From: Myxococcota bacterium
Lineage (GTDB): Bacteria; Myxococcota_A; UBA9160; SZUA-336
NCBI GenBank assembly: GCA_046757685.1
Contig: JBHHYV010000006.1
Location: 283-64,282 of the forward strand
Direction: 5' to 3'
DNA: 64,000 nucleotides
A program made the translations under genes and the position numbers. Under the pieces are notes generated by a model. That model was not told where the DNA came from. It made no database searches and saw nothing but the letters and a program-made list of their open reading frames with translations. Shown one piece after another: positions 1-64,000 of this stretch. Each line of letters opens with the position of its first letter. The first letter of the stretch is position 1.

Positions 1-472
1 GCCCGTCGGCGGCCGCGGGGATCAAGCGCTCGAAGGGGTTGGAGGTGAAGAGCATGAAGAGCAGGAAGCCGACCGAGACCAGTCCGAGCACGGCGACCAC
101 GCGCGCCGCCATCGGGTCGGGAAGGTGACGCCGGAAGGTCCCGACCGCAGCCGTCCAGCCGCAGAGCATGAGCGCCCAGAGCAGCAGCGACCCCTCGTGC
201 CCTCCCCACACGGCCGCGATCCGGTAGTGGAGGGGGAGGGCGGAGTTCGAGTGCTCCGCGACGTAGAGCACCGAGAAGTCGTTGACCACGAACGCGTAGG
301 TGAGGCAGCCGAAGGCGAGCGCCACGAAGGCGAGCTGGCCGAGGGAGGCGGGGCGCGCGAGTCCCATCCAGACCGCATCGCCGCGCGCGGCCCCCACCAG
401 GGGCAGCGTGCTCTGCACTGCCGCCAGGCAGAGCGCCAGGATCAACGCCAGGTGGCCGACTTCGGGAATCAC
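1..472 (-). CDS. ccmF: cytochrome c-type biogenesis protein CcmF, N-terminal part (gene runs off the window start)
   Basis: Not in the ORF track because there is no stop in the window. Reverse translation from GTG (472-470) gives VIPEVGHLALILALCLAAVQS...FVVNDFSVLYVAEHSNSALPLHYRIAAVWGGHEGSLLLW, a typical CcmF N-terminus. A GGAGG lies just upstream, and the gene follows ccmE. Confidence 0.8.
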   Translation of the reverse strand, partial: MIPEVGHLALILALCLAAVQSTLPLVGAARGDAVWMGLARPASLGQLAFVALAFGCLTYAFVVNDFSVLYVAEHSNSALPLHYRIAAVWGGHEGSLLLWALMLCGWTAAVGTFRRHLPDPMAARVVAVLGLVSVGFLLFMLFTSNPFERLIPAAADG

Positions 473-485
473 GGCGAGCCTCCGG

Positions 486-953
486 CTAGTTCGTGACGAG
501 GGACGACTGCGGCCAGCCCGAGGGGGGGGCCTGGTGACGATCGCCGAGGGCCGCGGCGACCTCGGGGGGCATGTAGGTCTCGTCGTGCTTGGCCAGCACC
601 TGGGTGGCCCGGAACACGCCGTCCTTGCGCAGCCGGCCCTGGACCACGGCGCCCTGTCCCTCGGTGAAGAGGTCCGGCAGGATCCCCGTGTACGACACCT
701 CGACCCGCTCCTTCAGGTCGGTCACCACGAAGTGCACGGTGAGCCCGTCGGACTCTCGCTTCAGGCTGCCCGGCTCGACCAGCCCGCCCACGCGGTAGGC
801 GCGGCCCTGCGGCGCCTTGCCCTGGGCGATGTCGGAGGGCGTGATGAAGAAGACCAGGTTGCTCTGGAAGGCATTGAGCACAAGGGCCGTCGTGAGCGCG
901 AGGGCGACCAGGCCCACTCCGACGAACGCGAGCCTCCTTCGGCGAGGCGTCAT
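486..953 (-). CDS. ccmE: cytochrome c maturation haem chaperone CcmE
   Basis: Has an N-terminal membrane anchor (LAFVGVGLVALALTTALVL) and the haem-binding LAKHDETYMPPEV motif. Start taken at the internal ATG (MTPRRRR), which overlaps the ccmD stop as ATGA. The longer track ORF 486..1127 overlaps ccmD. Confidence 0.9.
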   Translation of the reverse strand: MTPRRRRLAFVGVGLVALALTTALVLNAFQSNLVFFITPSDIAQGKAPQGRAYRVGGLVEPGSLKRESDGLTVHFVVTDLKERVEVSYTGILPDLFTEGQGAVVQGRLRKDGVFRATQVLAKHDETYMPPEVAAALGDRHQAPPSGWPQSSLVTN

Positions 954-1120
954 CGGGAGTCCACCTTTCGCTCGTGCGCGTGTTGGGCGCGACGCAGATC
1001 CGCCCGGCGTCGCGACCGGAGCTGCAGCAGCTCGACGGTCAATGCCAGGGCCACGACGCCATAGGCGCCCCACACGTAGAACGCATAGCCCCCCATCGAG
1101 AGGAAGTGGGCCAGGCTCAC
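950..1120 (-). CDS. ccmD: haem exporter protein CcmD
   Basis: This is the tail of track ORF 950..2053. The sequence MGGYAFYVWGAYGVVALALTVELL matches the CcmD signature MGGYAFFVW. GTG at 1120 overlaps the ccmC stop as GTGA. ATG at 1096 is an alternative start. Confidence 0.7.
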   Translation of the reverse strand: MSLAHFLSMGGYAFYVWGAYGVVALALTVELLQLRSRRRADLRRAQHAHERKVDSR

Positions 1121-1890
1121 GAGGCATCTCCCAGGAGATCGCGCACCCACTCGGTGTGGCGCTCGCGTTCGAGGATCACGCAGCGGACGCGCAGAAGCAC
1201 GGTGACGAAGCTGTGAAGCCAGAAGGCCAGCGTCATGATCAGCATCGCGGTGAGCATGACCTGGGCCATGCGCTGCGGCCCGCTCACGCTGATCGAAGCC
1301 CCCTGGTGCAGGGTGTTCCACCAGCGCACCGAGAAGAAGATGATCGGCACGTTGACGACCCCGACCAGGGCCAAGAGCCCCGTCGCGCGATCGGCGCGCC
1401 GCGGGTCGTCGATCGCCGCGCGCAGCGCCATCACCCCCAGGTAGAGGAAGAGCAGCACCAGCTCCGAGGTCATGCGCGCGTCCCAGGCCCACCAGGTGCC
1501 CCAGACCGGCCGCCCCCAGAGCGATCCCGTCCAGAGTGCCAGGAAGGTGAAGAGCGCCCCGGTCGGGGCGAGGGCAGTGGCCATCATCGAGGAGAGCCGC
1601 GTGCGGAAGACCAGCCCCAGGCCCGCGTAGAAGGCCATGCACAGGTAGAGCCAGAGAGACATCCAGGCGGCAGGCACGTGCACGAAGATGATCCGGTACG
1701 CATCGCCCTGGCGGAAGTCGGGGGGCGCGATGTAGAGACCCAGGACGAGGCCGACGACCGCGAGCAGCGTGGCCGGGATCGCGAACCAGGGAATCAGCCT
1801 TCCCGCCAAGGGGTAGAAGTATGCGGGCGCGGCGTATCGCGACCAGCGTGTCGGCGCGGGCGGGGACATCGTGGCTCGTCTTCCTCTCAT
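1117..1890 (-). CDS. ccmC: haem exporter protein CcmC
   Basis: Polytopic membrane protein with the Trp-rich WGRPVWGTWWAWDARM motif (WGxxWxWD) and conserved His residues. ATG at 1869 is an alternative start. Confidence 0.9.
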   Translation of the reverse strand: MRGRRATMSPPAPTRWSRYAAPAYFYPLAGRLIPWFAIPATLLAVVGLVLGLYIAPPDFRQGDAYRIIFVHVPAAWMSLWLYLCMAFYAGLGLVFRTRLSSMMATALAPTGALFTFLALWTGSLWGRPVWGTWWAWDARMTSELVLLFLYLGVMALRAAIDDPRRADRATGLLALVGVVNVPIIFFSVRWWNTLHQGASISVSGPQRMAQVMLTAMLIMTLAFWLHSFVTVLLRVRCVILERERHTEWVRDLLGDAS

Positions 1891-1913
1891 CGGCTGTGGT
1901 CGGCCCGTCAGTC

Positions 1914-2609
1914 TCAGTCGAGCGAGATCCGGAGTGCCGCCGCCGTGGCCACCGGAGTGAACGAGAGCGCCGCGACCCAGAAGGCCGCGAGCAGCGACAG
2001 CTGCCCCTGCGCTCCCAGACCGGAGATCTCGGCCTGCACGGCCCCGGCGCCAAAGATCAGGACCGGGACGTACAACGGTAGCACCAGGATCGAGACCAGC
2101 ACTCCGCCTCCCCGAAGCCCCAGGGTCAGGGCGGCCGCGATCGCCCCGACCGCGCTCAGCACCGGTGTGCCCAGCAGCAGCGACAGGGCCAGCACGCCGA
2201 GGCTCTCGGGGGGCAGCCCGTACTGGAGGGCCAGCAGCGGGGCGATCGCCACCAGCGGGGCGCCGGTCGCGATCCAGTGGGCGACGACCTTTGCCAGGAC
2301 CAGGAGCGCGAGCGACTGGGGAGCGACGAGCATCTGCTCGAGGGTGCCGTCCGCGTGGTCGCTCGCAAAGAGCCGCCCCAGCGCGAGCATCTGGGCGAGC
2401 AGGGCCGCGACCCAGAGCACTCCGGGGCCGAGCACGCGCAGGGTCTCCATCTCGGGACCGACCCCGAGGGGAAAGAGGCTGGCGACGATCACGAAGAAGA
2501 AGAGCGACGAGAGCACGTCGGAGCGGCGGCGCAGGGCCAGGGTCAGGTCGCGCCGGACCAGGCTGCCGGTGGCGCCGAGCGTCGCTCCGAGGAGGGTGCC
2601 CGCGCTCAT
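1914..2609 (-). CDS. ccmB: haem exporter permease CcmB
   Basis: 231-aa hydrophobic protein between ccmA and ccmC. Its start overlaps the ccmA stop (ATGA). Confidence 0.85.
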   Translation of the reverse strand: MSAGTLLGATLGATGSLVRRDLTLALRRRSDVLSSLFFFVIVASLFPLGVGPEMETLRVLGPGVLWVAALLAQMLALGRLFASDHADGTLEQMLVAPQSLALLVLAKVVAHWIATGAPLVAIAPLLALQYGLPPESLGVLALSLLLGTPVLSAVGAIAAALTLGLRGGGVLVSILVLPLYVPVLIFGAGAVQAEISGLGAQGQLSLLAAFWVAALSFTPVATAAALRISLD

Positions 2610-3301
2610 GGGCCGAGGTCGAGGACCTTCGCGAGGCCCGCCTGGAGTGTCACCGAGCGATGGCTGGCGAGCAGCACCCGGCCTCCCCGGGACAGGTGCT
2701 CGGCGACCGTCGCGCGCACCGTCTCGAGGGCATCGGAGTCCAGCGCGTTGAAGGGCTCATCGAGGATCCAGAGCGGGGCCGGCGAGACCAGCAGCCGGCA
2801 GAGCGCGGCGCGGCGCCGCTGGCCCTGGGACAGGAGCTTGGTCGGAAGCTCCTCGCAGGCCGCCAGGCCGAGGCGCTCGAGCGCGAGCGACAGCTCCTTG
2901 GCCGTGACGGTCGCGCGGGCCAGGCTTGCGGCGAAGCGCAGGTTCTCCCGGCAGGTGAGCTCCGCCTGGAGCGCGTCGAAGTGGCCGATGTAGCACAGCT
3001 GCGCCCGGAACTCCTCGCCGAGCGCCCCGATCCGCGATCCGCGCCAGCGAACCTCTCCCCGCGTGGGCCGGACGAGGCCGCAGACCGTGCGCAGGAGGGT
3101 CGTCTTGCCGCAGCCGTTGGGGCCGCGCACGTGGATCCACTCGCCCTCTCCCAGCTGGAAGTCGATCCCCGAGAAGAGCCGTCGCTCGCCGCGGTCGCAG
3201 GTCAGTCCATCGGCCTCGAGCACGGGCGTGAGGGTGTGCTTCTCGGGCCCGATCCGCACGCGCCGGGCCGGCTGGCTGCGGCCGCCGCGGGCTCTCTCCA
3301 C
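2606..3301 (-). CDS. ccmA: cytochrome c biogenesis ABC ATPase CcmA
   Basis: Walker A GPNGCGKTTLLR, ABC signature LSQGQRRR and Walker B LWILDEP. The start could instead be GTG at 3223. Confidence 0.85.
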   Translation of the reverse strand: MERARGGRSQPARRVRIGPEKHTLTPVLEADGLTCDRGERRLFSGIDFQLGEGEWIHVRGPNGCGKTTLLRTVCGLVRPTRGEVRWRGSRIGALGEEFRAQLCYIGHFDALQAELTCRENLRFAASLARATVTAKELSLALERLGLAACEELPTKLLSQGQRRRAALCRLLVSPAPLWILDEPFNALDSDALETVRATVAEHLSRGGRVLLASHRSVTLQAGLAKVLDLGP

Positions 3302-3393
3302 CCGCTGCGGCGACGCGCGGGCGGACCGCCCCCTTGCCTTGTCCGCATCGGTGACGAGAGTAGGGGTGATCCAGGAGAAAGGAGGTAGCCATC

Positions 3394-3894
3394 ATGATGA
3401 GACGTTCCCTCATTCCGTGGCACCGCCGCTCGAAGCCGGTGCCGATCCATCGCGAGATGAGCCCGTTCCTCTCGCTGCGCCGCGAGCTGGACGACGTCTT
3501 CGGAGAGTTCCTGCGCGACTTCGATCTCGCGCCCTCCCTGTGGGGCTTCGGAGCGCAGGCCTTCGAGCCCTCGCTCGACGTCCACGAGACGGAGGACGAG
3601 ATCCAGGTGAGCGTCGAGCTCCCCGGCGTCGAGGAGAAGGACATCGAGGTCAGCGTCTCCGAGGAGGCGCTCACGATCCGCGGCCAGAAGAGCCAGGAGC
3701 GAGAGCACTCCGAGAGGGGGGCGCAGTGGCAGGAGCGATCCTACGGGTCGTTCGAGCGCACGCTCCCGCTGCCGCCGGGAGTGGAGGTCGGCAAGGCCGA
3801 GGCCCGCTTCCAGCGCGGCGTGCTGACCGTGACGCTGCCCAAGAGCCAGGAGGCCCAGCGGGCGGTGCGGCGGCTCGAAGTGAAGGGCGAGTAG
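3394..3894 (+). CDS. Hsp20/alpha-crystallin family small heat-shock protein
   Basis: Alpha-crystallin domain: PSLDVHETEDEIQVSVELPGVEEKDIEVSV...ERSYGSFERTLPLP...RGVLTVTLPK. A strong AGGAGAAAGGAGG ribosome-binding site lies upstream. Confidence 0.9.
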   Translation: MMRRSLIPWHRRSKPVPIHREMSPFLSLRRELDDVFGEFLRDFDLAPSLWGFGAQAFEPSLDVHETEDEIQVSVELPGVEEKDIEVSVSEEALTIRGQKSQEREHSERGAQWQERSYGSFERTLPLPPGVEVGKAEARFQRGVLTVTLPKSQEAQRAVRRLEVKGE

Positions 3895-4000
3895 GCGCGT
3901 CGGCTCCCGGCCCCGCTCGCGGCCGCCCGTCGCGGGAGGGGCGGGCGGGCCGGGAAGGCGCCTCGGTTCGTCTCCGTCGTCCGATCCAAAGGAGTGCACG

Positions 4001-4444
4001 ATGCAGATTCGCACGATTCTCGTCCCCGTCGACTTCTCGAACCACTCGGACCGGGCGCTCCGGTACGCGCTCGAGATCGCCCAGCACTTCGGTGCGAGGC
4101 TGCATCTCTTTCACGCGTACAGCCTGCCGGCCGGACCGGCGACGGCCTACGACTACATGATTCCAGCCGACCTCTCCGCAGGGCTGCGGGAGGCGGCGAT
4201 CCAGCGCCTGGACGAGCTCGCGAAGACCCTCGAGCAGAAGGGCGTCGAGGTGACGACCGAGGTCTCCCAGGGTGTCGCGAGCCAGGCGATCTGCGACGCG
4301 GTCGAGCGGGAGAAGCCCGACCTGCTGGTGATGGGGACCCGGGGCCTCTCGGGTCTCAAGCACGTGCTGCTGGGTAGCGTCACCGAGCGGACGCTGCGCA
4401 GGGTGCGCTGTCCGGTGCTGACGCTGCACGCGGACTCCGCCTGA
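4001..4444 (+). CDS. universal stress protein (UspA family)
   Basis: ILVPVDFSNHSDRALRYA...DLLVMGTRGLSGLKHVLLGSVTERTLRRVRCPVLTL, a typical Usp ATP-binding fold. Confidence 0.9.
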   Translation: MQIRTILVPVDFSNHSDRALRYALEIAQHFGARLHLFHAYSLPAGPATAYDYMIPADLSAGLREAAIQRLDELAKTLEQKGVEVTTEVSQGVASQAICDAVEREKPDLLVMGTRGLSGLKHVLLGSVTERTLRRVRCPVLTLHADSA

Positions 4445-4612
4445 TCGAGCAGGAGATCCGCCGGTACCGGGCGCCTTGTCGGGGCAGCGTGTCCCAGAGA
4501 GGACCGAGTCGTGCAACCCCGACCCAGCCTGGATCCGGCGAAAATTCCCTCGCGCTTTCCAAAGCTCACCTAGTTCGGATGCTTCCCGCTCTCGTTGCTG
4601 GATATCAAGTGC

Positions 4613-4628
4613 TGGTACAGTGTTTGCA
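4613..4628 (+). promoter_or_regulatory. candidate sigma-54 (-24/-12) promoter
   Basis: TGGTACagtgtTTGCA has GG (4614-4615) and GC (4626-4627) at the canonical 12-nt offset of TGGCACG-N4-TTGCW. It sits in a locally AT-richer patch 108 nt upstream of the ATG at 4737. Confidence 0.55.
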
Positions 4629-4736
4629 TCTTCGATTGGCGAGCTGGGCGGTCCGGGTGGAGCCCTGATTCCCACGCCCCTCCCCGCGGCCCGGGCCGCC
4701 CTGGCGTTCTGGTAGGATGAACTCGAGAGGAGAGCT

Positions 4737-5366
4737 GTGATGCCTTGGAATCGCTGCAAGTACGCCATCGGGGTCTTCGCGATCGTGCTGACATTTGGGT
4801 ACGGCTCGCAGAGCCTCGCGGCCATTACGGGGACGGATCACGACTTCTCCACGCAGGGATTCAGCGGCGGAGAGATCTGTGTGGTATGCCACACGCCGCA
4901 CTTCTCGGATACCACCGTGGTCGATGCGCCCCTGTGGAACCACGAGCTCACGACGCAGAGCTTCACGCCCTACTCGAGCGCGACCCTTGACGCGGCGGTC
5001 GGACAGCCTCAGGGCATCTCGAAGCTCTGCTTGAGCTGCCACGACGGCTCCGTCGCAGTCGATGCGTTCGGCGGGAAGCCCGGCGGCAGCTTCTTCGTGC
5101 CGCCTCAGGACCAGGTCGGGACCGACCTGAGCAATGACCACCCGATCTCGTTCGTCTTCGACGCCAGCCTCGCCTCCACGGATGGCTCGCTCTTCGATCC
5201 CACGACGAAGAGCTCGGGCCTGGGCGGGACGATCGACCAGGACATGCTCTTCTCCGGCAATCTCGAGTGCGCTTCGTGTCACGACGTGCACGACTCGGGG
5301 TTCCCCGAGTTCCTGGTGAAGTCCAACGCGGGTAGCGGGCTCTGCCTGACCTGCCACGACAAGTAG
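4737..5366 (+). CDS. secreted tetrahaem c-type cytochrome (paired-CXXCH type)
   Basis: Signal peptide plus four CXXCH motifs (CVVCH, CLSCH, CASCH, CLTCH). HDFS...CVVCHTPH is typical of doubled-CXXCH domains. Paralogous to the N-terminus of ORF 11566..13269. Confidence 0.85.
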   Translation: MMPWNRCKYAIGVFAIVLTFGYGSQSLAAITGTDHDFSTQGFSGGEICVVCHTPHFSDTTVVDAPLWNHELTTQSFTPYSSATLDAAVGQPQGISKLCLSCHDGSVAVDAFGGKPGGSFFVPPQDQVGTDLSNDHPISFVFDASLASTDGSLFDPTTKSSGLGGTIDQDMLFSGNLECASCHDVHDSGFPEFLVKSNAGSGLCLTCHDK

Positions 5367-5384
5367 TGACAACCGGTTCGCCGA

Positions 5385-5420
5385 CCCCGGGGAGCGCCGC
5401 CAGCGGCCCGCTCCCTGGGG
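5385..5420 (+). promoter_or_regulatory. intercistronic GC-rich stem-loop
   Basis: CCCCGGGGAGCG (5385-5396) pairs with CGCTCCCTGGGG (5409-5420): a 12-bp stem with one G-U pair and a 12-nt loop. No U-tract follows. Confidence 0.45.
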
Positions 5421-5461
5421 GCTCGCTGGCGACGGCATAGCATCGGCCGGGGACTGGAGCC

Positions 5462-6628
5462 GTGGAGCGCAGGAGTAGGAGGGTCCATCCTCATCCGGCC
5501 GCCGGAGCCGTGCGCTTCGGGCTCCTGCTCTTCGTCTCCGGATGCCTCTTCGCGAGAGCCCCCGCGCCCCCCCCCGAGGACGTCTTCTACCCCGCACCTC
5601 CTCAGGAGCCCAGGATCCAGTACCTGGCGACCTTCGAGTCGACGCGTGATGTCGTAGGCCCGCCGAGCTGGTTCCGGCGCTTCGTGGTCGGGGACGAGCC
5701 GGCCTCCGGGCTCGGAAAGCCCTACGGAGTGGCGATCCACGGCGGCGAGATCTTCGTCTGCGACACCCGCTCGAACGTGGTCGTGATCATGAATCTCGTG
5801 GATCGAAGTGTCGAGCTTCTCGGAGCGCGCGCGAACGGGCGTCTCCACAAGCCGATCAACGTGGCCGTCGACGACGACGGCACCCGCTACGTGGCCGATA
5901 CCGGCTTGCGGCGAATCCTGGTCTACGACTCGACGAATGCGTTCCAGCGCGCCTACGGCGACCCCGAGCGCTGGTCTCCCTCCGATCTCGCGATCTCGGG
6001 AGAGCGTCTCTACGTCGCGGACGTGCGAAACGGACGGGTCGCGGTGCTGGACAAGGCCACGGGCCGCGAGCTTGGACGCATCGGTCGCAAGGGAAGCGGG
6101 CGCGGCGAGTTGGTGTTCCCGACGAACGTCGCGGTCGATCGGAACGAGCACGTCTTCGTCGCCGACACGGGCAACTCCCGGGTCGTCGAATTCGCCCCCG
6201 ACGGGGAGTTCGTGCGCCAGATCGGCTCGCTCGGAAGGAAGCTCGGCCAGTTCGTGCGTCCCAAGGGAATCGCCGTGGATCGGGAGGGGAGAGTCTACGT
6301 CGTGGACTCCGCCTTCGAGAACGTCCAGATCTTCGACTCCGAGGGAAGGCTCCTGCTCTTCTTCGGGGGCCGCGGCAATGCACCCGGGGGGCTGAATCTG
6401 CCTGCGACCGTCGCTGTCGACTACGACAACGTCGGACTCTTCGCCGATCGGGTCGCCGCGGGTAGAGAGATCGAACATCTGATCCTGGTGAGTAGCCAGT
6501 TCGGCAGGAACAAGGTGAACGTCTACGGGTTTCTCGCTCCGGCTCGTCCCGGGGGCGCTACCCAGACGGGGCGCACCCAGGACGGGCCTCGGAGTCGTGC
6601 CCATGCTGGGCAGGGCGCTCGGCGATGA
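5462..6628 (+). CDS. NHL-repeat beta-propeller lipoprotein
   Basis: Lipobox LLLFVSGC. Repeated NHL-type blades, e.g. PYGVAIHGGEIFVCDTRSNVVVIMN, INVAVDDDGTRYVADTGLRRILVYD, FPTNVAVDRNEHVFVADTGNSRVVEF and PKGIAVDREGRVYVVDSAFENVQIFD. No CXXCH. Confidence 0.85.
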   Translation: MERRSRRVHPHPAAGAVRFGLLLFVSGCLFARAPAPPPEDVFYPAPPQEPRIQYLATFESTRDVVGPPSWFRRFVVGDEPASGLGKPYGVAIHGGEIFVCDTRSNVVVIMNLVDRSVELLGARANGRLHKPINVAVDDDGTRYVADTGLRRILVYDSTNAFQRAYGDPERWSPSDLAISGERLYVADVRNGRVAVLDKATGRELGRIGRKGSGRGELVFPTNVAVDRNEHVFVADTGNSRVVEFAPDGEFVRQIGSLGRKLGQFVRPKGIAVDREGRVYVVDSAFENVQIFDSEGRLLLFFGGRGNAPGGLNLPATVAVDYDNVGLFADRVAAGREIEHLILVSSQFGRNKVNVYGFLAPARPGGATQTGRTQDGPRSRAHAGQGARR

Positions 6629-6646
6629 ATCCGAGGGATCGAGAAG

Positions 6647-7891
6647 ATGCCTGCAGAGCCCGCCGGGTCGCGAGATCGGATCCCGCGAATCGCTCGGGCG
6701 GGGCGAGATCTGGCCGGGTGGGGTCTGCTCGTCCTGGCAGCGGGCGTCGCTGCGGATGCTGCAGAGGTGCCCTCGCGCGTCGGCCCTGACGCTGCATGCG
6801 TCACCTCCGGGTGTCACGCTCCGGTGGTGGGGTTCCGGTACCCACACTGGACCGAGGCAGGGACAGAGTGCCGAAAGTGCCACCTCCCGGTGAACGGGAA
6901 GCACGTCTTCGAGACCGCGGACGCCCCGGAGCTGTGCAACCAGTGCCACTCCCCCGTCAACGGGGACGCGGACGTCCACGATCCAGCAGAAGACGGATGC
7001 CTGGACTGCCACGATCCCCATGGATCGGACACACCGGCGCTGCTCACGGCTCCGAGCGAGTCCGAGCTCTGCTTCGAATGCCACGATGAGGAGTCCTTCG
7101 AGCCTGCCGTTCCCCATGACCCTGTCGAATCGGGGGAGTGCACCGCATGCCATGATCCCCACTCCTCTCCTCACGACAATCTGCTGGTCGCAGTGGGACG
7201 GGAGCTCTGTGGGGACTGCCATGACGAAGTCGTCGAGGTCGCGGAGACCTCGAAGACGGGTCACGCCGCTGCGCTCGAAGGACGGCAATGTCTCTCGTGC
7301 CACGCGCCCCACGGTTCGGAACAGGAGGCGCTCCTGGTCCGACCCCTGGTCGATCTCTGTCTAAGCTGTCACGACCGTCCGATTTCGGTGGGGGAGAGGA
7401 CGCTCATCGACGTCGACCAGTGGCTCGAAGAGCATGATGACTGGCACGATCCAATCCTGAAGAACGGCTGCAGCGCCTGTCACGAACCCCATGGCGGAGA
7501 GCAGCTTCAGCTGCTCCGGAAGTCGTTTCCACCGGGCCTCTATGCCCACTTCGCGACGCACAGCTATGCGCTGTGCTTCTCGTGTCACGATCCGAACCTG
7601 GCGCGCTCCAGGCGGACCCGGTCCGCGACCGGATTCCGCGACGGAGATCGAAACCTCCACCGCGTCCACGTCGACCGAGGGGACCGCGGCCGGACCTGCC
7701 GGGTATGCCACGATGCGCACGCGGCCGGGAATCCCAAGCTCGTTCGGGAGAGCGTTCCCTACGGGATGTGGAAGCTACCGATCGGGTACGAGGCTCTGCT
7801 GACGGGCGGCTCCTGTCATCCAGGCTGCCATTCGGCGAAGACCTACGACCGCGATCGGAGCCTCCCCGGCAGAAGCAGGGCGTCGCCATGA
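6647..7891 (+). CDS. secreted multihaem c-type cytochrome (11 CXXCH + CX4CH + CX3CH)
   Basis: Signal peptide ending ADA-AE. Eleven CXXCH motifs, mostly CxxCHDPH-type, plus CVTSGCH near the N-terminus and SCHPGCH near the C-terminus. Confidence 0.85.
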   Translation: MPAEPAGSRDRIPRIARAGRDLAGWGLLVLAAGVAADAAEVPSRVGPDAACVTSGCHAPVVGFRYPHWTEAGTECRKCHLPVNGKHVFETADAPELCNQCHSPVNGDADVHDPAEDGCLDCHDPHGSDTPALLTAPSESELCFECHDEESFEPAVPHDPVESGECTACHDPHSSPHDNLLVAVGRELCGDCHDEVVEVAETSKTGHAAALEGRQCLSCHAPHGSEQEALLVRPLVDLCLSCHDRPISVGERTLIDVDQWLEEHDDWHDPILKNGCSACHEPHGGEQLQLLRKSFPPGLYAHFATHSYALCFSCHDPNLARSRRTRSATGFRDGDRNLHRVHVDRGDRGRTCRVCHDAHAAGNPKLVRESVPYGMWKLPIGYEALLTGGSCHPGCHSAKTYDRDRSLPGRSRASP

Positions 7892-8469
7892 GGCGGGCTG
7901 TAGCCCTGGCGCTGGTGCCCCTCCTCTCGATCGCGCTGGGAGCCGGATGCCTGTCTCCTCGGAGCCGTCATCGTCTGCTCACGACGTTCTTCGACGGAGT
8001 GCCTCCGCTCGAGCGAGAGCTGCCCGAGGGAGCTGCGCCCCCACCCCGCGTCGCTTCGGTCACGCCCAGCGGGAGCCCGCGTCCCGCGGCTCCCGTGCTG
8101 CTGCTTCACGATCCATACTCGGATCGCGCCTGCACCGAGTGTCACGATGCGGATCGCTCGAACCGCCTGATCGACAAGGTCCCAGAGCTGTGCTGGAGCT
8201 GCCACGACGCCGAAGACTACGAAGGGAGCGTCACCCACGGCCCGGTGGCCGCCGGGCGCTGCCTGGCCTGCCACGATCCACACCGGTCGCCCAACGAGTC
8301 GCTTCTGGTGCGTGCCCCCGCCTCGCTCTGCACGGGTTGTCACGACCGGCAGACCTTCCCGGAGCTCGAGCGCCACCGGCAGCGCGAGGGCGCCGACTGT
8401 CTCGGCTGCCACGATCCCCATGCCTCGGACCACGACTACATGCTCGACCGTCCCTCGGGGTCGTCATGA
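7888..8469 (+). CDS. pentahaem c-type cytochrome lipoprotein
   Basis: Start taken at the internal ATG (MRRAVALALVPLLSIALGAGC, lipobox-like), which overlaps the upstream stop (ATGA). Five CXXCH motifs (CTECH, CWSCH, CLACH, CTGCH, CLGCH) and an FFDGVPP motif. Confidence 0.8.
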   Translation: MRRAVALALVPLLSIALGAGCLSPRSRHRLLTTFFDGVPPLERELPEGAAPPPRVASVTPSGSPRPAAPVLLLHDPYSDRACTECHDADRSNRLIDKVPELCWSCHDAEDYEGSVTHGPVAAGRCLACHDPHRSPNESLLVRAPASLCTGCHDRQTFPELERHRQREGADCLGCHDPHASDHDYMLDRPSGSS

Positions 8470-10469
8470 GCGGGGTGAGGCGCCCATCTCGCGGGCGGGT
8501 CTGCGTGCCGGGGCTGATGTGGGCGGGGGCCTTCGGCCTGCTGGTCGCACTGACGCTCGTGGCCGGGACTGCCTTCGCGCAGCAGATCCGCCTGGCGCGC
8601 GTGACGGAGGTGAGCGGCTACACGGAGCTGGGCCTTCGGGCCGAGAAGGACCGCCGAGACCGCAACAGCAAAGGGAGCGCGCTCCGCTCCAGCGAGCTCC
8701 GCCTCGATCAGCTGCTGCATCTCGATCTGGATGGGTATCTCTATCACCCGCGCTTCGTTCGCTTCCATGGCTCGGGCGAGCTGCACTTCTTTCAGACGCC
8801 CGTGAGCGGCGGTTCCTCCGTGCTCCGGAGCGTCGACCGGGAGCTCGCGAGTGGGAGCTGGATCCTGACCTTTCTCGAGGAGCACCCCTATGGACTGAAC
8901 GTATTCGGAAACGTGTCGGACCAGGACGTGGATGCGAGCTTCACCCCTACGTTCCTGCTCCACAACGAGCTCTTCGGGGCGACGTTCCACTTCCGCCGGG
9001 GCCCGCTGCCCTTCCAGGTCACCTACGATCAGCGTTCGCGGGCGGGTACGGGTCCCACCTCGGTAATCGACGAGGTCGGAACGGACTTCTCGGTCCGCTC
9101 CGACTACCGGATCGGGGAGAGCTCGCAGGGGGGGCTGGAGTATCGCCGCAGCGTCGACGACATCCGCCAGCAGGACCAGATCATCGACCGGAGCTCCTTC
9201 TCGGTCGACAATGTGACCTATCTCGATCCGGAGCGACGCAGGAGACTGAGAGGCAACCTTCGCTTCTTCCAGCAGGTGGACGTCAGCCGCCTCACCCGGC
9301 TCTCGGCCCTCGGCGGCCTCGACTGGCGCCACTCGAAGCGGCTGACGTCTCGCCTGAACTTGGATCTCGAGCAGACTCGCATCGCCGGTCAGCGAACGAC
9401 GAACTGGAACCTGGAGGCGGGAGCCCGCCATCAGCTCTACGAGAGCCTCGCCTCGGACCTCGCGATCTACGCTCGTCTCCAGGACGCTACGTTCGGAAGC
9501 GACAACAGCTTCGGCGGGACGCTCTCGGAGCAGTACACGAAGCGCCTTGGCGGATGGGGGCGAGTGAACCTCAGCTTGATCCCCTTCGGTCAGCTTGAGC
9601 AGATTCGTTCGAGCCAAGACACGGCTCAGGTCGTCGACGAAGGCCAGGTCCTCCAGGACGCGGTCCCGGCCGTGCTCAAGCAGCCGGATGTCCTCCCTGG
9701 ATCCATCGTCGTGACGGACGCCGCCGGGCTCATCGTCTTCCAGGAGAGCCTGGACTACGCGGTCCAGATCCGAGGAAGCCAGACCGAGATCCTGAGGCTG
9801 GCGGGCGGAGCGATCGCGAATCTCGACACGGTGCTCGTCGACTACGAGCACCGACTCCCGAGCGCGCAGGATGTCCTGCTCTCGGGGGTCAACGGCCAGC
9901 TTCGGGTCTCGCTTCCCCTCGGGATCGCGCTCTTCGGGACGTTGCTCGACCAGAATCAGCGCAAGCTCTCGGGCGACCTGACCTCCAAGCTGGAGTCGCG
10001 CAATCGCCTGTCTAGCGGCATCGAGCTCAACAGGACCTGGATGTCCGCGCGAGTCGAGGCCGAGCGAGAGACCTCGACCTTCGCCTCCTTCCGGGCGCTC
10101 TCGCAGACCCTGAGCTTGTTCACCGAGAGCGGATCGGCATGGCGGGGACGCGTTTCCGGGACTCACCGCCAGCTCCGCTATACGGACTCCGACCAGAGGA
10201 TCTCCCGCACCCTGGCCGCGGCGACCCTTCGCCGGCAGTTCTTGACCTCGGGACGCCTCGAGCTGGCGATCGACTACGAGCGAACGCGCTGGTCCGGTGG
10301 AGTCAACCCGGAGTTCAACGATGTCGATGGACTGGGTGTGAAGGCGTCCCTCGAGTGGTCGTTTCGTCGCATCACGGTCACGGTCACCGGGAATCTCAAG
10401 CGGCTCGAACGGCTGCAGCAGCGGGAGAGGCAGAATCGGATCCTTCTGCGGGTCCGGAGAGACTTCTAG
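8466..10469 (+). CDS. putative outer-membrane beta-barrel protein (porin partner of the cytochromes)
   Basis: The ATG overlaps the upstream stop (ATGA). Signal peptide ...LVAGTAFAQQ, no Cys, many short alternating polar/hydrophobic stretches, and a C-terminus ...ILLRVRRDF ending in Phe. I did not recognise a family. The call rests on composition and context. Confidence 0.55.
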   Translation: MSGVRRPSRGRVCVPGLMWAGAFGLLVALTLVAGTAFAQQIRLARVTEVSGYTELGLRAEKDRRDRNSKGSALRSSELRLDQLLHLDLDGYLYHPRFVRFHGSGELHFFQTPVSGGSSVLRSVDRELASGSWILTFLEEHPYGLNVFGNVSDQDVDASFTPTFLLHNELFGATFHFRRGPLPFQVTYDQRSRAGTGPTSVIDEVGTDFSVRSDYRIGESSQGGLEYRRSVDDIRQQDQIIDRSSFSVDNVTYLDPERRRRLRGNLRFFQQVDVSRLTRLSALGGLDWRHSKRLTSRLNLDLEQTRIAGQRTTNWNLEAGARHQLYESLASDLAIYARLQDATFGSDNSFGGTLSEQYTKRLGGWGRVNLSLIPFGQLEQIRSSQDTAQVVDEGQVLQDAVPAVLKQPDVLPGSIVVTDAAGLIVFQESLDYAVQIRGSQTEILRLAGGAIANLDTVLVDYEHRLPSAQDVLLSGVNGQLRVSLPLGIALFGTLLDQNQRKLSGDLTSKLESRNRLSSGIELNRTWMSARVEAERETSTFASFRALSQTLSLFTESGSAWRGRVSGTHRQLRYTDSDQRISRTLAAATLRRQFLTSGRLELAIDYERTRWSGGVNPEFNDVDGLGVKASLEWSFRRITVTVTGNLKRLERLQQRERQNRILLRVRRDF

Positions 10470-10477
10470 GGGTCCAC

Positions 10478-11569
10478 GTGGGTCAGCGAGCCAGCGTCCA
10501 CCGATCGCGCTCCAGAGCTCCCCACACGTCCCCGGCGCTCCGGGTCGGGCTGGCAGCGCTCTGGGGCCTGGGGCTCTGGGCCGCGATCGCCTGCGCTCGC
10601 CCTCCCAGCCCGCGCGCCTGGGACGCGCCCGGCGAGTCTCGCGTCTGGCCCGCCGGGCCCGACCCCGGTCGGATCGAGTATGTCGGGGCACTGCAGTCGG
10701 GCGAGGACCTGGGACGGCCCAGGGGACTCCTGGAGCGCCTGGTCCGCGGTCTCGCCGGAGCGGAGCCAGACCGGATGCTCGCGCCGCTCGCGGTTGCGGT
10801 CACTCCTTCAGGCCTCCTGGTCGTGGCCGATCCCGGCGTACCGACGCTCCACTTCTTCGATCTCGGGCGCCGCCGCTACGATCGGCTGGATGCCGACGCC
10901 GCTCGGACCCTGCGTTCTCCCGTCGGGGTCGCGGTGGCGGACGGCGGTCGCACCTTCGTGTCGGACTCGGCGCTCGGACGGGTCTTCGTCTTCGATGCCG
11001 ATCGCCGGAGGATCGGCGACTTCGGAGCCGGAGTCCTGCAGCGACCCACGGGCCTCGCTCTCGATCCGAGCCAGGATCATCTCTACGTGGTCGATACGCT
11101 GGCCTGCCAGGTGGTCGTCTTCGATGTCGCGGGGCGACCGGTGCGGCGCTTCGGAGAGCGTGGGACGGGCCCCGGCCAGTTCAATGGTCCGACCCACATC
11201 GCGATCGCCCCGGATGGAACGATCGCGATCTCGGACTCGCTCAACTTCCGGGTCCAGGTCTTTCACCCGGATGGCACCCTGAGCCACTCCGTCGGTCGTC
11301 CAGGAGACGTGGCGGGAAGCTTCGCCCGCCCGAAGGGCGTCGGCTTCGACTCGTTCGGGAATCTCTACGTGGTGGATGCCGCCTTCGAGAACGTCCAGAT
11401 CTTCGGTCCCGAGGGAGCCCTCCTGCTTGCATTCGGCCACGCGGGCGGCGGGATCGGGGGCTTCTCTCTCCCGGCCGGGATCGCGATCGATGACAGAGAC
11501 AGGATCTGGGTCGCAGATTCCTTCAACCAGCGCGTCCAGGTCTTTCGGCTGCGCCCAGGTCCGCGATGA
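10478..11569 (+). CDS. NHL-repeat beta-propeller lipoprotein (paralogue of 5462..6628)
   Basis: GTG start 8 nt after the upstream stop. Lipobox LWAAIAC. NHL blades include PLAVAVTPSGLLVVADPGVPTLHFFD, PTGLALDPSQDHLYVVDTLACQVVVFD, PTHIAIAPDGTIAISDSLNFRVQVF and PKGVGFDSFGNLYVVDAAFENVQIF. Confidence 0.8.
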   Translation: MGQRASVHRSRSRAPHTSPALRVGLAALWGLGLWAAIACARPPSPRAWDAPGESRVWPAGPDPGRIEYVGALQSGEDLGRPRGLLERLVRGLAGAEPDRMLAPLAVAVTPSGLLVVADPGVPTLHFFDLGRRRYDRLDADAARTLRSPVGVAVADGGRTFVSDSALGRVFVFDADRRRIGDFGAGVLQRPTGLALDPSQDHLYVVDTLACQVVVFDVAGRPVRRFGERGTGPGQFNGPTHIAIAPDGTIAISDSLNFRVQVFHPDGTLSHSVGRPGDVAGSFARPKGVGFDSFGNLYVVDAAFENVQIFGPEGALLLAFGHAGGGIGGFSLPAGIAIDDRDRIWVADSFNQRVQVFRLRPGPR

Positions 11570-13269
11570 GGCCGCGGCGCGTGGCGATGGGGCTCGGCCT
11601 GCTGGCGGCGACTCTGCTGCCGCCGGGAAACGCGGGAGCACAGATCGTTGGATCCAAGCACGATCTCTCGGTCAGCGGCCAGGGACCGGTGAAGTCGTCG
11701 GGCGAGAGCGAGGTATGCATCTTCTGCCATACACCCCACAACGCCGCGCCGGCGACTCCGCTCTGGAACCGGACGCTCCCCAGCTTGACCTACACTCCCT
11801 ATTCCAGCTCCACCCTGCAGTCGCAGCCGGGTCAGCCTACCGGCGCTTCGAAGCTCTGTCTCAGCTGCCACGACGGGACGATTGCGCTCGGCTCCGTGCT
11901 GAGCCGCGCCGCGCCCATTCCCATGACCGGAGCGCTCCCACCGCACTCCGACCTGACGACGGATCTCTCCGACGATCATCCCGTCTCGTTCGTCTACGAC
12001 TCCTCGCTGGCCGCGGCGGACCCCGAGATCGTGGATCCGACCCTCCTGCCTCAGGGCATCCGGACCGACCCGAACGGGCAGCTCCAGTGTACGAGCTGCC
12101 ACGAGCCGCACTCCAATCTGCACGGGGACTTTCTCGTCGTGGCCAACGGCTTCTCGGCACTCTGTCTCGCCTGTCACGAGAAGGTGGGGTGGCCGGGGAG
12201 CGCGCACGAAACCTCGTCCGCGACCTGGAACGGAGCGGGCGTCGACCCGTGGCCGCACACCGACGAGATCACGGTTGCAGCCAATGGCTGCGAGAACTGC
12301 CACGCTCCCCACGCAGCGGGATCGGCCCAGTGGCTGCTGAACGAGCTTCGGGAAGAGGACAACTGCCTCGCGTGTCACGAGGGAACCGTGGCCACGCTGG
12401 ACATCGGAGGCGAGCTGCAGAAGCCCTTCCGCCACCCCGTAGGTGCCTTCCTGGGACTGCATCATCCCGAGGAGGACCCGCGCCAGATGCCCCGACACGT
12501 CGAGTGCGAGGACTGCCACGATCCGCACGCGGCGACCCAGGGAAGCGCGTTCCCCCCTGATGTCAGCGGACCCCTCGTGGGAGCCTCAGGCGTCTCGGCA
12601 TCCGGGAGCCCGGTCGCCGTGGCGAGCTTCCAGTACGAGGTCTGCTTTGCATGCCACGCGGAGGGAGCGGGCGTACCCCCCCCAGGCGTGACACGGCAGA
12701 TTCTGGAGCCGAGCTTGAGGCTCAAGCTCGACGCCTCCAATCCGTCGTTCCATCCAGTCGAGGCCCCGGGTCGGAACCCGAGCGTACCGAGCCTCCTGTC
12801 GCCCCTCTCGGAAGCCTCTCTGATCTACTGCACCGACTGCCATGCCAGCGACGACGGCCCGGGGAGCGGAGGTTCGGGTCCCGCGGGCCCCCATGGCTCC
12901 ATCTGGCCTGCGCTGCTGGAGCGCGAGTACCGGACCGGGGATGGAACCAGCGAGAGCTTTCAGGCCTACGCGCTCTGCTACAAGTGCCACGACCGAAGCA
13001 GCATCCTGGGAAACCAGAGCTTCTCCGAACACCGCAAGCACATCGTAGGGGAAAGGGCTCCGTGCTCCGCATGCCATGACCCCCATGGGATCAGCGTCAC
13101 GGAGGGCGACGCGACTCACAACTCGCATCTCATCAACTTCGACGTCGACATCGTGTCGCCGAACCCCTCGAACGGTCGCCTCGAGTTCGTGGACCTTGGC
13201 ATTCGCACCGGGAAATGCAGCCTCGAGTGCCACGGCGAGCGTCACGACGACAAGTCCTATCGGCCCTGA
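11566..13269 (+). CDS. secreted multihaem c-type cytochrome (11 CXXCH + CX3CH)
   Basis: The ATG overlaps the upstream stop (ATGA). Signal peptide ...GNAGA-QIV, 11 CXXCH motifs and a C-terminal CSLECH. The first ~200 aa are collinear with the tetrahaem protein at 4737..5366. Confidence 0.85.
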   Translation: MRPRRVAMGLGLLAATLLPPGNAGAQIVGSKHDLSVSGQGPVKSSGESEVCIFCHTPHNAAPATPLWNRTLPSLTYTPYSSSTLQSQPGQPTGASKLCLSCHDGTIALGSVLSRAAPIPMTGALPPHSDLTTDLSDDHPVSFVYDSSLAAADPEIVDPTLLPQGIRTDPNGQLQCTSCHEPHSNLHGDFLVVANGFSALCLACHEKVGWPGSAHETSSATWNGAGVDPWPHTDEITVAANGCENCHAPHAAGSAQWLLNELREEDNCLACHEGTVATLDIGGELQKPFRHPVGAFLGLHHPEEDPRQMPRHVECEDCHDPHAATQGSAFPPDVSGPLVGASGVSASGSPVAVASFQYEVCFACHAEGAGVPPPGVTRQILEPSLRLKLDASNPSFHPVEAPGRNPSVPSLLSPLSEASLIYCTDCHASDDGPGSGGSGPAGPHGSIWPALLEREYRTGDGTSESFQAYALCYKCHDRSSILGNQSFSEHRKHIVGERAPCSACHDPHGISVTEGDATHNSHLINFDVDIVSPNPSNGRLEFVDLGIRTGKCSLECHGERHDDKSYRP

Positions 13270-13426
13270 CTCGCAGTCCTCCAGGAAGGCCCAGGACGGT
13301 CCCCCGGCGAGGCATCCTGTCCCCGATGTGGCGAAACGACTCTCGAAGACCCAGAGCCTTGCCTCTGCGAATGACGCAACGCGCCGAGCGAGGCCGGCCG
13401 GTCGGCGCCGGTGGGCGTTCTGCGCG

Positions 13427-13443
13427 AGGCACGCGAATTGCAA
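13427..13443 (+). promoter_or_regulatory. candidate sigma-54 (-24/-12) promoter
   Basis: AGGCACGcgaaTTGCAA is a near-perfect match to TGGCACG-N4-TTGCW, with GG at 13428-13429 and GC at 13440-13441. It lies in the gap after 13269 and inside the 5' extension of track ORF 13411..14160. Confidence 0.6.
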
Positions 13444-13509
13444 ATCTGGCCCCGCAGTGGGCCTCACGGACCGGAGGACGGGACGGGGCGCCACGGCGCG
13501 GAGGATCGC

Positions 13510-14160
13510 GTGGAGAGCGAGAGGCAGCCGACGGCCGGGTCCGGAGACGGTGGCGCTGGCAGTCCGCCGCCCTATCAGCTCGCGACGTGGGCGCTGTTGG
13601 GCGTCGCGGTCGTGGTGGTGCTGGGGCTCCTCTCCCTTCGCTGTTCACTCGGCCCCCATACGCCGCGTAGCTACTCGAGCCGGACGCTTCCTGCCGAGCC
13701 CACCCCGCGCCTGCTCCCGCCGCCGGCCTGGGACGACTCGGAGTATCCGTGCAGCGATTGTCACGAAGACGAGCCGACGAACCGGACGGTACGGATGCTC
13801 GAAGAGGAGCATGACGAGCTCGAGTTCACGCACGGGAACATCTGGTGCCTGGACTGCCACGATGCAGACCAACGCGATCGACTCCACCTGGCGAATGGGA
13901 CTCTCGTCGATTTCGACGACTCCTGGCGGCTCTGCACCCAGTGCCACCCGCACAAGCTCGCGGATTGGAGAGCGGGAGTGCACGGCAAGCGGACCGGCAG
14001 CTGGTGGGGCACCAAGAGCTACCAGACGTGCGTGAGCTGCCACGATCCCCACTCCCCGCACTTCAAGCCTCTTGCGCCCAAGCCCCCTCCCCAGAGACCG
14101 GGCCAGATCGTTGCCAGGGCGCACGTACCGTGGGAGAAGCCCTCGAATGAAGGACGCTGA
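13510..14160 (+). CDS. membrane-anchored tetrahaem c-type cytochrome (NrfB/CbcS-like position)
   Basis: Start reassigned to GTG 13510, which has a GGAGGA 4 nt upstream and lies downstream of the sigma-54 motif. One TM helix (WALLGVAVVVVLGLLSL) and four CXXCH motifs (CSDCH, CLDCH, CTQCH, CVSCH). Confidence 0.75.
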   Translation: MESERQPTAGSGDGGAGSPPPYQLATWALLGVAVVVVLGLLSLRCSLGPHTPRSYSSRTLPAEPTPRLLPPPAWDDSEYPCSDCHEDEPTNRTVRMLEEEHDELEFTHGNIWCLDCHDADQRDRLHLANGTLVDFDDSWRLCTQCHPHKLADWRAGVHGKRTGSWWGTKSYQTCVSCHDPHSPHFKPLAPKPPPQRPGQIVARAHVPWEKPSNEGR

Positions 14161-15076
14161 CTCGACGGGCGTGCAAGGCGCGCACAGAGCCTCGCGCCGG
14201 AAGTTCCTGAAGGGCGCCGCAGCGGGCCTGGGTGCGCTCGCCGGTGTTCCGGCGGCTGCGCAGGCCTTCGACCTGGAGGCCTTCTTCCAGAAGCACTTCC
14301 GCCTGCTCTCGGACGAAGAGCTTGCCGAGACGCTGAGACGGCTGCAGCGCAGGTACTCCAAGCGCTACGGCAAGGAAGTGCGCGTGTCCGCCACCGGGCC
14401 CGTCGATGGGGTGGTCTTCGGCTACGGTCTCGACGTCTCGCGCTGCATTGGCTGCAGGCGCTGCGTCTACGCCTGCGTAGAGGAGAACAACCAGTCCCGC
14501 GATCCGGAGATCCAGTGGATCCGTGTGCTGGAGTTCGAGCGCGAGAAGGCGATCCGCCGCATCGATCTCGATGAGGGCAATCCCTACTACGACGCCGAGC
14601 AGGTCCCCGAACCGGGGAAGTTCTACCTTCCGATCGCTTGCCAGCAGTGCGAAGACTCCCCGTGCACCAACGTCTGCCCGACGGGTGCGACTTGGCGCGA
14701 GCCCGACGGGATCGTGGTCATCGACTACGACTGGTGCATCGGGTGCCGATACTGCATGGCCGCGTGCCCCTATGGGGCAAGGCACTTCAACTGGGGCGAG
14801 CCTCAGCTCGACTCGGAGGAGCTGAACCCCGATACCCACTTCCTGGGGAACCGGCCGCGACCCAAGGGGGTGGTCGAGAAGTGCACGTTCTGCATCCAGC
14901 GAGTCCGGAACGGGCGCTATCCAGCCTGCGTCGAAGCGTGTCCGGTCGGGGCTCGCAAGTTCGGAAACCTGCTCGATCCGAAGAGTGAGATCCGCTACCT
15001 GCTCGAGCACAAGAGGACCTTCGTCCTCAAGGCCGAGCTCGAGACCCGGCCCAAGTTCTTCTACTTCTACGGCTGA
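14147..15076 (+). CDS. Tat-exported 4Fe-4S ferredoxin-type subunit (NrfC/PsrB/HybA family)
   Basis: Twin-arginine signal SRRKFLKGAAAGLGALA. Multiple CxxCxxCxxxCP clusters (CIGCRRCVYAC, CQQCEDSPCTNVCP, CIGCRYCMAACP, CTFC...CVEACP). Confidence 0.85.
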   Translation: MKDADSTGVQGAHRASRRKFLKGAAAGLGALAGVPAAAQAFDLEAFFQKHFRLLSDEELAETLRRLQRRYSKRYGKEVRVSATGPVDGVVFGYGLDVSRCIGCRRCVYACVEENNQSRDPEIQWIRVLEFEREKAIRRIDLDEGNPYYDAEQVPEPGKFYLPIACQQCEDSPCTNVCPTGATWREPDGIVVIDYDWCIGCRYCMAACPYGARHFNWGEPQLDSEELNPDTHFLGNRPRPKGVVEKCTFCIQRVRNGRYPACVEACPVGARKFGNLLDPKSEIRYLLEHKRTFVLKAELETRPKFFYFYG

Positions 15077-15112
15077 GCGAGTCGCGGATCATGAAGGGGA
15101 GTCGCTAGCGCC

Positions 15113-16333
15113 ATGCGGAGCCTGCGGAGCTTCTGGAGCTTCATCGAGGGGAGCGCGTCGATCTTGCTTCGAGGGAGTCGCGCCTACTTCGGGTGGATCG
15201 CCTTCCTCGTGACGATGATCCTCATCGGGGGCGTCGCCTATGCCAATCAGGCGATCTTCGGCCTGATCACCTCGAATATGCGCGACCAGGTTTCCTGGGG
15301 ATTCTACATCGGGAACTTCGCGTTCATGGTGGGAGTGGCGGCGGCCGCGGTGGTGCTGGTCATCCCGGCCTACGTATACGATTGGAAGCCGATCCGAGAG
15401 GTGGTGCTACTCGGCGAGCTGATGGCAATCGCGGCAATCATCATGTCCGTTCTCTTCGTAACAGTGGACCTGGGTCGCCCGGAGCGCTTCTGGCATCTCC
15501 TCCCGCTCCTGGGAAACCCGAACTTCCCGTTCTCGCTTCTCGTCTGGGACGTTCTCGTTCTGAGCGCCTACTTCCTGATCAACTACTTCATCGTGACTTA
15601 CCTGCTCTACAAGGGGTATACCGGTCAGAAGTACAGCAGCGCCTTCATTCTTCCGATCATCTTTCTCTCGATTCCGCTCGCTGTCTCGATTCATACGGTC
15701 ACTGCCTTCCTCTTCATGGGTCTCAAGGCGAGAGGCTTCTGGCACACTGCAATCTTGGCGCCGCGCTTTCTGGCCAGTGCGTTCTGCTCGGGTCCGGCGA
15801 TCCTGCTGCTGATCTTTCAGGTGCAGCGGCGCGTCGGGACCATACCGATCTCGGATAGGGCCCTGCGGAAGATCGGAGAACTGATCGCCTACGCGCTGGC
15901 GGTGAACCTGTTCTTCGTCGCCGCGGAAGCGTTCACCGAGTTCTACGCTCTGAGAGCCGAGTCGATCCATGCCGAGCTCCAGTGGTTCGGGGTACCGGGG
16001 CGGAGAGACATCGCGTTCTACAGCTGGGTGTCCCTGGGGACCCAGATCCTCGCGTTCATCGGGTTCGCGGTCCCCGCACTCAGGAACCGTTTCGTGGTGC
16101 TGAACTTCGCCAGCGTTCTGGCGATCGTGGGCGTGTTCATCGAGAAGGGAATGGGCCTGCTGGTGCCCGGGATGACGCCCGACATGCTTGGGGAGGTGTA
16201 CTTCTATGTTCCCAGCATGAACGAGGTGCTCGTGGCGGTGGGCGTATGGGGAGTGGGTGCGCTGCTGTTCACGCTGATGTCGAGAGTAGCGATGGCGGTC
16301 AGCGATGGTAGCCTTCGTCAGCCGGCCAGTTGA
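15113..16333 (+). CDS. NrfD/PsrC-family polytopic quinol-interacting membrane subunit
   Basis: 406-aa protein with about 10 hydrophobic helices, immediately after the FeS subunit. N-terminal region typical of NrfD-like proteins (WGFYIGNFAFMVGVAAA). Confidence 0.85.
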   Translation: MRSLRSFWSFIEGSASILLRGSRAYFGWIAFLVTMILIGGVAYANQAIFGLITSNMRDQVSWGFYIGNFAFMVGVAAAAVVLVIPAYVYDWKPIREVVLLGELMAIAAIIMSVLFVTVDLGRPERFWHLLPLLGNPNFPFSLLVWDVLVLSAYFLINYFIVTYLLYKGYTGQKYSSAFILPIIFLSIPLAVSIHTVTAFLFMGLKARGFWHTAILAPRFLASAFCSGPAILLLIFQVQRRVGTIPISDRALRKIGELIAYALAVNLFFVAAEAFTEFYALRAESIHAELQWFGVPGRRDIAFYSWVSLGTQILAFIGFAVPALRNRFVVLNFASVLAIVGVFIEKGMGLLVPGMTPDMLGEVYFYVPSMNEVLVAVGVWGVGALLFTLMSRVAMAVSDGSLRQPAS

Positions 16334-16372
16334 AGCGCGACAACCGAATGCCGCGCACGGGGGGTAGCGGGA

Positions 16373-17050
16373 ATGAGTGGGAGGACCGTCAGGCTCGCAT
16401 TGGGGGCTGCCGCACTGGGAGTTGCGTTGACGGCCTCCGCTGGAGTGAAGAAGGTCGTTCCTGAGCACAGATACGTCGGGGTAAAGAAGTGTCGGACCTG
16501 CCACAAGAAGGAGCTCATCGGAGACCAGTACGGAAAGTGGCGGGAGGGCGTGCACGCGAAGGCGCTCGAGACCCTGCGCGGGGACAAGGCGCGCGAGTTT
16601 GCCCAGAAGAAGGGCATCACCGCCCCGCCCTGGGAGAGCGAAGACTGCCTCAAGTGCCATGTGACCGCCTACGGAGTCGATGAGCGCTGGCTGCCCAGCC
16701 GGCCTCTCGATCCTGCGGACGGGGTTCAGTGCGAGTCGTGTCACGGCCCCGGTCACGACTACCGCAAGAAGAAGATCACGTCGAAGCACGAGACCGCCCT
16801 GAAGAAGGGCCTCTGGGAAGCGGGAAAGGACCCCGAGATCTGTACCCGCTGTCACAACGACGAGAGCCCGGCCTGGGATCCGAGCAAGTTCGAACGGGCC
16901 GACGGAACGACGGCCGGCTTCGACTTCGAGCTGGCCAAGAAGAAGATCCAGCACCCCATTCCCAAGGAAGTGAAGGGCCACTACATCGAGCTCGAGAAGA
17001 AGCAGCGGGCCAAGAAGCGAGCCCGCAGGGAACAGGAACAGGAAGAGTAG
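16373..17050 (+). CDS. secreted tetrahaem cytochrome, c554-like family
   Basis: Signal peptide plus CRTCH, CLKCH, CESCH and CTRCH. YVGVKKCRTCHKKELIGDQYGKWREGVHAKA is typical of the Cytochrome_C554-type fold. Lys/Glu-rich C-terminal tail. Paralogue at 26269..26928. Confidence 0.85.
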   Translation: MSGRTVRLALGAAALGVALTASAGVKKVVPEHRYVGVKKCRTCHKKELIGDQYGKWREGVHAKALETLRGDKAREFAQKKGITAPPWESEDCLKCHVTAYGVDERWLPSRPLDPADGVQCESCHGPGHDYRKKKITSKHETALKKGLWEAGKDPEICTRCHNDESPAWDPSKFERADGTTAGFDFELAKKKIQHPIPKEVKGHYIELEKKQRAKKRARREQEQEE

Positions 17051-17077
17051 ATTCCCGGGGCTCGGGGCTCGGGGCGA

Positions 17078-17182
17078 GGCAGGCTCGCTCTCGTCAAGCG
17101 GGCCTGCCAAGGGCGGCCGGTTTCCCGCGAGCCGCCAAGGGCCCGAGCGGAGTCCTCGGCGCGGGGGGAGACGATCCCCGCG
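17078..17182. terminator. convergent-gene hairpin region (putative bidirectional terminators)
   Basis: Hairpin 17078-17108 has an 11-bp stem (GGCAGGCTCGC/GCGGGCCTGCC, one G-U pair) and a 9-nt loop. A second hairpin at 17160-17182 pairs CGCGGGG with CCCCGCG. Neither has a U-tract. Confidence 0.35.
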
Positions 17183-17202
17183 GTTGCGAGTGACCTAGGG
17201 TG

Positions 17203-17469
17203 TCAACGCGCTTTCGGCCCGTGGGCCGGGTTCGCGTCCTCCGGCGGCGCCCCGCGGTGCAGGCCGATGAAGACGTAGGTCAGTGTGCCCGCGACGGTGA
17301 GGTAGACGGGTGTCATCACCAGGCTGATGGCCAGGGTCCAGTTGAGCGCATCGTGCCAGCGTGCGGCTACGGAGATCAGCCAGGGTACGAAGATCAGAAT
17401 GGCCACCGCGAAGAGCCACATGAGGGAGATCGAGAGAAACTGGAGCGCAGTGATCCACTTTCGATACAT
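17203..17469 (-). CDS. small hydrophobic membrane protein (88 aa), last gene of the Qrc/ACIII-like operon
   Basis: This is the tail of track ORF 17203..17766. The ATG overlaps the NrfD stop (ATGA). MYRKWITALQFLSISLMWLFAVAILIFVPWLISV... suggests 2-3 predicted TM helices. No family recognised. Confidence 0.5.
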   Translation of the reverse strand: MYRKWITALQFLSISLMWLFAVAILIFVPWLISVAARWHDALNWTLAISLVMTPVYLTVAGTLTYVFIGLHRGAPPEDANPAHGPKAR

Positions 17470-18851
17470 CAGCTCGCTCCCTCGGGAAGCGGCCCGGAGG
17501 CCGGGGGATCTTCTGGGGCGTCGTCTGGCTGATAGCTCGCGACCCGCTCGCTGGTCTCCCGCACGGCCGCCTCGCGTCCCTCTTCGATCTCCCAGATCGA
17601 GATCAGCGGGAAGAACTTGGCGAAGAGCATGAAGGCCAGGCAGAAGACCGCCAGGGCGGCGGCAAGAAGGCTGATCTCGGTGAGAGACGGCCAGTACGCG
17701 TGCCGAGGGAAGTCCGCGAAGGGAACCGAGAGCGAGGGAACGACGATGATCAGACGCTCGATCCACATTCCCACCACGATGCCGATCGACACCAGCAGGA
17801 TCACCGGGATGGTCCGCGTCTTGCGCCGAGAGAGAAGAGAGACGGGCACGACGAAGTTCAGGAAGATCATCATCCAGAACGGAATCGCGTAGGGCCCCGT
17901 GAACTTGAACATCATCACCGAGAGTTCAGTGGGCTCCTGGCCGAAGAATCCCGTCAGGTACTCGGAGAAGGTCAGGTAGAACCAGATGGCCGACATGGCC
18001 AGGAGCAGCTTCGAGAGGTTCGCGAAGTGGACCTGCTTGAGGTAGCCCTCCAGGTGGTAGACCTTCCGGAAGACGATCATCACCACCAGCAACGCCGCGA
18101 TCCCCGAGAAGATGGCGCCGGCGACGAAGTAGGGACCAAAGATGGTGCTGTGCCAGCCGGCCTCGAGGGTCATGGCGAAGATGTAGCTGATCACTGTGTG
18201 GACGGAGACGGCGATGGGGATGACCAGGATCATGAGCAGGTTCATGGCGCGTGACAGGACGTGAACCTGGCGCGGCGTTCCCTGCCACTGCCAGCTCAAG
18301 AAGTCGTAGAGCCAGTGGGGGCGGACTCCGCGGTCTCGCAAGCGCGCGATGTCGGGGATTAGAGGCAGGTAGAGATACACCGTGCTCGCCGCGAAGTACG
18401 CGGTGATGCTCATCACGTCCCAGAGTAGCGGCGACTGGAGGCGGCCCCACTTGAAGATGTTGAGGATCCGGTCGGGGCGACCCAGGTCGATGATGGGATG
18501 AAGGCCGCCGATGGCCAGAACGATGGCGGTGATCACCTCGGCCATGCGGGTGATGGGGCGACGCCACTCGGCCTGGTTGAGGCGCAGGATGGCCGAGATC
18601 AGGGTGCCCGCGTGGCTGATGCCGATGAAGAACACGAAGTTGATGATGTAGAAGCCCCAGCTCACGGGCTCGTTCATCCCGGTCTCGCCGAGGCCGAGGA
18701 AGAACTGGCGCAGGTAGCGGTAGACGCCGAACAAGATGATCGCGAGCAGGACGCCAACGCCCAGGTAGAAGCCCGGGCCGGTCTGCTCGATCGGGCGGTA
18801 GAGCGCCTCGTCTTGGCCCGGTGCTGGCGACCGCTGACCCTCGTCAGACAC
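17469..18851 (-). CDS. NrfD/PsrC/ActC/QrcD-family membrane subunit
   Basis: GTG start at 18851 overlaps the upstream FeS gene end. Polytopic membrane protein with NEPVSWGFYIINFVFFIGISHAGTLISAILRL, typical of NrfD-like quinone-site subunits. Confidence 0.85.
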   Translation of the reverse strand: MSDEGQRSPAPGQDEALYRPIEQTGPGFYLGVGVLLAIILFGVYRYLRQFFLGLGETGMNEPVSWGFYIINFVFFIGISHAGTLISAILRLNQAEWRRPITRMAEVITAIVLAIGGLHPIIDLGRPDRILNIFKWGRLQSPLLWDVMSITAYFAASTVYLYLPLIPDIARLRDRGVRPHWLYDFLSWQWQGTPRQVHVLSRAMNLLMILVIPIAVSVHTVISYIFAMTLEAGWHSTIFGPYFVAGAIFSGIAALLVVMIVFRKVYHLEGYLKQVHFANLSKLLLAMSAIWFYLTFSEYLTGFFGQEPTELSVMMFKFTGPYAIPFWMMIFLNFVVPVSLLSRRKTRTIPVILLVSIGIVVGMWIERLIIVVPSLSVPFADFPRHAYWPSLTEISLLAAALAVFCLAFMLFAKFFPLISIWEIEEGREAAVRETSERVASYQPDDAPEDPPASGPLPEGAS

Positions 18852-19569
18852 GGCGCTCCCTTTCGTCCAGATAGAATACAGCCGGCCCGGTGCCGAGCTC
18901 CTCGAGGAACCGGTGGGCGCGCGGGCTCCGGGCACTCTCTGCCACGGGGCTGTCCGGATCGGCCAGGTCGCCGAAACGCATCGCCTTGGCCGGGCACACC
19001 TCGACGCAGGCGGGCTGGTAGTCCTCCTCACGCACGTCACGGCCCTCTACGGCGGCGTCGTCCCGCGCCTTCTGCAGGCGGTGGTAGCAGAAGGTGCACT
19101 TCTCCACGATGCCCCGATAGCGCAGCGAGACGTCCGGGTTCGTGTGGGCGCGTAGCGCCTCGGGAAACTCGTAGTCGAACCAGTTGAAGACCTTGACGGT
19201 GTAGGGACAGGCCGCCATGCAGTAGCGACAGCCGATGCAGCGCGGGTAGATCTGGCCCACGATCCCGTCGGTGCCCTTGTAGGTGGCGTGCACGGGACAC
19301 ACCATGGTGCAGGGCGCCTTCTCGCAGTGGTAGCAGAGGAGAGGATAGAGCCGAACCAGGGCGCGGTCTCCCTCGCCCTCCTCGTGCCGCAGGACGCGGA
19401 TCCACTGCATCACGCGTCCGCTCTGCGCCTGGCCGGGAGGCACATCGGGGATATTGTTCTCGGACTTGCAGGCCGCGACGCAGGCCGCGCAGCCGGTGCA
19501 GCGATCCAGGTCCACCACCATTCCCCAGCGCCTCGGCCGTAGCTCCGAGCTCGTCCCAGCTTCCGCCAT
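18844..19569 (-). CDS. 4Fe-4S ferredoxin-type subunit (PsrB/QrcC/ActB2-like), no own Tat signal
   Basis: RWGMVVDLDRCTGCAACVAACKSENN, CYHCEKAPCTMVCP, CIGCRYCMAACP and CTFC...CVEVCP cluster motifs. Confidence 0.85.
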   Translation of the reverse strand: MAEAGTSSELRPRRWGMVVDLDRCTGCAACVAACKSENNIPDVPPGQAQSGRVMQWIRVLRHEEGEGDRALVRLYPLLCYHCEKAPCTMVCPVHATYKGTDGIVGQIYPRCIGCRYCMAACPYTVKVFNWFDYEFPEALRAHTNPDVSLRYRGIVEKCTFCYHRLQKARDDAAVEGRDVREEDYQPACVEVCPAKAMRFGDLADPDSPVAESARSPRAHRFLEELGTGPAVFYLDERERRV

Positions 19570-19584
19570 GGGTCCTCCCTTCCC

Positions 19585-21786
19585 TTACGCCTTCTCGAGA
19601 AAGACCGGAATCGGCCCCCAGGTGGGTGCCCCGGTCGTCGCGTCGAAGAGCGCATAGGGAAGCTTCAAAGGGTTGCCACCGACCCTCTCGGTCACGACGC
19701 CCGGCGCCGAGAGACCGAAGCCCAGGGGCGCCGCCACGGAGCCCGGCGTGATGCTGCGCGTCACCACCACCCTGGCCTCGATCTCCGCGCGCGGACCTCG
19801 GATCTTGACCCGATCGCCGTGAGACATCCCCCGAGAGTGGGCATCGATGGGGTGCAGCTCGACCCACGACTCCCAGAGCACGCCGTGGGGCATTCCAGCA
19901 ATCTCCATCAGCATCGGTCGGTCCAGGACGCGCCCGCCCCGAATGGCCGGTCCGTCAAAGGGTACGAGCCAGAGCTGACGCGGCGCGAGCGCAGGAGGTC
20001 GGGCGGGCGGAGAGGACGTGACCGCTTGCCCGGAGGTCCGCGCAGCCAGCGCGCGCTGGGGCGCCAGCCACATCGCCTCTCCCGAAAGCAGCTCGCGCTT
20101 CGCAGTCTTTGCATCGACCTGTGCCAACGCGTTGCGCTGGGAGCGCTCGACCAGCTCGCCCTGCCCACGTCGCACCACGACGTCCACTGCCTTCTCCACG
20201 AGCCCCTGCATGGTCGGGGCTGGAGGAGCGAATCCGGGGCCTGCAGATCCTGTCTTCGCGAGATCGAGCAGAACGTCCTCGGGCGCGCGCGCTTCGACTA
20301 CCGGCACCATGGCGGGACGCTGAACCTGGAGCGCCGCATCGGGCACCCCCCACGCCGGCGAGGGCAGATCCCAGGACTCCAGATCCAGGAGCGTCGGTAG
20401 GGTCACGTGCGAGAGCAGCGCCGTATGAGTCTCCCGCGAAGCGAAGGTCGCCACGAAGGGCACGTGGCTTATGGCGCGGGCGATCTGGTCCTGCCCCGGA
20501 AGCTCGTGAACCAGGTTCGCCTCGATGCAGATCAGTACGTCGACGGGTGAGCGGCGGATCTCGAAGAGAGGCTGGAGGATCTCGGGGAGGCCGCCGTCCA
20601 GCGCGCCCCCCGACTCCCCCAGTGAGAGCGCGCGGGCCAGGTCGTCGAGCGGATCGCTGGCCCAGGAGAGTCCGCCTCGCTCTCGGAAGCCGCCAGTCCA
20701 CAGGTTCAGGGCCAGGGCTGCGCGAACATCGGCCGCGCCGTCGACCCGGCGCAGGAGCGCCGGACCGGGTAGCACGACTCCCGGGGCGAAGCGGCGCAGT
20801 GCGCGAGCCGCGAGCTCGAGCTCGCCGGCGCGCAGGCCCAGGTTCTCGGGTGCAAAGCGGCGCGCGAAGGTGATCGGGTCCCGGGCCTCGGGAACCCAGC
20901 GAGCGTAGCGGGCGAGAGTTGCAGAGCGCTGCGGATGCCCCTCGCTCAAGGTCTGGGCGAGACCCAGCAGGATGTCCCGCTCCTGGCCCGGAGCGCTGGG
21001 GATCCAGGCGTCGCTCTTCGCTGCGGTCGCTCCCTGGCGTGGGCCCAGGTAGAGCGTCGGTGCGGCGCCCGTGTCCGGATGCTCGCGTCGCTCGCCGTGG
21101 GCGCGCATCTGGGAGACGGGACTGCCGTCCACGTCCAAGAGCTCGTCACCCACCAGGAGCAGGGTTCCGCTGTGCGCGAGATCTACGCGCAGCCGTCCCT
21201 TCTTCGCCCCGCCGAAGAACTCGCCGGCCAGCTGGTCCAGCGCTCCTTCGACACGGAGCGGGATGTAGCGCGCCCCGGGGATCGAGCGTACCCAGGTTTC
21301 GACGAGGCGGGTTCCCAGGGAAGGGGTGCGCCCATCCACGACCGCCAGGCGATCTCCGGCCCCTGCGGCCACCAGCTTGCGGAGCTGCCCTCCAAGCAGA
21401 CCGAGGGCTTCTTCCCATGCAGCCGGGTGGCCTTCCGCCCCGGCATCGCTGCGCACCAGGGGTGTCGCCAGGCGCAGAGGATCGAAGAGCGCCTGCATCT
21501 GGGACTGGCCGGCGGCGCACAGCGAGCCCTGGCTCGCGGGATGCCAGGGAGTCCCTCGCAGTCCGACCGGGAGCTGGTCGATCTTGCGCAGCGAGAGCGA
21601 GCAGTGGTTCGGGCAGTCGCGGCAGACGCTCCGCGAGAAGCTCTCCAGGCCCGGGCCGCGCACGTCCTGGAAGCTGAGTCGGTCGACCGCATACTGGTGC
21701 AGGCGGTCGAGGAGCCAGTCGCCCCCCGACGCCGAGACACCCGCGGCACCGAGCGACTTGAGGAAGGTCCGGCGAGAGAGGGCCAT
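19585..21786 (-). CDS. Tat-exported molybdopterin-oxidoreductase-family large subunit (PsrA/QrcB/ActB1-like)
   Basis: Start taken at the internal ATG with the twin-arginine signal MALSRRTFLKSLGAAG. N-terminal Cys motif CRDCPNHC...(x24)...C (CxxCxxxC...C). About 730 aa. No in-frame stop. Confidence 0.8.
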   Translation of the reverse strand: MALSRRTFLKSLGAAGVSASGGDWLLDRLHQYAVDRLSFQDVRGPGLESFSRSVCRDCPNHCSLSLRKIDQLPVGLRGTPWHPASQGSLCAAGQSQMQALFDPLRLATPLVRSDAGAEGHPAAWEEALGLLGGQLRKLVAAGAGDRLAVVDGRTPSLGTRLVETWVRSIPGARYIPLRVEGALDQLAGEFFGGAKKGRLRVDLAHSGTLLLVGDELLDVDGSPVSQMRAHGERREHPDTGAAPTLYLGPRQGATAAKSDAWIPSAPGQERDILLGLAQTLSEGHPQRSATLARYARWVPEARDPITFARRFAPENLGLRAGELELAARALRRFAPGVVLPGPALLRRVDGAADVRAALALNLWTGGFRERGGLSWASDPLDDLARALSLGESGGALDGGLPEILQPLFEIRRSPVDVLICIEANLVHELPGQDQIARAISHVPFVATFASRETHTALLSHVTLPTLLDLESWDLPSPAWGVPDAALQVQRPAMVPVVEARAPEDVLLDLAKTGSAGPGFAPPAPTMQGLVEKAVDVVVRRGQGELVERSQRNALAQVDAKTAKRELLSGEAMWLAPQRALAARTSGQAVTSSPPARPPALAPRQLWLVPFDGPAIRGGRVLDRPMLMEIAGMPHGVLWESWVELHPIDAHSRGMSHGDRVKIRGPRAEIEARVVVTRSITPGSVAAPLGFGLSAPGVVTERVGGNPLKLPYALFDATTGAPTWGPIPVFLEKA

Positions 21787-21793
21787 CGTTCCC

Positions 21794-22393
21794 CTACCTG
21801 TGGCACAGCAGGCAGTCGACGCCTGCTCGTGGGTTTCCACTCTTGAGATGACAGCTGATGCAGCGCTCCATCCCAGAGGGACCGTTGAAGTCGATGTAGG
21901 GCCGCGAGAAGGGCACCTCGCGTTTGGCAACCTCTCCGTGACAGGTCTCGCACAGAATCTTGCCTGCCTTCACGTGGCGCCGGTGGGAGAAGTGCACGTA
22001 CTCCTCGAGCTTGTCCACGCGCTTCCAGGGGATCGGCTCGCCCTTCTCCAGGAACGCGACGAGCTTGGCCTCCTCGGGGTTGTCCCCGATGGCCTCCTCG
22101 TGGCAGTCCTCACAGACGTCGCCCGAAGGGATGGTGGCGTGGTCGGAGTCCTCGGCACCCTCGTGGCAGTCGGTGCAGGGGATCTCCTCCTCGGCTACGT
22201 GGATCTCATGAACGTAGGCGATGGGCTGCTCGACTGGGAGGCGTGCGGAGCAGCCGAGCGCGAGGAGACCGGCCAGACCCGCGATCCCCAGGACGGCTGC
22301 GCGGCGGAAGGCCCCCGATTCCGCGATCTCCGCGACTGGCGGTGAGGCGAGCGTCGAAGCGGCAGGGACGAACCAGACCCTCCGGACTCTCAC
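21794..22393 (-). CDS. pentahaem c-type cytochrome lipoprotein (ActA/QrcA-like)
   Basis: GTG start. Lipobox-like LLALGC. Five CXXCH motifs (CTDCH, CEDCH, CETCH, CISCH, CLLCH). FSHRRHV...CETCH is c3/c7-like. Confidence 0.8.
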   Translation of the reverse strand: MRVRRVWFVPAASTLASPPVAEIAESGAFRRAAVLGIAGLAGLLALGCSARLPVEQPIAYVHEIHVAEEEIPCTDCHEGAEDSDHATIPSGDVCEDCHEEAIGDNPEEAKLVAFLEKGEPIPWKRVDKLEEYVHFSHRRHVKAGKILCETCHGEVAKREVPFSRPYIDFNGPSGMERCISCHLKSGNPRAGVDCLLCHR

Positions 22394-22401
22394 CCAAACA
22401 T

Positions 22402-22429
22402 CTCTTCTGCGGTCACCTCTTCTGCGGTC
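22402..22429. repeat. tandem perfect 13-bp direct repeat (CTCTTCTGCGGTC x2, 2-nt spacer)
   Basis: Copies at 22402-22414 and 22417-22429, 9-36 nt upstream of the GTG start (22393) of the minus-strand pentahaem gene. Confidence 0.7.
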
Positions 22430-22453
22430 TGCGCGAGACTTTCAGCGTTCACG

Positions 22454-22486
22454 CCGAGTCTCCGGTATGACGTCTATCATACTCGG
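22454..22486. promoter_or_regulatory. imperfect palindrome in the divergent intergenic region
   Basis: CCGAGTctccgGTATGAcgtctaTCATACTCGG. The right arm TCATACTCGG is the reverse complement of CCGAGT..GTATGA with a 5-nt insertion. The patch is locally AT-rich. Confidence 0.25.
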
Positions 22487-22787
22487 CGGGTCAGGTCGTG
22501 GCCCGGCTCCGCTGGGGCGAGTTCCCGACCGTCGCTTTCGCTGCGGCTCGCCCACCCTCCAGCTGGGCTCCGAGGCGTCGCTCCCGGTTCATCGAGAACA
22601 CCCTTGCGTCCGTGACGCCTCTCTCTGCTCGAGTCCCACGAACCGCGGAGGTGCCTCTCGTGCTCCGCCGCCTGCATCGGTACTCGCTCGCTCCGTGGCT
22701 TCGTCGGTCGGTCCCTGGGGGTGGGGCGCGATGTCGCGGCTCGGGACAGCATTGGCCGATGAGTTCGGCCTCGGCCGCAGCGAGGGA

Positions 22788-22805
22788 GTTTCAACGGAAT
22801 GAAAC
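22788..22805. promoter_or_regulatory. perfect 6-6-6 palindrome GTTTCA-N6-TGAAAC upstream of the decahaem gene
   Basis: Read directly from the sequence, 43 nt upstream of the GTG at 22848. The regulator is unknown. Confidence 0.3.
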
Positions 22806-22847
22806 CTGCTAGAGTGCAAGTGCGCGAGCTTTTGGGGAGGGATTGGC

Positions 22848-23843
22848 GTGAGGGGTAGAGATACATCGACTTCCGCCACCGGGAGCGCGGGTCGCCTTCG
22901 GGTCAGGGCTCGCCGCGTGGCGAGTGTGGCGCTTCCGATCCTCACTCTGGCAGCGATCGTCGCTTGTGTGACGGCTTGGCCGACGACCGTCCCCGAGCGC
23001 CTCCACCGCATCGCGAACGTTCCGGGGGCCCAGGCCGTGGGCGCGGAGGAGTGCGGCACCTGCCACGAGGACATCGAGGGACACGCCCCGATCCCCGCCT
23101 ATCACTCGGACTGCGAGGCGTGTCATGGGGGCGGCAGCCTTCATGTCGATAGCGAGAAGCCCGCCGACATCCGGTTCCCCACCGCGGACGACTGCCTGAG
23201 CTGCCACGAGAAGGGCCGCACCACGCACATGGACTTCGCCACGGGGGAGCACTCGCGCGCGGGGCTGATCTGTGCGGACTGCCACAACCCCCACAACCGA
23301 GAGCCGCACCACGTGCGGGTTGTCCAGGCCGTCTCCTTCCCACAGATGGAGCCGAACTCGAAGCTCTGCATCGGATGCCACGCCGATGTGGCGGCGCGCC
23401 TGCACTACCCATCCCATCACCCGGTGGCCGAGGGCATGCTCTCCTGCATCGATTGCCACTCTCCCCACGAGGACCGTCGGGCTGCGCTCGGCGACAAGAC
23501 GCAGCTATGCGCAGGCTGCCACCAGGATCACGTCGGTCCCTGGATCTACGAGCATCCACCGGTGACCGAGGACTGCATGATCTGTCACAACCCGCACGGG
23601 ACCGCCGCATTCAACCTGCTCGAGACCAACGTCCCCGCGATCTGCCTCTCGTGTCATACCCCTGCGGACGATCCACACCTGCTCGAGACCGGGGATCCGG
23701 CCGCGGCGACGATCACAACGGACGCGCCGACGCTACCTGGACAGAGGATCACGGCGCTGGGGGCGTCCGCTGTCTATACACGCTGCACCGATTGCCACGG
23801 AGCGATTCACGGATCGATGCAAGACCACCATCTGTGGAGGTGA
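22848..23843 (+). CDS. decahaem c-type cytochrome, MtrA/DmsE/PioA/MtoA family
   Basis: 331 aa with exactly ten CXXCH motifs and a family-typical C-terminus (RCTDCHGAIHGS). The N-terminal signal ends in a lipobox-like IVAC. The start codon is uncertain. Confidence 0.85.
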   Translation: MRGRDTSTSATGSAGRLRVRARRVASVALPILTLAAIVACVTAWPTTVPERLHRIANVPGAQAVGAEECGTCHEDIEGHAPIPAYHSDCEACHGGGSLHVDSEKPADIRFPTADDCLSCHEKGRTTHMDFATGEHSRAGLICADCHNPHNREPHHVRVVQAVSFPQMEPNSKLCIGCHADVAARLHYPSHHPVAEGMLSCIDCHSPHEDRRAALGDKTQLCAGCHQDHVGPWIYEHPPVTEDCMICHNPHGTAAFNLLETNVPAICLSCHTPADDPHLLETGDPAAATITTDAPTLPGQRITALGASAVYTRCTDCHGAIHGSMQDHHLWR

Positions 23844-23848
23844 GATCA

Positions 23849-26143
23849 ATGGCGTCGAAACTTGCGGGCACGATCGGGTGGGTCGTCGTCGGGCTGTGGG
23901 TGCTGCCTTCCGCGGCGATGGGCGATGGGGATTCGTCGCTTCGCTGGTCTGCGACCAGCGAGATGCGGTTCACCGACATCCGTGCGCCCTCCGACGAGGA
24001 CTTCCGCACCGGCTTCCTGGACAAGTACCAGTTCAGCGCGGACAAGAACAACCAGTTCCCGTTCGAGATCGCGCTCAGCCGCGCGGCCCTCGACTGGTTC
24101 GGGGCCGCCGAGACCCCGCGCATCCAGTTCCGCTTTCGGAGCCCCTCCTCGGACCTCTCGGTCTCGGGCGACGGCCCCTCGACGGGGGAGTTCTTCCTGA
24201 GCCAGCGCGGCGACCTCTTTGCGCGTTTTCCGGGCCTGGCGGCGGACTTGGTGTACCGGCGCAGCCGCATCGACGAGCTGCGCCTCTTCACGAATCCTAC
24301 GGGTCTGGGGAGCGCCCCCTTCACGCTCTTCAATGACGGCACGAGTGGTCGGCGCCGCTTCTTCGTCCGCCGCGAGCAGGTGGGAGGTGCGATCCACCTG
24401 AGACCCTGCGACCTGCTCTGCGACCAGCCGAAGGGCTGGCTCTCCGAGCTGAACCTGAGGGGCTCCTGGGAGGATCGATCGGGTCGGCGACAGCTGCGCT
24501 TCATGCTCGGCGGCGGCGACCTCATCGGAGGGGGCGCCCAGACCAGTCGCTGGCGCGCGGTCGAGCAGGATCTGGACCAGCAGTCCGTGAAGCTCGGCAG
24601 CAGCCTGGTGTTCTCTCCGGGCGGCCTGTTCACCCTGGAGCTCGCCTTCGATCACGAGCGCTTCCGCAACCGCTCCGGTCCCTTCCTGCAGAGTCAGCTC
24701 ACGGCCATGGACTCCAATATCGACTCGGCGTCGGGCGTCCTGGGACTTGGCGCGGGAACCGCGGGCCTGCAGACGCTGGGCTTCATTCCCGAGACGAGCC
24801 GGAGCACCGGTACGGCGCGTTTCCAGACCCGCCTCTGGGACCGCCGCATCGCGATCCACGGAGGGTTCCAGCTCAGCAAGCTCAAGCAGATCGGTAAGCT
24901 CTCGCCCCTCCAGAACCTGGCCGGGCTCGATCGCAACAACATCTTCTTCTACTCCGGGAATCTCGCCGCCAGAGGCCGGATCACCGAGATCGCCTCGGTC
25001 AACGCGTTCGTTCGCTTCGACAATCGCCGCAACCGGATCGACCGCTCGACGGTGCTCTTCAACTCGAGGGATACGAACTTCAACACCCAGTTCGACCCCT
25101 TCGTGGCAGGGCTGCGGAACATCGATACCGGCGCCGAGATCGTCCTCAGGCCGGTCCGGGCCTTCCGCTTCACCGTTGGAAGCCGCGCCCACTTCACGAA
25201 TCGCGCCCTCGACTTCCTGGACAAGCCCCTGTCGAGTGAGGGCATCCTGCCCTCGGTGACCGTCATCGACGACGACACCGTGACGTACACGGTCTACGTC
25301 AAGTCGAATGCGCGACCGATCTCGGGTCTCAATCTCTCGAGCGAGCTGGGGCTGCGCGAATCGCCGAAGACGGGCTACATCCGCGAGCTCGACGACGTGC
25401 GCTACGGGAAGGGACGCGCCTCCTACGCGCTTCCACTGTCCCGTCCCGTGACTCTCAGCGCCTTCGCCAACGGAGAGCGGGGCGAGAACAACGACTTCAA
25501 GATGCTGGGCGAGACCGCGGGGACCAGAGATCGAGGCTTCGACCAGGTGCGCTACTCCTACGGGGTCACGCTCACCGGCTCGCCGACCGATGAGCTCTCG
25601 CTCTTCGGGAGCTTCTTCCAGTCTCGCGATGCCCAGGACTTCAATCTCGTCCGGGCCACGATTCCACGCATGGATGGAAGGGACCCGACCGTCCTGGACC
25701 TCGACTTCTTCATCGATGCGCCCCTCGAGTTCCGGACGGACCAGACCAACCTGGTCATCGGCGGGAACGCCCAGCTGACTCGCCAGGCCAGTGCCAACGT
25801 CTACTACTCGTTCACCCGCTCCAAGTCGCGCTTCGACTCGATCAATACGACGTCAGCGACCATCGCGAATGCCAGCCGGATTCGCAGCGATATCCAGAGC
25901 ATCGGGACGGGGCTCAGCTTCCACCTCCGGGACGGTGCGGATCTGTCGCTCGGCTATCGCTACGACGCCTACCACGACCGTGCCGGGGTCAACGGGTCGG
26001 CCGGCTCTGCGACCCCCTTCCGGCTCTCGACCGGACGCCACTTCGTTACGCTGGGCGTGACGCTGACGGACGAGTTCTTCGGAGGCAAACCACCGCCGGC
26101 GGGCACTGCGAGAGCCGGGGGTCGCCGTCTCGCGCTGCGCTGA
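23849..26143 (+). CDS. putative MtrB/PioB-like outer-membrane beta-barrel
   Basis: The ATG is 5 nt after the decahaem stop. Signal peptide ...VLPSAAMG, 764 aa, no Cys, rich in Gly/Asp/Arg/aromatic alternating segments. Size and position match decahaem-associated barrels. Family not verified. Confidence 0.6.
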   Translation: MASKLAGTIGWVVVGLWVLPSAAMGDGDSSLRWSATSEMRFTDIRAPSDEDFRTGFLDKYQFSADKNNQFPFEIALSRAALDWFGAAETPRIQFRFRSPSSDLSVSGDGPSTGEFFLSQRGDLFARFPGLAADLVYRRSRIDELRLFTNPTGLGSAPFTLFNDGTSGRRRFFVRREQVGGAIHLRPCDLLCDQPKGWLSELNLRGSWEDRSGRRQLRFMLGGGDLIGGGAQTSRWRAVEQDLDQQSVKLGSSLVFSPGGLFTLELAFDHERFRNRSGPFLQSQLTAMDSNIDSASGVLGLGAGTAGLQTLGFIPETSRSTGTARFQTRLWDRRIAIHGGFQLSKLKQIGKLSPLQNLAGLDRNNIFFYSGNLAARGRITEIASVNAFVRFDNRRNRIDRSTVLFNSRDTNFNTQFDPFVAGLRNIDTGAEIVLRPVRAFRFTVGSRAHFTNRALDFLDKPLSSEGILPSVTVIDDDTVTYTVYVKSNARPISGLNLSSELGLRESPKTGYIRELDDVRYGKGRASYALPLSRPVTLSAFANGERGENNDFKMLGETAGTRDRGFDQVRYSYGVTLTGSPTDELSLFGSFFQSRDAQDFNLVRATIPRMDGRDPTVLDLDFFIDAPLEFRTDQTNLVIGGNAQLTRQASANVYYSFTRSKSRFDSINTTSATIANASRIRSDIQSIGTGLSFHLRDGADLSLGYRYDAYHDRAGVNGSAGSATPFRLSTGRHFVTLGVTLTDEFFGGKPPPAGTARAGGRRLALR

Positions 26144-26268
26144 GCCCCTCGAGTCCCGATTCCTGCTCGTGGAGCGCGGTCTTGCGGGGCTGACAGGAGC
26201 ATGCTGAATGGATCTCCAGGCTCGAAGCTCGCCTCGGGGGCTCGCTCTGCCGAGGGGAAGGAGGCCGG

Positions 26269-26928
26269 ATGAGGATGGGCGCGACGGCGATGGTGTGTGC
26301 TGCAGGTGTGGTCGCGATCCTCCTCGCGGGCCCTGCTCTTGCCGCGGAGGGGGCGCCGGCCAAGTTCGTGAGCGCGAAGAAGTGCGCGACGTGCCACAAG
26401 AAGAAGCTGATCGGGAACCAGTACGGGGCATGGCAGCGCTCGGCTCACGCTCGAGCCTTCGAGGACCTGTCGACCGATCGCGCGCGTGCAGTCGCAGCCA
26501 AGGTGGGAGTGAAGGGCGACCCGGCCCAGGCGCCCCAGTGCCTGGAGTGCCACGTGACGGGCTACGGGGCGGGGCCGGAGGCCTTCCTCAAGGGGGCTCT
26601 GGTTCTCGCCGAAGGCGTCGGCTGCGAGAGCTGTCACGGCGCGGGCCAGAACTTTCGCAAGAAGTCGATCATGTCGGACCTGGAGCTGGCCAAGTCGAAG
26701 GGCCTGCGGATTCCCGAGGACGCGGATTGCCGGGTCTGCCACAACGAGAAGAGCCCGACCTGGGATGAGAACCGCTACGTCCTGGCCTCGGGAAAGCACG
26801 TAGGCTTTGACTTCGATCTCGCCCGCAAGAAGATCGCCCACAAGATTCCGGAAGACGTCAAGGGTCACTACGTCGAGATCGAGAAGAAGCTGAGGAAAGA
26901 GAAGAAGCTGAGGGAGAAGGGCCGGTAG
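26269..26928 (+). CDS. secreted tetrahaem cytochrome, c554-like family (paralogue of 16373..17050)
   Basis: GGAAGGAGG ribosome-binding site and a signal peptide. Four CXXCH motifs (CATCH, CLECH, CESCH, CRVCH). Collinear with 16373..17050, including ...GFDF(E/D)LA(K/R)KKI.H.IP..VKGHY(I/V)E(L/I)EKK and a Lys/Glu tail. Confidence 0.85.
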   Translation: MRMGATAMVCAAGVVAILLAGPALAAEGAPAKFVSAKKCATCHKKKLIGNQYGAWQRSAHARAFEDLSTDRARAVAAKVGVKGDPAQAPQCLECHVTGYGAGPEAFLKGALVLAEGVGCESCHGAGQNFRKKSIMSDLELAKSKGLRIPEDADCRVCHNEKSPTWDENRYVLASGKHVGFDFDLARKKIAHKIPEDVKGHYVEIEKKLRKEKKLREKGR

Positions 26929-27359
26929 TCCGGGGAGCTGAGGGTGAGATCCTGCGCCTGGCCTCGGAGCCCTGCGAGCCTCTCCCGGGCGACTGCCGCA
27001 GCCTCGTCGATCCGTTCGACGTCGTAGGTGTGCGCGACGAAGACCTCGCGCAACCGGATCTCGCGGGGAACCGGCTTTGCGATCGCATGCCGTTCACTCA
27101 TGTGGCAGGTCGTGCAGACGGCGACCCTCCTTCCAGAGGCCCGCTTTCCGCCCATCACACTCAGGCTGTACGCGTCGAGAATCTCCTCGTGACAGACCCC
27201 ACAGAACCGGGGCGTGACGAAGGGATCCGCCTTCTCGAATGCCTCGGGAGGCAGGTAGAGCAGGGGAGCGAAGAAGAGGACGGCACTGAATACGCTCAGG
27301 AACCCGAGTGCAACCGCAACGTCCTCCAGAACGAAGTCGGGAAAGAAGCGCCGGGGCAG
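26868..27359 (-). pseudogene. cytochrome b C-terminal-like segment fused to a dihaem c domain, out of frame with the upstream cytochrome b fragment
   Basis: My translation of the frame shifted relative to 27296..27778 gives LPRRFFPDFVLEDVAVALGFLSVFSAVLFFAPLLYLPPEAFEKADPFVTPRFCGVCHEE...VAVCTTCHMSE. The FFPDF...ADPFVTP part resembles the cytochrome b/subunit IV helix E region and is followed by two CXXCH motifs. There is no ATG/GTG/TTG before 27158. Confidence 0.5.
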
Positions 27360-27778
27360 CCCGTGAAGCAGAGACCGAGCGTCGTGAAGAGCAGAAGGCA
27401 GCCCGTCAGCCAGTGGAGCTCCCGGGGCCGCTTGTACGATCTCATCGCGACCACGCTCAGCATGTGCAGGAGCAGGACGATCATCATGGCGTTGGCGCCG
27501 TGCACGTGAATCAGCCGGATGAGCCAGCCAAACGGGATCTCGTGCATGATCCGCTGGATGCTCTCGAACGCGTGCATCGAGTCGGGAACGTAGTAGATGA
27601 GCAGCAGAATCCCCGTCGCGATCTGCAGCGCGACAAAGACCAGGAGGACGAAGCCGAGCGAGTACCAGCGGTTCGTCGTCGCGGGAACCAGGTAGTCGAT
27701 CAGCTGGGTGCGAACCAGCCGGCGAAGCCCGGTTCGTTCATCCAACCAGTCGACGAGCCGGCTACGCCGGTCGGACAA
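27296..27778 (-). pseudogene. cytochrome b N-terminal fragment (helices A-C only)
   Basis: WYSLGFVLLVFVALQIATGILLLIYY, then helix B with the His-x13-His pair (LIHVHGANAMMIVLLLH), then ELHWLTGCLLLFTTLGLCFTG. After that, the expected YLLPWDQ and the helix D His pair are replaced by an unrelated 20-aa tail and a stop. Confidence 0.6.
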
Positions 27779-28259
27779 CGATCTTCCCCTGGCGGACAGC
27801 GACCGCGAAGCGCGGCAGGGGAGCTGGGGGAGGCCCGCCGAGGACTCGCCCGTCCGGGGCGAATCGACCGCCGTGGCAAGGGCAGAAGAAGATCCGCCGG
27901 CTCCGCTGCCACTTCACGACGCACCCGAGGTGGGTGCAGACTCCGGAGAGGGCATAGATCCGGTCGGTCGTTCGCATGACGAAGGCAGGGCGGCCGCCTA
28001 CGAGCACCCTCACGGCATCCCAGAGTCGGGCCTGGTCCGCCGGGATCTCGATCCGACCTCCGAGCTCTCCACCTCCGGTCGGGGTGAGATCACGCAGGGT
28101 CGGTAGGCACCCGACCGCAAGCCCCACGCCCGCTACGACACCGCCGTCTCGCGGGCGTCTCGCCGTGTCGGCAGCGCTGCGTACGGCCCTCGCAGGAGCG
28201 CCGTCGCGGTACCGAGTAGACTCGAAATCGAGGCCGGGATCAAGGGCCGCAGCTCGCAC
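27762..28259 (-). CDS. Rieske [2Fe-2S] protein
   Basis: CTHLGCVV...CPCHGGRF Rieske boxes (CxH...CxxH). Overlaps the start of the cytochrome b fragment by 17 nt. Confidence 0.85.
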   Translation of the reverse strand: MRAAALDPGLDFESTRYRDGAPARAVRSAADTARRPRDGGVVAGVGLAVGCLPTLRDLTPTGGGELGGRIEIPADQARLWDAVRVLVGGRPAFVMRTTDRIYALSGVCTHLGCVVKWQRSRRIFFCPCHGGRFAPDGRVLGGPPPAPLPRFAVAVRQGKIVVRPA

Positions 28260-28373
28260 TCTTCTAGGCTACCCTGGGCTCGCCGGTGCCCCGGAGGCCG
28301 GCGGACCCGGCCCGGCGCGTGCGGCGCCTCTGCGGCCCCATCTCCCCAACCCGCAACGATCGGAGGACGGAAC

Positions 28374-29570
28374 ATGGCTCGCGAAGCAGTCATCGTAGAG
28401 AGCGCCCGGACGGGGCTCACCAAGGCCCACCGAGGCTCGTTCAACATGACCGAGCCGGTGGCCTACACCGCGCACTGCTTGCGCGCGGTGGTCGACCGGG
28501 TCGCGGGCCTCGATCCGGCCGAGATCGAGGACGTGCTCGTAGGCTGCGGCATGCCCGAGGGCTGCCAGGGCATGAACACCGCGCGCATCTCTGCGCTGGT
28601 CGCGGGCTTTCCCAAGGAGGTCGCCGCGGCGACCGTCAACCGCTTCTGCTCGTCGGGCTCGCAGGCCGTCGCGATGGCCGCGCACGAGATCCTCCACGAA
28701 GGGGCCGAGGTGGCGATCGGCGCGGGTGTCGAGACGATCACCATGATGCAGGACGGAACGCAGAACACCCACCGTCTGGTGAATGCGGCGGCCCGCGAGC
28801 GCTTTCCCGGCCTCTACTACCCGATGGGGTTGACGGCCGAGATCGTCGCGGAGCGCTACTCGATCTCTCGCGAGGACCAGGACGCCTACGGGCTCGAGAG
28901 CCAGCAGCGCTACGCGGCCGCAGTCGAGAAGGGCTGGATCTCCGAGGAGATTGCGCCCATGAAGGTGACGCGACGGGTGCAGAAGAAGGGCGAGGAGCCC
29001 TACGAGGAAGAAGCCATCGTCGATCGCGACGAGTGCAATCGACCCGAGACCACGCTCGAGGGCCTCGCCAAGCTCAAGCCCGTGTTCAAGCCCGAGGAAG
29101 AGGGCGGGACCGTGACCGCCGGCAACGCCTCGCAGCTCTCGGACGGCGCCTCGGCGACGCTGCTCATGTCGGCCGAGCGCGCGGCGCAGCTCGGGGTCCA
29201 GCCGCTCGGGATCTACCGTGGGACCGCCGTCGCCGGAGTGGGCCCCGAAGAGATGGGAATCGGTCCCGTGGCGGCCGTCCCCAAGCTGCTCGAGCGCCAC
29301 GGTCTCACGATGGACGACATCGACCTCGTCGAGCTGAACGAGGCCTTCGCCTCGCAGACGCTCTACTGCCAGCGCCAGCTTCACATCCCGAACGAAAAGC
29401 TGAACCTGTGCGGCGGAGCGATCGCGATCGGTCATCCCTTCGGGATGACGGGCTCGCGTCTGACCGGCCTCCTGCTGCGTCAGCTGCAGCGCACGGGCGG
29501 ACGCTACGGAATCGTCACCATGTGCATCGGCGGTGGACAGGGGCTCGCGTCCCTCTTCGAGAGGGCCTGA
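28374..29570 (+). CDS. acetyl-CoA C-acyltransferase (thiolase)
   Basis: 398 aa with [11 protein letters not shown] (active-site Cys), the C-terminal [16 protein letters not shown] and MCIGGGQG thiolase signatures. Confidence 0.9.
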
Positions 29571-29598
29571 GCGGGAGGGCGCGAGATCTCGGGCGCGT

Positions 29599-29624
29599 GT
29601 CGGGAGGGTCCGGGCCCTCCCGAC
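29599..29624. terminator. hairpin between convergent genes (putative bidirectional terminator)
   Basis: GTCGGGAGGG-tccggg-CCCTCCCGAC: a perfect 10-bp stem between the thiolase stop (29570) and the minus-strand stop at 29641. No U-tract. Confidence 0.45.
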
Positions 29625-29640
29625 GCTGCACCCAGAGCCG

Positions 29641-31335
29641 TCAGCCCGAGCGCGCCGGTGCCGGCGAGAGCCTGCGGATCAGCGCCCGGGCGTCCGACGC
29701 CGCTCGCTCGTCTCCCTGCTCGAGGGCCTGCCGCTCGGCCCGGCGGGCCTGGCGGAGGGCCTCCCGCCGCTGCCCGAGACCGGCCAGCACGGTGGCGAGC
29801 TGGGCCCGGGCATCTGCATCGCGAGGGTCGATCTCGAGCCCGGCCGACCACTCGCGAAGAGCCAGCGCGAGGCGGCCCTGGGTCTGGTAGGCCTGCGCGA
29901 GGGAGAAGCGCGCCTCGGAGTTCCGCGGCCGGAGCGCCGCGTAGCGCTCCAGGTGTCGCGTGGCCTCTGCGACCCGGCCCAGCGAGCTCAGGAGCAGAGC
30001 CATGTTGCGATGGACGTTCACATAGTCGGGCGCGAGCCGCGCCGCCTCCTTCCAGCGTCGGAGCGCCTCGTCGGCGTCCCCCGCGCGGAGGGCCTCGGCC
30101 CCGAGCGCGGACTGCGCCACGAAGTTGCCCCGGGTCGCCTCGAGGGCGTGCTCGAAGAGCGTCCGGCTGCTGCGCCAGACCGCGACCTGCGAGTGGGTGG
30201 CCCATCCACACCCCAGGAGCAGCGCGACCGAGACCAGGCCCGCGCCGATCCGCGTGCGCCGCCCGCGCGACGCCACCTCGCCGAGCCCGAAGGCGAAGGC
30301 GATCGCGAGCCCGATCGAGGGCACGTAGGTGTAGCGGTCGGCCATCCACTGCATCCCGACCTGGACGAGACCGAGCACCGGTACCAGGGTGCCCGCGAAC
30401 CAGAGCCAGCCCACCCCGAGCCAGGGACGGGCCCTGCGGGCGGCGATCGCTCCCAGGGTCGCAGCCGCGACCGCCGCCAGGCTCAGCGCGACGATTCCCG
30501 CGCTCCACGACCGGGGATGGGGATAGAAGACCGCCAGGTCGACGGGCCACGCGAGCTTGACCACGTAGCCGACCAGGGCCACTGCGGCCGTCTGCAGCCG
30601 CAGCGCGAGCGAGAAGGCCTCGATCCCCTGGATTGCCGATCCCGTCTCCTGGGCGACGAGCGTGAGGGCGATCGAGGCGAGGGCCAGGGCGAAGAGCGGC
30701 AGCTTCTCGACGATCAACCTCCGGACGGGAACCCTGCCGAGCCGCCGGAAGGGCCAGAGGTCGAGGAGCAGGAGCGTGAAGGGAAGGGTCACGAGCATCG
30801 GCTTGGCCAGCAGGCCCAGCGCCATGAGGAGCAGGGCGGCCGCGTAGGCCCCGCGGCTGCCGCGCCGGACGAAGCGGGTCCAGGCGGCGGTCGAGAGCAG
30901 CCAGAAGAGGGTGGACAGCACGTCCTTGCGCTCCGAGATCCAGGCGACGGACTCCACGTGCATGGGGTGCAGCGCAAAGAGGCCCGCCACCAGGGCGGGC
31001 CGCCAGAGCGCGCCCGTCCAGACGCGCAGCAGCCCGAAGAGGAGCAGCACGTTCGCCACGTGCAGCGCCAGGTTGACCCGGTGGGCGGGACCGGGCCTGA
31101 TCCCGAAGAGCTCCACGTCGAGCATGTGCGACAGCCAGGTGAGCGGATGCCAGTTGGCCGCGGCGAAGGTCCCGAATGCCCAGCGCACGCCCTCGGCCGA
31201 GAGCCCCGCCTGCACGATCGGGTTCTCGGTGACGTACTGGGGGTCGTCGTAGCGCACGAAACCCAGCTGTCCGACGTCGGCGTAGGCGAGCAGGGTCGCC
31301 GCAACCAGAGCTGCTGCGAGGGCCCCGCTGCGCAT
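29641..31335 (-). CDS. polytopic membrane protein with C-terminal TPR repeats (TMTC/PMT-like glycosyltransferase family candidate)
   Basis: N-terminus ...LLAYADVGQLGFVRYDDPQYVTENP...NWHPLTWLSHMLD, followed by about 10 TM helices and TPR-like repeats (AEALRAGDADEALRRWKEAARLAPDY...). Confidence 0.7.
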   Translation of the reverse strand: MRSGALAAALVAATLLAYADVGQLGFVRYDDPQYVTENPIVQAGLSAEGVRWAFGTFAAANWHPLTWLSHMLDVELFGIRPGPAHRVNLALHVANVLLLFGLLRVWTGALWRPALVAGLFALHPMHVESVAWISERKDVLSTLFWLLSTAAWTRFVRRGSRGAYAAALLLMALGLLAKPMLVTLPFTLLLLDLWPFRRLGRVPVRRLIVEKLPLFALALASIALTLVAQETGSAIQGIEAFSLALRLQTAAVALVGYVVKLAWPVDLAVFYPHPRSWSAGIVALSLAAVAAATLGAIAARRARPWLGVGWLWFAGTLVPVLGLVQVGMQWMADRYTYVPSIGLAIAFAFGLGEVASRGRRTRIGAGLVSVALLLGCGWATHSQVAVWRSSRTLFEHALEATRGNFVAQSALGAEALRAGDADEALRRWKEAARLAPDYVNVHRNMALLLSSLGRVAEATRHLERYAALRPRNSEARFSLAQAYQTQGRLALALREWSAGLEIDPRDADARAQLATVLAGLGQRREALRQARRAERQALEQGDERAASDARALIRRLSPAPARSG

Positions 31336-31412
31336 GGCGCTGCACTATAGGTCGCCGGCCCGCGTTCGTCGGCGCTTCGATTCGGGGATTCGGGTATGCT
31401 TGCGGGCGATCC

Positions 31413-32126
31413 GTGAGCGACACGACCCGAGCGAGCTATCGAATCCAGGGGCGCGAGGTGCGGCTGCCCGTCGAGGTGCGCGACGCCTCGACCGCCAGCG
31501 TGATCTACCCGGTGCCCGCCGCGGAGGCCCAGCGCTGGCTGCCGGACGCTGCGCTGCGCGTGGTCGCGGACCCGGACGGCGTGGCACAGCTGGTGCTCGC
31601 GCTGATCGACTATCGCGACAACGACCTCGGAGACTACGACGAGATCTCGCTGGTGCTCTTCGTGACGCCGCGCGGGGCCGGTCCCGAGCAGGCGGCGGCC
31701 TACATCCACCGGCTGCCCGTGAACCAGTCCTTCACCTGCGAGGCGGGTCGCACCATCTGGGGCTACCCGAAGAGCGTCGAGCGGATCGACTTCGACTACT
31801 TCGACGCGGCGATCCGCGGTCGGCTCGAGATGGACGGCCAGCACGTCTTCACCCTCACCGTCCCGCGCCGGGATCCTCCGCCGGAGGCCGAGCCGACGAC
31901 GCTCGAGGTCTCGACCTACAGCTACCTGGGCGGTGTGCCCCACCGCACCGCAGCCACGAACCGGGGCACCGCCGTCGTCTCTCCCGGCCCGGCGGGAGTC
32001 TCGCTCGAGCTGGGCTCGCATCCCCTCGCCGACGAGCTCCGAGGTCTGGGCCTGCCACGGGACCCGCTGCTCAGCACCTGGACGGCCTCGTGGAGCGGGA
32101 GCTTCGGCGCACCCGAGAAGGTCTGA
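31413..32126 (+). CDS. acetoacetate decarboxylase-like family protein (tentative)
   Basis: YIHRLPVNQSFTCEAGRTIWGYPK resembles the ADC-family core. Otherwise unrecognised. Confidence 0.45.
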   Translation: MSDTTRASYRIQGREVRLPVEVRDASTASVIYPVPAAEAQRWLPDAALRVVADPDGVAQLVLALIDYRDNDLGDYDEISLVLFVTPRGAGPEQAAAYIHRLPVNQSFTCEAGRTIWGYPKSVERIDFDYFDAAIRGRLEMDGQHVFTLTVPRRDPPPEAEPTTLEVSTYSYLGGVPHRTAATNRGTAVVSPGPAGVSLELGSHPLADELRGLGLPRDPLLSTWTASWSGSFGAPEKV

Positions 32127-32132
32127 GCGGGA

Positions 32133-32996
32133 TCAGGACCCACGCCGGCGGGCGGGAATGCCCCGCTCGAGCCAGTTCCGGACCTCGAGGGTCCGCAGGT
32201 CGGCGTCGAGAACGTCCCGTCCGAGGCCCGCGGCCGCGGCAAGGCGGAGGTCGCTCCCATCCCGCTGCAGCCGCTCCAGCGTGGCGATCCACTCGCGCGC
32301 GGCGCCGAGGTCCGAGAAGGTTCCCTGCCGCACCAGCTCGTCGGCTCGCAACGCCGCCAGGCTGGCGATCTCGTGCAGATCGTACTCGGGGTGGTACTGG
32401 ACGGCCCAGAACGATCCGCCCTCGAACTCGACCTCGAGCGCCTGCACGGAGCTGAATGCGTTGGAGGCGAGCAGGGTCGACCCCGGGGGCAGCGTGACCA
32501 CCTCGTCGGCGTGGCTCGTCAGGCTGTCGAAGACCCTGGGCTTGCCGCAGTAGAGGGGGTGGCGCTCGCCCTCGGCGGTGAGCGTGATCGCGCGCCCGAC
32601 TCCGAACTCGCGCCCGCGGGGGCTGGCGCGGCAGGCGCCCCCGGCCGCGACGACCGCCAGCTGGGCGGCGAAGCAGCTGCCAAAGCTCGGCACGTGCGCC
32701 CGGAGCAGGGCCCGCGCGAGCTCGACCTGGCGCCGCACGCGGGGATCGTCGTCCTCGTGGATCGTCAGGCTCGAGCCTGTCCACACCGCCCCGTCGTAGT
32801 CAGCGAGCGACGCTCCCGAGGGCACACCCGCGCCGGGATCGGCGGGACAGTGGAGGTCGATCCGGACACCCGGCGAGAGGCGGCGGAGGAGCGCCGCATA
32901 GAGGGGCCCCGCTCGTGTCCCTCCCGCCTCCTCGAGGCGAGCCCGGTCTTCGCGAGGGTAGGCATCGAGCACCAGCAGCCGAAGTCCCTCGCGCAC
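32133..32996 (-). CDS. class I glutamine amidotransferase-like protein
   Basis: VPSFGSCFAAQLAVVAAGG (nucleophile-elbow Cys) and WAVQYHPEY (His/Glu region) are typical of the GATase1 fold. Confidence 0.7.
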   Translation of the reverse strand: MREGLRLLVLDAYPREDRARLEEAGGTRAGPLYAALLRRLSPGVRIDLHCPADPGAGVPSGASLADYDGAVWTGSSLTIHEDDDPRVRRQVELARALLRAHVPSFGSCFAAQLAVVAAGGACRASPRGREFGVGRAITLTAEGERHPLYCGKPRVFDSLTSHADEVVTLPPGSTLLASNAFSSVQALEVEFEGGSFWAVQYHPEYDLHEIASLAALRADELVRQGTFSDLGAAREWIATLERLQRDGSDLRLAAAAGLGRDVLDADLRTLEVRNWLERGIPARRRGS

Positions 32997-33024
32997 GCGG
33001 CTCCCGGGCCCGCCTTCCTGGCCG

Positions 33025-33933
33025 CTAGGGGTGGGGACGCCGGCCAGGGCCGCGGGGCTCCACGGGCGAGGCGTCCGAGAGCGCGAGCGGGCGCTCGCCC
33101 TGCACCGTCACGCGGTGCATCACCCGCTCGAAGCGCTGGTAGTCGTCCATCGCGTAGTGCTGCAGCGAGCGGTTGTCCCAGATCGCGAGCGAGCCTGGCT
33201 TCCAGCGGAAGCGGCAGCTCAGGTCCGGCCGCGAGACGTGCGCGTAGAGGAAGCCCAGCAGCACCTCGCTCTCGCGCGGCTCGAGGCCGATGATCCGCTG
33301 GGTGAACATCGCGTTCACGTACAGGCTGCGGCGTCCCGTGTCCGGGTGCACCCGCACGACCGGGTGCTCGACCTCGGCGTTCACCGCGTCGCTGTAGCGG
33401 TAGTGGAGCGGCGCCTCGCCCCGGTACTTCTCCCATCCCGTGAGCGCGGGATCGTAGGCGCGCGAGGCGGAGTGCACCGCCCGGAGCGGGTCGAGCAGCG
33501 CGCGCATCGGAGCCGAGAGCGCGAGGTAGGCCTTCTCCATCGAGGCAAAGAGCGTGTCGCCGCCGTAGGGCGGAATCGTCACGCCGTAGAGGAGGGTCAG
33601 GCTGGTGGGTCGCTCGAAGAAGGAGTTGTCACTGTGCCATCCCGTTCCAAAGCAGGCGGATTCCCCTGCGGGCTTGAGGACCCGCACCAGCTCCGGAACC
33701 CCCTCCATGCCCTCGACGATCGGATGCACGTCGGGGGTGCCGAAGCGCCGGGCCAGGGCAACCTGGTCGCGAGGCTCGAGCTTCTGGTCCCGAAAGAAGA
33801 GCACCCCGTGCTCGTGAAGCGCCTGGCGGACCCGCGCGAAGCCGGCGGCGTCGAGCTGCGCCAGATCCACGTCCCGAATCTCCGCGCCGAGCGCGCCCGA
33901 GACGGGTCGAAGATCGAAGGGGGTACGCGACAT
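33025..33933 (-). CDS. TauD/TfdA-family Fe(II)/2-oxoglutarate dioxygenase
   Basis: LGAEIRDVDL...HGVLFFRDQ...WHSDNSF...PYGGDTLFAS...HRV, with the HxD...H facial triad pattern. Confidence 0.85.
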   Translation of the reverse strand: MSRTPFDLRPVSGALGAEIRDVDLAQLDAAGFARVRQALHEHGVLFFRDQKLEPRDQVALARRFGTPDVHPIVEGMEGVPELVRVLKPAGESACFGTGWHSDNSFFERPTSLTLLYGVTIPPYGGDTLFASMEKAYLALSAPMRALLDPLRAVHSASRAYDPALTGWEKYRGEAPLHYRYSDAVNAEVEHPVVRVHPDTGRRSLYVNAMFTQRIIGLEPRESEVLLGFLYAHVSRPDLSCRFRWKPGSLAIWDNRSLQHYAMDDYQRFERVMHRVTVQGERPLALSDASPVEPRGPGRRPHP

Positions 33934-34060
33934 CGAGGCCTCCGCTGCGCGATGATAGCACCGCGTTCCCAGGGTCCGGCGAAGCTCCCCGAGACACGGA
34001 GCCGGCTTCGCGGACGTCCGGCGCGCTCTGTCGCGATGCGATGGGATGGGAGGATCTTCG

Positions 34061-34432
34061 ATGGTCGTGCTCTCCTTCTGCCTCCACAGGCTGCCTCAGC
34101 TCTCCCGCGAGGAGTTCCAGCGCTACTGGCGAGAGGAGCACGCGCCTCTCGTGGCGCGCCACAGCAAGGTGCTCCGGATCGAGCGCTACGTGCAGCTCCA
34201 TAGCGTCGAGCCGTCGCTGAACGAGGCCTTTCGGGTGGGCCGGGGAGGACCCGAGGAGTACGACGGGATCGCGCAGCTCTGGTGGTCGAGCGTCGAGGAC
34301 CTGGTGCAGGCCACTGCCAGCGACGAGGGCCGTCGGGCGGGTGAGGAGCTGCTCGCCGACGAGCGCCGCTTCATCGACCTGGCCCGCTCGCCGCTCTGGC
34401 TCTCGCGGGAGCACCCGGTCGTCGGCGGCTAG
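34061..34432 (+). CDS. EthD-domain protein
   Basis: MVVLSFCLHRLPQLSREEFQRYWREEHAPLV... is a typical EthD N-terminus. Start taken at the internal ATG. Confidence 0.6.
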   Translation: MVVLSFCLHRLPQLSREEFQRYWREEHAPLVARHSKVLRIERYVQLHSVEPSLNEAFRVGRGGPEEYDGIAQLWWSSVEDLVQATASDEGRRAGEELLADERRFIDLARSPLWLSREHPVVGG

Positions 34433-34460
34433 GGGAGTCCTGGCCGGGCTCGCCGCGGGG

Positions 34461-35363
34461 TCAGTCCAGGTCGCGCCCGTCCATGCCTGCGTTCTTGCGC
34501 GCGCGCTTGACCAGGTCCGTGACGATGGGGCCGAGCGCCGTCGGATCCTCGACCGGGTCGACGGAAGGCCCGCGATGCCAGCTCTCGGCGACGGCGAGCA
34601 TCCGCCCCGAGGCCTCGAAGACTCGTCCCGTCACGTCGCGCGACTCGCAGCTGGCGAGCCACGTGCAGATGGGCGCGATCCAGCGCGGGTGCATTGCGGC
34701 CTTGTCCTCCTGGCTCGCCTGGCCCATGCCCAGGTCCTCGGTCAGCCGGGTCAGGGCGCCGGGTGCGATCGCGTTGACGGTCACGCCGTAGCGACCCAGC
34801 TCACGCGCGGCGATGATCGTGAAGCCCGCGATTCCCATCTTGGCGGCGCCATAGTTGGTCTGCCCGGGGTTGCCGTAGATCCCCGAGACCGAGGTGGTGT
34901 TGATCAGGCGGGCGTCGACCGGCTGGCCGGCCTTGGAGCGCTGGCGCCAGTAGGCGGCGGCATGCCGCGAGGGGGCGAAGGTCCCCTTCAGGTGCACGCG
35001 GATCACGGCGTCCCACTCCGCCTCCTCCATGTTCACCAGCATCCGGTCGCGCAGGATGCCGGCGTTGTTCACCAGCACGTCGAGACCGCCAAAGTGATCG
35101 ATCGCCTGGTCGATCATCCGCTTGGCACCGTCCCAGTCGCTGACGTCGTCGGTGTTCGCGACCGCCTGGCCGCCGCGGCTCTGGATCTCGGAGACGACCT
35201 CTTCGGCCGGACCCCGATCGGCTCCGGTGCCGTCGCGCGCTCCTCCCAGGTCGTTGACCACGACCTTCGCGCCGTGGTCGGCGAGCATCAGGGCGTGCTC
35301 ACGACCGATCCCGCGACCGGCTCCCGTCACGATACAGACGCGATCTTCGCAGAAGTGGCTCAT
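34461..35363 (-). CDS. short-chain dehydrogenase/reductase (SDR)
   Basis: VCIVTGAGRGIGRE (TGxxxGxG), NNAG, and Y...K in GNPGQTNYGAAK. Confidence 0.85.
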   Translation of the reverse strand: MSHFCEDRVCIVTGAGRGIGREHALMLADHGAKVVVNDLGGARDGTGADRGPAEEVVSEIQSRGGQAVANTDDVSDWDGAKRMIDQAIDHFGGLDVLVNNAGILRDRMLVNMEEAEWDAVIRVHLKGTFAPSRHAAAYWRQRSKAGQPVDARLINTTSVSGIYGNPGQTNYGAAKMGIAGFTIIAARELGRYGVTVNAIAPGALTRLTEDLGMGQASQEDKAAMHPRWIAPICTWLASCESRDVTGRVFEASGRMLAVAESWHRGPSVDPVEDPTALGPIVTDLVKRARKNAGMDGRDLD

Positions 35364-35522
35364 CGCAATGCCTCCTACGAGCTCCCCGCTCTGGCACATT
35401 GTACGCCGGGCGCCCTTCCCGCGGCGAGCGCGGCCCGCGATCGCCCCGGTCCCTTCGGGGGGGATGGACTCGCGGCCGGCCGGCGATTACGCTGCCCGGC
35501 CAGCGGGGCCGGAGGAGCAGGG

Positions 35523-36401
35523 ATGCAGCTGGGTGAGCTCGGGGTCTGGTTCTTCACCGAGACGATGACGGCGGCTCGGGCGGCGGAGTTCGCCCAGCGC
35601 CTCGAGCGCCTGGGCTACTCGGCGCTCTGGCTTCCCGAGACGACGGGTCGCAACCCCTTCGCGCACGCCGCGTGGCTGTTCTCGCAGACCGAGCGGCTGA
35701 TCGTCGCGACGGGGATCGCCAACATCTACCATCGGCACCCCGCCATGACGGCCCAGTCGCAGAAGACCCTGGCCGAGCAGTCCGGGGGGCGCTTCCTGCT
35801 CGGGCTGGGCGTCTCGCACGCGCCGCTGGTCGAGGGGCTGCGCAAGCTCGAGTACGGCAAGCCCGTGGCGACCATGCGCCGCTACCTGGAGGCGATGGCC
35901 GAGGCGCCCTACAGCGCCGTCGCGCCGGCCGAAGACCCTCCCACGGTGATCGCCGCGCTTGGCCCGAAGATGCTCGCGCTGGCGGCCGAGAGGACCCAGG
36001 GCGCACATCCCTACTGGACCACGCCCGAGCACACCGCCCGCGCGCGCGAGATCCTGGGGCCGGAGCGCTGGCTCTGCGTCGAGCAGAAGGTCGTGATGAC
36101 GTCCGATGCCCCGCTGGCGCGTCGGGCGGGGCGCGCCCAGCTGGCGATCTATGCGGGGCTTCCGAACTACCGCAACAACTGGAAGCGGCTCGGCTTCAGC
36201 GACGAGGATCTCGACGGAGGCGGCAGCGATCGGCTGATCGATGCGCTCGTCGCCTGGGGAGACGAGACTGCCATCGCAAAGCGGATCCAGGAGCACCGCG
36301 ATGCCGGCGCGAGCCACGTCTGTATCCAGCCCATCCAGCCCGATGGGCCTCTGGGGGAGCCCGATTGGCGAGCGCTCGAGGCGCTCGCTCCCGGCCGCTA
36401 G
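35523..36401 (+). CDS. LLM-class (luciferase-like) F420-dependent oxidoreductase candidate
   Basis: MQLGELGVWFFTETMTAARAAEFAQRLERLGYSALWLPE...GRFLLGLGVSH is typical of the luciferase-like monooxygenase family. Start taken at the internal ATG of track ORF 34341..36401. Confidence 0.8.
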   Translation: MQLGELGVWFFTETMTAARAAEFAQRLERLGYSALWLPETTGRNPFAHAAWLFSQTERLIVATGIANIYHRHPAMTAQSQKTLAEQSGGRFLLGLGVSHAPLVEGLRKLEYGKPVATMRRYLEAMAEAPYSAVAPAEDPPTVIAALGPKMLALAAERTQGAHPYWTTPEHTARAREILGPERWLCVEQKVVMTSDAPLARRAGRAQLAIYAGLPNYRNNWKRLGFSDEDLDGGGSDRLIDALVAWGDETAIAKRIQEHRDAGASHVCIQPIQPDGPLGEPDWRALEALAPGR

Positions 36402-36423
36402 GAGAAGGAGGGGGATCCCAGAG

Positions 36424-36903
36424 ATGCATGCGGAAGCTCGGTCCCGGGACATCGCTTCGAGGCGCGCCTCCAGGGGGCCCACCCTCTCGAGTCTCGCGCT
36501 GGCGGCGGCGCTGCTCGCGCTCTCTCCCGGGCCGGCATCCGCCGATGCCTGGCGGCGCGACGCGTCGGGAATCTGCGAGCGGACCTGGACCGCGGGCTCC
36601 CTCCTGCGCGGTCCCACGGCCATCGCGAACGGGATCGTTCTCCCCCTCCGCTCCCTGGTCGGAAGCCTGCTCGGGGGCCCGGCCGCTCTGGCGACGAGCC
36701 CCATCGGCATGGCGATCGGGACCGGCGAGGGGATCGCGTGGGTCCTGGTGGGATCGCTCGAGACCGTGACCGGGGGCACGCTGGGCGTGACTCCCGAGAC
36801 GGCCACGAAGCTGCGGCTCTCTCCCGTGCTGCAGCTTCCCTTTGGCGCGCGCAGCGACTCGACGCGCGTCGCATCCCGCCCCATCGGGTGCGGCGACGGC
36901 TGA
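36424..36903 (+). CDS. hypothetical secreted Gly/Ala-rich protein
   Basis: Signal peptide ...LALSPGPASADA. No recognisable domain. Codon usage is consistent with the neighbouring genes. Confidence 0.4.
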   Translation: MHAEARSRDIASRRASRGPTLSSLALAAALLALSPGPASADAWRRDASGICERTWTAGSLLRGPTAIANGIVLPLRSLVGSLLGGPAALATSPIGMAIGTGEGIAWVLVGSLETVTGGTLGVTPETATKLRLSPVLQLPFGARSDSTRVASRPIGCGDG

Positions 36904-38083
36904 CCGACCCGAGTCCGTAGACGCGCGTCTGACCGCTGCGGCCCCCGGTCGTCGCCCGCTGGTCCTCGTGTGTGCGACGGCGTTCCTGCTGATGCTCGGG
37001 CTCGGCGTGCTCTTTCCGGTGCTCCCCTTCTACGTGCGCTGGCTCCGGCTCTCGGAGTTCCAGGCGGGCCTGCTGATCGCCTGCTATGCCGGGATGTCGG
37101 TGCTGACGGCACCGCTGTGGGGCCGCTTCTCGCAGCGATTCGGTCGCAAGCCAGCGATCCTGATCGGGCTCATCGGGTTCTCGGTGGGATTCGGGCTCTT
37201 CTCGATCGGCTCGACCTTTGCCGAGCTGCTCGGCGCGCGCATCCTCGGAGGCTTCTTCGCGGCGGCCGCGATGCCCGCGATCTTCGCCTACGCCGCCGAC
37301 GTCTCCCGGCCGGAGTCGCGGGCGCAGGCGATGGGGGCGGTGGGGGCATCGATCGGTCTGGGGGTTCTCGTCGGTCCCGTGATCGGCGGGCTGCTCTCGC
37401 CGCTGGGACTGCGCGTTCCCTTCATGGCCTCGTCGGCGATCGGCGCCTTCGCCGCCGTCGCAGTGGCCTTCGGGCTTCCCGAGAGCCGGGTGAGCTCTCG
37501 GGATCGGGCCGAGCCGGGGCGCTCCATGCAGGTCGCGCGGCGGCTCGCTCCCTACCTGCTCGTCGCGTTCGGGCTGCAGACCGCGCGCATGGCTCTCGAG
37601 AGCACGATCGGCTTCGTCGCCGGCGATCGCGTGGGTGCGAACGCGCGCGACGTGGGGCTGCTGCTCGGCGCTCTGGGCGTCATCGCCGTCGCGGTCCAGG
37701 GGGGAATCCGCCCGCTCTCCGCCCGCTTCGGGGATCGACGCCTGCTGCTCACGGGAATCGTGCTCGGCGCGATCGGGCTCGTGGGCATTGGACGCGCGAC
37801 CTCGTGGCCGGCCTTCTATGCGACCGGGGGAGTGCTCTCGTTCGGGTTCGCGCTGGTGCTGCCCTCGTTCAACGCGATCCTGAGCCGTGCGGCCGAGGAT
37901 GTGCAGGGAGAGGCGCAGGGTCTCAAGAGCAGCGCGGAGTCCCTGGGGCGCGTGGTGGGGCCGCTCGTATTCACGGCCGGCTACCAGGCCGTAGGGGCGC
38001 CGCTTCCCTTTGCGGGCGCCGGAGCCCTGTGCCTGCTGGCCGGGATCCTGGCGTTCGCGGCCGTCGGACGCCGCGAGGGCTGA
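36842..38083 (+). CDS. MFS transporter
   Basis: About 12 TM helices, with FLLMLGLGVLFPVLPFY and the loop 2-3 motif GRFSQRFGRKP. The true start is probably downstream of 36903 (uncertain). Confidence 0.75.
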   Translation: MARAATRRASHPAPSGAATADRPESVDARLTAAAPGRRPLVLVCATAFLLMLGLGVLFPVLPFYVRWLRLSEFQAGLLIACYAGMSVLTAPLWGRFSQRFGRKPAILIGLIGFSVGFGLFSIGSTFAELLGARILGGFFAAAAMPAIFAYAADVSRPESRAQAMGAVGASIGLGVLVGPVIGGLLSPLGLRVPFMASSAIGAFAAVAVAFGLPESRVSSRDRAEPGRSMQVARRLAPYLLVAFGLQTARMALESTIGFVAGDRVGANARDVGLLLGALGVIAVAVQGGIRPLSARFGDRRLLLTGIVLGAIGLVGIGRATSWPAFYATGGVLSFGFALVLPSFNAILSRAAEDVQGEAQGLKSSAESLGRVVGPLVFTAGYQAVGAPLPFAGAGALCLLAGILAFAAVGRREG

Positions 38084-38101
38084 CCCGCGGCGAGCGCCGG
38101 C

Positions 38102-40573
38102 TCAGTAGAGGATCTGCTCGCGCTCGAGCGCGGCGATCTCGTCGAGCGAGTAGCCCAGCAGGTCCCGCAGGATCTCGACGCTGTCGGCACCGAGCAACGG
38201 GGCCGGGGCGCGCACGCCGTTGGGGCCGCGGGCGAGGAGCCACGGGATGCCCGCGTGGGTCCGCACGCCCACCTCAGGATGGTCGAGCCGGGTCAGGAAG
38301 CCCCGCGCCTCGAGCTGGGGATCCCGGCTCAGGTCCAGCGTCGTGAGCGAGGGGAACGCGGCGACCCCGGCCGCCTGCAGCCTGTGCGTCGCCTCCCAGC
38401 GGTCTTGCGTTCGGGTCCACTGGGTGATCTGGCGCTCGATCTCGTCCTCGTGCGCCTTGCGCGAGGCGGCGCTGGCAAAGCGCTCGTCGCGCCCGAGCGC
38501 GGGATCGATGACGTCGCAGAGGGCCGACCACTCCGCATTGCTGGCGCAGGCGATCGAGATCCAGGTGTCGTCTCCCCGGCAGGGGAAGCAGTCGTGGGGA
38601 GCCATCCAGGGGTCCCGGTTCCCCACGCGCTCGGGCTCGCGGCCGTTGATCGCGAACTCCATCCAGCCCTCGGCCACCAGCGCCGCGCTGGCCTCCCAGA
38701 GCGACACATCGATGTACTCGCCCCTGCCGGTGCGCTCGCGGGCCACGAGCGCGGCGCAGATCGCCATTGCCGCAGTGATGCCTGCCGTGGGATCGCCGAG
38801 CGAGATCCCGAGCTCCCTGGGCTCGCCGCCCCGGTAGCCGGTCAGGGACGAGAGACCGCAGAGCGGTCCGATCGCCGGACCGTACGCCATGTAGTCGCGG
38901 CTGGGGCCCGTCTGGCCGTAGCCCGAGATCGATGCCGCGATCAGATCGGGCCGCAGCGCGCGTAGCGCCGGGTAGCCCAGACCGAGCCGCTCCATCACGC
39001 CGGTTGCGAAGTTGTCGACGACCACGTCACAGCGGGCGATCAGCCGCTTGGCGACCTCGACGGCGCCGGGCTGCCCGAGGTTGAGCCGAAGGCTCCGCTT
39101 GCCTTGGTTCCACTGGTTGAAGTAGCCCGAGGCATTGAGCGATGGCTCCACATCGGGAGCGAAGATCGGCAGGCGCCTCCCCAGGTCGGGCCGCGCGTAC
39201 GACTCGATCTTGATGACGTCCGCCCCCAAGTGGGCGAGCTGCATGGCGCAGAAGGGGCCGGCCCAGACCCAGGAGAGGTCGGCCACGCGCACTCCCTCCA
39301 GCGGCCGCCCGGAGAGCGGCGGTCGCGAGGTCGCTCGCCGCCCTGCGGCTGCCGCTGGGGGTCGAGGGTCCGCGGCGGGTGCGACTGCGGTAGAGGGGGG
39401 CGGCCGGGGCGGGCTCTCCGAGGGCTCGAGCTCTCGCAGCTTCGCGTCGTGCTCGCCCAGCCGGGGCGCGGGAGCCCGGATCCGCCAGGCTCCGTTCGAC
39501 AGTCGATAGGGCGCCCCCGGATGCGTGACCGTTCCCGCGACGGGGTGATCCACGGGCACGAAGAAGCCGCGCTCCGCCAAGTGCCGCTGCACTGCGAGAT
39601 CGGCCATCCCGAACACCGGCGCGAAGCAGATGCGGCGCTTCTGGCCCTCGCGATAGAGGTCGTCGACCTTCCAGCGCCCGATCCACTCCTGCACGAAGGT
39701 CTCCAGCAGGTCTGCGTTCTCGAGGCGTCCGCCGAAGTCCCGGAAGACCTCGAGCTCGGACCAGTCGGGATGCCCCATCAGGTCGACCAGCCGCTCCCAC
39801 TGGTCCTGCTCGATCGTGCACAGGAAGATCAGGCCGTCCTGGCAGCGGAAGATCCGCCAGGGGTTCAGGGCGCGCCGCCCGAGCCGCGTCGGAACCAGCC
39901 CGGCGTAGGTCGTCGTGACGAGGGCCGCCTCGAGGAGAGAGGCGATGACGGCCTGGTTCGACAGGTCGATCTGCTCTCCGACCCCGGTGCGGCGCGCCCG
40001 CAGGTAGGCCGCCAGCGCCGCCATCGCCCCGGTGAGCCCACTCTGGAAGTCCGCCTGGTGGCCGTAGGCCTTCAGCGGCGGGCTGTCGACCTCCTCCGAG
40101 GCGCCTGGCGTCAGGTACGCCCAGCCGCCGGCGTTCGTCGTCGTGAGCTCCTCGGCCCGGTAGTCGCGATAGGGTCCCGTCCTCCCGAAGGGCGTGATCG
40201 AGCACACGACCAGCTCGGGGCGCAGCCGCCAGAGCGCCGGGCCATCGAGACGCAAGGCATCGGCGCGGGCGGGCGGCAGGTTATGGACCAGGATGTCGCT
40301 GCGCTCGATCCAGCGGTCGAGCGTCTCGCGATCCTCGCGCGCGTCGAGATCGAGGGTCACTCCCCGCTTGTTGGTGTTCAGGTAGAGGAAGAGCCCGCTC
40401 TGCTCGGGGTCCGGCGTGCCCCCCGGAAAGGGCCCGCGGCGACGCGCGCGCTCGCCCTGCGGAGGCTCGACCTTGACCACGCTCGCTCCAAGGTCGGCCA
40501 TCAGCTTGGTCGCATAGGCCGCCGAGACCAGCTCGCCCAGCTCCAGCACGCGCACACCCTCGAGGCCGCTCAT
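38102..40573 (-). CDS. tandem fusion of two family III (CaiB/BaiF) CoA-transferase domains
   Basis: Two complete copies of the family N-terminus, LEGVRVLELGELVSAAYATKLMADLGASVVKVE and LEGVRVADLSWVWAGPFCAMQLAHLGADVIKIE. They are joined by a Pro/Ala-rich linker (EPSESPPRPPPSTAVAPAADPRPPAAAAG). Confidence 0.85.
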   Translation of the reverse strand: MSGLEGVRVLELGELVSAAYATKLMADLGASVVKVEPPQGERARRRGPFPGGTPDPEQSGLFLYLNTNKRGVTLDLDAREDRETLDRWIERSDILVHNLPPARADALRLDGPALWRLRPELVVCSITPFGRTGPYRDYRAEELTTTNAGGWAYLTPGASEEVDSPPLKAYGHQADFQSGLTGAMAALAAYLRARRTGVGEQIDLSNQAVIASLLEAALVTTTYAGLVPTRLGRRALNPWRIFRCQDGLIFLCTIEQDQWERLVDLMGHPDWSELEVFRDFGGRLENADLLETFVQEWIGRWKVDDLYREGQKRRICFAPVFGMADLAVQRHLAERGFFVPVDHPVAGTVTHPGAPYRLSNGAWRIRAPAPRLGEHDAKLRELEPSESPPRPPPSTAVAPAADPRPPAAAAGRRATSRPPLSGRPLEGVRVADLSWVWAGPFCAMQLAHLGADVIKIESYARPDLGRRLPIFAPDVEPSLNASGYFNQWNQGKRSLRLNLGQPGAVEVAKRLIARCDVVVDNFATGVMERLGLGYPALRALRPDLIAASISGYGQTGPSRDYMAYGPAIGPLCGLSSLTGYRGGEPRELGISLGDPTAGITAAMAICAALVARERTGRGEYIDVSLWEASAALVAEGWMEFAINGREPERVGNRDPWMAPHDCFPCRGDDTWISIACASNAEWSALCDVIDPALGRDERFASAASRKAHEDEIERQITQWTRTQDRWEATHRLQAAGVAAFPSLTTLDLSRDPQLEARGFLTRLDHPEVGVRTHAGIPWLLARGPNGVRAPAPLLGADSVEILRDLLGYSLDEIAALEREQILY

Positions 40574-40601
40574 CGCTCGGCTTCCTGCGCCAGGGCCCCG
40601 G

Positions 40602-40823
40602 CTAGCGACCTTCACCGGGCCGGCCGGTGGCCATGCAGGCCATGTCGGCGATCGAGTACTCCTCGGCCAGGTGCTCCCGATCCGCCAGGCGCCGGTCGAG
40701 CACTGCGTGGAGTCCCTCCGCTTCGCTTCGGTAGCGCTGGAGGGGGTACTCGAGCCCCATCTCCTCGAGGGCGATCGAGATCTTCCAGCCGTTGGGGGTC
40801 GGCCAGTAGTACAGGTCGATCAT
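40602..40823 (-). pseudogene. remnant of a YfcG/Nu-class-like glutathione S-transferase (internal deletion and 3' truncation)
   Basis: The N-terminus MIDLYYWPTPNGWKISIALEEMGLEY is joined directly to the C-terminal-domain segment QRYRSEAEGLHAVLDRRLADREHLAEEYSIADMAC. The entire middle of the fold is missing. Confidence 0.6.
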
Positions 40824-40841
40824 GCGCCGGGAACGCCCCGA

Positions 40842-41492
40842 TCAGGCACGCATTCCTCCAGCCTTCGCGATGGGGTGCAGGCTTGCCTCGGCGCTCGCTC
40901 GAGCCCCCACGCGCGCCATCCAGGCGTTCAGGTTCGAGAGCCCGGAGTCGACGGGCTGTCCGACCCCGGCGCCGAAGTCCAGGAACACGTAGAGCAGGAT
41001 GTCGGCCAGGCCGAAGCGATCTCCGGCCAGGAACTCGCTCCCGGCGATCCAGCCGTCGAGCTTGGCCAGGTTCTCGCGCGCGATGGCCTTCAGGTCGTCC
41101 GCGGCCTGCGGAATCACCCGGATCCGCTCCTTGAACATCGCGAGGCCCTCGCCATAGCGAAAGCCCGAGGTCCCCGGCTCCACGATGTTCAGATCGGTAC
41201 GGCGCACCCACATCCGCGTCCGCGCGCGCTCCTCCGGGGTCGCGCCGATCAGCGGGGGATCCGGCTGGAGCTCGTCGAGGTACTCGCAGATCGCGGTGAT
41301 CTCGCAGAGCGACGTACCGTCGTCGAGCTCGAGCGCGGGCAGCTGGCCCATGGGGTTGCGCGCCAGGTAGGCGGGCTTGCGGTTCTCGCCGCCCATGATG
41401 TCCACCTGCTCGATGGGAAGCTCGAGACCCTTCTCGAGCAGGAACATGCGGACCACGCGCGGGTTCGGGCCGAGGCTGTCGTAGAGCTTCAC
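40842..41492 (-). CDS. glutathione S-transferase
   Basis: GTG start. VKLYDSLGPNPRVVRMFLLEKGLELP...NPMGQLPALELDDGTSLCEITAICEYL (thioredoxin-like N-domain) followed by a helical C-domain. Confidence 0.8.
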   Translation of the reverse strand: MKLYDSLGPNPRVVRMFLLEKGLELPIEQVDIMGGENRKPAYLARNPMGQLPALELDDGTSLCEITAICEYLDELQPDPPLIGATPEERARTRMWVRRTDLNIVEPGTSGFRYGEGLAMFKERIRVIPQAADDLKAIARENLAKLDGWIAGSEFLAGDRFGLADILLYVFLDFGAGVGQPVDSGLSNLNAWMARVGARASAEASLHPIAKAGGMRA

Positions 41493-41581
41493 GGGGAATC
41501 CCCTTGCTCGAGGGCTTGGCGCGAGCAGCCGCCCGGCTGCCCGGGCCATTCTAGACGCGCTCGGCGGACCCGTGGGTGTGG

Positions 41582-42331
41582 CTACTCGAGCAGCTCGGGC
41601 AGGATCTGGCTGAGGGAGCCCCGAAGCACCGCGTCGGCGAGCGCATCCATCTCGGTCGGCTCGGCGTTGGCGATCACGATCTTCGATCCCGCCTGCCGGG
41701 CCAGCGGGACCACGCCGGCGATGGGGAACACGGCGAGCGTGGACCCGACTGCGAGCAGCAGATCGCTGGCCTCGGCGGCCCGTTCGGCCCGTTCCAGGTC
41801 CTCGGGCACGAGCCCCTGCCCGAAGGAGATCGTCGCGGACTTGAGGATCCCTCCGCAGCTCGGGCACGGCGGGTCGTCCTCTCCCGCCCGCACCCGCTCC
41901 AGGGCGGCCTCCATCGGACCGCGTTCCCCGCACGTCATGCAGACGACCTCGCGCAGGGTCCCGTGGATCTCGATGACCCGATCGGGGGAGGTCCCCGCCT
42001 GCTGGTGCAGGCCGTCCACGTTCTGGGTGATCAGCGTGTGCAGCGTGCCGCGCCGCTCGAGCGCTACGATCGCCCGGTGTCCCGCATTGGGCTCCCTGCG
42101 GCGGGCCAGCGACTGGAGCCGGCTCCGCCAGGCTCTGCGGCGGACCTCCGGGTCGGACAGGTAGTGGTCGAGGGTCGCCATCTTCTCGGCCTCGGGATTT
42201 CGGGTCCAGAGCCCCTGCGGCCCCCGAAAGTCCGGGATCCCGGAGTCGGTCGAGATCCCGGCGCCGCTCAGCACGACGACCCGTTGGGCGGCGTCGATCC
42301 AGCCCCGCACCCGGCGCAGCTCGCTCTCCAT
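41582..42331 (-). CDS. cobB: NAD-dependent protein deacylase (Sir2 family)
   Basis: VVVLSGAGISTDSGIPDFRGPQGLW, ITQNVDGLH, and a Zn ribbon (CxxC...CPSCGG). Confidence 0.85.
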   Translation of the reverse strand: MESELRRVRGWIDAAQRVVVLSGAGISTDSGIPDFRGPQGLWTRNPEAEKMATLDHYLSDPEVRRRAWRSRLQSLARRREPNAGHRAIVALERRGTLHTLITQNVDGLHQQAGTSPDRVIEIHGTLREVVCMTCGERGPMEAALERVRAGEDDPPCPSCGGILKSATISFGQGLVPEDLERAERAAEASDLLLAVGSTLAVFPIAGVVPLARQAGSKIVIANAEPTEMDALADAVLRGSLSQILPELLE

Positions 42332-42449
42332 TCCCGGTGGGCCTCCCCTGGCGCCAGTATCGCAAGCTGGCGCCGATCCGGCTCGGCGGGATGGGGCTCC
42401 CGGCGGCCGCGGGTTGACGGTGGGGGCGCTTCGATCACACTGCAGGCCG

Positions 42450-43712
42450 ATGACGGAGTCGCTCGGCATCGCGCAGCGCCTGGCCTTTCTGGACTTCGGG
42501 GAGGGCGACCGGCGGGCGCTCGCGTCGCTGCGACCGCTGCTCGAGGCGAATGCGGAGCGGCTGGTCGCCCACTTCTACCGCCACCTGCTCTCCTTCGAGC
42601 CGACCCGCCGGCTGCTGCGGGATCCCGAGGTCAAGGAGCGGCTGTTGACCCTCCAGCGCGACTACCTGCTGAGCCTGGCCGGACCTCGGATCGACGAGGC
42701 GTTCGCCGCGGACCGGCTGCGGATCGGCCGGACCCACGAGCGGGTCGGGCTCGACGTGCAGTGGTACCTGGGTGCCTACTCGCTCTACTTCTCGCTCCTG
42801 CTGCCGCTGATCCACGAGCGCTACGAGGGGGATGCTCCGCGCTGCGAGCGGACCATCGCCGCGCTCGTGAAGCTCCTGATTCTCGACGCCTCGCTCGCGA
42901 TGGGCGCGTACATCGAGGACCGCCAGTCGGCGCTCGAGGAGGCCAACCGCGAGCTGGCCGAGATCGGGCGCAGCCTCGAGCGCCAGATCGAGGCGGCCGG
43001 GCTCGCGCTCTCCAAGACCACCCGTCGCGCGCGCGCCGCCGAGGAGCTGGCCTCGATCGCGACGCTGGTGGCTGGGCTCGCTCACGAGATCGGAACCCCG
43101 ATGAGCGTGATCCAGGGGCACGCCGAGCTGCTGGAGTCGGCCGTCTCGGAGCCTCGCGCCCGTGAGCGGCTCGCGATCATCCGGGGCCAGGTCGATCGCA
43201 TCTCGCGGATCATCCAGACGCTGCTCCGGGTGGCACGCCCCCACCCGCCGGTGCGGACCCGCTTGTCGCTGGACGACCTGATCCATACGACGCTGAGCTT
43301 CGTGCGCGAGAAGCTCCAGCGGAGACAGATCCAGGTGGATTGCGAGCTCGATGCTCCTACCTCGATTTCCGGAGACGCCGACCGGATTCAGCAGCTATTC
43401 CTGAACCTCTTCCTGAATGCTGCGGATGCCATGCCCCAGGGTGGGACCCTGCGCGTGAGAGCGCGGCAGGTCGACGACTGCGTCGAGATCCGGATCTCGG
43501 ACACGGGCCGAGGGATTCCCCCCAAGGACCTCGAGCACGTCTTCGAGCCCTTCTACACCACCAAGCCCGCGGGCCAGGGGAGCGGCCTGGGGCTGGTGGT
43601 CGCGAGCGGAATCGTCCTCGACCACGACGGCGAGATCGACGTGACCAGCGAGGAGGGCAAGGGCACCGAGTTCCGCATCCAGCTGCCGACTCGGGACGCC
43701 GCCGCCGGCTAG
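42450..43712 (+). CDS. globin-coupled sensor histidine kinase
   Basis: Protoglobin-like N-terminus (LAFLDFGEGDRRAL...FYRHLL...RIGRTHERVGLDVQWYLGAY), a coiled linker, HisKA (LAHEIGTPMSVIQGHAELL) and HATPase (DTGRGI...GSGLGL). Confidence 0.8.
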   Translation: MTESLGIAQRLAFLDFGEGDRRALASLRPLLEANAERLVAHFYRHLLSFEPTRRLLRDPEVKERLLTLQRDYLLSLAGPRIDEAFAADRLRIGRTHERVGLDVQWYLGAYSLYFSLLLPLIHERYEGDAPRCERTIAALVKLLILDASLAMGAYIEDRQSALEEANRELAEIGRSLERQIEAAGLALSKTTRRARAAEELASIATLVAGLAHEIGTPMSVIQGHAELLESAVSEPRARERLAIIRGQVDRISRIIQTLLRVARPHPPVRTRLSLDDLIHTTLSFVREKLQRRQIQVDCELDAPTSISGDADRIQQLFLNLFLNAADAMPQGGTLRVRARQVDDCVEIRISDTGRGIPPKDLEHVFEPFYTTKPAGQGSGLGLVVASGIVLDHDGEIDVTSEEGKGTEFRIQLPTRDAAAG

Positions 43713-44149
43713 TCCGAGAGAGCCTCGAACTCAGGCGCGTAGGCGGCTCGGATCAGGTCGGACTCGGTGATCAGGCCGATCACTACGCTCCGTCCTTCCC
43801 GCTCGCTCACCACGGGCAGGCAGCCGATCTTGTGACGCAGCAGGAGCCTGGCCGCCTCCTGAAGCGAGGTCTCGGGCCCGGTGGTCACGGGGTGGGCCGA
43901 CATGATCTCGCCCACCCGGATCCTGCGAAGGTGATCCTGGCTCGCGGCCGGGTCGGCCGCGCTCTCGATTCGCGAGAGGGCCGTCTCGAGGACGTCGCGG
44001 TTGCTCAAGACCCCGACCAGCGCCTCGCGCTCGACCACCGGGAGATGCCGGATGCGGGCGAGGCGCATGATCCGGTCCGCATCGAGCAGCGAGTCCTCCG
44101 GAGAGATGTGGACGAACTCCGTCCTCATCAGGTCCGAGACACTCTTCAT
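43709..44149 (-). CDS. CBS-domain pair protein
   Basis: Two CBS repeats (VSDLMRTEFVHISPEDSLLDADRIMRLARIRHLPVV... and VGEIMSAHPVTTGPETSLQEAARLLLRHKIGCLPVV). Confidence 0.8.
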   Translation of the reverse strand: MKSVSDLMRTEFVHISPEDSLLDADRIMRLARIRHLPVVEREALVGVLSNRDVLETALSRIESAADPAASQDHLRRIRVGEIMSAHPVTTGPETSLQEAARLLLRHKIGCLPVVSEREGRSVVIGLITESDLIRAAYAPEFEALSD

Positions 44150-44302
44150 GCCCACTCCCGCTGCACGTCGTGTACCGGGAACATCCGCGCACCGAGCGCG
44201 GCGCTCCGTGGAGGCGAGACGGTTCGTCTCGGACAGAGGCAGATTGCCTCGCCGACGCGGGGGCCGAGGCGCGGGCGACCGCCGATGTGCGCAGCTACCC
44301 CT

Positions 44303-45385
44303 CTAGCTTCGCCAGGGCTCGACGAGGATCTTTGCGTGGCGCTCGGGCGTGGCCAGCTCCTCGAACGCACCGGCCACGCCCTCGACCCCGACCTTGCCGG
44401 TGATCAGGGGGTCGACCTCGAGCTCTCCGTCGGCGATGTGGCGCAGGGTGTCGGCGAACTCGTTCGGGCTGTAGCCCAGCACGAACTGGAGGTTCAGCTC
44501 CTTGTTGATGCCGAGACTGGGCCGGATCTGGTCGTCCTGCATGCAGACGCCGACGACGACGATGCGGGCTCCCCGGTAGGCGCCGCGCATGATCTGGTCG
44601 ATCACGCCCGGCACTCCCACACACTCGAAGATCACTCCGGGCCTCGGACCGGCGCCCATCATGGCCGCGAGCGGGTTGGAGGGGTCGCCGCCCTCCGGCG
44701 TGGCGAGCTGGGTCCACTCGGTATAGGGGGCGTGCTCGGCGGGGTCGATCACCACCTCGGCGCCCAGCTGCTGGGCGAGTCGACGCCGCGCGGGCGAGTA
44801 GTCGGCCGCCACGATCGGCCCGATGCCCTTCCGCTTCAGGCTCGCGACCACCGCCAGCCCGACGGGTCCGCAGCCGATCACCAGGGGCATGTCCTCCGCG
44901 CTCGCTTGCGCCTTCTCGACGGCGTGGCAGCCCACGGCCATGGGCTCGGTCAGTGCAGCCCGCTCGGTCTCCAGGCCGTTCGGTACCGGTAGCAGCAGCA
45001 TCTCGCTCAGGACCATCCGCTCGGCGTAGCCGCCGGGAACCTCGTTCGAGTAGCCGACGGCCTGGAATCCGCTCTGCCGCAGCAGGATCGGCATGGAGCA
45101 GACGCGTGAGCCGACGGGGAGCGTCTTCTGCGTCCCCGGACCGTGGTCGAGGATCTCGGCGCAGAACTCGTGCCCCATCACGATGTCGGCGGATGGGTCC
45201 ATGGTCGTCGCGGCGCCGGCCTCGGTCGCGTCGGCGACCATCTGGTCCATGTGACGCAGGGCGTGCAGGTCCGAGCCGCAGATGCCGCAGGCGAGCGTGC
45301 GCACGAGGACCTCTCCCGGACCCGGCACCGGGTCGGGGAGGGTGTCGACGACCAGCTTCTTCTCGCGCATGACGGTGGCGCGCAT
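44303..45385 (-). CDS. zinc-dependent alcohol dehydrogenase family (MDR) oxidoreductase
   Basis: GEVLVRTLACGICGSDLH (catalytic Zn site) and the Rossmann motif VIGCGPVGLA. Confidence 0.85.
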   Translation of the reverse strand: MRATVMREKKLVVDTLPDPVPGPGEVLVRTLACGICGSDLHALRHMDQMVADATEAGAATTMDPSADIVMGHEFCAEILDHGPGTQKTLPVGSRVCSMPILLRQSGFQAVGYSNEVPGGYAERMVLSEMLLLPVPNGLETERAALTEPMAVGCHAVEKAQASAEDMPLVIGCGPVGLAVVASLKRKGIGPIVAADYSPARRRLAQQLGAEVVIDPAEHAPYTEWTQLATPEGGDPSNPLAAMMGAGPRPGVIFECVGVPGVIDQIMRGAYRGARIVVVGVCMQDDQIRPSLGINKELNLQFVLGYSPNEFADTLRHIADGELEVDPLITGKVGVEGVAGAFEELATPERHAKILVEPWRS

Positions 45386-45492
45386 GTCGTTCTCCTCTGG
45401 GTCGCGGGGGCAGGCGATCCCGGGCGGCTCTCCCCCCCTCTCCCGCGGTGGGCGGTGCGAAGACATCCTGCCATATCGCTAAGCTCCGGGTC

Positions 45493-46887
45493 ATGCGCGT
45501 GATCCTCGGAGCCCTGCTGGTGACGCTCGCGGCCTGTGCCCCGGCCGAGCGCCGCTCGCCGAACGTCGTGGTCGTGCTGATCGACACGCTGCGCCCGGAC
45601 CACCTGCAGCTCGGGGGCTACCCCGAGCAGACCTCGCCCTTTCTCGACGGGGTGGCCGCACGCTCGACGGTCTTTCTCGACGCCGTCTCGGCCTCGTCGT
45701 GGACCGCACCGTCGACGGCCTCGATCTTCACCTCGGTCTATCCCCAGCAGCACGGCGTGGTCGAGGGCTGGTTCGCCGCCAGGGCGCTCGCGCGCAAGGT
45801 CCGCCGGGAGGGGCACGCGACTCTACCCCTGAACCGGATTCGCGAGGATCTGGCGACGCTGCCCGAGCTGCTCCGCGAGGCGGGCTACCGGACCTTTGGG
45901 ATCTCGACGAACGTGAACGTGGGGCCGGAGATGGGCTTCGATCAGGGCTTCGAGTCGTTCTACCGCTTTCCGCTGGTGCGCCCCGCCCAGGATCTCCGGC
46001 TGCACCAGATCGGGACCCTCGACGTCCAGTCGGAGCCCGCGGAGCAGGTCTACCGGAAGCTGGTCGAGTGGGAGGGACGGATCCGTGGGAAGGAGGGCGC
46101 GCCACCCTACTTCCTGTACCTGCACTTCAACGATCCGCACCGGCCCTACAACCCGCGCGCGCCCTGGTTCCGGGACAGTGACGATCCGGATCGGCGGGCC
46201 CTCTCGGCCTATGACAGCGAGATCCACTACCTGGACGGATGGCTCGAGAAGATCTGGGATCGGCTCGGCCTCCAGCGCGATACGATCGTGGTGTGGGTCA
46301 GCGATCACGGGGAGGGCTTCGGAGACCACGGCGAGTACGCCCACCGCTGGGGCCTCTACCGGGAGCTCAACCACGCCCTCTTCGTGATCTACGGACCGGG
46401 GTACGGCATTCTCGCCCAGCGCATCTCCGAGCGTGTCGCGGCCTGGGACCTGCTTCCGACGCTGCTCGATCTGCTGGGACTGAAGGCGCCCCCGGAGCGC
46501 GTCGGCTGGTCGCTGGCGCCGCTCGTGCGGCGGGGCCCGGGCGCCGAGACGCTTCGGCGCAAGCTCGAGAAGAGGCGCCTCTTCGCGCATCGCGAGCGGC
46601 GCACCGTGGCGCCCGGAGAGGTCTGGGCCGTCTTCTCGGGGCCCTGGAAGCTGATCGACGACATCGGGCGGATCGAGCTCTACGACACCCGGAACGACGT
46701 GTCGGAGCAGCGCGACCGGGCGGACGCTGAGCCCGAGATCGTGGGGCGGCTGCGGGCCCGGCTCGATGCCTTCAAGGGCGCGATGAGCAGGGTCTCGGCA
46801 CGCCGCGCGGGCGCCTCGGGCGCTACCGCCGTCGAGATCGACTCCGAGACCCTGCGCCAGCTCCAGGGTCTCGGGTACGCCGAATGA
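45493..46887 (+). CDS. sulfatase-like (alkaline-phosphatase superfamily) lipoprotein with a non-canonical nucleophile motif
   Basis: Lipobox LAAC and NVVVVLIDTLRPDHL. The position of the (C/S)xPxR formylglycine motif reads TAPST (45703-45717), followed by ASIFTSVYPQQHGV. Confidence 0.8.
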   Translation: MRVILGALLVTLAACAPAERRSPNVVVVLIDTLRPDHLQLGGYPEQTSPFLDGVAARSTVFLDAVSASSWTAPSTASIFTSVYPQQHGVVEGWFAARALARKVRREGHATLPLNRIREDLATLPELLREAGYRTFGISTNVNVGPEMGFDQGFESFYRFPLVRPAQDLRLHQIGTLDVQSEPAEQVYRKLVEWEGRIRGKEGAPPYFLYLHFNDPHRPYNPRAPWFRDSDDPDRRALSAYDSEIHYLDGWLEKIWDRLGLQRDTIVVWVSDHGEGFGDHGEYAHRWGLYRELNHALFVIYGPGYGILAQRISERVAAWDLLPTLLDLLGLKAPPERVGWSLAPLVRRGPGAETLRRKLEKRRLFAHRERRTVAPGEVWAVFSGPWKLIDDIGRIELYDTRNDVSEQRDRADAEPEIVGRLRARLDAFKGAMSRVSARRAGASGATAVEIDSETLRQLQGLGYAE

Positions 46888-47633
46888 GTCTCCCGACTGC
46901 GAGCGAGCTGCTGCAGGCGCGCCGGGTGCTCTGTGTCCAGCCGCACTACGACGACAACGACCTCGGGGCGGGGGGAACGATCGCGGCCCTCGCCGCGGCC
47001 GGGGCCGAGGTCTGCTACCTCACGGTGACCGACGACCTGGTGGGCGTGCTCGATCCGGAGCTCTCCGAGGACGAGGCAGGCAAGAGGCTCCGCGCGGACC
47101 AGGCGCGCGCGGCCGAGGCGATCGGGGTGGCTCGCCACGTCTGGCTCGGCCTGCCCGACGCCGGGTCCTACGACTACTTCGAGCTGCGTCGCGGGATCAT
47201 CGAGCAGATCCGTCACTTCCGGCCGGACTGGCTGTTCAGCGTGGACCCGTGGCTCCCCTACGAGTCGCACCGAGACCATCTCCTGGTCGGGAGGGCGGTC
47301 TCCGAGGCGCTCCTCCTCTACCGCTTTCCGCGCCTGCGCACCGATCCCGAGGTCGATCGTGCCTACACCCCCCACCCGGTCGAGGGGATCGCCTACTACT
47401 TCACCCGGGAGGCGAACCGGATCGTCGACATCGGCGGGACGCGTGCGTGCAAGCACCGGGCGCTCGACGCCTACGTCACCCAGCTCACTCCCGAGGATCG
47501 ACGCCGGCTGCATGCGGGGCTCGAGGCCCAGGAGCGCGCGTGGGCCCGAGGCGAGGACTTCGAGTACGCTGAGGCGCTGCGCGTGCTGAGACCCGGTCAG
47601 CTGCACGTGCACCTCGGTGAGAGCCCCCGCTAG
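46884..47633 (+). CDS. PIG-L/LmbE-family deacetylase
   Basis: VLCVQPHYDDNDLGAGGTIA (the HxDD motif) and a later HRDH. The ATG overlaps the upstream stop (ATGA). Confidence 0.8.
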   Translation: MSLPTASELLQARRVLCVQPHYDDNDLGAGGTIAALAAAGAEVCYLTVTDDLVGVLDPELSEDEAGKRLRADQARAAEAIGVARHVWLGLPDAGSYDYFELRRGIIEQIRHFRPDWLFSVDPWLPYESHRDHLLVGRAVSEALLLYRFPRLRTDPEVDRAYTPHPVEGIAYYFTREANRIVDIGGTRACKHRALDAYVTQLTPEDRRRLHAGLEAQERAWARGEDFEYAEALRVLRPGQLHVHLGESPR

Positions 47634-48147
47634 AGCCGTGGCCGCGGCGCGAGAGGTCCAGATCCGCGCGGGAGGAGAGGCCGATCTGCCCGCCATCGAC
47701 GTCATCTACGGCCACTACGTTCGCGAGACGCCGATCACCTTCGACGTGGAGCCGGCGACCCATGTGGCGCGGCGAGCCTGGCTGGACCCGTTCGCCCAGC
47801 GGGGTCCCCATCGGCTGCTGGTCGCCGAGACGGAGGGGCGGGTGGTGGGGTGGGTCGCGACGCACGTCTTCCGGGCCAAGGCCGCCTACGCGAGCTCCGC
47901 CGAGGTCAGCATCTACCTCTCCCCCGAGGCGACCGGCTGCGGGGTCGGGAGCCGCCTCTACGCGGGCCTCTTCGAGGCCCTTGCGAGCGAGGACCTGCAC
48001 CGGCTGTACGCGGGCGTCACCCTGCCCAACCCCGCGTCGATCGCCCTTCATCGTAAGTTCGGGTTTGGCTCGATCGGGGTGTTCCGCGAGGTGGGCTACA
48101 AGCTCGGGCGCTACTGGGACGTGGAGTGGTTCGAGAGGGCGCTCTAG
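47617..48147 (+). CDS. GNAT N-acetyltransferase (phosphinothricin-acetyltransferase-like)
   Basis: IDVIYGHYVRETPITFDVEP...GRVVGWV...GCGVGSRLY...NPASIALHRKFGF. The GTG start overlaps the upstream gene by 17 nt. Confidence 0.8.
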   Translation: MRAPARAVAAAREVQIRAGGEADLPAIDVIYGHYVRETPITFDVEPATHVARRAWLDPFAQRGPHRLLVAETEGRVVGWVATHVFRAKAAYASSAEVSIYLSPEATGCGVGSRLYAGLFEALASEDLHRLYAGVTLPNPASIALHRKFGFGSIGVFREVGYKLGRYWDVEWFERAL

Positions 48148-48980
48148 GCGCCGGTCAGCCCGCCGTCGACGACCAGTGTCTCGCCGGTCACGTAGCTCGA
48201 CTCCGGCGAGAGCAGGAAGAGCGCCGCGTAGGCGACCTCCCAGCCCGTTCCCTGCCGGCCGAGTGGTACGGGAGTCCTTGCCCGGCTCGGTCGCCCGCGC
48301 GTGGCGAGCCGGCCGAGTGGGGTGTCGATCAGGCCGGGTACCACCACGTTCGCGCGCAGCCCGCGGCGTCCGCCGGCCCGGGCGACCTCGCGGCAGAGCG
48401 CCTCCACTCCGGCCTTCGAGGCGTCGTAGGCCGGAATGCGCGATCCCGCCGAGCGCCCTGCGACCGAGCTGATGAACACGATGGAGCTCGACGGCGCCAG
48501 GAGCCCCAGCGCGGCCCGTGCGACCAGGAAGTGAGCGCGCAGGTTGACCGCGAAGGTCTGGTCCCACTCCTCCAGCGTCGTTCCCTCGAGGCCGCGGCCG
48601 ATGCCGATTCCGACGTTCAGGACGACCCCGTCCAGGCCTCCCAGCTCGGCTGCCGCCGCCGCGGGAAGCCCCTCGCACTCGGCCGGGCGCGACACGTCGA
48701 CCTGGATCCAGCGGCCCTGACCGCCCGCCTTCTCGATCCTTGCCAGCGTCTCGCGCGCCGAGTCCGGGTCGCGATCCGCGCATGCGACCGCCGCGCCCTC
48801 GCGAGCCGCGAGCAGCGCGATCGCGCGCCCGTTCCCGATCGGCGGGTCCGCCTCGTCCGAGGGCCGCGTACCCGCCCCCACCACCAGGATCCGGCGCCCC
48901 TCGAGCCTGCCGCGTCCGGGGGCCAGCCCCAGGGCCTCGGCAGGCAAGGGCGGGACCTCGGGCCGTTCGCGAGGGGACAC
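48144..48980 (-). CDS. SDR-family oxidoreductase
   Basis: ILVVGAGTR...IGNGRAIA, NVGIG, and YDASKAG (YxxxK). Confidence 0.8.
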   Translation of the reverse strand: MSPRERPEVPPLPAEALGLAPGRGRLEGRRILVVGAGTRPSDEADPPIGNGRAIALLAAREGAAVACADRDPDSARETLARIEKAGGQGRWIQVDVSRPAECEGLPAAAAAELGGLDGVVLNVGIGIGRGLEGTTLEEWDQTFAVNLRAHFLVARAALGLLAPSSSIVFISSVAGRSAGSRIPAYDASKAGVEALCREVARAGGRRGLRANVVVPGLIDTPLGRLATRGRPSRARTPVPLGRQGTGWEVAYAALFLLSPESSYVTGETLVVDGGLTGA

Positions 48981-49059
48981 TCTGCCAGTCTATCGCGCGC
49001 GCCCGCCCTGAGTCTCGCGCGCCGCCCTCGCGGGCGGGGGGAGGCTAGACTCGCCGACC

Positions 49060-50034
49060 ATGCGGCCCGCTCCAGAGCCCGTCCGCGCCTACCTGCTCGA
49101 TCTACAGGAGCGGATCTGCGCCTCGTTCGAGTCTGCCGACGGGGCGGGGCGCTTTCGAGAGGATCCCGTCTCGGGGCCGGGCCCGTCCCTGTCGCGGCCG
49201 CGCGTGCTCGAGGATGGAGCGGTCTTCGAGAGGGCGGCCGTGCACTTCACCCACTCCGCGGGGAGCCGATTGCCCGGAGCCGCAAGCGAGCGTCACCCCG
49301 AGCTCGCCGGCCGGCCCTTCGAGGCCGTCTCGCTCTCGCTGATCACCCATCCGCGAAATCCCTACGTGCCCACCTCGCACGCGAACCTGCGGTTCTTCCA
49401 GGGCTCGCCGGGGCGGGGCGAGGCGCCGGCCGGGGCCGGCTGGTGGTTCGGGGGCGGCTTCGACCTGACGCCCTTCTATCCCTTCGAGGAGGACGTGATC
49501 GCCTGGCATCGCGCCGCCCGCGAGGCGTGTGCCGAGCTCGGGGAAGGGGCCTATGCCGAGCTCAAGCGGGCCTGCGACGAGTACTTCCGGCTGCCCCACC
49601 GCGACGAGGCGCGCGGGGTCGGCGGCCTCTTCTTCGACGACCTCGCCGCCCCTGGCTTCGACCGCTGCTTCGCCTTCGTCCGCAGCGTGGGGGAGCACTA
49701 TCTCTCGGCCTACGGCGAGATCGTGGCGCGCCGGCGCGCCACGCCCTACGGCGAGCGCGAGCGGACCTTCCAGCTGCACCGTCGCGGGCGCTACGTGGAG
49801 TTCAACCTCCTCTACGACCGCGGCACCCGCTACGGGCTGCAGTCGGGTCGCCGTATCGAGGCGGTGCTGGCGTCACTGCCCCCCCGCGTGGCCTGGAGCT
49901 ACGACTGGAAGCCGGACCCGGGAACGCCGGAGGGGGAGCTGGTCGAGCGATTCCTGCAGCCGCGCGACTGGCTCTCCGAGGAGGCGGCGAGGCGCCCCTC
50001 CGCGACGGGTCCGAAGCGGGCGCGCGAGGTATGA
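49060..50034 (+). CDS. hemF: oxygen-dependent coproporphyrinogen III oxidase
   Basis: HPRNPYVPTSHANLRFF, WWFGGGFDLTPFYPFEED, GVGGLFFDDL and RRGRYVEFNLLYDRGT are hallmark HemF motifs. Confidence 0.9.
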   Translation: MRPAPEPVRAYLLDLQERICASFESADGAGRFREDPVSGPGPSLSRPRVLEDGAVFERAAVHFTHSAGSRLPGAASERHPELAGRPFEAVSLSLITHPRNPYVPTSHANLRFFQGSPGRGEAPAGAGWWFGGGFDLTPFYPFEEDVIAWHRAAREACAELGEGAYAELKRACDEYFRLPHRDEARGVGGLFFDDLAAPGFDRCFAFVRSVGEHYLSAYGEIVARRRATPYGERERTFQLHRRGRYVEFNLLYDRGTRYGLQSGRRIEAVLASLPPRVAWSYDWKPDPGTPEGELVERFLQPRDWLSEEAARRPSATGPKRAREV

Positions 50035-50041
50035 TGGGGCC

Positions 50042-50692
50042 ATGAGCCAACCACCCCGGATCGACCCCGACCAGATTCCCGATGCCATCTGGAAGCAGAT
50101 GAACATCAGCCGCGAGCGCTTTGCCGAGATCCGCGAGGAGATGCGCGCGCGGGAGGCGAGGGCGCCCCAGGTCGGCAGCGTTGCCTTCGACTTCGAGCTG
50201 GAACGGCTCGCACCCGACGGGGCCCGCACGCGAGAGTCCACGCGGCTCTCCGACTCGCGGGGACGCCCCGTCGCGCTGGTCTTCGGATCCTACACCTGAC
50301 CGCCGTTCCGGGCTCAGGCGGTCCGCCTGAACCAGATCTACCGTCGCCATCGCGAGCGCGTCGACTTCTTCTGCATCTACATCCAGGAGGCGCATCCCGA
50401 CGACGGCTGGCAGGTGCTGATGAACCTGGACCAGAAGGTGGTCTTCGATCAGCCCACCCAGGTCGAGGAGCGAGCGGAGATCGCCGCCGCCTGCAGGCTC
50501 GATCTGCACTTCGAGATGCCCATGCTCCTCGATCGCATGACCAACGAGGTCGATGCCGCCTACGCCGCCCTTCCCGAGCGCCTCTACGTGATCGATCGCG
50601 AGGGCCGCATCGCCTACCGGGGGGACATGGGTCCCTGGGGCTTCGATCCCGAGAGCTGGGAGCGCGCGATCGAGGCCGAGACCGCCGCCTGA
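50042..50692 (+). CDS. iodothyronine-deiodinase-family thioredoxin-fold selenoprotein (in-frame UGA = Sec at 50297-50299)
   Basis: The end of track ORF ..50299 and ORF 50414..50692 are in the same frame, with no other stop between them. Read-through gives VALVFGSYT-U-PPFRAQAV...VDFFCIYIQEAHPDDGWQV. This matches the deiodinase active site FGS(A)T-U-PPF and the (L)VYIDEAHPSDGW motif. Confidence 0.7.
50311..50333 (+). promoter_or_regulatory. candidate bacterial SECIS hairpin
   Basis: GG-C-UCAGGCG-GUC-CGCCUGA-A-CC: a 7-bp upper stem, one C-A mismatch and 2 further bp. It starts 11 nt after the UGA, and the apical region reads GGUC(C). Confidence 0.5.
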
Positions 50693-50707
50693 GAGCCCGG
50701 TCCGCCC

Positions 50708-51904
50708 TCAGGCGGCGACGAGCTCGAGCGGGATCTTCGAGTAGGCACGCATCAGGAAGCTCGGATGCAGCGGCAGCGGCTCGGAGCTCGCGAGCTGGAA
50801 GTCGCGCGTGCGCTCCAGGAGCGTGCGAATCGCCACCCGCGCTTCGAGTCGCGCCAGGTTCGATCCCAGGCAGAAGTGGGGGCCGAAGCCGAACGCCAGG
50901 TGGGGATTGGGCTGGCGCGCCACCTCGAAGGCGTCGGGCTCCTCGAAGACCGAGGCGTCGCGATTGGCCGAGCCGAGCCACTGGAGCACGAACGAATCTG
51001 CCTCGAGCCGTACCCCGTGCAGCTCGACCGGTCCGGTCACGCAGCGCGCGTCGGCCTGGATGGGGGATGCGAAGCGCAGCACCTCGTCGATCGCCGTGGG
51101 CAGAAGGCCCGGATCCACCCGGAGCTTCGCCAGGGCCTCGGGATGCGCGAGCAGCTCGAGCGTCGCGTTTCCGATCAACGTGGTGGTGGTCTCGTTTCCC
51201 GCCACGAGCAGCAGGATCAGCATCTGCAGCAGCTCGGGGAAGCTCAGGCGAGAGCCCTCGAGCTCTGCCCGGACGAGGCCCGTGAGCAGGTCGTCCCTGG
51301 GGGTTGCGCGGCGCTCGGCGGCCAGCGTGGTGAAGTAGTCGCTCATCTCCGAGACGATCACGCGGTCGCGTTCGACCGCCTCGGGGGAGGGTGGGCTCAG
51401 GAGTCCCGCACCCAGGTTCTCGATCAGCGCGTCCGACCACGAACGGAAGAGCTCCCGGTCGGCGAGGGGAACGCCGATCATCTCGGCGATCACCATCATC
51501 GGGAGCGGGTAGGTGAGGGCCTCGACCCAGTCGACGATCCCCGTCTCCAGCGCCCGGTCGACGAGCTCCTCGGCGATCTCGACCATCCTCGGCTCGAGCC
51601 TGCGAACGATGCGCGGCGTGAAGGCCTGGTTGACGAGCGACCGCAGGCGGGTGTGCTCGGGGCCGTCCTGTCCGAGCATGCTCTGCGGGAGATCGTCGGC
51701 TCCCCTCGCATCGACGAGGTCGGGAAAGCGATTCGAGTACGTCTCGGCGTCCTTGAGCATGCCCAGGACGTCGTCGTAGCGGAAGACCGAGGCGGCGTTC
51801 AGCCCCTCGTGTACGAAGACGGGGTGGTCTCGGCGAGCCTGCGCGTAGCTCGGAAAGGGGTTCCGGCGCAGGGCTTCGTCGAGGGGATCGAACGAGAAGG
51901 CCAT
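50708..51904 (-). CDS. cytochrome P450
   Basis: Haem-thiolate loop FGFGPHFCLGSNLARLE, EVLRF (ExxR) and the I-helix LLVAGNETTT. Confidence 0.9.
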   Translation of the reverse strand: MAFSFDPLDEALRRNPFPSYAQARRDHPVFVHEGLNAASVFRYDDVLGMLKDAETYSNRFPDLVDARGADDLPQSMLGQDGPEHTRLRSLVNQAFTPRIVRRLEPRMVEIAEELVDRALETGIVDWVEALTYPLPMMVIAEMIGVPLADRELFRSWSDALIENLGAGLLSPPSPEAVERDRVIVSEMSDYFTTLAAERRATPRDDLLTGLVRAELEGSRLSFPELLQMLILLLVAGNETTTTLIGNATLELLAHPEALAKLRVDPGLLPTAIDEVLRFASPIQADARCVTGPVELHGVRLEADSFVLQWLGSANRDASVFEEPDAFEVARQPNPHLAFGFGPHFCLGSNLARLEARVAIRTLLERTRDFQLASSEPLPLHPSFLMRAYSKIPLELVAA

Positions 51905-51905
51905 C

Positions 51906-52871
51906 TCAGCTCCAAAGGCTCGGCGTGAGATCCCGACTCCAGCGAAGGATCGCAAGCAGGATCAGGAAGGCGCCCTCCAGTCGGGTCAGGCGCCAGCCGG
52001 TTCGCATGAAGAGGGCCACCAAGCCCACCATGGCCACCATCATGACGATGCTTCCCATCGCCGTCGAGTGGATCTGCAGCGGGTGAAAGAGGGCCGCCAG
52101 CCCCAGGACCCCCAGCATGTTGAAGAGGTCGCTGCCGATCAGGTTGCCCGCGACGAGCCCGGGGTGGCCGCGCAGCACCGCCGCGACCGACGTGGCCAGC
52201 TCCGGGAGCGACGTGCCGCCGGCCACGATCGTCATTGCGATCGCCCACTCCGAGAGGCCGAGCGTCCGCGCGACCTCGGTCGCGGAGCCGACCAGCAGAT
52301 GGGCGCCACCGACGACGGCCGCGAGTGACACCAGCACGAGGGGCGCATCCCAGAAGTCCGGGGGTCCCGTCTCGGCCGGCCGGTCCGGCGCCTCGGTCTC
52401 GTCGACGAGGGGCTCGTCGCGGTGGAAGAGGTAGAGCACGTAGGCTCCCAGAATCGCGATCATCAGGGCGCCGTCCATGCGCGTGAGCTTGGAGTCGCCG
52501 ACGAAGAAGAGCGCGAGCAGGCTCGCCGAGAGGAGCAGCATGACGGCGTCGCGAACGACGAGCGAGCGGCTCGTCGGAAGGGTTCTCAGCACCGCGCAGC
52601 CGCCCAGGATGAACCCCAGGTTGAAGATGTTCGAGCCGACGACGTTGCCGACCGAGATCTCCGGCTGGTGCCGCAGCGCCGCCACGAGCGTGACGACCAT
52701 CTCGGGCGCCGAGGTCCCGATCGCCACGACCGTCATTCCGATCACCACGTCCGAGAGACCGAATCGGCTCGCGATCCGCGCCGACGCGTACACCACGCCG
52801 TCGGCGCCCTTCCAGAGCAGGACGATGGAGACTCCGATCCATGCGATGTCGACCCAGAGGTGTGCGTTCAA
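51906..52871 (-). CDS. Ca2+/cation antiporter (CaCA/YrbG family)
   Basis: Two alpha-repeats, GTSAPEMVV...GNVVGSNIFNLGFILG and GTSLPELATS...GNLIGSDLFNMLGVLG. Confidence 0.85.
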   Translation of the reverse strand: MNAHLWVDIAWIGVSIVLLWKGADGVVYASARIASRFGLSDVVIGMTVVAIGTSAPEMVVTLVAALRHQPEISVGNVVGSNIFNLGFILGGCAVLRTLPTSRSLVVRDAVMLLLSASLLALFFVGDSKLTRMDGALMIAILGAYVLYLFHRDEPLVDETEAPDRPAETGPPDFWDAPLVLVSLAAVVGGAHLLVGSATEVARTLGLSEWAIAMTIVAGGTSLPELATSVAAVLRGHPGLVAGNLIGSDLFNMLGVLGLAALFHPLQIHSTAMGSIVMMVAMVGLVALFMRTGWRLTRLEGAFLILLAILRWSRDLTPSLWS

Positions 52872-52880
52872 GCCGTCCGC

Positions 52881-53474
52881 CTAGTCTCCCGCATCCTCAT
52901 CCGCTGCCCCTTCCGGGTTCTCGTCGCTCGTCAGGTCCGCCTCTCCATCGGCCTGCGCGTCCGGCTCGGACGCGGCCCCCCGCGCGCGGAGGTGATCGAC
53001 GATTCGTTCGGGGGCGTAGCGCTCCCGATCACGGTCCGCGCGTTCAGCCAGCCGGCGTCCTACCTCAGGGTACCGCAGAGCGGCGATCCGGGCGGCCAGC
53101 AGCGCCGCATTCTCGGCGCCGTCGATGCTGACGGTGGCGACCGGAGTGCCGGGGGGCATCTGGAGGGTGGCGAGCGCCGCATCGATCCCGGCGAGCGGCC
53201 CGACCGCGAGCGGGACTCCGATCACCGGGAGGCGCGTCTGGGCTGCGGCCACGCCGGCGAGGTGAGCGGCCATCCCTGCGAACGCGATGATCGCCAGCGC
53301 TCCCTCCGCCTCGGCGGCTCGGATCGACTCGCCGACGAGCTCCGGCGTGCGGTGCGCCGAGGCTACGCAGATGCGCGCGGCGACCCCGACCTGCGAGAGG
53401 ACTGCGCGCGCCTCGAGGACCGGATCCAGATCGTTGGGGCTCCCGGCGATCAGCAGCACGCGCGCGCCCGTCAC
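52881..53474 (-). CDS. purE: 5-(carboxyamino)imidazole ribonucleotide mutase with an acidic C-terminal extension
   Basis: [24 protein letters not shown] and LPVIGVP PurE motifs. About 35 extra Asp/Glu-rich residues at the C-terminus. Confidence 0.85.
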
Positions 53475-53475
53475 G

Positions 53476-54834
53476 CTAGGAGCCGCCTTCCGCGCCGCCG
53501 GATGCGGGCGCAGCGGCGCCGACCGCTCGCTCGCTGGGGACGGACTCTCCCTTCCGGCGCAGCACCACGAGCAACACGATCGACCCGACGACTGCGCTCA
53601 GCAGCGATCCGCTCAGGATTCCCACCTTGGCCGATTCGAGCAGCTCGCCCCCGAGCGCCAGGGACGCGATGAAGAGGGCCATCGTGAAGCCGATTCCACC
53701 GAGGAAGCCCGCGCCGACCATCGCGGGCCAGTCGACTCGATCGGGGAGAGCCGCGAACCCCATCCGGACGAAGACCCAGCTGAAGCTCACGATCCCGATG
53801 GGCTTGCCGAGCAGCAGCCCCAGCATGACGGCCATCTCGACGGGAGAGCCGAGGTCACCGGGCTGGATGCGGACCCCCGCGTTGGCCAGCGCGAAGAGCG
53901 GCATGATCCCGAACGCCACCCAGGGATGCAGGGCGCGCTCGAGCCGCTCGAGGGGCGGCACCGTCTCGCGAGAGGCCCGGGCGAGGCGCAGCAAGACCGC
54001 GTACTGCTCGCCGTTGCGAGGCCCCCCGAGCAGTCGGCTCGATACCTGCCGGCAGTGCTCGAAGAAGCCCTCGTGCGGCACCCAGGGCGCCGCAGGCGTC
54101 ATCAGGCCCAGGAGTACGCCGGCGACCGTCGAGTGGACCCCGGACTGCATGAAGGTGAGCCAGATCCCGACGCCGAGAACCGCGTAGACCCCGATCGCAC
54201 GCACACCGATCCGATTCAGCAGCGCGACGAGTCCGAAGCCGACGGCCGAGGCGGCGAGGCCCGGGGCCGAGAGGCCCGCGGAGTAGCCCACAGCGATCAC
54301 GACCACCGCCCCGATGTCGTCCACGATCGCGAGCGCGAGCAGCATGACCTTCAAGCCATGGGGCATGCGCGAGCCCAGCAGGGCCATGACTCCCACGACG
54401 AAGGCGATGTCGGTCGCCATCGGGATGCCCCAGCCGTTGTGACCGGGCTCGCCGAACTGGAACGCCAGGTAGATCCCCGCCGGAGCGAGCATGCCCCCGA
54501 GCGCCGCAGCGATCGGCAGCGCCGCCTTGCGCGGCTCGTGGAGCTCTCCGGACACGAACTCGCGCTTGATCTCGAGCCCGACGACGAAGAAGAAGATCGT
54601 CATCAGGCCATCGTTCACCAGCTCGTGCAGGGTCAGCGCGGGGTGGAGTCCGCCGATCGAGACTCCGATCTCCAGCTCGAGGACACGGTGGTAGAAGGCG
54701 AGCCAGTCGCTGTTGGCCAGCCAGAGCGCGAGCGCGGTGCACGCCACCAGGACCAGGCCGCTGGACGCCTCGACCTCGGTGAACCGGACGAAGGGTCGGC
54801 TCAGGCGCTGGGCAGGAGTGCGGGGCAACGGCAT
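53476..54834 (-). CDS. nhaA: Na+/H+ antiporter NhaA
   Basis: NDGLMTIFFFVVGLEIKRE, IPMATDIAF and LALAIVDDIGAVVVIA are characteristic NhaA motifs. Confidence 0.9.
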   Translation of the reverse strand: MPLPRTPAQRLSRPFVRFTEVEASSGLVLVACTALALWLANSDWLAFYHRVLELEIGVSIGGLHPALTLHELVNDGLMTIFFFVVGLEIKREFVSGELHEPRKAALPIAAALGGMLAPAGIYLAFQFGEPGHNGWGIPMATDIAFVVGVMALLGSRMPHGLKVMLLALAIVDDIGAVVVIAVGYSAGLSAPGLAASAVGFGLVALLNRIGVRAIGVYAVLGVGIWLTFMQSGVHSTVAGVLLGLMTPAAPWVPHEGFFEHCRQVSSRLLGGPRNGEQYAVLLRLARASRETVPPLERLERALHPWVAFGIMPLFALANAGVRIQPGDLGSPVEMAVMLGLLLGKPIGIVSFSWVFVRMGFAALPDRVDWPAMVGAGFLGGIGFTMALFIASLALGGELLESAKVGILSGSLLSAVVGSIVLLVVLRRKGESVPSERAVGAAAPASGGAEGGS

Positions 54835-55391
54835 CGAGTTCTTCCTCGTCTCTCAGGCGGATCCCGGCGTGGCTGCCGCCCGCTCCTCCGCCCGGTCGTT
54901 GCCCGCTGACGGGCTGAGCGAGGGTAGGCGATCTGGCCGCGACCGGGTCCCTGTAGTCTCTCTCGCGCGCATCGGCAAGCGCAGGGCCGCATCTGCGGCC
55001 ATTGACCCCCAGGTTCCACCGAGGACGGCCCGAGCTGGAGGTCGTCGCTGCGACCCTGACCCGCCTGCAGCTGCGGGGGGCCCGGCCCGACGCGGGCGCC
55101 TGAGCGTCGGCGCTCGAGCCCTGAACGCTCGACCTCCAAGGAGCCTCGAACCACGGGCGACGCCGTCCCCTACGATCCCGCGTACGCCACCATCGCGACG
55201 ATCTGGCGGCGGAGGGTGACGCCATGGTCGGCGACTCCATCGCCGAGGAGGGCATCGACTCCCTGCGCGCCCTCCACCGGGATCGCAGGCGGATCGGCCG
55301 GGGGCTGCGCGGAGCATGCGGGAGCAGAGGCCGCCCCGACCGCGAGAAATGCGTCGGAACCCCTGGGACGGAACACTAGAGTCGAAGCGGA

Positions 55392-58300
55392 TCAGGACTC
55401 GGGCAGCGCGTCCAGGGCGCGGCGCGCCGGCGTGTAGTCCGGGTCGAGCTGCAGCGCGCGCCGCAGTCGGCTGCGCGCCTCGGCGAGGTTGCCGGAGTCG
55501 CGCGCCAGGAGCGCCCGCAGGTGCTGCACCTTCGGGCGATCCCGCTCCGCCCGCTCCGCGTTGGTGAGGGCGCGCGCCGCGTCCTCGGGACGCTGCTGGC
55601 GCTCGCGAACCTGGGCCAGAAAGCGCCACTCTGCGGGCGACTCGGGGTCGTGCATCAGGAAGCGCGAGAGCTGCCGTCCGCACTCATCGAGGCGCTGGGC
55701 CCGGCAGTAGATCCGCGCCGCCTCGAGCCACAGGGTGGGGAGCCGCTCCGCGTAGCCGCGGGCCAGCAGCCGGGTGATCTCGCGCACGGCCTCGTCGCTC
55801 TTCCCGAGGTCGCCCAGGGCGATGGCCCGGCGAGCCGCAGCGCGCGGATCGTCGGGACGCAGCTTCAGGGCTGCGGCGGCATCGGCGAGGGCGCCGGCGG
55901 CATCTCCATCCCCCGCCCGCAGCGTGGCCCGCAGCAGCAGCGCCGAGAACGACTGCGGAAACTCCTCGAGGGTCTCGTCGAGCAGCTCGCGCGCCCGCGC
56001 GCGCCCATCGGGCGCGTCGAGCAGGACGTACGCGTGCCCGACGGCCCCGGAGGCGGAGTGCGACCGGCGCTCGGCGGCGCGCATGGCCAGGGCGAAGGTG
56101 GTCCGGTTCTGTCTCGCGACCCGGTACGAGAGTCCGATCGCGGCGATCTGCTCCGGTGTCACGGGTGTGCCGGACTGCGCGAGCAGCGGGAGCATGGCCA
56201 GGGGATAGCGATCGAAGCGTCGCCAGTTGGCGGCGATCGTCCCGGTGTCGTAGATCGCCCAGGGCGCGCGCAGCTCGATGCGCATGTTGTCGTCGGTGTT
56301 CGGACGCTCGCCTTCGGCCAGCTCGCGAGTGCTCTCGGGGAGCAGCAGCAGGAGGCTCCAGAGGTCTTCGGTCGAGTAGCTGCCGACCCGGCTCAGATCC
56401 TCGCGAACCGACCGGGGGAGCCGGCTCCAGCGCGGCAGGTCGCGGCTGCCGAGCGGCTCGAGCGTGGCGAGCAGCAGCAGATCGCCGAGCCCGTAGCGCG
56501 ACGCGCAGGCGTACACGTAGGGGAACTCCGCCTGCACGGCGGCGAGGAGCGAGTCGAGCTCGGGAGGCGCCATCCCGTAGAGCTGGACCCACTGCAGGAG
56601 CCTGCCGCCCGGACGGAGCGCGTGGCGCGCGAGAGCGAAGTACTCCCGGGTGAAGAGGTTCGACACGCCGCTCATCCAGGGATTCGAGGGCTCCGAGATG
56701 ATCGCGTCGTAGCGCCGATTGGTGTACGAGAGAAAGCTGCGCGCGTCGTCCACGACCAGGTGGACCCGAGGGTCCTCGAGTGGGCGGCCGTTGACGAAGT
56801 CGAACGCATGCGACGCCTCGACGACGGCCGGCTCCAGCTCGATCGCGTCGATCCGCTCGACCGGATGCCGGGCGACCGACCCGACGGTCACGCCCGACGC
56901 CAGCCCGATCACGAGCACGTCGCGCGCGGGAGGTCCGAAGAGCAGCGGGATGTGGGCGGAGAGCACCTGGGTCGGCATGTCGGCAAACGAGCTCGCATCG
57001 GGCTTGCCGTTGACGCGCAGCGCGACCCCGTCGCGCGCGCGGTGAACCGAGATCGTCGCGTTCAGCCCGTCGCGGTAGAGCACCAGCTCGTCGGAGGGCA
57101 CCCCCTCGAAGTCCGAGAGGTCGATCGCGTCGAACTCGGCGAGCAGCGGCTCCCGAAAGGCGCCCCGCGCAAAGGCCTGCTCGCTCCAGGCCGGCGGATG
57201 CAGCCAGAGCCCGATTCCCACCAGCGCGGGGACGCTCGCCGCAAGGGCGCGCGGAACCGGTCGTGCCGGCCCGATTCTCGAGAGCAGCAGCGCCATCGAC
57301 GTGGCCAGGTTCAGCAGGGCCGCGCCGAGCAGCGTGTTGCGAACCCCGAAGCTGGGAATCAGCACAAAGCCCGCGGCGAACGCCCCCGCAGCAGAGCCCA
57401 GCGTGTTGGCAAAGTAGACCCGTCCGACGGCCTGGCTCGCCTCGGACGATCGGCTCGAGAGCGCGCGGGTGAGCAGCGGAAAGAGGGCCCCGAGGAGCGC
57501 AGTGGGCGGCAACATCGCGATCACCGAGCTCGCGAGCTGGATGCCCGCGACCGCGGTGGGCGAGGTTCCGAGGCGCCCGACCGCAAGGACGAAGAGGTCG
57601 GGAATCGACTGCAGAACGAGCGACGTGCAGAGGGCCAGCAGGCCGAGCACCAGGATTCCGACCTCGAAGACCGCCCTCGGAGAGCGCAGCCGGTCCACGA
57701 AGCGTCGCGCGACGAGGCTGCCCAGGGCAATCCCCCCCAGGAAGGCCGCGAGCATGGCCGAGAAGGCATAGATCGAGGAGCCCAGCACCATCGCGAGAGC
57801 CCGCGTCCACGCTACCTCGTAGACCAGGCTGGTGAATCCGACGGCCGCATAGGCGCTGAGCAGGAGCCGCTGTGCAGGCTCGGAGGCACCGCCTCGTCGG
57901 GTCGCTGGCTGCGCTGCGCCCTGCGCGATGCCCCGCGCCTTCGGGGCGAGCACCAGCAGCGCGAGCGCGCCGACGAGGGCGTCGATCCCGGCGCCGGCCC
58001 AGTTGGTGCCCCGCAGGCCGACCCCGGGGAAGAGGACGAACGTCGCGAGGAAGACGCCGGCGACTGCGCCCAGGGTGTTCAGGCCGTAGAGGAGTGCGAC
58101 CGAGGCGCCGACCGCGGAGTCTCGCCGCACGGTCGTCGCCACCAGGATCGGAAGGGTCGCGCCCATCGCCAGGGTCGGGAGCAGGAACAGGCCGAGGGCC
58201 ATCGCGAAGCGGATCCCGGCGGCGGTCCAGAAGGGAAGCCCGCCGACGACCTCTCGGTTCAGCTCGGGGTAGAGCCCCACCACGAAGGGGACGGCCGCCG

Positions 58301-58610
58301 CATAGCCGGCGATTCCGAGCTCGAGCCAGCCGTAGACGCGCAGGCCCTCGCGCAGCCGGTGGGCGATGCGCGCCCCCACCAGGCCCCCGAGCCCGAGGCC
58401 GAGCATGTAGGCCACCAGGATGGTGCTGACGGCGAGCGTCGTGGAGCCGAAGACCAGACGCAGCTCGCGCGTCCAGACCACCTCGAGGACCAGGCTCCCG
58501 ATGCCGGAGAGCCAGAAGCACAGCGAGATCGCGGCGAGCGACACGCGATCGCCTGCGGCGCTGCCCGTCTGCGCCGCAGGGCTGCCGCGAGCCCGAGGCC
58601 CGCGGCTCAC
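55392..58610 (-). CDS. fused polytopic membrane / spermidine-synthase-like methyltransferase-fold / TPR protein
   Basis: N-terminal region of roughly 14 TM helices (SGIGSLVLEVVWTRELRLVFG), a central aminopropyltransferase-like core (VLVIGLASGVTVG...IELEP...YDAIISEPSNPW) and C-terminal TPR repeats. GTG at 58610 overlaps the infA stop (GTGA). Confidence 0.75.
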   Translation of the reverse strand: MSRGPRARGSPAAQTGSAAGDRVSLAAISLCFWLSGIGSLVLEVVWTRELRLVFGSTTLAVSTILVAYMLGLGLGGLVGARIAHRLREGLRVYGWLELGIAGYAAAVPFVVGLYPELNREVVGGLPFWTAAGIRFAMALGLFLLPTLAMGATLPILVATTVRRDSAVGASVALLYGLNTLGAVAGVFLATFVLFPGVGLRGTNWAGAGIDALVGALALLVLAPKARGIAQGAAQPATRRGGASEPAQRLLLSAYAAVGFTSLVYEVAWTRALAMVLGSSIYAFSAMLAAFLGGIALGSLVARRFVDRLRSPRAVFEVGILVLGLLALCTSLVLQSIPDLFVLAVGRLGTSPTAVAGIQLASSVIAMLPPTALLGALFPLLTRALSSRSSEASQAVGRVYFANTLGSAAGAFAAGFVLIPSFGVRNTLLGAALLNLATSMALLLSRIGPARPVPRALAASVPALVGIGLWLHPPAWSEQAFARGAFREPLLAEFDAIDLSDFEGVPSDELVLYRDGLNATISVHRARDGVALRVNGKPDASSFADMPTQVLSAHIPLLFGPPARDVLVIGLASGVTVGSVARHPVERIDAIELEPAVVEASHAFDFVNGRPLEDPRVHLVVDDARSFLSYTNRRYDAIISEPSNPWMSGVSNLFTREYFALARHALRPGGRLLQWVQLYGMAPPELDSLLAAVQAEFPYVYACASRYGLGDLLLLATLEPLGSRDLPRWSRLPRSVREDLSRVGSYSTEDLWSLLLLLPESTRELAEGERPNTDDNMRIELRAPWAIYDTGTIAANWRRFDRYPLAMLPLLAQSGTPVTPEQIAAIGLSYRVARQNRTTFALAMRAAERRSHSASGAVGHAYVLLDAPDGRARARELLDETLEEFPQSFSALLLRATLRAGDGDAAGALADAAAALKLRPDDPRAAARRAIALGDLGKSDEAVREITRLLARGYAERLPTLWLEAARIYCRAQRLDECGRQLSRFLMHDPESPAEWRFLAQVRERQQRPEDAARALTNAERAERDRPKVQHLRALLARDSGNLAEARSRLRRALQLDPDYTPARRALDALPES

Positions 58611-58849
58611 CGGCTCTGGGGACGGGAGCCGGGGGGTTCTCGGTAGGTGATGAACCCGTGGGTGGGATCGTAGGGAGAGACCCCGCACTGCACGCGATCC
58701 CCGACGATCACCCGGATGTGAAAGCGCCGCATGCGCCCCGAGAGCTGCGCCGTGATCGTGTGGCCGTTGTCCAGCTTGATCCGGTAGCGGCCTCCTCCCA
58801 GGATTCTATCCACCGTTCCGGAGACCTGGACGAGGTCCTTCTTTGCCAC
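58607..58849 (-). CDS. infA: translation initiation factor IF-1
   Basis: VAKKDLVQVSGTVDRILGGGRYRIKLDNGHTITAQLSGRMRRFHIRVIVGDRVQCGVSPYD is collinear with IF-1 (S1/OB fold). The GTG start is preferred over 58861. Confidence 0.85.
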   Translation of the reverse strand: MAKKDLVQVSGTVDRILGGGRYRIKLDNGHTITAQLSGRMRRFHIRVIVGDRVQCGVSPYDPTHGFITYREPPGSRPQSR

Positions 58850-58969
58850 GCACGCTCCCATGATGCCCTCGGGCAGGCTCTCTCCCTGGAGCCACCTCCC
58901 TGGCGCGCGCCATTATAACGCCTCGCCCGCCTGCGGCCCGCCGCCCCATGCCCTCGTCGGGGCCGCGCT

Positions 58970-59920
58970 TCAGTCGCTCGCCGGGTCGATCGTATGCAGC
59001 CGCGGCGCGGGCTCGGTCTGGATCGTGGTGTGCTCGATCCCGTAGCGCGCCCGCAGCAGCTGACTGACGGCACGCTGGACCTCGTGCCCGTCCGCTCCGG
59101 GAGCGAGATCCACGTGACCGCTCATCGCAGGAAATCCCGAGGTGACCGTCCAGATGTGCAGGTCGTGGATGCCTGCGACCCCGGGGAGCTCGCAGACGTC
59201 GGCCGCCAGCCGCTCGAGGTCCAGGTCTTCGGGCGCGCCCTCGAGCAGGATGTCCACCGATCCCCGTACCAGCCGCAGCGCGGCGGCCACGAGCAGCCCG
59301 GCGATCCCGAGGCCGGCGATCGCATCGGCCTGCAGCAGCTCCCACGCCCAGATCGCGATGGCGGCGCCGATCGCGGCCAGCGATCCCAGAGCATCTCCGA
59401 GCACGTGGGCGAGCGCTCCACGGACGTTCAGGTTGGTGCGGTCCGAGCGCGCGAGCAGCCAGGCGGCGAAGAGGTTCGCAGCCAGGCCGATGCACGCGAT
59501 CGAGAGCATCGGGACGGCGTCGATCGGCTCTGGCGAACGGAGCCGGCGCAGGGACTCGATCGCGATTGCGACGCTCGTGGCACCGAGCAACAGGCCGTTC
59601 GCCAGGGCCGCCAGGATCTCGGCGCGACCGTAGCCGAAGGTCTTGCGCGCGCTCGTGGGCCGCAGGCGCAGGTGCGCGGCGAAGAGCGCGAGGCCGAGCG
59701 ATCCGGCATCGGTGAGCATGTGCCCGGCATCCGCCAGGAGCGCGATCGAGCCGGTGAGCCAGCCCCCGACCGCCTCGAGCAGCAGGATCGAGCTGGTCAC
59801 GGCGAAGGCCCCGCGCAGCGCCGCCAGGTTGGCGACGCCGGAGCCGGGAGGGAGCTGTGCCCCCGCCGGGCGGGCGTATCGCCGCGGGTGACCCTGCGGG
59901 GTGGGGTCGGAGTGAGCCAC
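58970..59920 (-). CDS. cation diffusion facilitator (CzcD/ZitB-like) transporter
   Basis: LLADAGHMLTDAGSL and ALAHVLGDALGS (the HxxxD pairs of TM2/TM5), plus a C-terminal cytoplasmic domain. Confidence 0.85.
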   Translation of the reverse strand: MAHSDPTPQGHPRRYARPAGAQLPPGSGVANLAALRGAFAVTSSILLLEAVGGWLTGSIALLADAGHMLTDAGSLGLALFAAHLRLRPTSARKTFGYGRAEILAALANGLLLGATSVAIAIESLRRLRSPEPIDAVPMLSIACIGLAANLFAAWLLARSDRTNLNVRGALAHVLGDALGSLAAIGAAIAIWAWELLQADAIAGLGIAGLLVAAALRLVRGSVDILLEGAPEDLDLERLAADVCELPGVAGIHDLHIWTVTSGFPAMSGHVDLAPGADGHEVQRAVSQLLRARYGIEHTTIQTEPAPRLHTIDPASD

Positions 59921-59969
59921 GGGGAACTACTCTGGCACTAGAATGCCTGCGCAACCAGAGGAGGGAGTG

Positions 59970-60683
59970 ATGTCGGCCTGGAGGGTTCCGTCCCTGATCA
60001 TCGCGGCGCTGCTGGCGTCGGGTCCGTTGGCGGCCCACTTCGAGATCCTGTCTCCGCTGCGGGGCTTCGAGATCTTCGGGGTCGGGGTGGTGCTCGCGCT
60101 GCTCTCCGCGATCGCACTCGGCGGCGCGGCGGCCTATGCCGCGCTCTACGGTCGCGCTTGGCGTCGCGCGGCGGTCCGAGCCGCTCTCCTTCCCATCGGC
60201 GTGGTCGTGGTCGTGCTGGGGCTGCAGGCACAGGGCGGGGGAGGGCCCTTCAACGACGTCACCACGGATCTCGAGGATCCCCCCGTCTTCCATGCGGGCC
60301 CGGCGGCGGGGATCGGCTACCCCGAGGACTTCGTGGCCATGCAGCGCAAGCAGTACCCGGACCTGGGTCCCCGGCACCTGTCGGCATCCGTGGAGGCGAG
60401 CTGGACGCGCGCACTCGAGGCGGCCCGAGCGATGCCGCGCTGGCAGATCACCTCGGCCGACCCCGACGCGGGCCAGATCGAGGCGGTCGCCACGACGCGC
60501 GTCTTTCGCTTTCGCGACGACATCGCCGTCCGGCTGCGTCCGGAGCAGGCGCCCCCGGGCGCCGTCTCGGAGGGATCGGACACCCGGATCGATATCCGCT
60601 CCCGCTCGCGCGACGGGCGGGGCGACCTGGGAGCGAACGCGGCGCGGATTCGCCGCTACCTGGCTGCGCTGGGAGGCGTCTGA
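59970..60683 (+). CDS. DUF1499-family membrane protein
   Basis: NDVTTDLEDPPVF and VFRFRDDIAVRL...RSRSRDGRGDLGANAARIRRYL resemble DUF1499. Start taken at the internal ATG. Confidence 0.6.
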   Translation: MSAWRVPSLIIAALLASGPLAAHFEILSPLRGFEIFGVGVVLALLSAIALGGAAAYAALYGRAWRRAAVRAALLPIGVVVVVLGLQAQGGGGPFNDVTTDLEDPPVFHAGPAAGIGYPEDFVAMQRKQYPDLGPRHLSASVEASWTRALEAARAMPRWQITSADPDAGQIEAVATTRVFRFRDDIAVRLRPEQAPPGAVSEGSDTRIDIRSRSRDGRGDLGANAARIRRYLAALGGV

Positions 60684-60707
60684 GACTCCTCTCAGCCCTC
60701 CCGTGCC

Positions 60708-61448
60708 CTAGGATCCGGCCTTCTTCAGCTCCTGGTCGATCTGGGCGCTCATGCCCTCCACGGAGCGCGCGCGCACCTTGCGCCCATTGATGTAGAGCGT
60801 CGGAGTTCCCCGCACGTCGACCGACACCCCCTGCCGGTAGTCCTCGCTGACCCGCTTGTCGAAGTCGGCCTTGTTCTTCTCGAGGTCCTTCTTGAAGCGC
60901 TCGACGTCGAGGCCCGCCTCCTTCGCGTACTCGACCATCTTCGAGGCGTCGAGGTCCCGCTTGGTGTTGTGCTCGAAGAGCACGTTGTGGAAGGGCCAGA
61001 ACTTGCCCTGGGCCTGCGCGGCCAGCGAAGCGATCGCCGCGGGCCGTGCGGCCGGATGGAAGTTGAGCGGGAACTGCTTGTACACGATCTTGACCTTGTC
61101 CCCATACTTCTTCCGGACCTGCGCGATCAGCGGCTCGGTGCGTGCGCAGAAGGGACACTGGAAGTCCGAGAACTCGACGATGGTGACGGGAGCATCGGAG
61201 CGCCCCAGGACGGGCGCGCTTCCGAGGTCGATGTCGTAGACCTTGGCGAAGTCCTCGGGAGGACGCGTCGGCTTCGCCGCAGGCCGGGCCGCCAGGATCT
61301 TCTGCTGGCCCTTCTCGAGCGCGGCCAGCTTCTGGAGGATCTCCTCCTGCTGCTGCTTCAGTCCCTCCACGTCCTCTTGCGTCGCGCCGCAGGCGGCAAC
61401 GCCGAGAGCGAGCAGAAGCGCGGCTCCGCTCCTCCAGATTCGGCCCAT
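60708..61448 (-). CDS. DsbA-family thiol:disulfide oxidoreductase
   Basis: Signal peptide, a coiled region, then VTIVEFSDFQCPFCAR (CPFC active site). Confidence 0.8.
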   Translation of the reverse strand: MGRIWRSGAALLLALGVAACGATQEDVEGLKQQQEEILQKLAALEKGQQKILAARPAAKPTRPPEDFAKVYDIDLGSAPVLGRSDAPVTIVEFSDFQCPFCARTEPLIAQVRKKYGDKVKIVYKQFPLNFHPAARPAAIASLAAQAQGKFWPFHNVLFEHNTKRDLDASKMVEYAKEAGLDVERFKKDLEKNKADFDKRVSEDYRQGVSVDVRGTPTLYINGRKVRARSVEGMSAQIDQELKKAGS

Positions 61449-61692
61449 CCTTCATCCTCCTCGTGACCCTGCCCGAGTCCCGGCTCCGCGAGACGATACC
61501 TCACGCCGGCCTCGCCCGAGAGGCTGCTTCGGCCGGCGCGGCCTGCCACTGGAGTCCGTAGCGCCCGGGGGGCTCCGGGAGGGGCGCTCGGTCTCCGGCG
61601 GCGGGCGCCGGAGGCGTGGGTTGGAGGGCCGCCGATCCGTCGGTACCCTCCGGCGGCCTCGGCCGAGCTCCCCGGAGGGCGCCACACCCACG

Positions 61693-62637
61693 ATGGATCC
61701 GCTGCCGGAAGCGTTGCGCCCGATCCCGGGGCGGTCCAGGTGGGCCGCGTGGGGCACCGCCCTGCGGCCGGAGCAGTGGCTGAAGAACACGGTGGTCGCT
61801 GCGGGAACGGTCTTCGGGCTGCGGCTCGCAGATCCCTCCGCCTGGCTGGCCATGCTGGCCGCGTTCTGCGTGTTCTCGGCCGCGAGCAGTGGCGTCTACC
61901 TGGTCAACGACGTGGTCGATCGCGAGCGGGATCGAGGCCACCCGAGCAAGCGCCGGCGTCCGATCGCGGCGGGCGAGATCTCGCCGGGCGCTGCTCTCTG
62001 GGCCGGAGGGCTCCTGTCCGCGATCGCGTTCGGCGGGGCGCTGCGCCTGGCGCCCGGAGTCGCCGCGGCGGTCGGGGCGTACCTGCTCCTGAACGTGCTC
62101 TACTCGCTCGTCCTCAAGCATGTCCCGATCGTGGACGTGATCGCGATCGCACTCGGCTTCGTCCTGCGCGCCGCTGCGGGCGCCGCGGCGGTCTCGGTGG
62201 TGATCTCACCGTGGCTGGTGATCTGCACCTTCACGCTCATGCTCTTCCTCGCGATCGCCAAGCGGCGCGCCGAGCTGGCGGCTGCCGCGCCGGCCTCCCC
62301 GACGCGACGCTCCAGCCGAGGCTACAGCCTGGAGCTCCTCGACCAGATGATCACGGTGCTCGTGGCCACGACCCTGGTCTCGTACTGCCTGTACACGCTC
62401 TCGCCGGATGTGCGGGCAAAGCTGGGAGCCGACCACCTCTACCTGACCGTGCCCTTCGTCGTCTACGGGATCTTCCGCTACCTGGTGCTCGTGCGCGAGA
62501 CGCGCGGCACCGAGAACCCCGCGCGCGCGGTACTCGGGGATCGGCCCCTGCTCCTCACGCTCGCGCTCTGGAGTGCGACGGTGGTAGCGCTGCTCTACTC
62601 GGGCGCGGGCGCGGGGAGCCGCGCGGCGGGTGGCTGA
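61693..62637 (+). CDS. UbiA-family prenyltransferase, decaprenyl-phosphate phosphoribosyltransferase-like
   Basis: LRPEQWLKNTVVAAG..., the Asp-rich NDVVDRERDRGHPSKRRRPIAAG, and about 8 TM helices. Start taken at the internal ATG of track ORF 61243..62637. Confidence 0.75.
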   Translation: MDPLPEALRPIPGRSRWAAWGTALRPEQWLKNTVVAAGTVFGLRLADPSAWLAMLAAFCVFSAASSGVYLVNDVVDRERDRGHPSKRRRPIAAGEISPGAALWAGGLLSAIAFGGALRLAPGVAAAVGAYLLLNVLYSLVLKHVPIVDVIAIALGFVLRAAAGAAAVSVVISPWLVICTFTLMLFLAIAKRRAELAAAAPASPTRRSSRGYSLELLDQMITVLVATTLVSYCLYTLSPDVRAKLGADHLYLTVPFVVYGIFRYLVLVRETRGTENPARAVLGDRPLLLTLALWSATVVALLYSGAGAGSRAAGG

Positions 62638-64000
62638 GCCCGCGCTCCCCGATCGCCTCCGGCGGCAGCTCGGTCTCTTCGACACCACGATGGTCGTCGC
62701 CGGCAGTGTGATCGGAGTCGGTATCTTCACGACCAGCGGCCTCGTCGCTGCCTCGCTTCCGAGCGTGGGCTGGATCCTGGCCGCGTGGATCCTCGGCGGA
62801 GTGCTGTCCGCCGCGGGAGCCCTCACCAACGCCGAGATGGGCGCGTCCCTTCCGCACGCGGGGGGCGACTACGTCTACCTGCGCGAGGCCTTCCACCCGG
62901 CTCTGGGGTTCGTCGCGGGCTGGCTCAGCTTCTTCGCGATCTTCTGCGGCACGGTCGGCACCTTGGCTTCCGGGCTCGCGGAGTACCTGAGCGTGCTCCT
63001 GCCCCCGCTCCAGGGGCATGTGTGGCAGGCAGGACCGGTCCGCATCGGAGGGGCGCAGGGTGCCGCGCTCTTCGCGGTCTGGGCATCGACGGCGCTTTGC
63101 GGGTACGGCGTGCGCGAGGGGGCCCGGGTCCAGAACCTCTTCAGCGTCGCCAAGATCTCCGCTCTCGTCCTGCTCTCGATCTCGGCGCCGCTGCTCGGAG
63201 CGCGCGGCGTGGCCGCGCTCCCGGTGGATCCCAGCGTGACCCTGGCGGTCTCCTGGATCCCGGCGCTGGGGGCGGCGCTGGTCCCGATCCTCTTCACCTA
63301 CCTGGGTTGGAACGCTCCGGTCTACATCGCCTCCGAGATTCGGGACCCCGCCCGAACGCTGCCACGCGCGCTGCTCCTGGGGACGGCGCTCGTGACCGCG
63401 CTCTACCTGATCGTGAACGGCGTCTACCTCTACGCGCTCCCCCTGGACCAGATGTTCACGCTCGACGCTGCGGGCCGGCGCGTGGGGGTCGTGCGGATCG
63501 CCGAGCTCGCGGCCGTGTCGTTGATCGGTCCCGGGGGGGGGCGCCTGGTGACGGTGCTGGTCGTGCTCTCGATCGTAGGCACGCTGCACGCCACGGTGCT
63601 GGTGGGGGCCAGGATCGTCTATGCCATGGCACTCGATCGCACCTTGCCGCGGGCCTTCGCGGCGGTGCACCCGAATCGCCACACGCCCCACGTCGCGCTC
63701 GTGCTGCAGGCGGGGATCGCGTCCCTGCTGCTCGTGACCGGGAGCTTCGGCGCGATCCTCACCTACACGACGTTCGCGGTGATCTCGCTGATGCTGCTCG
63801 ACGGCCTGGCGCTCTTCCGCCTGCGCCAGAGGAGCGACCTGGCGCGACCCTACCGCGTGTGGGGCTATCCGTGGGTGCCCGGTCTCTACGTGCTCGCCAG
63901 CCTGTGGCTCTGGCTCAATACCCTCGTGCTCCAGCCGCTCGAGGCGGGACTGGGCCTGCTGATCGCTGCAACCGGCCTTCCGGCCTGGTGGATCTCGCGC
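62630..64000 (+). CDS. APC-family amino acid permease (3' end beyond the window)
   Basis: Not in the ORF track because there is no stop. GTG at 62630 overlaps the upstream stop. LGLFDTTMVVAGSVIGVGIFTTSG...NAEMGASLPHAGGDYVYLREAF...FTYLGWNAP is typical of APC permeases. Confidence 0.8.
   Translation, partial: MAEPALPDRLRRQLGLFDTTMVVAGSVIGVGIFTTSGLVAASLPSVGWILAAWILGGVLSAAGALTNAEMGASLPHAGGDYVYLREAFHPALGFVAGWLSFFAIFCGTVGTLASGLAEYLSVLLPPLQGHVWQAGPVRIGGAQGAALFAVWASTALCGYGVREGARVQNLFSVAKISALVLLSISAPLLGARGVAALPVDPSVTLAVSWIPALGAALVPILFTYLGWNAPVYIASEIRDPARTLPRALLLGTALVTALYLIVNGVYLYALPLDQMFTLDAAGRRVGVVRIAELAAVSLIGPGGGRLVTVLVVLSIVGTLHATVLVGARIVYAMALDRTLPRAFAAVHPNRHTPHVALVLQAGIASLLLVTGSFGAILTYTTFAVISLMLLDGLALFRLRQRSDLARPYRVWGYPWVPGLYVLASLWLWLNTLVLQPLEAGLGLLIAATGLPAWWISR

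Follow-up and report, generated by a model that had tools for sequence, protein, structure and literature searches.

Deiodinase-like proteins of bacteria, in forms with selenocysteine (Sec) and forms with Cys, were reported together with a bacterial SECIS already in 2005 from the Sargasso Sea (Zhang, Fomenko & Gladyshev, 2005, Genome Biol 6:R37; PMC1088965), and the GOS data set of 2008 held 22 Sec sequences of the family (PMC2398784). The family is listed in reviews of 2022 and 2026, and its function is called unknown in reviews (PMC13188914). As the family is characterized in this literature, its selenoproteins have in common with the gene described here the Pfam domain PF00837, a UGA codon aligned with Cys, and a SECIS directly downstream with a small G-containing apical loop; its members are found mainly in environmental and marine bacteria. 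It should be noted, however, that the motif given for the bacterial family in the text of the reviews is UxxC, whereas our gene and 80 of 80 relatives have U-P-P-F/Y. The passages devoted to the family in these papers make no mention of SECIS covariation, of two hairpin architectures or of adjacency to selA-selB-selC.

The other described relatives are the animal deiodinases Dio1-3. The protein discussed below has the same thioredoxin-fold core, the same deiodinase insertion and the same type of active site (FGS-x-T-U-PPF), and the blocks YI-x-EAHP-x-DGW and ERLYVI are common to both. Dio1-3 differ from it in having an N-terminal membrane anchor and in the location of the SECIS, which is in the 3'UTR in Dio1-3 and inside the ORF, as is the bacterial type, in our gene.

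By the window we mean the whole 64-kb stretch of DNA that was analysed. Its features of concern here are the following:

49060-50034, forward strand: hemF, oxygen-dependent coproporphyrinogen III oxidase (Pfam Coprogen_oxidas, E 1e-108; NCBIfam NF003727, 377 bits vs 297).
50042-50692, forward strand: predicted coding sequence of a deiodinase-like selenoprotein (translation, Pfam T4_deiodinase, Dio3 and Dio2 in the PDB, dN/dS against the relative L084, hydropathy).
50297-50299, forward strand: in-frame TGA, putative codon of selenocysteine U86 in the motif FGSYT-U-PPF (same codon in relatives; Cys in homologues).
50311-50333, forward strand: putative bacterial SECIS hairpin with a conserved core at 50314-50330 (fold, covariation in the family, an invariant G, absence from Cys forms).
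50314-50320 and 50324-50330, forward strand: the two sides of the SECIS core stem, with the loop G50321-U50322-C50323; the pentaloop of the family takes in 50320 and 50324.

The frame runs from the ATG at 50042 to the TGA at 50690-50692 and has a single internal in-frame TGA, that at 50297-50299. Read through, it yields 216 residues that contain PVALVFGSYT-U-PPFRAQAVRLNQIY and DFFCIYIQEAHPDDGWQV; the preliminary description of this DNA had claimed such a frame, split by a UGA within ...LVFGSYT-U-PPFRAQ... and with the second block following, and it is indeed present in the sequence. We estimate at about 90% the probability that 50042-50692 forms a single gene, the product of which is a soluble selenoenzyme with a thioredoxin fold that belongs to the deiodinase-like proteins of bacteria; Sec would be inserted into it by means of the UGA and the SECIS. 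The product appears soluble, as no membrane segment is predicted in its 216 residues: on the Kyte-Doolittle scale no stretch of 19 residues exceeds a hydropathy of 0.85, and the N-terminal part is hydrophilic. Some Cys-form bacterial homologues have a hydrophobic N-terminus. When the window was screened for in-frame TGA codons with coding-like flanks, a sensible protein was obtained at 50297 only. A molybdopterin oxidoreductase gene (19588-21930, reverse strand) was considered as a second selenoprotein candidate and rejected; its N-terminus is uninterrupted, with a Tat signal and a Cys-rich motif.

Profile searches with the product were run with U replaced by C. The match to PF00837 (T4_deiodinase) reaches 106.8 bits against a gathering score of 27 (E 1.4e-30; profile positions 101-229 of 237). 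That to AhpC-TSA (PF00578) is far weaker (33.5 bits against a cutoff of 26) and mirrors the shared fold; there is a weaker match to Redoxin, too. A search of the PDB by sequence gave mouse Dio3 (4TR3, E 1e-23) and Dio2 (9H48, E 1e-19) as the only matches, and the alignment to Dio3 is continuous across the deiodinase-specific insertion (loop-D) with one 3-residue gap. The assignment to the deiodinase family, made at the outset from motifs, is thus upheld by both the Pfam and the PDB matches. The best NCBIfam match is NF038285, "deiodinase family protein" (a hypothetical equivalog, deiodinase_rel), with E 3.6e-54 over residues 40-210 and 184.5 bits, which is below the cutoff of 250 bits; only the C-terminal half (174-340) of the 347-position profile is covered, and NF038285 therefore describes a longer, related protein. 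A structure was modelled with AlphaFold for the Cys homologue P0002, which is 56% identical to the window protein (pLDDT 92.4, pTM 0.89). The best structural matches of this model are 9H48 (Dio2) and 4TR3 (Dio3), with TM scores of 0.74-0.78 when normalised by target length, followed by oxidoreductases of the ResA/TlpA type and by peroxiredoxins.

The relay described in the Dio2 structure paper consists of Ser (Sec-3), Thr (Sec-1), Tyr (+27), Glu (+30), His (+32), a distal His and a stacking Trp (+37) (PMC11592359). The window protein has S83, T85, U86, Y113, E116, H118 and W123, with spacings from Sec (-3, -1, +27, +30, +32 and +37) equal to those in Dio2 and Dio3. Four of these residues, Y113, E116, H118 and W123, are the same in all 31 homologues that were aligned. 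Two other elements of the animal enzymes are not kept. The distal relay His (Dio3 His219, Dio2 His182) aligns with Pro138/Gln140, and the residue of the thyronine-carboxylate clamp (Dio3 Arg275, Dio2 Lys241) is Met196, at a position that varies in the family (P, M, A, V, D). Both counts speak against a deiodinase-like substrate, and thyroid hormone is not expected to be one. Conversely, Cys151 is conserved in the bacterial family (27 of the 31 aligned homologues), whereas the deiodinases have no Cys there; it is a candidate for a resolving thiol.

By analogy with the animal enzymes, Sec86, located at the start of helix alpha1, would be the nucleophile, aided by the proton relay of S83, T85, Y113, E116 and H118 and by stacking of W123. 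It would attack an electrophilic atom of a small substrate and so form a selenenyl intermediate, to be resolved in turn by a thiol, perhaps that of Cys151 or that of a reductant of the thioredoxin or glutathione type. The reaction that we favour is the thiol-dependent reductive removal of a halogen from a small halogenated phenolic, since both the relay and the insertion typical of deiodinases are retained; this assignment is tentative, and we give it somewhat less than even odds.

Nearly as likely is the main alternative, that the selenoprotein acts not as a dehalogenase but on a peroxide or a disulfide, as a peroxiredoxin-type enzyme or a thiol-disulfide oxidoreductase. The AhpC-TSA and Redoxin matches and the rank of ResA, TlpA and the peroxiredoxins directly behind Dio2 and Dio3 among the structural neighbours of the P0002 model are consistent with such a role, as is the lack of conservation of the thyronine-binding Arg/Lys. 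Deiodinases themselves have been described as peroxiredoxin-like (PMC11592359), and a general redox function is proposed in the 2005 report where it deals with the family (PMC1088965). On the other hand, the insertion and the Y-E-H...W relay, which set deiodinases apart from peroxiredoxins, are invariant in the family, and the window protein has neither a UxxC nor a CxxU pair. It has also to be considered that the neighbouring hemF product, which makes H2O2, might supply the substrate of a peroxidase; against this extension stands the restriction of the hemF linkage to one lineage.

The latter point rests on the following comparison. The gene starts 7 nt behind the end of hemF on the same strand, and no promoter-like or terminator-like site was found in 48800-51000; because of these two facts co-transcription of the two genes in this lineage is plausible. 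HemF homologues with taxon names are all from Myxococcota. The same hemF junction is present on a contig of one close relative, L084 (Logan SRR8302209), with a HemF that is 83% identical and a gene order that is that of the window (SIR2, ADH, sulfatase, PIG-L, SDR, hemF, and then P450, Na/Ca exchanger, AIRC). A tblastn search with HemF revealed the linkage in none of the 80 other loci, so hemF was dropped as a candidate functional partner: an arrangement confined to one lineage has little bearing on function. The preliminary description was thus right about the 7-nt gap, which is real and recurs in L084, but the juxtaposition carries little of the functional weight that a co-transcribed partner might suggest. 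Nor is there any other conserved neighbourhood that would point to a pathway: the clusters obtained from 1829 flanking ORFs reach at most 6 of 81 loci, with a generic SDR as the largest.

Comparison with relatives also bears on how the UGA is read. In a scan with one genome per species 585 relatives were found, the best 80 of which were examined as loci. In all 80 of these best loci TGA is present at the same codon, inside [FL]GS[YF]T-*-PP[FY], and they span at least six phyla, with Alphaproteobacteria (mainly Rhodospirillaceae), Myxococcota, Beta- and 'Delta'-proteobacteria, Chloroflexota, Planctomycetota, Acidobacteriota and others represented. L083 and L084 likewise carry TGA at the Sec codon. 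Among 19 aligned full-length homologues, the Sec column holds Cys in 16, Ala in two (in one of them, P0009, a residue known from the protein entry alone) and Trp in one (P0003). The UGA therefore lies, as had been proposed, exactly at the Sec/Cys position: codon 86 aligns with Cys or TGA and not with a gap. Of the best 120 database homologues listed, 88 are C-terminal fragments of 119-134 residues that start just past the UGA column, which is the signature of gene callers halting at TGA. In L084, the gene caller output is an 85-residue ORF and a 110-residue T4_deiodinase fragment, in agreement with the split annotation that had been predicted for this gene.

The hairpin GGCUCAGGCG-GUC-CGCCUGAACC at 50311-50333, 11 nt past the UGA, has nine pairs with one C.A mismatch (50313/50331) and a folding energy of -12.4 kcal/mol. 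Taken alone, it is unremarkable in DNA with 69% GC: in its 61-nt context z is -0.76 against dinucleotide shuffles, and about 1% of the 23-mers of the window fold at least as well. Its significance rests therefore on the comparison with relatives. Numbering columns from the U of UGA as column 1, the main hairpin type (65 sequences including that of the window) has a stem of columns 17-23/29-35 and a pentaloop N-G-U/G-N-C, of which the G at column 25 (50321 in the window) is invariant. Pairing is seen in about 99% of cells for columns 19-23/29-33 and in 59% for column 18/34. Double-sided changes occur in 48 cells compared with 9.4 expected from shuffles. The covariation score amounts to 0.381, whereas shuffles give 0.129 and none of 500 scores as high; when the 3' partners are slid by 1-3 columns the score falls to 0.07 or less. 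A second hairpin type (12 sequences, from Planctomycetota, Acidobacteriota, some 'Delta'-proteobacteria and Chloroflexota) lies 3 nt further upstream, with a stem of columns 14-20/24-30 and the loop GGY; it is 97.6% paired and has a covariation score of 0.753. By contrast, the hairpin is absent from three independent Cys-form genes with TGT or TGC (L081, L087, L088), in which 2-4 of 5 core positions pair. Searches with Rfam at gathering thresholds over the whole window and at permissive ones over 50200-50450 returned only noise, and there is no curated model for the SECIS here.

These data support the SECIS-like element that the preliminary description had claimed, with a correction to its extent. 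The core at 50314-50330 is conserved and covaries, but the two outer pairs of the hairpin as first drawn are paired in only 67% and 42% of the family sequences, and the pair G50320-C50324, which closes the GUC triloop, is missing even in L084, the closest relative, so that conservation in the window is confined to 50314-50330. The stem is made of the codons for residues 92-93 and 95-96, and the compensation is therefore visible at the protein level. For example, residue pairs such as Gln..Leu (CAG/CUG), His..Met (CAU/AUG), His..Val (CAC/GUG), Lys..Leu (AAG/CUU) and Gly..Leu (GGG/CUC) compensate each other, and exchanges of Ala for Thr or Ser at residue 93 are offset by synonymous changes in the codon of Arg95. 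The SECIS in this way shapes the protein sequence. The stronger view, that it constrains the protein so far as to dictate the amino acids at residues 92-96, forms part of a wider reading of the family, taken up below, which we consider rather improbable as a whole.

For comparison we use the SECIS of E. coli fdhF, which is the model hairpin for SelB binding. Its G23 and U24 and its bulged U17 have roles in SelB binding. The window hairpin resembles it in lying a few nt past the UGA and, as had been noted early on, in its apical GGUC, which is found at +22 to +25 in fdhF of E. coli K-12 and at +24 to +27 in the window, so that the window loop is 2 nt further from the UGA. Unlike the fdhF hairpin, that of the window has no bulged U in the upper stem and has a C.A mismatch lower down; the loop consensus of the family is N-G-U/G-N-C rather than GGUC.

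Genes for the Sec machinery were looked for in the window itself: selA, selB and selD were not found in the 64 kb with Pfam and NCBIfam scans of about 50 ORFs or with tblastn using SelA and SelB of relatives, and ARAGORN found no tRNA gene, hence no tRNA-Sec, in the same 64 kb. In three relatives (L028, L046, L048) selA (TIGR00474, E 2e-181) and selB (TIGR00475, E 2e-131) adjoin the deiodinase-like gene and a tRNA-Sec lies within 4 kb of it. The order is deiodinase-like gene, selA, selB, selC in L046 and L048, and L028 has the same set in divergent arrangement; selA and selB adjoin the gene also in L033. From conservation alone we infer that the source genome holds the Sec machinery and inserts Sec at the UGA. 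In some Rhodospirillaceae the gene stands at the head of a selA-selB-selC cluster; on the wider, rather improbable reading mentioned above, this suggests that it may be the main reason why the machinery is retained there.

At the UGA (50297-50299) recoding would then proceed by the established bacterial mechanism. With the ribosome at this codon, the mRNA just 3' of it would fold into the SECIS (core 50314-50330), the loop G-U of which would sit 25-26 nt from the U of the UGA. SelB with GTP and Sec-tRNA(Sec) would bind the hairpin and deliver selenocysteine in place of termination, and the 216-residue protein would result.

Three explanations in which the codon does not specify Sec remain to be weighed. 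It is very improbable that UGA is decoded here as Trp, Gly or Cys, be it through a reassigned code or through SECIS-independent near-cognate read-through. The Trp in the database entry P0003 could be taken to favour this. However, this record is not reproduced under translation table 11, and the DNA of the P0003 locus has TGA plus the hairpin; the W is a TGA read with another code. Moreover, of 48 genes in the window that have Pfam support, 29 end in TGA; UGA is therefore an ordinary stop in this organism, and its code has not been reassigned. The selA-selB-selC genes beside the gene in relatives also argue against such decoding.

Still less credible is that the TGA is a genuine stop, which would leave either a pseudogene or two small proteins (85 residues, and about 92-130 residues from an internal start). 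This is how gene callers annotate such loci, and the failure to find Sec machinery genes in the 64-kb window would fit. Against it stands the conservation of TGA in 80 of 80 loci across phyla, the catalytic motif FGSYT-x-PPF, which straddles the supposed stop, and the covariation of the hairpin behind it; the called start codons after the TGA vary among homologues, and none is conserved. The gene of L084 also speaks against it. It aligns with that of the window without gaps at a dS of about 0.65, with a dN/dS of 0.19 over codons 1-85 and of 0.21 over codons 87-216. L084 keeps the TGA, and its core stem differs at a single base, where A has become G and pairs as G.U. With TGA and stem kept and dN/dS near 0.2 in one frame on either side, one protein is maintained across the UGA. 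These substitutions show an intact gene with purifying selection acting before as well as after this codon, for which a sequencing error, a pseudogene or two genes cannot account. A sequencing or assembly error for TGC or TGT, which would make this simply a Cys form of the kind known from homologues about 55% identical, is the least probable of all and can be dismissed, since independent assemblies agree on TGA at this codon, that of L084 (Logan SRR8302209) as well as those of the 80 genome homologues nearest to the window gene, and since the window has the SECIS hairpin, which Cys forms are without.

The window gene thus adds a further member, hitherto unannotated, to a family known since 2005, and with a SECIS already published for the family at that time the existence of the gene is no surprise. 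What changes for this DNA is its annotation, from two fragments or nothing to one 216-residue selenoenzyme, and the finding points to the use of selenocysteine by the organism, which is probably a member of the Myxococcota. To the picture of the family several details are added. Without exception, the genome homologues nearest to the window gene (the best 80 of 585) are of the Sec form. The SECIS shows strong covariation, exists in two architectures and shapes the sequence of the protein. In several relatives the gene adjoins selA-selB-selC, and the proton relay of the deiodinases is invariant, whereas the thyronine clamp is not. A more far-reaching reading, which seems to us unlikely on the present comparisons, is that the proteins of the bacterial family are true thiol-dependent reductive dehalogenases, with natural phenolics that carry iodine or bromine as their substrates, and that the deiodination of thyroid hormones evolved from them. 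If this were true, aerobic marine and soil bacteria would have a non-corrinoid, selenium-based route of dehalogenation. Taken together, the details given here bring the function of the family closer to experimental reach.

The active site of the deiodinase-like selenoprotein reads U-P-P-F/Y in the window gene (50297-50308) and in all of its relatives (80 of 80), none of which has a Cys at position +3. This motif differs from the 'UxxC' that is given for the deiodinase-like family in reviews from 2022 and 2026; the 2008 GOS table lists no motif for the family (PMC2398784). In two full-length homologues of the alignment the Sec/Cys position is occupied by Ala, the protein records showing FGSYT-A-PPF (P0006) and FGSYT-A-TPF (P0009). 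If the Ala is real, these proteins would be paralogues that either have lost catalysis or act in a different way. Several Cys-form bacterial homologues in the same alignment (P0037, P0038, P0098, P0103) begin with a hydrophobic segment that recalls the N-terminal membrane anchor of the deiodinases of animals, a segment of which the Sec form in the window is devoid.

The stem of the SECIS hairpin (window 50312-50332, residues 91-97) is formed by the codons for Gln92-Ala93 and Arg95-Leu96. Throughout the family the residue pairs encoded by the stem co-vary (Q..L, H..M, H..V, K..L, G..L), and therefore the RNA structure dictates the protein sequence at residues 91-97, a stretch which is far more variable in the Cys forms. 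Within the 48 nt examined from the TGA, the family was found to use also a second SECIS architecture, in which the hairpin lies 3 nt nearer to the UGA (stem columns 14-20/24-30, counted from the U of UGA; loop GGY) and shows strong covariation of its own. This shifted hairpin is present at the loci L054, L056, L057, L060, L062, L071-L073, L075, L077, L078, and L080, the hosts being Planctomycetota, Acidobacteriota, Chloroflexota, and some 'Delta'-proteobacteria.

Other genes of the window include:

486-3391, minus strand, cytochrome c maturation genes CcmE and CcmB and an ABC ATPase, probably CcmA
19588-21930, minus strand, molybdopterin-type subunit with Tat signal
38105-40819, minus strand, ORF of 905 residues carrying two CoA-transferase family III domains in tandem (E 2.5e-201), a fusion or else a stop-to-stop segment across two genes
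42165-43709, plus strand, sensor histidine kinase with N-terminal protoglobin (haem-based gas sensor) domain, adjoining two genes, one of the SIR2 family and one with a CBS domain

The molybdopterin-type subunit belongs to a large respiratory gene region (4716-27913) with eight or more genes for multihaem c-type cytochromes (Paired_CXXCH, cytochrome c7/c3/c554, MtrC-like), two NHL-repeat beta-propeller proteins, two 4Fe-4S/NrfD modules, and a cytochrome b. The region has the look of an electron transfer system of the extracellular or the alternative-complex-III type. The Ccm genes fit the many c-type cytochromes of the window and hemF. Embedded among the multihaem cytochrome genes are two long plus-strand ORFs of 840 and 922 amino acids (7947-10466 and 23375-26140) for which Pfam gives no match at an E value of 1e-6 or below; they may be no real genes because they have a lower GC3 than the genes around them.

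The deiodinase-like gene directly adjoins selA-selB in some Alphaproteobacteria, at three of the four loci together with tRNA-Sec:

L028, 2259-6594, tRNA-Sec present
L033, 1162-6519
L046, 12-4122, tRNA-Sec present
L048, 6001-10115, tRNA-Sec present

At L046 and L048 it lies immediately upstream of selA-selB and points the same way, in the place that the leading gene of a Sec operon would have.
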